A stretch of 44,754 nt of DNA, the filler included, from Jimgerdemannia flammicorona (Eukaryota): NCBI GenBank assembly GCA_003990765.1. It is 2 parts of 2 records of this genome, joined end to end, with 100 filler letters (N's around TTAATTAATTAA, not from the genome) between each part and the next. Parts side by side here need not be neighbours in the genome. Positions count along the whole stretch, not along the records: positions 1 to 22,328 come from RBNJ01001298.1; 1 more part is not named here. One strand, 5' to 3'. A program made the translations under genes and the position numbers. The first letter of the stretch is position 1, and each line of letters opens with the position of its first letter. A model generated the notes under the pieces. That model had not been told where the DNA came from, did not search any database, and was given only the letters and a program-made list of their open reading frames with translations. Positions 1 to 44,754 of this stretch are shown here, piece after piece.

Positions 1-19
1 TGATAAAAGACTACTTTGT

Positions 20-3000
20 CAAACACTATCTTTACCCACTCACCACTCTGTTCACATATCCCTTCCATCAGATGGCAACATCGCCCACCTTGGGGTCCCC
101 ATCCAACCCACCACCCAGTCGGCAGATCTGCCACCAACTCCTCCTATCTCAACAACTTCTCCCATATCTCTATCTGTTTCCTCCCCTCAAAAATGAAGAG
201 CCAATGTCCAGCCAACCCCACCCATACTGCCACAACCCACCCTACAGTAAGCCACCCATTGCCAACACCTCCCATAAGTCTAGATTCCAAATCTTCCCAG
301 TGACCTCTCTCTCCATCTGGTCTCCTTTCAACCTCTAGCCAGTTCCCTATAGCTATCCAAAAGTCCCCCAGCACCTTACATTCTCCCAGCCAATGTTCTG
401 GCATTTGTACAAATCCCCCAGCTTGCCCAACATTATAACACTCCTCACAATCCAGCTGACCACTATCCACCAGATGCCTAGCACAGAAATTCAACATAAC
501 ATTCCTCTACAACATTCGCCACCACACTACCCAGAACTTGGGAGGTAACCACCCCCACACCTCTGTACTCCAGGACCAGATCCCTGCCCAGTCCCACTCC
601 TCACCAATCCTCACCACCTGCCAACTACTCGGCCAAAGATCCTGACCAATTTACTGCTGATACTCCACTCTATCCCCAATATAAAACTCAGCAAGCAGAA
701 CTCCCCCTAATAGCAGACAGTCCCATCGCTACATAGCTGGGCCCCATACCACCTCCCCCTCATTGCCATGCCAGCACAGACCTATCTGGTATGCTCCATC
801 AACCACTCCCCACCAGAAGCCCTTATACTGTAGCCATTGGCTTTCATTCAGACCCATCAAAGAGAGTAGATCCCCTGAGAATCCCCAGGGGGAGACTCTC
901 ATCTCCCACACCTTCTGCATCAGCAGTACCCAACCTCCACCCTGTAGCTCAATAGTCCTTCTCAACCACCAAGCTCACAGGCAGTATAATTGCTTAGAGA
1001 AATCAATAAGGCCCAGTCCTCCCCTAAGCACTGGCTTGACAAGAGTGTCCCAACTGATCTGGGCTCTTTTACCTGCCCAAATCCAATCCCTAGCTAGTTT
1101 CATCAGCCTCTTCACCACCCAAGCTGGGAAGTCTAAGTGATATATCACATACCACAGCTTGGGGAATCAGTATACATTCAGAATCACTACCCACCCCACC
1201 AGGGAGATGTGATGACCCCTCCAACCTTTTAGAGTCTCCTCCCAAATGTCCACCCTCCTCTCTCACCACATCTATGACAGGACTGATCTATATACAGAGA
1301 GGAAGATACTGAGATACTGCACCACCTCTCCTGTAGGGACAATTGTTCCAATGACATCCCCTCCTACTAGCCCATTCTCCAACACTATTGTCTCACACTT
1401 ATGCCAGTTGAGCCTTGCTCCAGAGTGTGCCTCATACCACTCCACTGTTTCCCAAAGAGCCTTTACATCTGCTACTGATTCAAGTCCAACTACCATATCA
1501 TCTGCAAAGGCCCCCACCTTCCACTCCACACCATACACAGAGAGCCCAGCCACCCTTCTATAGATCCTATCCATCAAAGGTTCCAAGGAGAGAGCATAAA
1601 GGATAGGAGACAGTGGGTCCCCTTGAGTGACTCCCCTCCCCAAGAGGAATGCCAAACCCCTGTGACCATTACACAACAGTGCTGCTCTACTCCCTTCCAA
1701 CAAACTTAACATAGAGGCCCGAAGCTGTGGTGGAACACCAATTCTGTCCAGCACCTTGCCCAGCCAAACCCACTGAACATAGTTGTAGGCCTTCTTCTGG
1801 TCCAAAAAAACCAGTCTACCATCTAGTCTACAGGCCCGGGCTCCTTCAATAATGCCATGCACCCAGGCAGTTCCATCTCTGATAAGTCTACCACCTACAA
1901 AGCCCTGCTGCTCCTCACCCAGCACCTGTTGAGCAGCCTTCTGTAGCCTCGCAACAATCACCTTAGTCACTAACTTCTAATCCATATCCAGAAGCATGAT
2001 TGGTCTCCAGTTCTTCCAATCCTCATGCCTGCCCTTGTCTTTGTACAGTAGTGCCACCAGCCCTAAGTCCTGCTCTCCAACCCACACACTATTTAGAATA
2101 ACATAGTCGCAGAGGGTAGCCATCTCTTCCAGCATTCCAGGGACTTTTGCCATCTTCTTCCAGAAGTCCCATGGTAACCCATCCTTCCCAGGCACTGTTC
2201 TAAGCTTAGTCACTACCAGGACTCCTTGAATCTCCTCCTCCTGAACTGGTAAGATCAAGTCACCCAGTCCCTACCTGTGGTGGCTCCCACTCCTCCAGTG
2301 CATTGCCAATTGCCTCTGCATCAGTACCCCCTTCTTCCTCACTCTACAGATCCCACCAATTCTCCTTCAATACTCCCAGGATCTGCTGCATACCATGCAC
2401 CAACTCTCTCTCAGCATCAAAGACCCTATCCCACCAATATCTCACCTACCTGGCCTTAAGGAGTCTAGACAAGTACCTAGTAGGCCGCTCCCCCTCCTCA
2501 AGCCCCTGCCACCTTAGCCTGGCAGCCATTCCTTACATATGAGTCTCCTCCTCCTCTCTCAATACCTGTTGTAGTTCCACCACTTTCAATTTCGCCCTCT
2601 CCAACCTCCAATCCTCCACCTCATCAGATATAAGCAAATCTGCCCACTCCAACTGCAATCCCCTCAGCCTATTTGAAGCATACTGTACTCGCCTCCTCCT
2701 CTGTCTCCCTGCCTCTCTACCAGCTCTACCCCAATAGACCTTCGCAGCCTCCTTCAACCTTATCCAACAGACACCCACAGATAAACCCTCTTGCCTCCAG
2801 AGCGGAACCTTTACCTGGATGTCCTCCACCCATGAGTCCCACAACCCCTTCTCAGCCAGCAGAGAGGAGTTAAGGCACTAATGTCTGGGTCCATCTCTAC
2901 TCCCCCCAAACTGTCTCTACCCAAGCAGTCTCCAGTGATCAGACCACAGGTACCACACCACCTCCAAAGTCTTCCAGACATCAGTACCCTAACATTCAGC

Positions 3001-3615
3001 TGTCAAAATCCAGTCAATCCTCATCCCTAAGTTATTCACCCAGTGCATGTAGACCCTGGAGTTGCCCCACCATGTTTGGCCCATATCCCCTAAGGAGCTA
3101 AGGCTTTCCACCTCCTCCCATACATCAAGACTACCATTTCTCCTACTAGTATTTCTCCCTCCATCAGTTCTATCCAGCCGCAAATCTCAAACCATGTTAA
3201 AATCACCATTAAGAATATCGACCCCTTCCTCCAAGAGAATGCTCTCCTCTAGTAACTCCTTAATCTATGCAATCCTCTCTCCCCTAGCTGCTGGATAGTA
3301 ACAAGAGCCCACCCTCACCGATTCCCACCCTGGCCAGTGCCATTCACCCTAGACCAACCGATCTCCCCAGCTCTTAATTCCCTCCAAATCTCCTTTATCC
3401 TTCTTTACCAGAATCACCACCTTTCCAAACCAAGTGGTAGCCCCACCCCATTCCCTAGTCCACTCTACCCAATCATCCTCATCCTCACACTGTATATCCT
3501 GTAGTAAAAAGAGATCAGCCTCTAATCCCTTTAGCCATGTAAAAATGTTCTTATACTGCATAGATCCCCAAAGGCCATTCATATTGAGAGAGAAAATACT
3601 AGTTGTACTGTTCAT
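20..3615 (-). pseudogene. LINE ORF2: AP endonuclease + reverse transcriptase, disrupted
   Basis: SLNMNGL...LFLLQD and RIDWIL (APE); PGKDGLP, WKNWRPIMLLDMD, QQGFVGGR, LDQKKAY, RGVTQGDPLSPILY, AFADD (RT). Confidence 0.93.
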
Positions 3616-4525
3616 AAGGAATATTGTTAAAGATCAAACTTCTCCTCTACAAATCCACACTCAAGTCCTCCTGTACCAAATCCAAGATATGTTCCATAGC
3701 CAATTCCTTCTTCTTAGCTTTCTGTGCCTCCAACCCCCCCAGAAGTTCAACCATAGCCCCATCCTCTTTCTTCTCAAAGTCCTCCTGATACTCTACACAG
3801 GCCTCCTGCCAGAACTGCAGACCATGTTACTCTGCCCAACAGTAGGCAGCTCGCTCACCAGCAACAACTACCAGCTCTGCCTTCCTCACCTCATCCACCT
3901 CATATCCCTCTTCCTCCAGTAAGATTGCAAGAATCTCCACCTTCCTTGCCTCCATCACTCCATCACCTCACAGAATCTGTGCCCAGTGCTCCTCCAGCAT
4001 GACCCCTAGATCTACTTCTCCCAACACCTCAGCTGTAAGGTTATCCATCACCTTGCTTATCTATAGCAGATTCCCAATCTCCTTCTCTCCAGGAGTCCCT
4101 GGCCACCCTGTATCCAGTATCATAGTATCAGCACCCATACTGGCATCCTCATTCCACTCCTCCTCTGGGACATCCACCAGTTTGTCCTCACCAACCGCCA
4201 CCATCTGGCCCCCTTTCACCACATCTGGGACCCCAAAGGTAACTCACTGGGCCCCCTGCATTAGTACATCCTCTGCCACCCCCCTCCGCCCCACCAGTCC
4301 CCTCCTGACAAGTGGGGGGGGGGTGCTATCTGATCCCTCCTCCCAAACTTCGAAAGTACCATCTGTATAGAGATTCTTGCCCAGCACCTTTGCAGTCTAT
4401 TCTTCCATCACCACTGCCTTCTTCCCTCCTTCACTAGCCCATACACTGGCTTTGATACCTCCAGACTCTTCAGCCCCATCTACCTTCCTCTTCTCCCCTC
4501 CTGTCATACTTGCCAAGAGCTCCCT

Positions 4526-5593
4526 CTACCTCAAGCACCCCTGGGCCCACTCCCACTGCCTCTTGTCAGTGCAGATATGCTTCCTCTCTACAATCTCCAG
4601 ATGCGTCGACTCCTCATAGAGCTTCCAGGCTTTCGCCCTCCTCTCTACAGCACCACCCAACTCCTCTAGTGCCTCTAACAAGTCCTCCTCCTCCTCTTCA
4701 CTCCCTTTCACCCTCAACACCTTACAGATGAAGGCCCCCCATATCAATACCAAGGGCCAGTCACTCATCTTCCCAGTGGCCTCCTTCCCTGCCAGCTGAA
4801 TTCTGACATCAACATTACCTGTCCTGATCATCATCCCCTCCCACATCTGAAAGCTGATGTCCACTACATCCCCATACTCTGCCATCACCTCCTCCACTCT
4901 TCTCTTAGTCTCCTCCTTAGTTACCATGGGCACCCCCCTCACCAGAAGCTGCACCACCCTGGGGTCCCACCTCAAGCACCTCACCAAGAGGACTGCTACC
5001 TCCCCAACCACCACTCCAGTCTTCAGGGCCTCATTCAGTAGGCCTGCCTCCTCAAAGCCCACCTCAACTCCCTCCAGGCTCTTCAAGAATTTCACCGAGG
5101 CCACCCCAGCCACCTGCTTCGAGATAAGCCCCAGGACCATCCTTGCCATCACTGCCAAGCCCTAGAAGCACAAGATAGCCACAAACTCCAAAATCGACTT
5201 CTTGAGCAATAGGGCCACCACCAGTCCCATTACACTATCTGCCAGATCCCCTTTCTGCATTAGGAACCCCTGCCCCCCCTGACCATCAGCCGTCACATCT
5301 CTTTTTTTTTCCTGATTTGCCATTATGCCACCATCAGCAGTCCTGCCACTACCCCCAGTAGTCCCTCCACTTCCCCCACCTCCCACCAGTGAAGGCCCAG
5401 CTCCCCCAGCATCTCCAGCCTTCTGCTTCCCCTTCTCTCTTGCCTGATCACTGCGGGCTCTCCTCGGCCAACCCCCAGTCCTCAGCATATCTGCAAAGCT
5501 CCTCCTCTGCCACCCTCCAGCTCCCCCACTGGTGCCGCCTCTACTACCCAAGCTGCCCAGTCCACTCAAGCCACCGAAAGACCCCATCCCCAA
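4526..5593 (-). pseudogene. LINE ORF1 (RRM-like nucleic-acid-binding protein), disrupted
   Basis: Gly-rich N-terminus with SFADML, then LLVRGVP...VMAEYGDVVDI...IRTGNVDVRIQL...WPLVLIW, resembling L1/Tx1 ORF1; in-frame stop at 5162. Confidence 0.7.
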
Positions 5594-5760
5594 CCCATGC
5601 CCCCTTCCAACATACTGCTAGTCGAAAGCCCCAGATCCACCCAACCTAGTACATGCATCAGCTTACTTGCTGCTTGACATCTTCTTAATATCTTTCTCTA
5701 ATAAACGATTTGAAAGTATGTTGTAAAATGTATGTAATGTGAAATGTAGCGAAGAGAGAT

Positions 5761-5875
5761 GCATTTTGAAAATTAAGGTTCAAATTGAACTTTGAATCAA
5801 ATTGGACCCTTGATTCAATTGAATCAAATCAAGTTTGGGCCAAATTCAATTTGATTTGATTCACTGAGAGCACTA
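5761..5875 (-). mobile_element. Terminal fragment of the hAT-type MITE family (one end only)
   Basis: Reverse complement of the first ~115 nt of the MITE at 7471, ending ...GAGAGCACTA; the other end is missing on the LINE side. Confidence 0.75.
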
Positions 5876-5899
5876 CTCTCTAGTCTCTCTAGAATATAT

Positions 5900-6361
5900 C
5901 TTGTCTTTTATACTAGATTCTCTGCTCCAAGCATCTCTAAGCCACCCCTCTGCCTTTATCTTATCAGTAAAACTTATAGATCTCTACTTATCTCTTGTAA
6001 GAGGGTTGCTTTTTAAGATAACTATTACATAGTTCTGAAAGGGTTTTCTCGAAGTTCTGGATATTCTAGAAGACTGTTTTTTTAGGGTCAAGATTAATTT
6101 CACATTGCTCTATACTTATTGATTTCAAGATCGGGTTGATATCTCAACCAAAGTCCTTTTTTGGACTAGTTCTGGATATTCAGGATTTTCTGTATTTCAG
6201 AAAGTTCAAGAAACTAAGATCAGCTTAGTTGAATCAGCATATTGCTGCAGACAATACCCAATTAGGAAATTTCATGATAGGGTTAGGAGTGGGACCTAAC
6301 AGAGAGTGGATTTACTTAAGAGTGGTTTGTGGGTTATTAAATAGGTTTATTCACTATTCAT
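5900..6361 (-). pseudogene. Decayed ORF of unknown function (ORF A)
   Basis: ATG at 6361, downstream of a TATAAATA-like box (~6467-6475); protein-like reading interrupted by stops; no recognisable motif. Confidence 0.25.
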
Positions 6362-6649
6362 GATATTGCTATACTAAAAGTAGTTGTATAAAGGGATATT
6401 TGTGAGAAAGTGTTTAGGAGTGTTTTTGGGTATCTGGATCTGAGATTCTGAGGTCTGGGGGAGGGGGTATTTATACTAGTGAGGGGCTATCTAGACTATA
6501 CTAAATATGGATGTAGCACTTAGTGCCTTACTGAGTCAGAATGCAGTCACATAGTATAAGTGTGATCTGACATATCAAGAGATCATCTGACTGCTGAGTC
6601 AGTTCACAGTCATATCATACAAGGCTAATCTAACTATACTATGACTGTT

Positions 6650-8156
6650 AAGCTATTTATAGGTTTTGACGCTGTCTGGGTAGTCTTTGATGACATCACT
6701 ATCGATGACATTATATCTGATGAAGTAGTTATCTAGAAAAAGTGGTTTGCAGATTACTTCTCCTTATTTACTGAGGTAATAATACATTGGGACTTCATCA
6801 TCATCCCATAGAATAGTATCATCTGTTTTATATGCTGAATAAGATATTGGTAGACAGAGGAGAGGTGTATCATCTTCACTTTCATTGGATTCACTGTCTG
6901 TATATCTTCTATAAGTTATAGCACTATGAGTCATGGGGTTGTAGTAAGCTGGCAGCTATGGTTCATGTTGCTCATATTCAGATAGTGGAGTGGTTGATTC
7001 GATCTTAAGGGTTGTCTGGAGGTATAGATTGTATTCTCTAGTCTCTTCATTATAGTTGAAGTAATCTGGGGTGAATGTGGGTTAGTATTCATGCCAGTGG
7101 TCATTATTCCAATAGATCTCATAGGTGGTTATAAACTGTTGTAAGTTCATTGGCAAGGTTGGCGAAGTGATCAGGGTTGGCAGAGATTCTTGGCTGGAGG
7201 TTATGTCAGCATCAGAGGGATCATTGTCTTCTGCTTCATCTTCATTGAATCAGATTATATCATAGATATCCTTCATAGCATATCCAACTTGAGGTATTTA
7301 CAGGATATGGTTGTTGGGGTGTGGGAAGGTTCTGTCTGTGGTCTAGACATACTCAAGGTACTTGTGGTTGAGTTCTTGTATCATATCATCAATTTGACTA
7401 TAGGATAGGGTAGCAACTATTTCTGTAGTAGTAACTTAGAGGTAGAGAATAAAGGTGCTATACTTATAGATAGTGCTCCCAACAAATCGAATCGAATCAA
7501 GAGTCTAATTCGATTTGATTCGAATCGAATCAAAGGTCCAATTCGATTCGAAGTTTGATTCAAACCTTAATTTTCAAAATGTAATAATGACGAAAACTCA
7601 TCCAAATTTAATGTATTTTAGCTTGTTAGATTCACCATATTAATGTGATTCTAACAAGCTAAAGTATATTAGATTTGGATGAGTTTATGCTGAGTTATTG
7701 CATTTTGAAAATTAGGGTTTGAATCAGACCCTCAATTCGATTCGACTTTTGATTTGATTTGAATTGATTCAAATTGAAAAATCCCCAATTCGATTTGACT
7801 CATTTAACCCTCAATTCAATTCAATTCAAATTGATTTGACTTGTTTGGGAGCACTACTTGTAGAAGAGTTCTCTGTATTTGTGGACAATGAGTTTCTGGT
7901 GTTGAGACATCTGGGTAATGTCCATATCATGGTGGTGTTTGACCATATCTTCCAGGAGGTGGCCAATCTGATAGTAGCTTGAGATTTGTCTGATTTGGTA
8001 GGCCTCGCTAAGCATGTTCAGGGCATTCCATCACACTTTCACAAAGTAGAGGAGTGCTAGACTATAGATATTCATGAGGGGCAGAGGGGGTGTGGCTCAA
8101 TTGACAATGGTATTCCAAATATCAGCACAGATGCAGTTGTAGATCTCAGTGGTCAT
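6650..8156 (-). pseudogene. Decayed intronless ORF of unknown function (ORF B), split by a MITE
   Basis: aaacATG at 8156; reads MTTEIYNCICADIWNTIVN...HQKLIVHKYRELFYK up to the MITE, then continues to ...DDTILWDDDEVPMYYYL...DYPDSVKTYK with scattered stops. Confidence 0.4.
7471..7856. mobile_element. hAT-type MITE, near-palindromic
   Basis: TIRs TAGTGCTCCCAACAA.../...TTGTTTGGGAGCACTA; 8-bp TSD CTTATAGA/CTTGTAGA (one transition); internal hairpin centre. Confidence 0.92.
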
Positions 8157-8479
8157 GTTTGTATATGTTCAGAAGTTGTGGTTGTTATTTATTGTAGTTC
8201 TCTGTTCGACACATCTCAGTGCTCAGTATATATGTATGTATTTGGTCCTGATTGGTAAGATTCTATTGTGTAAATCTTATATTCTGTGACTTTGTATTGA
8301 CTCAGCTTTGTGCACTGTGACTTTGATTTGACTCAGCTTTGTGATTAAGCAGATGATTTTCAGATTTGTTCAGAGGTTGCATGTGTAGTGCTCCAAACGG
8401 ATGGAGTTGATCTGGATGAGATTCAATTCAGATTCATCATGTGATGGATTCGAATCAACTCGGATTGGTCTCGTGATCT

Positions 8480-8620
8480 GATCTGGATTAATCCAGATTG
8501 ATCCAGATTGATCCATCCAGATTGATCCATCCAGATTGATCCAGATTGGTCCATCCGGATTGGTCCATCCAGATTGGTCCATCCAGATTGATACATCCAG
8601 ATTGATCCATCTAGATTGAA
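8480..8620. repeat. Left subterminal 14-bp tandem array (ATCCATCCAGATTG)
   Basis: Multiple tandem copies directly visible; typical position for transposase-binding subterminal repeats. Confidence 0.8.
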
Positions 8621-8849
8621 ATCTTTGGTGACATCACCCTTTCTTTTGTTCATTTCACTCTTGTTTTTTTTTTCCTACTGTACTTTGGTAACATCACCCT
8701 TTCCTTTGCTCCCTCTCTTCTTTTGTTCTTTTCTTTGTTCTTTTTCTTTGTTCTTTTTCTTTGTTCTTTCCTGCCACATCATGAGCAAACCAAACTGCAG
8801 CCCTTAATTCATATGTATGTTAGTCCAGTCTACTCATTTTTCACCCTAC

Positions 8850-10935
8850 AATAATTGTCAAAAGAGAGAGTATTCAAGGTGGAAATGCACTCTCTGCTGA
8901 TAATGTTAGATTCTTTCTTATATAGATAGTACACAAGCTGCTCATCGAGAGCCAAAGGGGTGATGGCAGTAGTGGTGGCAATGGTAATAGTAATGGCAGA
9001 GATGAGGGAGAATTCTGGCAACAACTCATGGTGGCCCTTTGGACCTTGGAATTCACAGACCTCACAGCTATATATGTGACAGTCTTTTTGGAGCAGCTGA
9101 TAGTAGATGTAGGTTGCTCACTCAGCTGCAACTTGTTTACTTGTGTTTATTTAAATTTCCCCAGCATGATCCAATTCATCTTGTGCTTTTCTTAGGATCC
9201 ACAGCTCTATGGTGAGATCTGCTGACTTTATTTGTAACATCTGGTCAAGATGAAGAAAGGCTGGTGGACGTTGTGGGGCATGCCTTTGGTGGCTGAGCTG
9301 TTAAGTCAATGCATCACATGGTGGAGGTCTCAAAAGGAACAGAAGCAAGCCTTTGTGAGCAATCTTGTGCAACTTGTGCAACTTGTGCAACTTGTTGGCA
9401 TGCAACTCATTGGCATGCAACTCATTGGCATGCAGCTCACTCACTCACTCACTCATGCTCTTTTTCTGAAATACCCATCTCTGTGTTTTATTTAATTTCA
9501 TTTTTACATGGTCTCCCCCTAAAAAACACCCACACCCATATACAACCTGCCTGCATACAACCCGCCTACATGCAATCCACCTGCATGCAACCCGTCCACA
9601 TGCAATCTGCCTGCATGCAACCTACCTGCAACCCATCCGCATGCAACCCACCCACACACAACCTGTCTGCATGCAACCTGTCTGCATGCAACCCGTCTGC
9701 ATACTTATCTTAGTCTCTCAGATCAGGGCTCAGTTCCATTGGAAAGGAGAGTTCAAAGTTACTTGTGTTCAACCACATTCGGCATCTGATCAAATAGAGA
9801 AATTTGAGAGCAAGATGTTCAGTATGAGCAGTACCAGCATTGTTATCAAGGCTTGGGGGTCTACATTTGAATCAGAGTCAATTGTACTCAACCAAGGGGT
9901 CCATTGGCCAGCAGGAATAACCAACAATGAAGAGAACTATATCTTTATTAATGAATGTGGAGAGGTGGTTGTGATGGTGATAAGAAATCTCTATGGTGAC
10001 GAGCTTTGCCACCACATCAATGAGATTTGCAAGGATTGCATCAAATACTGGGTGACAGGAAAGAGGGGGCAAAAAAAGTAAGGAGGGAGGGTTTGGATGA
10101 GAATTGGGTATACTGCAATACTGGTGAAGGGTGGGTTCCAGAGTTCCGAAATTCCCTACACTTATCTCCCTTTTTTTTTAACCCCTCTCCAGATAAATCA
10201 CACTCTTCGCTGACATACTCTTTTTGATACAATTCTAGGGATACACAAGATTCTGTACCCCTACTGGAACTTTAGAAGTACTATTGAAGAGCAAACTGTG
10301 CATGAGCATGACATGGCCAGTGTGGTGATGGCAGCTATGATCTGGGGTTCTTTGAGCAGATTGGTAGAGCATATGGCAGGTCAGCTTGGTGGTGGTCTCG
10401 GTGCAGCTGTACATATATTCTTGGTACAATTTAGCATGTCATATGAGGTGAGGAGCTCTGCTTTTTCAGGGTGCTGCAGTCCGGGGGGTTTCTGCCCTCC
10501 CGCATACAAAAAGGACTAACTGGTTGCCATCTGTTTCAGCAGGTTTCTAAGCCAGAGCTCCCAGGGCTAGACTAAGGACAGGTATCCACTAGTACAGTCT
10601 GGCAGTATAAGGTCCTGGGTCAAGGGTTCACCCAACTGTATGCTTGCATCACATCAGAATATGTCAGGCACAACCTTTCTCTACCCATACACACAGATAA
10701 CAATATCACCTCGGTAATGTTTTACATCTCAGAAAGGAAGGGCCCAACCTGGGAGAATAGTGGCAGAGTCTGGTATGATCTCACCTACAGTTTCGGGGTC
10801 CCATTTGTAGCCAACATGGCTGTCCTATTCCAACCATATGACCACCACAATACTGTTGCCTTCAAGGAGAGCTCGGACACAACAGTCATCACACTCACAA
10901 TGGATGATAGGCTTATCAAGGCCTGGGACCAGTGA
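8850..10935 (+). pseudogene. Spliced cargo gene, putative 2OG-Fe(II) dioxygenase (TET/JBP-like), decayed
   Basis: Exons ~8852-9108, 9196-9354, 9722-10077 and 10239-10935 join in consistent phase through GT-AG introns. Product has YIFINECGEVVVMVIRNLY, GDGSYDLGFFEQIG, GFTQLYAC...PIHTDNN (HxD, 10690-10698), SVMFY, FGVPF...AVLFQPYDHHNT (distal His ~10846). Several stops are explainable by C>T. Confidence 0.6.
9360..9705. repeat. Intronic minisatellites (CTTGTGCAA; TGCAACTCATTGGCA; CCTGCATGCAAC-type)
   Basis: Short tandem arrays filling the 9355-9721 intron of the cargo gene. Confidence 0.8.
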
Positions 10936-11249
10936 GTGGAGCAGTTTTTGTGAGGGTTAGGCAATCTTTTGTGAGGGTTAGGCAGCTATTTTGTGTAGGT
11001 TAGGCAGCCATTTTGTGCAGATTGAGTAGTCTTATGTGGACTGGGCACCTCTTATATAGCACTAGCTTAGCTGTTATGTAGGGCCCTACCAGCCCCTTGG
11101 CCCTGCTCTATAGTACTACTGGTGCAGCACTGTAGTGCAGGGCTGGGGTGCCCATGAGACCCGAACCAGTGACTTTAACTGCCAGAAACACCCTCCGACC
11201 ACCAGAAGTACCCTCCAATCACCAGAAGTACCCTCTGCCCTAGACTTCT

Positions 11250-11705
11250 TGGTAGCTTGGGGCTGCCCCTATACTGCTGGTAGAGGGCCACAAATTTTGC
11301 ATGCTCCCTCCACCTGCTCCACCCATCCTGGATACTTGTGGCTTAGGGCTGCCTCTTGCTACTGGTGGAGGGCTACAAATTTTACACACTCCCTCTGCCG
11401 ACTCCATGCCTGCCAACCCACCAACTGACCCTGCCCACTGACCCGGACACTGACAGCTTGGGGCTACCCCTTGCTGCTGGTAGAGGGCCACAAATTTTGC
11501 ACGCTCCCTCTACCTACTCCCCTGATCTGGACATTTGTGGCTTGGGGCTTCCCCTTGCTGCCAGTGGAGGGTCACAAATTTTTGTATGCTCCCTCTGCCG
11601 ACCTACTGACCTGCCTACCAACCCGCCCACTGACCCAGGCACTGGCAGCTTGGGGCTGCCCCTTGCTGCTGACTGAGGACCACAAATATTGCATACTCCC
11701 TCTGC
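11250..11705. repeat. Five imperfect ~60-bp repeats with variable spacers
   Basis: GCTTGGGGCTGCCCCTTGCTGCTGGTAGAGGGCCACAAATTTTGCATGCTCCCTCT-like unit at ~11254, 11341, 11456, 11540, 11649. Confidence 0.8.
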
Positions 11706-11856
11706 CACTGCCACCAATCTCACCTCACTTGGACCGCAAACTCTGGGCCAAGTCCTCAGGTTTTTTTTTCCTTTTTTATTATTTTGAAAGGTATTAATTT
11801 GAAAGGTATTAAATATTCCACAAGGCTAACCAACTTATCTACAGACCCGCTGAATT

Positions 11857-12924
11857 TTAGTGGCCCAAGCCCCACCAAGACTTCAGACACATATATGCCC
11901 AGATTGTCTCAGCATTCAGCATACATCTCTTTGGGGCAACAAGGTCCACCCCACCTGAGAACACCTGCTTGACAGGAGCACTAGAGGCAGAAATCACCAG
12001 GTAGTCCTGAGCCATACCACATAGGCTGGGGAAGTCCATTTGACACAGCTGCACACCCTGGTGAGTAGAGCAGTGATTAGATTGGTGGGTTAAATTGGCC
12101 CAACACCCACCTGACAATACCCATCTGACAACCCACCTTCCACCAGTTGAGCACCTCCATGCCCTCCAGCAGGACCATGCAGTCACTGGTAAGGTAAATG
12201 GTAAGTTTGTCTATTGATAGCAGCTCTTCCACTAATAGCTCCCTCTTCCTCTTTCTGCTGAAATAAATGTGGGACAGAAGAGAACCCTTGGCATATTCAT
12301 CTGAACTTTGGCCAGAACCTTGCAGTGGTGCATAGTTTTTCCAGTACACTTCGATTATAGCCTGCTTGGTTCTCTCAATGAAGTACTACTTCCAGTCCTG
12401 ATCTTTATGGTATTGTAGCTTTAAGTATGAGTCCAGCACTGTTTGAAGAAAAGGAGAGTGAGTTTTTGCAGGGTTTCCTCTGTTTTGGAAGGGGCAATGG
12501 CCATACCATACCTGTACTGATTGAGTATATGGCAGTATCTGTTTGGGAGTAGTATTTCCTGAGCTTGCTTAGAGCAACCTCCACAGTATCTCTCTGATCT
12601 AGGCTTAACTGTAAATCACCACAACCCTCCAGCCTGTCCTCAAGCTTGTCATCTAACCAGTCAATCAGAAGGTTGTATACTGGTATCACAGAGCTTATTG
12701 TCAGGTCATTTGTTTGACTATATCCTTTGTACAATCATCGAAACACTAGTAGTTATATGTGGTGAGGTATTGCATTATGCAGAGGCAGACAAAATGAGTA
12801 TAGAGCCAAAGCAACCACCACTTACTTCCAAAACACTGACAACATTCCTAAGTATGTCCCACTCGCTTTCACCTAGAGCCTCGGCCTATATTTCCTTATC
12901 AGCAGCCATCATTGAATCTATTGG

Positions 12925-12967
<43 letters not shown>

Positions 12968-14422
12968 AAATCTTCCATCATCCAAAACAGTTGCTTCAGC
13001 TGACTGAAGAAAAAAAGAATGCATACTACAGTAAACTCCAGCATGCGCTGGATCATTGCAAATGTTGAGTTCCAATGTATATAGATGTCCAATATAAACT
13101 CTTTTGGGGCTAAACTGATTGCCCTACACTGTACAGCAAATTTGTCTTATCATTGTGGGGATGATCGGACCGATACAACCAGTTTGTGCAGCTTGGAAAT
13201 TATACTCAGGGCCCCTCCTCTCTCTGATGTTTAGTCTACATGCATAAGATAGTCCTGAACAGCAAGGTTCAGTACATGGGCCTGGCATCACACACAGCAG
13301 CTTTCTGTACTGAAGGCCATGTTTTCCTGTTTGAGGCTGGCTGCTAAAACTTGGAAAAATGTTGAGTTATTTGTGGCATTGTTCGTCATAATGGCCAAAA
13401 TCTGTACTTGAAATATTCAGTTGGCAAATTATGCAAAAATAAATAACTAACAAAATCTGTTCTGTTTAAGGACCTCTCTCAAAACACCGACCTGATGGCA
13501 AGCCCCCCTTTTTTTACCTTGGTTGTGATCCCAAGCTCTTGGATACAACTAATAAAAGCATCTGCGATGTTGTCTCCAGAATGAGGGCCAGCAAGTTTGA
13601 TGAAGTCAAGGGTGAGAGATTTAAGCTGCTAATTGAGGTCAATCTAATGACCGGTAATACCCAGAAACAAAATTATATTGGGGAATATCCATGTGTTGAT
13701 CGTAAATGAAATTTTGCCTGCCGAATTCTGCTTATTGAATGTAAGGTTAAATTGGTGAGCTCTTTTATATAATTCAGCTTACAAAGGACATGGTGCTGCC
13801 CTTATTTTACCTGAAGTGTCTAGCAGAGATTGTCATACTCCTTCCTATAGGCCTCCAGGACATCTTTATAAATAGTATTGGTACTTGGCAAATATAAATC
13901 ATACTTGAGGAGGCTGCAATTGATCACTCTCGATGGTTGTGAATGGCTGGTCTGTGCACACAATCTAGTGAATGAGCTGATTTTGAAATTCTGCCGAAGA
14001 GTATGGCTAAATATTTTTAATTAAATGGCATTGTTGGTACAGAAATGGTTGGGCAATCAGATAAATATACCCACCACAGCTTGGATATCGATTTTATTTG
14101 TCTCTGTATTCTTTTTGATTTTGTCAGAGTACTTGTCTTTTATGTGTCAATTTATGTTTGAGGTTATACCACCAAGCATTTTGAACTTCTGACTGGTGCA
14201 GTTTATGGGGGTGGATGAAACAATATCATGTGTGTGTCAACAAGTCAATAGGTGTATCTTAATTTTTTACCTGCAATAATTACAAATAACATCATCTCCT
14301 ATTTTAGCATAATGTTGCCAGATTTCAGAGTGAGGATTGCATAGAAGGTGTGGAACTATCAGGGATATTTGACTTGAAGCATCATCGGTACTGTAAACTG
14401 TTGAAGACTGATCTGTCGACAT
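11857..14422 (-). pseudogene. hAT transposase (BED finger, DDE/RNase H-like core, hATC dimerisation domain), multi-intron, decayed
   Basis: SEIWQHY...VICNYC (BED); DIYIHWNSTFAMIQRML (cf. TRWNST); SSVIPVYNLL; KLRKYY; FPSLCGMAQDYLVISASSAPVKQVFSGG...KRCMLNAETI...MCLKSW (hATC). Confidence 0.92.
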
Positions 14423-14524
14423 GTATGTTTGTGTGTTTACATGTGCATGTGTGTGCATATGTGTATATTGTGTATACGTGTGTATGTAATGTGTTGTGGA
14501 CACATCCGACATATGAGTCATGTG

Positions 14525-14760
14525 GAGGATTTGAATTGGAGGATTTAGTTGAAGGATTCAGATGAGGATTCAGATTGGAGGATTTGAATTGGAGGATTCA
14601 AATTGGAGGATTCAAATTGGAGGATTCAGATTGAGTGATTCAGATTGAGTGATTCAGATTGAGTGATTCAGATTGAGTGATTCAGATTGAGTGATTCGGA
14701 TTGGGGTGGTTCAGATGGGTGATTTGGATGGGGCAATTCGGATGGTGCAATTCAGATTAA
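14525..14760. repeat. Right subterminal 14-bp tandem arrays (GGAGGATTCAAATT, GAGTGATTCAGATT)
   Basis: Tandem copies directly visible upstream of the right TIR. Confidence 0.8.
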
Positions 14761-14861
14761 TCTGAGTTGATTCAGATGGCTTCAGATTTGAGATTCAGAT
14801 TGAACCATCATGTAATGAATCAAATCCGGATTTGATTCAAATTGACTTGTTCAGAGCACTA

Positions 14862-16265
14862 CCTATATTAATAATAACCTCAAAGACTCTATCTTCATTT
14901 GATAAGTTATATAGGCAGAGGTCTTTCAGTTGTCTTTACTTTCTTCTCCTAAGTTCTCTTGAACATTGTTGGCCTTGATTATCTTCCAACCTTGCTCTTT
15001 AGTTATCTTAGCAAGTCCATATCTCATTTGCTATCTGAATGTAGATATTTCTGCCAGCTGGTCAAAGGTGGTATTGACCTTTTGTTGACTGAGATTCTTG
15101 AAGATATCATACTTAAAGATCTTGGTTTTACAAAGCTTCTTCTTCTTTTCTCCTTCACTGGCTGGAGTAGTTTCTCAGATGATATCTTAAACAACCTATT
15201 CTAGTTCCATATCTTAGTCTATTTCTTTATCTTGACTTTTTATTGCAGTTTTTATCTACTTTTCCACAGGGTTCTTCTTGGGTCTCTCTAGTGGTCTTTG
15301 TAGAGTTCTTTGCAGACATCCTTCTTAGTGATTTGCACAAGATAGGCCTCTCATTCCTCTTCATCAGATTCTCTAATCTCTTTAAAGGTGATAATATTGA
15401 TCTGTTCCTTATTTTGAGTAGTATTGCTTGGCTATACCTTGTACTTAGTTTTGCTCATATATTTATGTGAGTAGTGGCCCTCTTCTCTACAGATGTAGCA
15501 GGTATCTCTCTTCTTGTCTAAGGTAGTAGCAAATTTCTAAACTAGGCAGTAGTCTCTTCTTTTGATTTCCTTGACCATATCTCCTAGGTGGGCAGTCATT
15601 TTAGTGAACTGCTTGGTGAGTTCCTCTATGGGGTCACTATTTCTCTGTTATTTAGTAGCTTTTAGTTGAGATGTGTTTTGATTAATTACTATAATAGAGA
15701 TCATGCTAGTTACCTTAGGTACTTCAATTCTAACTCCAGTGACTCTCTCTATTGTATAATCTTATAAGTATCTGGCTATCTAATATCACTGAGTATAAGT
15801 AACCTTCTGTATCAGATTCAAGACTATTGGTGATAAGTAGATGGCCAGGACTATTTCTGGATAGATTTCTTTCATAAAGATTACTTTAGCTACTTAATCC
15901 CTGATAGTGGTAGTATAATCTACAAGAATTATCTGATATTAGATTCTGGTGTAAAATGTGTTTGGATCCTTACTCATTCCTTGATATATTATATTGAGCT
16001 GATTCTTTAGTACTTACTTGATCTTATCTATATAGTATGTAGCTCAGAGCCAGGTCTTCTGTACTGCTAGCATAGCATCATCATTATTTTCTGTATGGAT
16101 TATAGCTGTGAATGCTGCTCTTACTGGTCCTTAGAGACTGAAGAGTATGAGAGTTACTTGCTGTCTTATTGTCAGGTTCCTTACAGCAGTGTATTGCTCG
16201 AAATCATCAATGAAGATGATGATTGATTTGTCTGAAGTATAACTATGGAATACTGGTGGTCTCAT
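14862..16265 (-). pseudogene. Heavily mutated LTR-retrotransposon gag(-protease start) relic
   Basis: MRPPVFHS...FIDDFEQY, LRGP, DPIEELTKQF, zinc knuckle TCYICREEGHY (~15505-15470); reads VIINIG (decayed DTG) at the hAT junction. Same layout as the gag at 24648-25769. Confidence 0.7.
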
Positions 16266-17559
16266 ATCTATCTTGTCTGGATATCTTGATTCAATTTGTA
16301 TGGTTGTTTGAGTGGTGGCAGTTGTTTATTATTTAGCTTTAAAGTGAGAGATTCATCTTAAATCATCAGCCAATAGATATCAAGTTGTAATATAGTAGAT
16401 ACTTAACCTTAGAAGTATGTCAGATTTCTGTATCTTGAAAACTTGATCTTCTTTGACTCTGCAGAGTCCTTGGAATATAAGAGTAGATGTATCTGCTCAT
16501 AGACTTACTAGTTCCTTTGCTTTCTCTTTGCTTTAAACTATTTTGATCTGAGGTTTATTTACTCTAAAATACTAAGTTATTTATATAAGTTTACTAGCTA
16601 TAAGGTGACTAAGTTATAACTATGTTATGAGTTACTTTTTATAAGTATTGAGTCTTTTAACATCTGTGAAATCTTTAACATCTGCAAAGAGTTCAACATT
16701 TATAAAAACTTTAACAGTTGTGAAATAACAATAATTGTTATTTATAAGACTATACTATATCAGAAATTGGGTTCAGATACTATGATCAAATGTCTAATTT
16801 CCCTAATTCATATTCCTAATTTGGATCAACTATTACAATATATATTTTTTCTGAATTTTTAGTAATAATATTTAAGTTATGTTAGATTTCTAACTAAACT
16901 CTAAAAGTCTAGCTAACTTTATTTTACTGAGAACTAGTATATAAATAAAATATTTTAAAATCTGAATTATAAGAGATTTAGTCTATATATAGTAAGAAGA
17001 CTCTAATTACTAAATAATATAAATATCAAATAGAAGATTCTAATTGCTAAATAGGTGAGATATTGAGTTATTCTACTATAAGAATTTAGTACTTTCTCAT
17101 CCAGAAGAACCAGAAAGATCTCTTGAACTATATATGTCAAGTTTCTTAATAATATATAAGTATTCTATAAAAATCTTATTATTATACTTAGCAATAGTAG
17201 AATTTCAAGTTAAGATATATTATAAATATCCTATATATTAGTATAAAGCTCAATTTCTAAATTAGAGCTCAGATTCAGATCATCTTAAAACTATAGATAT
17301 AAGACTAACAGACTCAAGTAAATCTAGTAATAGTTTTCTAAAATAAGTAATATCTAGAAAATCTTAGCAGAGAATAAAACTGAGTCTTAGTAAATTATAT
17401 ATATATATATTTTTAACAGACCTTAGTAAATTATATAAATTAACTAAGAACTATATAATATATAGCTTCAAAAAGAACAATAATACTCTTACTCTATATT
17501 TGCTTAAAAAGTAGTTTCTTAAGTTAAATAACAAATACATAATCCTCATATTATATTAA

Positions 17560-18900
17560 TAGCTCTAACCAAACCTTATCTCACTTTATTTTACTCTAAT
17601 ATACTCTCTTCTCTCTATCTCTACCCTCTTAAAAATTATCAGATTATTAACCACCTCAATCTACCTACTACTCCTCTTATATATCTCTTCTACTAGTCTA
17701 ACAGAATATCTATTATTAATTTCTTCTACCTTACTATTCTCTCTTCCAAAACTATCTGTTTCTTATTTTGAATATATAGCCAGTAGTTAGCTAATTCCAC
17801 TTATATTACTAATATCTACTCAATAGTAAGTCACTTATTATTGATATACTCTATCAACTACTCTCTTAAGTTATCTTATCTTCTCCCCTCTCTGTTATTT
17901 TACTTATCTTCAGATGATCTCTAACCATTACTCAGAAAACTCTACTCCTCTAGCCAATATTCAGATATCTGTAAAATCTTTCTCTTTTATCCTATATTAT
18001 AATATTTATTATATCTAAAAACCCCACCTTCTATCAGATATTCTGATCAAAAGTTCAATATAATATTTCTCTATAAAGTATACTACTACACTATTTAAAA
18101 CTTTAAAGAAAGCCATCATTATATCTCAGTACTCTAAAACCAGACTCCAGCTCAGTTCTATATCTTATCTATATCTGCTAACTATCAGTCAATTGATTAT
18201 AAATTCTATCTCACCTCTTATTAATACTCTATATTAATATTAATATCAAAGTCCATCAGTGGGGAATCACTCAACAGAAGCCTGTCTCACCTAGTACTCC
18301 CAACAAATCGAATCAAAGGTCCAATTCGATTCAAAGTTCGATTTGAACCTTAATTTTCAAAATGTAATAACTCGACGAAAACTCATCCAAATTTAACATA
18401 TTTTAGCTTGTTAGATTCACCGTATTAATGTGATTCTAACAAGCTAAAGTACGTTAGATTTGGATGAGTTTATGCTGAGTTATTGTATTTTAAAAATTAG
18501 GGTTTGAATCAGACCCTCAATTCGATTTGACTTTTGATTCAATTTGAATTGATTCGAATTGAAAAATCCCCAATTTGATTTGACTTGTTTAACCCTCAAT
18601 TCAATTCGATTCAAATTGATTTGACTTGTTTGGGAGCACTAGTCTCACCTCCATATTGCAGGTCCCTATTGTACCTTCTCCTCATTACTACACCAACATA
18701 AACTAATATAGTGAGCTCTCTTTATTACCCTCTATCAGAATCCTCTATATCTCAAGTACCTGCTTTTCAGTCCAACCATCAACAATAAATCCCCTGAGGA
18801 ACCTCTAGGGGAGAACCTCACCTCCCAGACCTTCAGCAACACTTAGACCACTCTCTCTCATTCTTAATATTAATATCTTTTAGCTCACCTAAGATATAAT
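17560..18900 (-). mobile_element. Highly eroded relic of a related LINE (ORF2 3' part)
   Basis: 18790-18838 (CCCCTGAGGAACCTCTAGGGGGAGAACCTCACCTCCCAGACCTTC) matches 872-918 of the first LINE; same C/T-rich plus-strand bias. Confidence 0.65.
18292..18641. mobile_element. hAT-type MITE, second full copy
   Basis: Near-identical to 7471-7856 apart from a short deletion; perfect 8-bp TSD GTCTCACC (18284-18291 / 18642-18649). Confidence 0.95.
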
Positions 18901-18998
18901 AATTTCTTAGTCGTATCTTAGTTATAGTATACATATTTTTGCATCTTTTGAATTGAATCGGACCATTGCACAACAGTTGGAGATTAACCACATTGTAT

Positions 18999-19140
18999 TA
19001 CAGTGATTATATCAAGGGAAAAATTTCCATTTTTCTGGCCATTTTATGTGATAGTGACTATACCAAGGGTGTGATTATATCCAAGATTAGTCTGCGGTAA
19101 AATATTATATCGAGTGTGATTATATCAAGGGCCGACTGTA
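18999..19140. mobile_element. Terminal fragment of a Tc1/mariner-pogo-like element
   Basis: Repeated GTGATTATATCAAGGG motifs ending ...GGGCCGACTG-TA (reverse: TA-CAGTCGGCCCTTGATATAATC), resembling pogo-type TIRs. Confidence 0.45.
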
Positions 19141-19964
19141 TACACTGTCATTTTACGGAATTTGCGTGACGTCATTTTTGCGAATCGCTAAGTACAGAAC
19201 GATGGACAGAACAGCAATAATGACAGTTAAATACAACAACGTTGATGGCGACGAAGCGGCGATGATGGCGACTAAGCGACGATGATGGCGACTAAGAATG
19301 ATAATAACAAATACAAAGCCACGCAAATTCCTGTAACTAATTATAGTTATGTTAAATCCCCGTCCGATAACCCATGCCCTCTCACGGCTGCCACCCTTAT
19401 ACCAGATAACAAATTAGATGAGTATAAGTTTGTGTATTTGGGCGAATGCGTGCATGAGGAATGTTTCTGTCTCGAATGCGTTGCATCGGTCAGTTCCAAA
19501 GAACCCGACATACAATATGTGTACGAATAGGGAGGTGGGTGGGAGTAAAACTGTATGATAGCGAAGATAATTGAGCGTAAGGGGAAGGGGACAAGATGTT
19601 GGGCGTGCAATGAATTCTGTTATGATATATATGTAATTGCCTAATCGAGTAATACACGTCTTTAACGCGCTATCCCTTCGGGATCCCTTGTCAAACCGAA
19701 CACGTGCCTTCGGCCTTTCGCGGTTTTCATACTTTGCCGCACTTCTCACCTACCGCCGCATGTATGTTTCATTATCCTTGGGAACCAGTGTGTTTGGGTG
19801 ATAACGCGATATAATTATGAAAAAGAAGCACCAGTAGGCGAATATTCCAATTGTCACTATTGCTAACTACTCCGCTATCGCTTTGTAGCCGCCAGCCTAC
19901 ACGCATCTTACTGGTCCACACGTATCCATGGCATATGGCTTCATACATAACCAGGCAGCTATGG

Positions 19965-20440
19965 CGATATGTGCGCAGACGGGTGAGGTGTGCGGGCTGG
20001 CCAGATACGTATAGGTTGGCGGGCTGGCGGGCTGGCTGGTGATATACGTGCGGGAGTGCGAGATGCTGTAGGTTGGCGAGTTGCGTGCGGGCTGGCGAGA
20101 TGCGTGCGGGATAACGAATTGTATGCGGGCTGGCTGATTATATACGTGCGGGCATGCGGGCGTGCGAGATGCGTGTAGGTTGGCGAGATGCGTGCGGGCT
20201 GGCGATATGTATGTGGGGCGAGATGAAATGCGAGATGCGTGTAGGATGGCGAGTTGCGTGCTGGTTAGCGAGTTTCCTGGGGGCTGGCGAGTTGCATGGA
20301 GGCTGGCGAGTTGCGGCGGGTTGGCAAGTTGCGTGCTGGCAAGTTAGCGGGCGTGCGAGATGCGTGCGGGCGGGCGAGATGCGTGCGGACGGGCAAGATG
20401 CGTACGGACGGGCGAGATGCGTACAAACGGGCGATATGCC
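19965..20440. repeat. CpG-rich degenerate minisatellite (GCGTGCGGGCTGGCGAGAT-type)
   Basis: Many imperfect tandem ~19-bp units; accounts for the low-complexity ORFs in this interval. Confidence 0.85.
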
Positions 20441-20704
20441 GCTATTATTACCGCTTGTCTCTGTTTATTTGCGTCAGTTTTATTGGTCCGCCAGAAACGG
20501 TGCCAGGGATTTTAAAGTACATGCGGTATATCCGTCTCAATCTATCAAAATAACAAACTTAATTATGTGTGAATACTAATTTGTTTTTTTACAAACCAAC
20601 GAAACCTTCATTTTTTTTTTCGATGGATGGGAAGCTTCGACCAAATTTCCCTCCACCTTCTATCCACGCACCATCCCCCATTCCTTGTATATACCCCATA
20701 TTCC

Positions 20705-22273
20705 TCACGCCCTTCCATTCTCAATATCGTTCATGGGGACAGCCACGAACTTTCTCTTTCCGCCCCCGAACCCGCTCCTCCTTTTATTATAAAAGTATGC
20801 GAAGAGTCCAATGCACGCGATAGATGCCACCATCAGACTTGCCATGATACCGCTGAGTTGTGTCGTCCGCATGTCCTCGTCCGTCGTCTGCATGTCCTCG
20901 TCCGTCGTCTTATTGGTGTCCCCCTCGGCGGGCACCTTGCCGACCGGGTGCTCGACAACGGGTTTTTTCGTTTCCGTTCCGGTTTCGGGAACCTTCGTTT
21001 CCGGCTCGGTGTGATTGACGGGTTCGACGTCGTCACCGAGTGGTTCCAGGATTGCGACGGGTAGGAGTTCTTCCGTTGCGAAGGAGGGCGGGTACTTGGG
21101 CGAGCGGACCTTCACGGCGGTTGAGTTGGTGATAGGAGAGCCGGTGACATTGAAGGGGGATTGCTTGATGACGGCATTGGCAATGGCGCGGTGGCCGCCT
21201 GTAGAGGGAGGTGAAGTGTGAGATGAAGTATGAGATCGGGAAGAGATGGTCGGAGACGACCGGAAAAACAAACAAAAGAACTACGTACCGCCCGTCACGT
21301 GGAAGACATCCCACCACAGAAACTCGTCGATGGGCTTACTACACGTGCCCGTGCACACTTGCCAGTAAGCATTCTTGACATCCTCGAATCCGTACATGGC
21401 CGGGTCATCGACGATTTCGCTGAACAGGGTGTGGATGTCTACGACGGCGACATCAAGACTGCCGCCCACGGCCTCGACGAAGACCGGAATCTCGCTGTCG
21501 ATCAGGGCGTTGTATTCGATAATGAAGTTCTTGCGGTCAGCTTGGCCCGCGAACAACGGAGAGAGGTCGGGTGGTGGGAGGTTGGGGAGGAGGATGTGCT
21601 TGGCATGAAAAATCGTGTGAAGAGTGGTCTGCGGAGAGAACCGGGGAAGAGAGTTAGGTATGGGTAAACTGCGTGCGAGAAAGGATGGAGAGAAAAGAGG
21701 GGGATACGAACAATTTGTTTCTTGACGCAGTCGAAGACGGCTGCGAGGGTTGCTTTGGTGGTGTTGAATTTCGTGATATCTGGTAGGGGGGTCGAATGAA
21801 CCAGAGGGATCGGGACAATGAAAGAAGTGAGTAAAGTATAAAAGCGAGGTAGATCCACAGTATAAAACCGATTCGGATGTCGGTAATCCCCGCTAGCGTA
21901 TCAAACATGTACTTTTTCTTCCGACCCTTCGAACAACGCGCTCTCTCCGCCCATGCGTATATCTGTCGCACAACCCCCCTCCCCTTCCTCCCCACATCAC
22001 CATAATTATCCGCGCAACTACCACCTGCCGATACGCCAATATCATTGATTCCGATCCACACGGCGTACACGGTCTCGTCTGGATCCAACTTCAGATTTTG
22101 CTTGTAATAAATGCTCAGCTGGTCTCGCACGGCGGGCCGGTCGGCCAGCTTAACAACGCTGTTGTCACAGGTTGCGCCCGCGAAAGCGAAACCGTAGAGC
22201 TGGGCGTCCCAGGCGTGCGCAAGATCTTCGACCCAGATCGGGCCGTTTGTTTTCCGCTTGACATTACCAGTGT
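20705..22273 (-). CDS. GDSL/SGNH lipase-esterase (CE16-like) with Pro/Thr/Glu-rich stalk and C-terminal TM helix; 5' exon lost at the contig end
   Basis: Exons ~22273-22025, 21779-21712, 21628-21289, 21198-20705 with GT-AG borders (first donor uncertain). Motifs DTGN, TNGPIWVE, FAFAGAT, VWIGINDI, LWWDVFHVTGGGH; TM LSGIMASLMVASIACIGLFAYFY followed by NKRR. CpG intact, no stops seen in the exons. Confidence 0.88.
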
Positions 22274-22328
22274 CTGTGGTGGATGAAGGCTGTTAGGTCT
22301 GGGGAACAGAAATTTGGGGGAGGGGGGG

Positions 22329-22428
22329 NNNNNNNNNNNNNNNNNNNNNNNNNNNNNNNNNNNNNNNNNNNNTTAATTAATTAANNNNNNNNNNNNNNNN
22401 NNNNNNNNNNNNNNNNNNNNNNNNNNNN
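22329..22428. other. Artificial contig spacer (N44-TTAATTAATTAA-N44)
   Basis: 100-bp symmetric spacer with stop codons in all six frames; flanking pieces are 22328 and 22326 bp long. Confidence 0.95.
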
Positions 22429-22645
22429 CTACTGTGACTCCTTTGGTTGCCCATGAGGATCTTGAGGCCAATTGTCCATAATGCCCAGGTGGTACAGCGA
22501 GTGCGATCTGTAGGTCAAAAGTCCTGGTACTTCTGGGTCGGATTCTTGCTTGGTAGGGAAGGCAGAGGTCATAACCAACTGATCCTTCTGTTTGTGCAAG
22601 AGGTGGCTGTGCCCAGGGTGAAAGCAGCTTGACCTGGATAATTGG
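22429..22645 (-). CDS. dUTPase domain (N-terminal part) of the retrotransposon polyprotein
   Basis: IQVKLLSPWAQPP...GSVGYDL (motif I)...IALAVPPGHYGQLASRSSWA (motif II); cut by the spacer. Confidence 0.9.
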
Positions 22646-23739
22646 TTGAGCTTTGAGGAATGGCGCTTCAGCTGTTGCCATTGTAGGTGAGAAGTCCATG
22701 CACTCCAGTTTGAAGAAAGGCCAGTGAGCTCCTGTCTTTGAGTTTCTTGTGTAATTGAATCCAGTCTTTCCTAGAGGGTCCAGGGCTTCCATAAAGATGA
22801 AGGTAAGATTTATATCTTCTTTTCCTTGATGAGGGCGGCAGTACCAGCGAATGATGGCAAGAACTTCCAATGGTAGGTCCCAGATAGAGGTCTTGCTTTT
22901 GAACTTGCAATCTTCTTCATGGTTGATTTCTTTGCACTTCCGACAGGCCCAGCGAATTTGAGGTTCTTGCAGGGTGGGATCCTTTCTCTTGACTCAGCTC
23001 TTGTAGACATCTTTACTGAGGTGAACATCTCGATGTTCACACCAGTAGCAGGTAAAGGTTTTTCCACAATCACAATGTCCCTTCTTGACAAAGTCTTCAT
23101 TTCGCTGTTTGACCTCCCTACTGGTAGGGAATCTCTTCCGATATTTGTCATAGGTGGGCTGTGTGATCTGGAGAGCTCGGGTGATAGTGTAAGAGCTGTT
23201 GCTTTCTCCTTCGATGGTAAGGGACTCAAATGTTTGGCGGGCGAGGATCTTCTGTCCTTCCTTATAGGTCTTCTTGAAGGTCTTCGGGGTTGGAGGTTGT
23301 ACTCGACTGTGGGGTGGTGCTTGCTTCAATTCATCCTTGTCATCAATTTCTAGCATTAGAACCTTCTTGAGATCCAGGATTCGGCAATTGCTGCAATCAT
23401 CTCTTGGTGAGTGGAAGCTGATGAAGTGTTCGCATATGCCTCGACGAAAGGCTCGCATGATCCGATTTCTACCAGTGGTGGTGGTGGTTGAGCAGAAGGT
23501 CCTGCAAACTCGAGTGCTGCCCTTGCATTAATGGCTCTATCAATGCTTTCTTCCAGGCCTTCGACACCAATAACTCCAATGAAAGAGTCTTCTTGTTCGC
23601 TTTCTTGGTCCCTTGGGGCATCGAAGTCACTTCCTAGTTCTTGCAGGAAATTGGCCTCGCTTTCATCCTCAGTAGTAGTGGGGGTGTCGCCATATCCTTG
23701 CCATTCTGTTTCTGAGGCTTGATTCGTCTTTTTTGATAA

Positions 23740-24100
23740 TCCTTTCGAGTCAATGGGCACCTTGTGCTTCTGTCCATGAGTGGAGAAGACCAGGAGTTGT
23801 TTCTTGATATCTACATTGGCTCCCACCCGGCTTAACCAGTCAGTTCCCAGGATCAGGTCATAGGAGGTTGCGGGGGTCATGACGGCCTTGGGTACATTGA
23901 GGCGGGCCTTTCCAACTTGAATGGGGATGTCTCTGACAAGTCCAAGGGGTGTGGAAGCTGATCCATCGGCCATGATAACTCTTGCTTTGGTCTCTTCATC
24001 TATTCCCCATCCAATTCGCTCCAACATCCTTTGGGTGATGATGCATACTGCTGCTCCAGTATCGACGAGAATTCTGGCATTTTCACCATGTACTTTTCCA
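23740..24100 (-). CDS. Retropepsin aspartic protease domain
   Basis: ILVDTGAAVCII...VIMADG...YDLILGTDWL. Confidence 0.92.
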
Positions 24101-24647
24101 TCAGCAAGTCTTGTAGATTGATGTTCATGTCACTGGCTCTCATGGACTGTGTGGATAGTGCTAGGTTCTTGAGTGTGTGGTCCTTGGACTGGAAGTCTCT
24201 TAGTATCTTCCTTGGCTTCTTTCAGGAATTTTCGCCTGATCTCCGGTGCATTCTTGAGGACTTGCTCAACTGTAAGGCCAGCATTCTGTAGGTGGATATA
24301 TTCCCAAAGTGAGGCTGCTGCATGGGGCTTGCTGCTTCTTCGGTGTCTTGGTCCCTTGGGGTGTAGTCTTTCATTTCTGATGGGCATTTCATCAGCTGAA
24401 GATTCTATGCTCATATGATCATCTTCTTCAAGGTCTGGCAGGGTAGAGCTGGGGGTTGTCCTAGATGGTCCGGCTTCTGGTTCAGAAGTATCTTTTCTAA
24501 CTCGCTTCTCCTGTTCTTGTAGAGTGTCTGAGGAAGAATGGCCATGTCATGGATGCTTGCCGGTGGATACCGTTACTGGCAGTTGAGGTGGGGGATTCCT
24601 TCGAGGTCTTCCCTGTCCTCTGGTCTCTGCTGGGGCAGCTTCCCATG

Positions 24648-26603
24648 TCACCTTGGATGGAAAGCTTCGAAGTATGGGTAGGTGTCATCTTCTTGACCAT
24701 GGAGCCAGGCTGCTTCTTCTTCCATTTCCTGAGTCTCTTCATCTACCTGAAAGAGGTTGACATTTCTGTCATTGGACTGGGTGGGATGGTTCCTTGGACA
24801 ATTCCTCTGGATGTGACCTTGATTTCCGCAGCTGAAGCAGGTGGGACCATAGGAACCAGTCACTGATGAGGCTGTAGTTGCAACTGGTAGTGCAGGGGCA
24901 GGACCTCTGTTGTCTTGTTGCCGGTAGTCTGGTCTGTTATCATGATGGTAGTCTTGTTGTCTTCTACCTTGGTTGTTCAGCTGGGCAACTGTGATGGCCA
25001 GGTCCTTCATTTGCTTAGTGAGCATTGTCATGGGGTCTTCTTGAACTCTTGATGGTGGCTGCTGCTGTGGTTGCCTGAATGGAGTCGGATTTGTGGGTGC
25101 TGGTCTGTTCTCATAGTTGGCTATCTGGGCTCTGAGGAAGGCATTCTCTTGCTCTATGGTTGTTCCTCGGGTCCTTGGGGTTTCGGCTCGGATTGGCTCA
25201 GGATAGCCTTGTACTTGTTGTACTGGTCTATAATCTGCTTCCCAGCATCCTTGTGTTCTAGCAACTTGCTGTTCAATGTTTCAATATCCCATCCTGATAA
25301 CTTGCCTTCGGAGTTCTGGGTATAAGCCATTGAGGAAGGTAGTTGAGGCTAGGGCCAGTTGGACTGCTGGTTGAAGGTTCACCTTGATTATTTGAGCTTG
25401 AATCTGATAGTAGAAACTCTTGGGGGTTTCATTGGCAGCTTGGCTCATATAGGTCAAAGCCTCCTGTGCTTCTTGTTGGCACTCGAATCCATTGAACTGG
25501 GCACGGAGCCAGGCTTTGTGAATCATGTACCTTGCTACATGGTTCCTATCAGGTTGAAGGCCGTCATTCAGTTCCTCTATATGGATTTCTCCTCCAGCTT
25601 GCTTGGCTTGATTATACCTCTGTAGGGCTGGTCCTCTCAGGAGCGACTCCACAATTCTGAGTTTTCTTGCAGTATCCCATTGTTTGGCGGCTGCTTGAAC
25701 TTCGATTTCTCCAAAGAATTCCTCGATATCTTCATTGTCTGTACTATGGAACTTCTGAAAGTAGCTCATGTCTGGCTCGTCTTCACTATCTGAGTATTGT
25801 TTAGGGGTAGGGGATCTGGCAGATCCTCGAGGTGATGGGAAAGGTGGTGGTGCTAGTACTTGATGAACTAGTGGTGCTGGCAGAGGGTGGTGTCTTGGTG
25901 AGAGTGAGGGTAATCTGGCTCTTCTAATTAATGCTGGGGTTGAAGTCCTGGGAAGTGGTAGAGATCTTCTGATAGACTGGTGATAGTGGTGAGGTGTGAG
26001 TGACCAGGGTACTGAAGTTCGGGCAACTGATGGTGGGAGTGGACTAATATAACTAATAGTGAGTTCATCTGCCCCTTGCTGTTGTGAAGTAGTGAGGTCT
26101 TGTTCGCCTGGTTGCTGCTGTGGGTCAGTGTTGCTGTCTGGATAATAGTATAGGTTGAATTCGTCCCTTTGATGGTCTGATCCCCAATCGTCGTCTTGCT
26201 CTGGTTGATATGGATGATAGTCCTCTTCTCCTTCTAATGTTTCGAAGTATACCCGGTCTAGTAGAGTGACTCGAGTGACAACAGTAGTGATGTAGTCACT
26301 TCTGTCTGAGTTCTTCCTATGGATAAGGGTCTGATACTCCTCGGAGATATCCTCTTCTTCTTCTTCTTGGCCTAAGTCTTGGATCTGAAGGGGCGGTTCT
26401 GGTTGCCCTCTGAGTCATCTCCTTTCTCTTGAAGTCAAGCCATAATCTGGGTCACTTCTTTCTTCTGATTCAGTTTTCTGGCTACTGGTGTTGAGTAGGG
26501 TTCTGGCTACTGTTCTGACAAGGGTGTGGGCTTTCTTTTCTGCTGAGGAGGGCTGTTGCTGCCCCTGGTTCAGTTGCTGACTTGGTCCTGCTAAGTTCTC
26601 CAC
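24648..26603 (-). pseudogene. gag with long N-terminal extension; in-frame TGA stops at 26415, 25281, 24648
   Basis: Single frame from 26603; capsid-like KFHSTDNEDIEEFF...LRGPA...FLNGL; knuckle CFSCGNQGHIQRNC. Confidence 0.85.
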
Positions 26604-26651
26604 TGTAGATCGCTGGGTTCTTGAGCCAAATGGTCAAGTCTTTTGAAAACT

Positions 26652-26669
26652 TTCCCAGTTGAGCCCCCA
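26652..26669 (-). promoter_or_regulatory. Primer-binding site, tRNA-Pro-like
   Basis: TGGGGGCTCAACTGGGAA, 3 nt after the LTR's terminal CA; similar to the tRNA-Pro PBS TGGGGGCTCGTCCGGGAT. Confidence 0.75.
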
Positions 26670-26672
26670 AAA

Positions 26673-28112
26673 TGTGGCGTTGGTTATGTATAATGAACTT
26701 TGACTGCACAGCTCAATGTATGCCACTTGGTGAAGCACGCGATGTATAACTGAGTGCGTTGGTGACGTTCGCAGGTCGATGGTCACGTGACAGGTCGTCC
26801 GATTCGTGCGGCAATTGATAATAGAGTAGTGGGACTTCGATTGTTCGTTGGCTCAGGACGTCAATGGCTCAATTGTTTAGTGGATAAGGGCGGCGAACTT
26901 GAATTTATGCGGCGACAACGGGCTTGCTCTTTATGCGGTCAATTAAAGCGGTCCATGGCGCAGTAGGTCAGGAATTGGAGAAGCGGAGGTTGACAGCTTG
27001 CTCATCCGTCTTGGTTAACTTGAAAGGTTTCCTGGCGGTCATTCGGGTCTTTGGCAGTTGTTCTTGCTAGCTGGCAGGTCTTGTATGGGTATTCTTGAGT
27101 TTCCGGGTTTTTTTCGGGTCTTGAATCTCGAATGGCGGTCGAATGGCGGCAGTCCGAATGGCAGTCTGGTCTTGAATCCTTGGCTGGGTCTCAGGTCTCG
27201 AATGGTGGTCTGAATGGCAGTCCGAATGGCGGTCTGGTCTTGAATCCTTTTTGTGGCAGCAGTCTTGTAATGTTTTCTTTCTTTCCGTGGCAAGAGAAAA
27301 TTCTTTAACTCAAACTTCCAAGCGATCCATTGCTCTAGGTTGTTATCTTGTTCTCAGAATTTATCTGGTCTCTTGGAGGCAGTGGTTATTTCACAAAACC
27401 AATTGACTCCAAGAGACCGGATAAATTCTGAGAACAAGATAACAACCTAGAGCAACGGATCGCTTGGAAGTTTGAGTTAAAGAATTTTCTCTTGCCACGG
27501 AAAGAAAGAAAACGTTACAAGACCGCCGCCACGAAAAGGATTCAAGACCAGACCACCATTCGGACTGCCATTCGGACCGCCATTCGAGACCTGAGACCCA
27601 GCCAAGGATTCAAGACCAGACCGCCATTTGGACCGCCGCCATTCGACCACCATTCGAGATTCAAGACCCGAAAAAAACCCGGAAACTCAAGGATACCCAT
27701 ACAAGACCCGCCAGCTAGCAAGAACAACTGCCAAAGACCCGAACGACCGCCAGGAAACCTTTCAAGTTAACCAAGATGGACGAGCGAGCCGTCAACCTCC
27801 GCTTCTCCGATTCCCGACCTACTGTGCCATGGACCGCTTTAATTGACCGCATAAAGAGCAAGCCCGTTGTCGCTGCATAAATTCAAGTTCGCCGCCCTTA
27901 TCCACTAAACAATTGAGCCATCGACGTCCTGAGCCAACGAACAATCGAAGTCCCGCTACTCTATTATCAATTGCCGCACGAATCAGACGACCTGTCACGT
28001 GACCATCGACCTGTGAACGTCACCAATGCACTCAGTTATATATCGCGCACTTCACCAAGTGGCATACATTGAGCCATGCAGTCAAAGTTCATTATACATA
28101 ACCAACGCTACA
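26673..28112. repeat. ~1.44 kb spacerless inverted repeat: two head-to-head LTR copies (26673-27395 and 27396-28112)
   Basis: The arms are reverse complements over their whole length (mirrored ORFs 27039-27293 and 27492-27770) and differ mostly by transitions. Confidence 0.95.
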
Positions 28113-28384
28113 ATACATATTATATACAAGATAATGCTACACATAATCAGTATAAAGTTTTGCAAAGAATTTGCATAAAGTGAAAATATAGTGCTAAATA
28201 TTGTGCAAAATTCTGTATATAGTATTCTACTGTACAATTTGTATAGATTTTGTATAGATTTGCTAAAGACATTAAGGCTGCAGTTTTTAAAGCCTCAAGG
28301 GCTATGCACTTACTGAATAAGGAACCTGCTACAGCAAGTCTTAGCCACTATTAGAATAGTGCTCTATTTGGAACAAGTAATTAA

Positions 28385-28505
28385 TACTTATATAACTGCT
28401 GAGTTATACAAAAGTAATAATTCAAGACTGATCATTATTTATATAACTGCTGAGTCACACAAGAGTGATAATTCAAAGATTTATATAACTGCCAAGTTAC
28501 ATAGA
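28385..28505. repeat. Three imperfect ~45-bp repeats (TTATATAACTGCTGAGT...) in an AT-rich relic
   Basis: Copies at ~28388, 28438, 28481. Confidence 0.6.
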
Positions 28506-29415
28506 ACAGACCCAGTGTTATCTGATTTATTTCTAAAATTGCTGATTATTAAAAGGCCTCACAAGAATTATCCTACTAATGAAAAAATATTGTACTAATA
28601 TTTTGAAAATAACTAAAGACTTTAGCCAATATAGTGACCATATATCAGAAGAAGAATGTAAAGAACTATAAATACTATATAACTAAATCAGATGTGTTCT
28701 GATAAAGAAATAATTATTACCCTTTTTCTCTATTTCAAAATATTGACTATATCTTCTATATACTATAGTAGAATTAAATTAAAAAGATCAAGATTATGAA
28801 ACTTGAAATAAGGGTAATTAAGAAGATACTATTGAATGAGTTTATAATAAACAAATTGATACCAGCAAATAAATGATAAAGAATTATTGCAAAAATTAAA
28901 AAGTATGAGTATTTTGATATAATTATATATATAGACTGCTCCTTCTTCATAATTAGTATCCAGATCAGTTAGTGAGATAAGAACTATAATATCAGAAAAG
29001 TATGATATACTGTAGAAATTAACTATAGTATAAATTTACTTATTATCTAGTAAAATCACTATTATAAACTATTACTGATTTTGACTCTATAGCAAATCTT
29101 ACTATTTATTATACTCTATAAGTAATCTTGATAGCTCTTAACTGTAAGAGTTTATTTAATATATATAGTAGAATTAAGACTAGTTAATTATATAATTATT
29201 AATACTATTGATGAATATATAAAGAAGAAAATTCTATCTATAAGATGTACTGATAATATACTTGATAATTATATAAGAGAAGAAATATTAAATATATAAT
29301 AATATTGTATTAGAGTTTTTCTGCAAATAGTATTAGTAATTTATATAATAATATCATTCTTATTATTAATATATATAATATTACAGTAGAGCCTTTATAG
29401 CAATCTTATAAAAAG

Positions 29416-29819
29416 TGTAATAGTTCTAGTTTCTAAATGAGAAAGTGACTAGTTCTAGTGGTTCTAAGTAGCTCGAAGAGATACTTAAGGATTTAAGTGT
29501 TCTCGAAGAATTTCTGGGAGAAAATATTCTAAGACTTTATTTATGAGAACAAAGGAAATATTTATACAAGATCTGAAAGAAGGATCTGGAAGGATCTGAG
29601 AAATCAAAGGAAAATGCCAAGAGGAAAGTTCTTGGCAAAGATGACAAATGATGACAAATAAAGTTCTACAAGTTTCCAGGATAATCAGTGACTAACTAAA
29701 TAAGTACTAGAGGATGCTCAGTACTAAGAAAGGATTTCTAAGCATTCAGAAAGTACTGGAAGGTCATAGAATATTAAAGAAAGATAAAGAAAAGAAATAA
29801 ACTATACTAATATATTATA
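29416..29819 (-). repeat. 3' LTR of the chromovirus
   Basis: Direct repeat of 35020-35423; terminal CA mutated to TA. Confidence 0.95.
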
Positions 29820-29835
29820 TCTCCCCCTCCTTAAG
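29820..29835 (-). promoter_or_regulatory. Polypurine tract
   Basis: AAGGAGGGGGAGA immediately before the 3' LTR on the minus strand. Confidence 0.85.
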
Positions 29836-30149
29836 AATCAATATCCTCATTGAATTCTCAAAGTTATATATAACAAACAATAAGACTAAAAGAAACTTCA
29901 AATTAAATGTATTGACTCATTAGCAAGGATTGACCATCCTTATATAAGGTGAGGGCCAAAGTATCATCTTGATCAGATGAGAACTGGTTTGAACCTCATT
30001 GGTTGCAGGATTTATAGGGTTCTCCTGTATCTCTAGTTTCTGATGCTATATCCCTTAGAGAGCCCCAATGTGTAATGTGCCTGATCAGTATAGTAGATCA
30101 TCTACTATTCAAGAGGAGAACCTCATGGGCAGTCAATGAGTTCCTTTTT

Positions 30150-31420
30150 GCTTGAACTCTTGAATGAGATCCTGGGAGTTCTTGAGATTGGTGGCAGGTT
30201 CCCAGGTAGTATCATATTCAGGATAACCCATTCACTTGACTAGGTATTCTGTGTGATAGTATCAGACTCATTTGTCTAAAATTTTCTCAACTTTATACTT
30301 GATGTGGTCTTTAACTATAACTGGTACTGATGGTGTTGGAATTTGGCCAGGGTATGGGGGTGACTGGTTTCAGACCTTGAGTTGTGATACATGGAATACT
30401 GAGTGTATATGTATGGTTGTTGGCAGATTGAGATGATAAGACCAGGTGGAGACTTGCTTGGTGATCTCAAAGGGTCCAAGGTACTTGGGCTGGAATTTGG
30501 CTGACTGGTGGTTAATTTGAGATTGAGCCTTGATGTTGTTAGCTTTGAGTAGAACTATATCACCAATGTTATATATGATATCTCACCACTTCTTATCTGT
30601 ATACTTAGCTTGATGTTGCTGAGCCTTTTGTAGGTTTATAGTGGTAATCTTGAGAAGAGAATCCATTTTGTCAATAAGGTTCTGGGCTGTGGGGACTTGT
30701 GTGTGACTGGATTGCTGGAATTGAACTAGGCTTGTAGGGGTCTTAGAGTTTTGACCATGAAGTAGCTGAAATGGGAAAAGACCAGTTGATGATTGGTTGG
30801 CATTATTGTAGGTAAACTCAGCATAGGTCAGATAGTAGTCCCAATCATCTTGCTCATAAGACACATAGTTTCTGAGTATTTGTTCAAGTATTCTGTTCAT
30901 TTGCTCTATCTGTCCATCAGTTTGAGGATAGAAGGCAGTGGATATAGCAATTTGGCTTGAAGAGTGCTTGCCAGAAGTGGCTTGTGAACTCGGGATCATG
31001 GTCACTGATAATTACTCGGGGAAGTCCATAATGGTAGAAGACAGTCTTGAAAAAGATTCTTGCAATTTCTGGAGCAGTAGTATTGGTTGGGGTGGGCTCA
31101 GCGATTGTAATCTTGGTGAGATGGTCTACAAACACAACAATAGCATTATAGCCTGTTTTGGTTTGTGGGAGTTGTACAATGAAGTCTATTGTGACTTATT
31201 CAAACTTCTTGATTGGAATTGACAAGGGTTGTAGAAGACTGGTGGGTGCTTGGTTACTTGACTTGTTTCTTTGGCAAAGATTGCAGCTTTGGACATACTC
31301 CTTAATTTCCTTAAGCATATTTGGCCAGTAGTAGTCTCATTGGATATTCTTGATGGTCTTTTCAGTTCCAAGGTAACCAGCTAGTGGGGAGTCATGATGT
31401 TCATGAAGAATCTTGTACTG
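30150..31420 (-). pseudogene. Integrase with GPY/F module and chromodomain
   Basis: HDSPLAG, CNLCQRNK, TIDFIVQLP, IISDHDPEFTSHFW, TAFYPQTDGQ, KYLGPF...HSVFHVSQLK; chromodomain YKVEKIL...EYLVK*MGYPEYDTTWEP (~30310-30150). Confidence 0.92.
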
Positions 31421-31599
31421 TAGTTCAGGGTTGACTGGAATATATACTTTGTCTTGATAGTATATGAGATTGTCCTTGATGGTATACTTTTCCTTGAATT
31501 CCTTGGTATTTCTTTGTAGAACCAAAGAGTCTTGTTCATATGCCTTCTTGATCTGATTGAGGAATTCAGGTACTATGGTGACTTGTAAAATTATGACAA

Positions 31600-32950
31600 G
31601 ATCAGGTCTTCTTGACAGTGCATCTGGTACAACTAGAGTTTTTCCAGGCTTGTAGATGATGTTTGGGGTAAAGGTCTGAAGTAGTTGACTCCACTTGGCT
31701 TGTTGGCAAGAAAGGGTTGGTTGAGTGTTAATGTACTGAAGGGACCTGTGATCGGTGATCACATCGAACTCAACTCCTTCTAGGTAGTATCACCAGGTCT
31801 TGAGGGTATGCATGATTGCCAGGATTTCCTTTTTATGAGTAGCCAGCTTTTGTTCTGCTGGGGACAATTTTCTTGCAATAGGTCAGTGTTCTTGACCATC
31901 ATCTTGAGAAATGACTGCACTAATGATAAAGTTAGATATATCTGTAGTGACTGTGAACTTCAAGTTTGGGTCTATGTTTCTAAGGACAGGTACATGGGTT
32001 AGGCAGTTCTTGAGTTCTTGAAAAGCTTGTTGACAGAAAGCATTCCAGATATAGGAGACATAGAGGTCAGAGTTGGGTTCCTTTCACAGGAGATTTGTCA
32101 AAGATTCTGTGATGCCAGAGAAGTTTTTGACAAATCAACAATAGTATCCAGCCAGACCAAGGAAGAACCTGAGTTCAGTGAGGTTTGCTGATACAGGCCA
32201 CTGTTCAATGGCTTGTATTTTCCTTAAGTCTACTTGAATTCCTTTGGCTGATACAATGTGTCTAAGATATTTGACTTGATCCTTGAAAAATTCACATTTC
32301 TTGAGCTTTACATAGAGCTTGTTCTCACAGAAGATCTTGAGAACTTGTTTGATGTGCTTGAGATGTTCTTCTTCAGTACTACTAAAGATCAGAATGTCAT
32401 CAATGTATACAAGTGCAAAGATATAGAGCTGATCCTTGAAGATGGTTTGTATGAGGTCTTGAAAGATTGCTAGTGCATTGGTGAGACCAAAGGCCATGAC
32501 TAGGAATTTGTAGAGTCCAAAGGGTATCATAAAGGCAGTCTTGGGTATGTCTTCTGGCTTGATTCAAATTTGGTGATACTCAGAGGTGAGATTAATCTTG
32601 GTGAAGTACTTTGCATTCTTGAGAGTATCAAAGATTTGATCTATGAGCAGTAGCAGATAATAGTTCTTAACTATAATCTTGTTGAGTGCTCAGTAGTCTA
32701 TACACATTTACAGAGTATTATCCTTTTTTTTGACAAATAGAACTGGGGAGCCAAAGGGTGACTTGCTTGGCTGAATAGCTCCTTGCTTGATGAGTTCATC
32801 GAGTTCTTTCTTGACTGCTTCAATTTCAAGTGGAGATATGTGGTACATTTTCTTCTTAGGTATGGCTACATTAGGTACTAACTTGATTTCATGGTCATGG
32901 TCTTTTGAAGGTAGTAGACCAGGTAGTTTATCCAGGAAGACATCCTTATA
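31600..32950 (-). pseudogene. Reverse transcriptase + RNase H
   Basis: SPFGSPVLFVKK, PKTAF, MAFGLTNA, VYIDDILIFS, KKCEF, ELRFFLGLAGYY; ITDHRSL, VPDALSR. Confidence 0.95.
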
Positions 32951-33184
32951 CTTATTCAGTAGTAACTTGATGCTTTCACTAATTGATAGCTTCTTATCTT
33001 CTTTCTTTGGTCAGATTAGTACTAAAAAGGCACAGGTAGCTTTATTAAGGGCCTTCTTGAACTGAATTGCCAAGAGGGTAGCAATTGGGGTTCTTGTCTG
33101 AGTCTTGTCTGGCTTGATGGTAATGTTGGCTCCATCCTGGATCAAGGTGACTTCATTCTTGGTCCAATCGATTTGAGAGTTGTG

Positions 33185-33472
33185 TCATATAAGCCAGGGT
33201 TTGCCTAGGATCAGGTTATGGTCTCCTAGTGGTACTACCTTGAAATATAAATGTTCCCAGTACTTCTGGATCTTGAGGGGAAGTTTAGCAGCAATTGAGT
33301 CAATTGGTAAGATGGTGCCATCTGCAGTGACAACTCCACCATTCTTGTCAGCTGGTTTGGTGAAAATCTTGAGCTTGTCGATGAGGTTCTTGTTGATGAA
33401 GTTCCCAACAGCTCCACTGTCTATGAAAATATCTAGCTCTTGTCCCTTGACTTGACCTTTGAAGATGAGCAT
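33185..33472 (-). pseudogene. Aspartic protease domain
   Basis: IFIDSGAVGNFI...VVTADG...NLILGKPWL. Confidence 0.93.
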
Positions 33473-33511
33473 TGAATTGGCTTGGTTCTCAGCTATACTT
33501 GAAACTTTGTC

Positions 33512-33925
33512 AGTGCTGCCAAAGTCTTTCTGATCTTGCTTGGTTGAAGACAGCTTGGTGACTTCTTTGATAACTGGTAGAGTGGCTCACTCCAGAATAA
33601 GCTGTGCAATTCTGTCACCTTCATTAACAGTGTATGATTGGTTCTTGTGGTTGACTAGCAGGACTTACATTTCACCTCAGAAGTCAGGGTCAATGACTCC
33701 AGCACTAACATCCAATGAGTGCTTGAAGCTGAGGCCAGATCTTGGTACAATTCTTGCATAATATTCCTTAGGAATTTCGACTGAAAGGCCAGTTGGAATG
33801 AGCCTTCTTTCATATACAGGAATAGTGACTTGTTGTACTGCTTGAAAGTCCAAACCAATAGCTCCTTCTGACTGTGCTTGAGGGATCTGGGTCTTGGGGT
33901 TGACTCATATGAAATTGAGTACAAC
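33512..33925 (-). pseudogene. dUTPase domain between gag and protease (not in the ORF track because of stops)
   Basis: In frame with gag and PR: GAIGLDF / IVPRSGL / AGVIDPDF*GE / GDRIAQL / KDFGST, i.e. all five trimeric dUTPase motifs. Confidence 0.93.
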
Positions 33926-33928
33926 TTC

Positions 33929-34800
33929 TTATTCAACTGATTGACCTTGAGTATCTTTGGACAGGACCAGGATCCTCTTTGGTTCGGCAGTTTTCTTGGG
34001 ACATTTAGTTGCGATGTAACCAGGCTGATGACAAAAGAAGCAGGCTCCAGCCTTCTTGAGATGCTTCTTTTCCTCAGGTGTAAGCTTGCCTTTCTTGTTC
34101 TTGTCGATAGTGTCTAGGTCTATGGGGACAGGTCCAACAGTTCTGACTTTGGGTTCCTCCCTTCTGTGGTTATTGTTGTTGAAAGGCAGTCTCTTCTGTT
34201 CAAAGCAGTGACCATAGGTGATGATATCAAACCTATCAGTAATTTTCATTACCGTATCTAGGTCCTTGGGTTCTTCTAGTTCAACATGAACTCGGGTTTG
34301 ACCTTTTAGGCCTCAGATGTACTTGTCAACCTTCTCATCTTCAGTGATATGTGATAATTCAAGCAGAATTGATAGAAATTGTACATTGTATGCTTACACA
34401 GACTTGAGTTGTTTGACATTTGCCAGATGGTCTCACATGGCCTTAGTGCTGTTGACTAGTTTGAATTGGTCTTGAATAGTGTTAGAGAATTTGCCCCAGT
34501 TCTTAATTTGGCCAGAGAATCTGATATTCTGAATATGATTTTGCCACCAGATTGTAGCATTCTCTCAGAGGAGTGTGGTGGTAAATTGGACTAGTGTTGC
34601 TTCTTCTAAATTGATCAGTTCTCCATATTGCTCTAATTGAAAAAGCCAGGCATCAGTAGACAGTTCTCCTCTTTGACCATCAAAAGTGTCAGGCTTCTGA
34701 GGCTTGATAGTGACTGCTGTCAGATGTATTGATATTGGTGGGGATGCAGAGGTATGAGCAGAGGCCTTGCTTTTCTTTCTTTCTATACATTCTTGAAGTT
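33929..34800 (-). pseudogene. Chromovirus gag
   Basis: IKPQKPDTFDG, TIWWQ, PVPIDLD, knuckle CFFCHQPGYIATKCP (His decayed to Tyr). Confidence 0.88.
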
Positions 34801-34999
34801 GAGCAATCTGAGCTAATGTAGTCTACAAAAGACTCTCGATGGCCCCATTTGACTGAGTAGGGTTTTGCTGTTTCTCTTCTTCTTGCTGATTGTATGAGAC
34901 ATTGCCTGGACCATAGGTACTGTATAAAGGGTTCCACCTGTTGTCCTCCATAGTATTGTGACTGATATCTTGAGAGGTATCTTGATAAGGCTAGGTGTA

Positions 35000-35017
35000 A
35001 CTTAATCACTACTACCA
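35000..35017 (-). promoter_or_regulatory. Primer-binding site (TGGTAG..., tRNA-iMet-like, mutated)
   Basis: TGGTAGTAGTG, 2 nt after the 5' LTR's CA. Confidence 0.55.
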
Positions 35018-35019
35018 AG

Positions 35020-35423
35020 TGTAATGGTTCTAGTTTTTAAATGAGGAAGCAACTAGTTCTGGTGGTTCTAAGTAGCTCAAAGAGATACTTAAGGATTCAA
35101 GTGTTCTTGAAGAATTTCTGGGAGAAAATATTCTGAGACTTTATTCATGAGAACAAAGGGGATATTTATACAAGATCTGAAAGAAGGATCCAGAAGGATC
35201 TGAGAAATCAAAGGAAAATGCCAAGAGGAAAGTTCTTGGCAAAGATGACAAATGATGACAAATAAAGTTCTACAAGTTTCTAGAACAATCAGTGACTAGC
35301 TAAATAAGTACTAGAGGATGCTTGGTACCAAGAAAGGATTTCTAAGCATTCAGAAAGTACTGGAAGGTCATAGAATATTGAAGAAAGACATAGAAAATAA
35401 ATAAACTATGCTAATATATTACA
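35020..35423 (-). repeat. 5' LTR of the chromovirus
   Basis: TGTAAT...ATTACA, followed by the TSD AAAAG. Confidence 0.95.
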
Positions 35424-37411
35424 AAAAGACTTCTAAGTATCTAATATAAAATTGTCTAAAATACTAAAGTTCCAAATAGTAGATGTGAGATCAATAAGCT
35501 ACTGATGAAGCTTTAGAAGCTAAAGTTCAGATATACTTATATTATTCCTTTGGTTGTAATATAGGCATATATGTCTGCAAAAATTACAATGCTTGTATAT
35601 CTTTGCCAATATTTACATTCACTCAGCAAGCTTTGAACATTGTTTTGCTTGCCATAATAATTATAAACTACGCCTATACATCTATTTATTAAAGACTCAA
35701 AAATGCAGCTTTGAATGATAGTGTATGGCTATACACATCTGCATATTTACCTGCAAAAATGTGAACATAAAGATCTTGAAGATTAGCTTACATTGAAGAA
35801 ATTCACTAGAAATATATAAATGGGAGGAATTTGGGGAACTTGGATAAAAGCAGTTCTTTTTCATATCAAGTAAGTAGATAGCACAGAATTCAGCTATCTC
35901 AACATTTGGGTCATCTACCAGGACTCTCAACTGGTTCTACAGACACTTTATATAAGGATTCCTTAAGAAAGACATCACACTCACTAATAACCCCCTACTC
36001 TGCTCAACCACTCGGCTTATCTGGAATTTACCTCACAGTAGAATGATGAACACCAGACTGCGACATATAACCACAAGATGACGATAGACTGCAGTAAGAA
36101 CTGTGAGATGCCAGACTGCAGAATGGTGAATAATGTACATTGAATCTTGAGGCCAGTATGCATCTGATAACTCGTAACTCGCGAAATTCCATGCAAGTTG
36201 CAGGACAAGGAGACAAGGGACTGCATTGCAGACAATGATAGATAGCTGGACCCGTCATTTGCCACTCTTCACTCACCACCACTCTCTGCTCACCCACACT
36301 GCTCACCACTCACTGCTCACTGCTCACCACTCACTACTCACTACTCACCACTCACTACCAGCCGCTGCCACTCATTCCTAGCCCAGGTATATGCAGATGA
36401 TGATGGATAGCAGGATGGCGAGGGGTGGTTGTTGCCTGAGAAATATTGGATATTTTGCATCATGCTGGAATCTGTTGAGGCCTAAAATGAACCTGCCGAT
36501 GAATAACCCCCTAGCACATATGTAACCAAATCATCCGAAATTCCACATACATAACCCATCAATAAGGGACAAGGGACCGCAGGACAAGGGGACAAGGGAG
36601 CAGGACGATGAGGGGCCCAGAGATCTCAGAATGACAGACCACAGATAGACATTGGATGGTGGACTGCAGGATAGATGATGGACGGTGGGCTGCAGGACAC
36701 TATTAGCATATATGTGGCAACCAAGTCAAAACTGCACACTATAATACAAACATACCATGTATTCTATCGATTTGCAGTATATGTGTAGAGAATATCCCTC
36801 CAAAAAAACATTGAAAAACCAAATGCCAGAGGACCTCATAAAGCTTCCGAGCCTAGCCAGAGGATGATCGATCCCTACCGCTGTGGCTGCCCTTGATGCA
36901 TGCAGGTGCAGGGGGCCAGCGTATGTGGGCAGCGTATGTGGGTGGTGTGTGTGGGTGCAGTGCATGCGGGTGTGTGGTGATTTGAGAGAGGTTACTATCT
37001 CTACGATGCAGCTCAAGGTGGTACATGGTAAATGTCATAGATCAGAGTCAAATACTGGAGGACAGAGTTGAACGAGTCATGTCATTGCAAGCTTTTGGGA
37101 GGTATTTAAAGGGAAAAAAGGGTAAATAAACAAATCAAAATCGAAGACACACCTTTTAAAGTCACCAAGCCCCAATGCCCACATGTGTCCACACCCCCCC
37201 CCACTTCAGGGATGAGCAAGAATCATCCACGCCATTCTCTGTGGCATCTACTACTGATGTTTGGCCAAATGGAAATCTAATTCATATACAGAAAAAGAAT
37301 AATGGCACAATGATCACCTCTACATTTCCATGTAACTATGCCAAACAAGCCATACTCTAAAAAAGGAAACTGTATGCTCCCAACAAGCTATACTTTAAAA
37401 AAGGAAACTGC

Positions 37412-39631
37412 ATGCTCCCAACACCCTCAATACTCTCTTTGCAAAATTCACTTAGTCGCCTCCCTCCACTTACCATACATCAGCAAGAGTTCAAAGCTAT
37501 AGTAAAAATTTGCTCTTCTGAAATCCCCTTTGACAATGGTGATGATGATGGTAATGAGAATCCCATTGATGAGAATCCTGTTGATGAGCCTCCTAGCGAA
37601 AGCAGTAAAAGTAAGGAAAAACAGAAGGTGCATGATGTTGAAAGCAGTAGCAAGAAAAGGAGGGAGAGACCACCAAAGATGACCAAGGACAAATTGACAC
37701 CAAACTTAAAGGGTAAAAACAAGGCTCTACCTGCCATCTCTGCTCCTGATAGTGATGAGGAACGTGAAGGCAGCAAAAGAAAGAAGGAGAGACCAAAAAA
37801 GAGTAAAAACAAGGCTACTGTTCTGGTGACTTTATCTACTGTTCCAGAGGCTTTACCTACCACACCAGCATTTGAGAGCCTCAAACACATGAAACCTTTT
37901 CTCTCCAAACCTTCTATCATCCCAAAACATCTCGGCGACATTCCATCTCCATCCATTATTGAGGTCTTTCAACATTTCTTCCCCAATGAGATGCTAAAGA
38001 CCATTGTTATTAATACAAATTATTATGCCACTTTGAAGGATGCTGGAGAGGGTGGTAGCAGAGAGTGGAACAATCTAACAATACCAGAGCTCCTTATCTT
38101 CATTGCTATCTGCATCTATTTTGGCCTTTTCTGTACTGGTAGACCTATTGAGTAGATGTGGGATAAAAAGGACCTCCGAAAGCCAAATAACCTCATCACC
38201 AACTATATGGCCTTAATTCAGTTCTAGCAAATCAAGTGATTCCTTCACATCTCTCTGAGTGATCACTACAAATACAAAGGCGACTATTATGCAAAGCTCA
38301 AGCCACTGCTGTCTCACATCTGAACCACCTCTCAATTGATATATCGCCCAAGTTTCAATGTATCCATCAATGAAATAATAGTATGTTTCACAGGCAGGAG
38401 TCTATATACCTATCACTTGAAGAACAAACCGACCCCAGAAGGTTTCAAAATCTTTGCCTTGTGTGACTATGGCTACACATGGACATTCCTACTAGTGTCA
38501 TGAGTCGCTAACAATACGGAGATCAAGAACGAGAATGAGAACATTAGAGAGCTCACCGAAATGGCAAAAATCATAGTCCACCTTATTGAACAGCTGCCAT
38601 TCAAGGTTCAGGCATTCAACGTCTACATGGACAACTTCTTCTCCAGTATTCTGCTGTTCAAATATCTATAATCAAAGGGAGTTGGAGCATATGGGACAGT
38701 TAGAACAAACTCAATGGACTTCTCTCACCAACTTAAAATTGACAAAAAGGAAAAGGCAAACTATGATTGGGATACTACATCAGGCATGGTTATTGACGAA
38801 GTCCTGGCCTTGGTATGGATAGACAATGCCATGATTACAATGCTGACAACCATTCACGAACTCATTGGACCAGTGTGGAAAATTGAAAGAGAATAATGCC
38901 ATCCAAGAATCAATCAAACTAATAAGGCTAGGGTTCAGGAAACCTGGAGAGACAGTTCTGCAAAAAAAGTTACAATTCCAAGAGTCATCGATGATTATAA
39001 TCACCATATGGGTGGAGTTGACATTGCTGACCAATGTCGAGAGTACTATAATATATAGATCACAGCCTGTCGAAATTGGCTACCACTATTTTTTTGGTTG
39101 TTGGATACTGCTGTCGTCAATTCATACCTGGCCTGTAAGGCTGCTGGGTTGAAGGCAGACCATGGTACATCTTGGCTTGAATTGGTTTGGGACCTTATAA
39201 AGATAGTAAGGATAAAAGAAAAAGGAAACGAAATACAAACAAGATCACGCAAACATTCACAAAATGAGGAATTGCCAGACCTGTCACCAGATTTGCAGTC
39301 AAGCCTGCCACCAGACCCACAGTCAAGCCTCCTGCCAGACCTGCCATCAGACCTAATAGAACCAGACATACCATGAGCAAAACATCCTCGCATCACAAAG
39401 TACTCCAATAATCTGAATCTCTCCCAACTTCTTCCCAGCAATCATCTACCTATCTTCAGAGATAAGCATGAAGCATGTATGTGGTGTTGCATGTAAGCAA
39501 AGGCAGGCAAAACCATGATCAACAAAAAGAACCCACCCTAGAGCAATGTCATCTGTCAAACATACAATATCATCCTTTGTCTGAATCAAGAATGCAACTG
39601 TTTTACTGAATATTATACTCAAAAAGAGTAA
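37412..39631 (+). pseudogene. piggyBac-family transposase, disrupted
   Basis: FQHFFPNEMLKTIVINTNYYA, ELLIFIAI, SINE (decayed SIDE), KNKPTPEGFKIFALCD, YMDNFFSS, WIDN, IDDYNHHMGGVDIADQ, FFWLLDTAVVNSYL, C-terminal Cys-rich domain. Confidence 0.93.
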
Positions 39632-39779
39632 GTTGTAATATATCAATGAAAGGACTGGTGTAATAAATGTAAGGTGCAAATATACACCAATGAAAGGACT
39701 GGCATAATAAATGTAAGGTGTAAACAAATAAAGTTAGAATGATACATATGTACATATGTGATCCAAACAAATATCAGTC

Positions 39780-42122
39780 TTATTTACGTAGTGGTGCTCT
39801 GACCACTCTGCCCATCCTACACCTTGGATTCTCGCACCTTGAATTCCCATACCTTGGATTCCCCCCCCACTTCTCCTGTAATGTCATTTGATGCATTCCC
39901 ATAGACACCTTCTCTGGATTCATTATATGTAGCTGCTTGTCAAACAAGATTAGCAACTCATCATGACTCACATATTTCCTTGGTATATACAAGTTGTCCT
40001 CACCTGCAACCTTTTAAAAGAGCACCTTGTAGAATGCGCATATGAAATGCCTCTAACAATCTCTCTGAAAGTATTCCGAAAATATAGGTAGGACCAATTC
40101 CACAAACCTATGTTGCATCATTTCACACTTCTTTGACCAGATGTCATCGAGATCACCACACCATAACAATGACAAGCACTTCTTCTTGTCTTCCAGAACC
40201 CTTGATCATTGCTTGCCTGATGGCCCATTGTACTCAGAGCATATCCAGAGGAATACGTAAAAGAATGACTCGAGATCATGTTGACACTCATACAGTTTTC
40301 CGAAGAGAACTTCAATGGCCATGAAAGGGCCCATTCTGGTGTGGTTATTGCTCTTGGACTCCTGTCTCATTTTGCAGATCGTGTAGTCGAGGTTGATGAT
40401 GAATCCATGCCTATTAGCCCCGATTATGATATTGTTCACCGAGATATCGCGGTGGAGAAGGTCAACATCCTCATACAATTGCTGGTGACCCTCGATGCTA
40501 TCATGCAATGCTTGAACTAGCTCCAATTGATTCTCGAAGCTGAAGATCGGCTTGCCAAATGTTGACATAATCATATGTGCATGGATGCGATTTTCCAACT
40601 CTAGCTGCAAACTGTGTCAAACATTGCCTTTGATATCATCAAGCTTTCCACATACACGAACCTCTTCATGGTAATAGTACTCAGTAACATACATGTCTTC
40701 GGTGGATGCTTTTATCTTATTGGTCACAAGCTTTAGCATTGGTCCTTCCAACTTGCATTCTACCTGCCACCAGGTATCCTTGATGGTATATGGTGTTTTT
40801 GAATTGCCTTTCTTATATGCTTCCCAACAGATGGTGCCATGACCGCTGACCACTGGGCGAATGAAGATTGGTCTAATGAGAATGAATGTCTCCTTCATCT
40901 TGTTGTGAGTGATATCTATATGGCTGAATACTGTGTTGTCATTCTCCTTTGCAATCTTGATCATCAGGTCATAACCAAGAGTACCGAGGTCCATCATGCA
41001 GAATCCAAAGATGATACAAACAAAGATTGTTGTATCACTTACAATGTCGATTGGGAGTGAGCTAATGCCACTGGCTTGATCAAACTTTCACAGTCGCATT
41101 CTGGTGCCATACAGCATGAAACTGAGTACAAATCAATGGTTGGATTGCATGCCAAATACTTTGCGGGTATAGCTGGTGAGCTGTATATCCATAGCTGAAT
41201 TATCTTTTGAATTCAATACCTTTTGCTCGACAATGAGATGGATATAGTGCCAATGAATGGGCTGGTTTTCTGAAGGCACATCATCAGGATACATGACAGT
41301 ATTATCTAAGCAGTGGTTTGCTCTATTACTGGTGAGTGGCTTGTTCACATGGTTGTAATACACTATGACATCTTTTCTGCTCTCTTGATTGTTCACTAAC
41401 CGAATAATGAGTTGAGTCAGGTTATCAAGCCAATCATAGCAGTTCTTCTCTTTGGCAGCTGATAGAAATGACTTGAATTCTTTTGAGGTCTTGATCTTGT
41501 CGGCAATAGGTTGGGCATTCCACGAAGGGAATATAGTTTTGACAAAGTGAGCAATGTTGTGATGTAATTTGCCTTCAAGTTCTTGCTTAAAGATGAGATC
41601 CACTGATTGATGTGTTTGTATTGTGCTTTGAATGCTAGCACTGGTTGTATGTGCGGGTATCGATTTTACTGTGAAAAGCGAATAAAAGAGGTCAGAAACA
41701 TTCTCAAACCTTCAAACATCTCTGGTATATACCATAAACATACCTTTAGAGGCCTTAGATTCTGGGCTCAATGAGGATGATAGTGTGATGAACTCAAACT
41801 CGGATTCAGGGAAGACAATTACATGGATTCGCTCAGCGGGAGGCTGTCTGGAGAAATATCTGCTAATGTTCCTTATCGCCAGCATCTCATCTCTGTTATT
41901 CTTACTGAGGAGGTTCTTGATTTCAGCATCATCATTATCAGGAAGGTTAACATTCCAGAGTGTGAGCTTGCTTGCTAGTAGATGCTTGTGGAATTCTGGC
42001 GTAAACCAAATCGACTCCTTGAACTCTGCAATGGTCTCTTCACTATCAGTTGAGATGGAAAAAGCATGCTTAGCAGCAGGGAAGTCACCACAGATAAGGC
42101 AAAGGAGGGCGAGTAGTACCAT
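39780..42122 (-). pseudogene. Crinkler (CRN) N-terminal domain fused to FunK1 fungal protein kinase, disrupted
   Basis: LLCLICGD...AFSI...ASKLTLWNV...IHVIV (CRN); intron 41743-41669; HWHYIHLIVEQK, LGYD, GHGTICW, IKDTW, LLHRDISVNNIII, GPFMAIEVL, HDLESFFYVFLWIC (FunK1). Confidence 0.88.
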
Positions 42123-42449
42123 AGTGTTGTTTTGCTCATTCAAATATCTCAAACATTGTCGATTTAAAGGAGTGTATATGTCTAAAAGAGGTTATTTATG
42201 TCCCAGTTTTACCTTTCCTGGAAGCTGAGCCACAAATGTGACATCACACAGTGTGACATCACACACAAGTGTGATATTTATACTATGACATCATAGCCAA
42301 CAGCCAATCATATTTTAGCAAGCAAATTTGCCTACATCTTTAAATTTACCTGCATTTTTCTTACAACCAAAGAGATAAAATAGAGCTATAAATTTCTGAC
42401 TCTAGTGTATTTCTAGTTTTGAAGCTCTTCAATATTAGAGAGTATTTGA

Positions 42450-43200
42450 GTCTTCATCTTTAATATAGAATAATATTCTAAGAATATAGTAAAAATATAA
42501 AGAAGAGGCTTATTATATTCTTTATATTCTATAATATCTATTTAATAAATTATATAATAAATAAGTTAAAATTATTAATAAATAAATATATCAAATAATA
42601 TAGAATACTATTAATATCTTTAATAATAAAAGAAGATACATAAAGCTGATCTCAGCACTCTGAAGCAGTAAATGTAATAGTAGAGTCAAAGATAGAATTT
42701 TTAAAGATACAAAGTTCTGGCCATTATGATATTTTTGTAAAATAAGTATTAAGTATTCTCAATAGCTCAGTAATACTCTATATAGTAAATTTGTTATAAA
42801 AATATTATACTGTTAAAGAAATAAGCATTATAAATAGGCCAAGGTCAGTAGTATATATGTGATCAAAAGATAGTGTATAGTAGATATTAAAAAACTTATA
42901 TTCCTAGAATATATTTTTCATAAGTCAAAATAAGTATTCTTATATAATATTTTATATATTAGTGATACTGTTTAACTGCTTGAATATAAGAACTACTTGC
43001 TGAAGTTTTTTTATCTTTACTTCAGTATATCATAGTTCTTCTAGCTTATATAGATTTATTAATATTAAGAGTATTAAACTACTGATTAAAAATAAAACAA
43101 CCATAATATCTATATTTCAAGTTCTATGATCTATATATAGTATGACAATATCTTCAAAATCAGTAATATCAGAATTCAGAAGACTGCCTTAATTTTACAA
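42450..43200 (-). mobile_element. Strongly eroded Plavaka-like transposase relic
   Basis: FDHIYTTDLGLF (~42867-42832; cf. PDRMHxxDLGLF), WPELCIFKN (cf. PGLxxF) and TASEC in the expected order; upstream ITDFE. Confidence 0.45.
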
Positions 43201-44754
43201 GCCACTGATTACAAATTATAACTCAACTATAACTCATCTTAATTATAAGATAATCTGCAACTAAATATATAATGACTCATAATGAGCCTAGTAGTATACT
43301 ACTACTAGTCAGGTGACTCTACTCTCTGGATTAAAGGAGAAGACCTTCAAAATATAAAAAAGTACTAAGAGAAGAAGTATAAAGTATTAATTACAAATAG
43401 AAGACTTATTACAAAACAAAATATCTGTTATCTATCAAACAGCCAGATCAAAGAGCCACCCAGATCTATTAGTTTAAGAATAAATATTCACTAATATCAA
43501 GAGAGCAATAAGGCTATATACAAGAAGGATCTATAGTCTAAATCTCTATATAAAAAACCCTTATCACTATACTCTCAACTGCTAGAAATAGAGATAAGAA
43601 TTATCACTGCTGCTGAGTATCTTTAGATATAGTAAGAATATGAGCTGGGACATCATCTCTGCTAAGAGTTCATATAAGCCAGCTCTCAAGAAATTGTAAA
43701 TACTATATACATAGACAGATATGAATAAAAACTGGCCAAAAGAGTCTATCAAATCTTCAGACATATACTCTGGAGTATTCTCAATCTAGAATATATCAAA
43801 GTCTCTGATATCTAAGTATTGACAAGTCACTGTACAGACTACCTCAAGAAAATAGTTGTAGAAGAGGCCCAATCTACTATCACAGTCAAGAGTAATAAGG
43901 TTTAAGATCTTTGGAATCCTATTCTAAAAGACAATCTAGACTAATTCATTCATAGTCTGATTGTACTATTTTAAGACCCTTCCTTAAGAGTCTACTATCT
44001 CTAAAATTTTACAAATATTCCTTACTTTGTAGATGACCTCACTATTTACTGGAGACCTCAAGAGCAGAATGATCTTATACTTCTTGATAATATCACTCTC
44101 TCAGATAATTTGGTGAATAATGGCAATCTACTTATTTTATTGAAAAATAATATCAATAACTTCCTTTCCTCATTTCTAGATCCCCTCACTGACTTCAGTA
44201 CAATTGTGGAGGATGTAGAAAATAATTTTGCTGAACTCTCTAAAGAAAATGAGAAGGAGAATGAGGATGATATAATCTTAGTTATATTGAATTTTAAGAT
44301 ATATAAGGATGACTCTATTAGCCAAATTGGGTAAGTTAGTTAGTTATACAAATAGTGACTATATATTAACTAGCTAAATTTGTCACAAATATAAAATTAG
44401 CTTTATCCAGTTAATTAGTCATCTGAATTTCAAAAGTATACTAAATAATATTTTCTAGAAATTGTAAGTTACAACTAATTACCTAGCCTTATTTTTAGCC
44501 TAAAAGTTGTATAAATACTCTCTGATCTGTAGTGAATAAATCTCAGTCAGCTTAAGTTTGAAGTAAAAAGAAGTTTTATAGAGAAACACACTGCCTTCAA
44601 GAGAATAAATAATTTTAGAGATCAAAATATCTATCTGGAGCATAAAGCTTAGAGATTGAGAAGATGAATCACTCTTACTACTACTACTACTATAAAATCA
44701 GAATATGCTACTATAGTTAGATAAGAAAATAACTATTATTAAGAAATTGAAACT

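Follow-up and report, generated by a model that had tools for sequence, protein, structure and literature searches.

Is the gene that lies beside a hAT transposase in the Jimgerdemannia flammicorona genome a TET/JBP-like dioxygenase carried by the transposon? We addressed this in a stretch of 44,754 nt (filler included), referred to here as the window. The hAT element spans positions 8386-14861, with inverted TAGTGCTC at both ends (8386-8393 on the plus strand and the complement at 14854-14861 on the minus strand, 8/8 exact), as the initial annotation had claimed. Eleven of the 13 terminal bases agree and the two mismatches are both transitions. The left terminal inverted repeat (TIR), TAGTGCTCCAAAC (8386-8398, +), matches the reverse complement of the right one, which reads GTTCAGAGCACTA on the plus strand (14849-14861, -). 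The likeness continues beyond the TIR (TCATCATGTGATGG on the left, CATTACATGATGG in the reverse complement of the right end), and each end has a subterminal array of ~14-nt repeats (family D1 at 8477-8637; families D1 and D4 at 14550-14764). The window contains TAGTGCTC eight times, compared with a mean of 1.68 in shuffled sequences, and none of 100 shuffles reached eight. Solo TAGTGCTC ends occur at 5868-5875 and 28357-28364, thus such ends are common in the window.

Two sibling MITEs (miniature elements) suggest that the TAGTGCTC-ended hAT family makes 8-bp target site duplications (TSDs). The first (7471-7856) has TAGTGCTC at both ends and is flanked by cttataga and cttgtaga (7/8). The second (18292-18641), whose left end has decayed to TAGTACTC, has a perfect duplication (gtctcacc on both sides, 8/8). 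The 8-bp TSD expected for the large element was not found around 8386-14861, where the flanks tgcatgtg and cctatatt are identical at three of eight positions. Therefore, its two ends are not demonstrably from one insertion.

The transposase (11857-14422, minus strand) is decayed, with many stops and frame changes, and was read in three frames. The hAT C-terminal dimerisation domain (PF05699) was detected at 11857-12210 on the minus strand (E 5e-8; 33.1 bits, cut-off 21.4). A zf-BED match near 14270-14330 is weak (E 0.06), and the transposase core, which has many stops in every frame, gave no Pfam match when the stops were read as X. The cargo gene, on the plus strand, ends at 10935, so the two genes have the tail-to-tail layout that had been proposed. 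The spacer between their tails (11267-11719) contains four copies of a ~61-nt repeat (family D8).

Inside the hAT ends there is a real spliced plus-strand gene. Its intron positions match those of a metagenome locus, L001. The revised model, which is supported by relatives, has four exons and comprises 1089 nt (362 codons) in frame, with two internal stops, both TAA. Residues 6-341 of the spliced product align with residues 7-342 of the 374-aa protein P0005. Exon 1 (9280-9354) begins at the ATG at 9280 (MPLVAELL...), and its N-terminus aligns with the start of P0005; a further in-frame ATG lies upstream at 9250. Intron 1 (9355-9721; 367 nt, donor GTGAGC), at a position common to L001, is swollen by 15-nt tandem repeats (9518-9717). 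Exon 2 (9722-10130) contains GEVVVMVIRN and GYT, as well as an in-frame TAA (10079-10081) that is read through by the tblastn and tblastx matches to relatives. Intron 2 (10131-10238; 108 nt, GTGGGT...TTCTAG) is in phase 1 within a Gly codon, as in L001. The branch-like GCTGAC noted in the initial annotation is present in it (10209-10214), 24 nt ahead of the 10238 acceptor. Exon 3 (10239-10447; IHKILYPYWNF...FSMSYE) aligns with P0005, P0023 and exon 3 of L001, and intron 3 (10448-10539; 92 nt, GTGAGG...TTTCAG) is matched by a phase-0 intron at the same place in L001. Exon 4 (10540-10935) encodes the HxD motif as HTD, what is left of a GG motif as SGR and, within DHHNT, the distal His. It has an internal TAA (10573-10575) and closes with the natural stop, TGA (10933-10935).

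This model replaces an earlier one, also of four exons, whose summed length is not a multiple of three and which has 11 to 34 stops in every frame. No match to its first exon (8852-9108) was found in the relatives. Its donor at 10077 was misplaced, as coding continues to 10130 through the TAA, and the intron at 10448-10539 had been missed. Among its peptides, FINECGEVVVMVIRNL, GFTQLYAC, PIHTDNNITSVMFY and FGVPFVANMAVLFQPYDHHNT lie in the true frames. The frame of GDGSYDLGFFEQIG was rejected because the relatives align to the frame reading IHKILYPYWNF...MASVVMAAM.

A representative search returned seven matches at E<=0.001, of which five are true relatives (P0001, P0002, P0004, P0005 and P0006). 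The other two, P0003 and P0007, are long repetitive proteins and were set aside as spurious. P0001 is 75% identical in this search, and exon 4 is 76% identical to it. The homologue in L001 is intact and spliced (1113 nt, 0 stops), and each of its three introns agrees in position and phase with one of the three in the window gene. L001 and L002 come from two metagenomes and are copies with 99% identity; one of the pair is decayed. In L001, whose genome is quite unlike that of the window (34% GC, no CpG depletion), the homologue lies 1.7 kb from a terminus that resembles the window hAT MITE ends in both subterminal and terminal sequence (blastn 71% over 93 nt, E 6e-6). No transposase was found within the 3.7-kb L001 locus. 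The proposed HxD...H pattern, present in the window as HTD and DHHNT, is kept across the relatives (alignment A5): the His of HxD is conserved in 10 of 10 covering rows, the Asp in eight of these (HTD or HVD), and the distal His in 9/9. The remaining two rows, P0004 and P0006, have HVN, with Asn in place of Asp.

At present the cargo protein is best read as a TET/JBP-like dioxygenase, which is plausible rather than proven. This reading is based on protein-language-model neighbours and on a resemblance, judged by eye, to PE-type sequences in print. The first Atlas neighbour of P0005 (0.96) is a Basidiomycota cluster, 15% of whose members have PF20515 (2OG-FeII_Oxy_6), and a Tet_JBP cluster is at rank 11; the recognition value of this query (2142) is under the reliability line of 2300. 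For P0004, rank 3 (score 0.90) is a 'Tet-like 2OG-Fe(II) oxygenase' cluster with PF20515 in 72% of members, and the cluster at rank 6 has 31% Tet_JBP. These neighbours and the HxD...H pattern favour the assignment made initially, but HMM searches and two structure predictions gave it no support. No Pfam family matched the window cargo exons, P0005, P0023 or the L001 exons at E<=10. At the same threshold, Tet_JBP (PF12851) and 2OG-FeII_Oxy_6 (PF20515) were absent from these and from P0001, P0002 and P0004. A profile search of PDB sequences gave 0 matches at E<=10, and no matches were found in PHROGs and NCBIfam. AlphaFold2 models from alignments of 9 and 14 rows had mean pLDDT values of 38.9 and 36.7 and were unusable. 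By eye, the site ahead of the last conserved strand at which PU- and PE-type sequences have the canonical C-terminal Arg is occupied by L, V, I or T in the cargo family. An Arg is found ~8 residues past the expected site, ~21-22 after the distal His, in five of six lineages. The N-terminal G-x-R Arg is likewise not visible by eye (GYT in the window versus AGSR in PE-type and GWRK in PU-type sequences).

The initial annotation knew of no hAT carrier of such genes. This is overturned by the description, in six Puccinia species, of 20 hAT7 families with a TET gene, for which an anti-silencing role was already proposed (Kojima 2025, Biology 14:1741, PMC12730594). Like these, the window element is a DNA transposon of the hAT superfamily, lies in a basidiomycete-like fungal genome and has a TET/JBP-like gene beside the transposase, with escape from methylation silencing as the proposed role. 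The kind is thus already in print, but the window element differs from the hAT7 carriers in TSD, termini and a dioxygenase that is not PU-type. The hAT7 TSD is 7 bp, compared with 8 bp in the window MITEs, and two hAT7 consensus sequences start with CAACGGTGGG rather than TAGTGCTC (PMC12730594, Table S1). In the first 400 characters per cell of the Table S1 consensus starts, none opens with TAGTGCTC, and its two occurrences are both internal. The hAT7 TETs are PU-type (GGxMWxxGWRK ... HxDxN ... RxGxSxQ; PMC12730594), and the window cargo protein is unlike them. In the three families for which orientation is given (hAT7-1_PCor, hAT7-2_PCor and hAT7-1_PHor; PMC12730594, Discussion 4.1), the TET gene precedes the transposase and both point the same way, whereas the window pair is tail-to-tail.

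By eye, the motif order of the cargo family is that of the PE-type sequences in the same source: a GE-V-VVIRN strand, an SAG motif, the metal-binding H-x-acid, a GG-F/Y-distal HG[TS] block and a final hydrophobic strand (PMC12730594). The PE-type GELVLVVIRN and the window GEVVVMVIRN agree by eye at 7/10 positions (Table S1), and an ungapped 39-residue block from the GG motif to the distal HG agrees with P0005 at 13/39. Both groups are difficult to detect with sequence profiles; the HHpred E-values given for PE-type are 1.4 against CMD1 and 19 against NgTET (Kojima 2025, PMC12730594). However, the PE hallmark is HxE, compared with HTD or HVD in eight of ten cargo-family rows and HVN in two. The PE-type Arg residues (AGSR, QRGLAF; the PU-type counterpart of the latter is R-x-G-x-S) are unmatched by eye in the cargo family. 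Kojima 2025 reports no hAT carrier of a PE-type TET (PMC12730594).

The cargo family is small and fungal, and in look it is nearest to the PE-type transposon-borne TETs. Outside hAT elements, Iyer et al. in 2014 reportedly linked fungal TET/JBP genes to Kyakuja-Dileera-Zisupton and Plavaka elements. Those are likewise fungal DNA transposons with a TET/JBP gene, but differ in transposase superfamily and TET type. Among relatives of the fungal TETs borne by transposons, only CcTET of Coprinopsis cinerea has been tested biochemically; it is an AG-type enzyme for which oxidation of 5mC and 6mA was measured (PMC12730594, section 3.4). It can serve as a model for the putative activity of the cargo protein, although no sequence match between them was detected (0 PDB matches, E<=10).

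We consider it probable, from one cargo-bearing copy, that the locus is a dead copy of an autonomous TAGTGCTC/8-bp-TSD hAT with a four-exon cargo gene of ~362 residues, most likely a divergent TET/JBP-like Fe(II) dioxygenase that would travel with the element. The cargo could instead be real and on a hAT but no TET/JBP DNA-base oxidase, being another Fe(II) enzyme, a TET-like enzyme not using 2-oxoglutarate, or a non-catalytic protein. The missing HMM-level link to dioxygenase families, the failure to obtain a fold at either pLDDT and the two arginines not visible by eye speak for this. However, two independent Atlas queries (P0005 and P0004) point to Tet-like families and the HxD...H and GG motifs are conserved at PE-like spacing, and we regard this alternative as unlikely.

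We give a still lower probability to the gene not being hAT cargo, with the 6.5 kb being a composite of two unrelated hAT ends or holding a second element nested in the hAT. The TCATCATGTGATGG/CATTACATGATGG likeness past the TIR and the ~14-nt arrays at both ends argue against a composite, no second pair of ends was seen around the cargo gene, and the L001 homologue, whose genome is quite different, is near a similar terminus. These observations weigh against the absent TSD around 8386-14861, the frequency of solo TAGTGCTC ends in the window and the single copy seen. hAT elements can pick up host fragments, and the cargo could be a host gene captured passively, a passenger that arose by transduplication and has no role for the transposon. 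We find this very unlikely: a whole gene with introns and a start is present rather than a fragment, the L001/L002 pair (99% identical, two metagenomes, one decayed) behaves like a repeat, and published TET-bearing transposons retain an intact reading frame across families (PMC12730594).

If the cargo is a TET/JBP-like dioxygenase on a hAT, it might, more tentatively, represent a fourth, unnamed transposon-borne TET-like type. This type would have a PE-like layout with HxD, lack the two PU/PE arginines, escape detection by the Pfam Tet_JBP and 2OG-FeII_Oxy_6 models and occur on canonical 8-bp-TSD hATs in two or more fungal genomes that differ greatly, with introns that predate their split. The missing arginines could then mean a co-substrate other than 2-oxoglutarate, as reported for CMD1, an algal TET homologue. 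In intact copies, the putative dioxygenase would oxidise 5-methylcytosine on the DNA of its own element, as has been proposed in print. This would counter methylation-based silencing and CpG decay, and expression of the transposase would stay possible. The window copy is dead, as initially annotated, with both genes broken (two nonsense codons in the cargo gene, many stops in the transposase), and therefore offers no functional material of its own. CpG observed/expected of the element is 0.17 and TpG/CpA is in excess; this strong depletion implies that host methylation and deamination prevailed.

The locus would add one more independent capture of a TET-like gene to the many fungal DNA-transposon lineages already published, here with a canonical 8-bp-TSD hAT lineage as the carrier and a dioxygenase outside the three named types. 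Since the cargo family is missed by standard domain models, censuses of fungal TET genes probably undercount. The additional capture would strengthen the case for the countering of cytosine methylation as a strategy that transposons adopt repeatedly.

A 6476-bp unit is bounded by the octamer TAGTGCTC at 8386 on the plus strand and at 14861 on the minus strand. This octamer is present in eight copies in the window against 1.68 expected, a number that none of 100 shuffles reached. The two element ends are identical in 11 of the 13 terminal bases, both mismatches are transitions, and arrays of ~14-nt repeats adjoin both ends on the inside. The 8-nt flanks of the element (tgcatgtg and cctatatt) are identical at 3/8 positions and therefore this copy (8386-14861) has no target-site duplication (TSD). 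Rescue of a TSD through transitions, for which six of eight positions are compatible, was rejected, as this is expected by chance with p ~0.15 (probability of 1/2 per position of being identical or a transition). At this element we also looked for a 7-bp TSD and for a 9-bp TIR starting one base outward, and neither gave a match.

Short non-autonomous sibling copies (MITEs) with TAGTGCTC ends were found at 7471-7856 and 18292-18641, and they are 94% alike across 268 nt. The former is flanked by cttataga and cttgtaga (an 8-bp TSD, 7/8 identical) and the latter by gtctcacc on both sides (8/8). Therefore, the family of the element makes 8-bp duplications, as is usual for hAT elements. Solo TAGTGCTC ends are located at 5868-5875 (minus strand) and 28357-28364 (plus strand). 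These two lone ends beside the MITEs indicate that the family was repeatedly active in the region. Within the 8386-14861 element, the wreck of a hAT transposase runs on the minus strand from ~14422 to 11857. The hAT dimerisation domain at its C-terminus is clear (PF05699, E 5e-8) and a faint BED-finger match lies close to its N-terminus (E 0.06), with many stops and frame changes between these regions.

To model the plus-strand gene, we searched the window by tblastn with P0005, a full-length related protein of 374 residues, and then read the splice sites. The TET-like gene has exons at 9280-9354, 9722-10130, 10239-10447, and 10540-10935, which together give 1089 nt in frame and without a frameshift. 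All three introns have GT...AG borders, and residues 6-341 of the product align with residues 7-342 of P0005. Two TAA stops interrupt the model, at 10079-10081 and 10573-10575. The four exons proposed in the initial annotation are replaced by this model: they add up to a length that three does not divide, and no frame has fewer than 11 stops. No relative matches exon 1 of that annotation, its donor at 10077 loses 53 coding bases including a conserved GYT motif, and it omits the intron at 10448-10539. One of its quoted protein stretches (GDGSYDLGFFEQIG) was taken from the wrong frame; the others it quoted were read correctly, as were the HTD motif and second His. It had also attributed the loss of a GG motif to a lost CpG. 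The motif, which is GG in relatives, reads SGR in the window at 10760-10771 (GGC AGA). This loss would be accounted for by mutation of a CpG that turned GGCGGA into GGCAGA, at a site one codon from that initially proposed.

A search of 1.84 billion representative proteins with the frame at 10576-10935 yielded seven with E<=0.001. The real relatives are P0001 (75% identical), P0002, P0004, P0005, and P0006; P0003 and P0007, which are long repetitive proteins, were set aside as spurious. In a word-indexed protein search, exon 2 had no match among longer proteins, P0005 matched only one further protein (P0023), and a profile of the family (alignment A2) recovered no new relatives. A single peptide-pattern scan of metagenome contigs matched 63 stretches, two of which encode a relative (loci L001 and L002, 99% identical to each other). 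A 36-residue match to a bacterial MAG (L003), obtained with a single-exon query in a search of genome contigs, was judged to be noise. In a sequencing-run index, the fraction of words present in one soil-metagenome DNA run was 0.07, and RNA runs were absent from the listing.

The spliced reading frame of L001 is intact at 1113 nt, and its protein shares 70% identity with P0023 and 43% with P0005. All three of its introns share their places and phases with those of the window gene: two coincide exactly in the alignment, and the third, with its phase also unchanged, lies in both genes one residue past an aligned Tyr. Identity between the window protein and that of L001 is only 26%, and L001 has 34% GC without CpG depletion. 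Introns shared despite this low identity, together with the unlike composition of L001, mean that the gene structure is old and the family real. L002 contains stops, as decaying repeat copies do. At 1.7 kb past the gene, the L001 contig closes with a stretch of GATTTGA-type repeats and with a terminus (...GTTGGAAGCTC); both resemble the MITE ends in the window (...GTTTGGGAGCACTA; blastn, 71% over 93 nt, E 6e-6). This is suggestive of the L001 gene also lying within a hAT-like element, on a contig that holds one end only and with repeats that are simple. After its TET-like gene, L001 carries another, uncharacterised spliced gene at 2320-3370 (plus strand), which matches no Pfam family and to which nothing in the window's element corresponds.

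An alignment of the family (A5) revealed the His of the HxD motif in all ten rows, the Asp in eight of ten, and a distal His as part of HG[TS] in 9/9 rows. A GG motif precedes an aromatic-rich strand. This conserved pattern fits a TET/JBP dioxygenase. Searches with the window exons and the relatives matched no Pfam family at E<=10, PHROGs and NCBIfam searches gave no meaningful match, and a profile search of PDB sequences returned no match at E<=10. Two AlphaFold2 runs (alignments of 9 and 14 rows) were of low confidence, with mean pLDDT of 38.9 and 36.7. In the Atlas, a protein-language-model neighbour map, P0005 adjoins a Basidiomycota cluster with PF20515 in 15% of its members (score 0.96, with a recognition value below the reliability line). 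The neighbours of P0004 include a cluster labelled 'Tet-like 2OG-Fe(II) oxygenase' (72% with PF20515) and another with 31% Tet_JBP. These neighbours and a by-eye likeness to PE-type enzymes are positive evidence of the weaker kinds, and they make a TET/JBP identity plausible.

That likeness was assessed against the domain sequences in Table S1 of Kojima 2025 (PMC12730594). The order of motifs is common to the listed PE-type sequences and the family of the window gene. GELVLVVIRN in the PE-type corresponds to GEVVVMVIRN in the window (7/10 positions), and in a 39-residue ungapped block, which extends from the GG motif to the end of the distal HG, 13/39 positions agree with P0005. In contrast, the PE-type hallmark is HxE (PMC12730594), whereas the window gene's family has HxD, and the arginines of the PE- and PU-types in these sequences (AGSR or GWRK; QRGLAF or RxGxS) have, by eye, no match in the family. 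Thus the earlier caveat on a missing 2-oxoglutarate-binding Arg extends to the whole family, beyond the dead copy alone.

In rust fungi, TET/JBP genes are described in seven DNA-transposon lineages, and a role in escape from methylation silencing was proposed for transposon TETs (Kojima 2025, PMC12730594). One lineage, hAT7, comprises 20 hAT families from six Puccinia species with 7-bp TSDs and PU-type enzymes. With these carriers published, the central novelty claim of the initial annotation, that no hAT carrier was known, is therefore out of date. By the published description, the window element appears not to be hAT7, from which it is set apart by TSD length, termini, enzyme type, and gene orientation. 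Its family makes 8-bp rather than 7-bp TSDs. Two hAT7 consensus starts begin CAACGGTGGG, whereas the window element has TAGTGCTC, which occurs only twice in the text of Table S1 (first 400 characters of each entry), both times internal to other consensus sequences. The window dioxygenase is not PU-type, and the gene orientation is unlike that of the three hAT7 families for which it is described (PMC12730594, Discussion 4.1). No PE-type enzyme on a hAT element is reported in that article, whose full consensus sets could include a closer hAT/TET family.

Other features were found in the window. A LINE-like reverse transcriptase is located at 1272-1976 and a piggyBac-like transposase fragment at 37361-38155 (plus strand; PF13843, E 3e-7). 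Direct repeats of 300 nt (29413-29712 and 35017-35316, 94% alike) enclose remnants of reverse transcriptase, RNase H, and integrase at 30583-34312 (minus strand); together, 29413-35316 form a decayed LTR retrotransposon, whose CpG observed/expected ratio is near 0.09. A second gag/protease remnant spans 22373-26414. A near-perfect palindrome (26673-28112; two 718-nt arms, 94% complementary, 4-nt gap) borders a gag/protease region of a retroelement. The window contains 88 N, and a run of X in the minus-strand frame 22373-22993 places at least part of the N gap near 22400. A weak GDSL-lipase-like frame at 21654-22292 (E 9e-4) is under Pfam's cut-off. At 40206-42191 (minus strand), a Crinkler N-terminal domain (PF20147, E 2e-15) and a fungal-type protein kinase (PF17667, E 7e-42 and 6e-24) are combined in one broken gene that is spread across several frames.

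The CpG observed/expected ratio is uneven, at 0.74 in 20000-28000 against 0.09-0.30 in transposon-rich parts. It is 0.17 in the hAT element, with TpG/CpA in excess. CpG loss affects all four NCG contexts, ACG most and TCG least, whereas the Pucciniomycotina pattern is quoted as TCG-specific (PMC12730594). Loss beyond TCG is weak evidence against a host from the Pucciniomycotina.

The initial observation of a hAT element with a spliced TET/JBP-like gene is thus partly confirmed, and its interpretation as a base-modifying, anti-silencing cargo partly supported. The element carries two genes and a conserved metal-binding-like triad, and the relatives are multi-copy and decaying. Judged from sequence, we interpret it as another independent hAT lineage with a TET-like protein outside the three named types. 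A bolder reading would make this protein a fourth TET-like type, one that lacks the arginines usual for 2-oxoglutarate. Oxidation of 5-methylcytosine was measured for an AG-type relative, CcTET, as described in PMC12730594. By analogy, the enzyme of live copies may oxidise 5-methylcytosine on transposon DNA, which would keep the element transcribable; the copy in the window would then be one that lost the contest against silencing.
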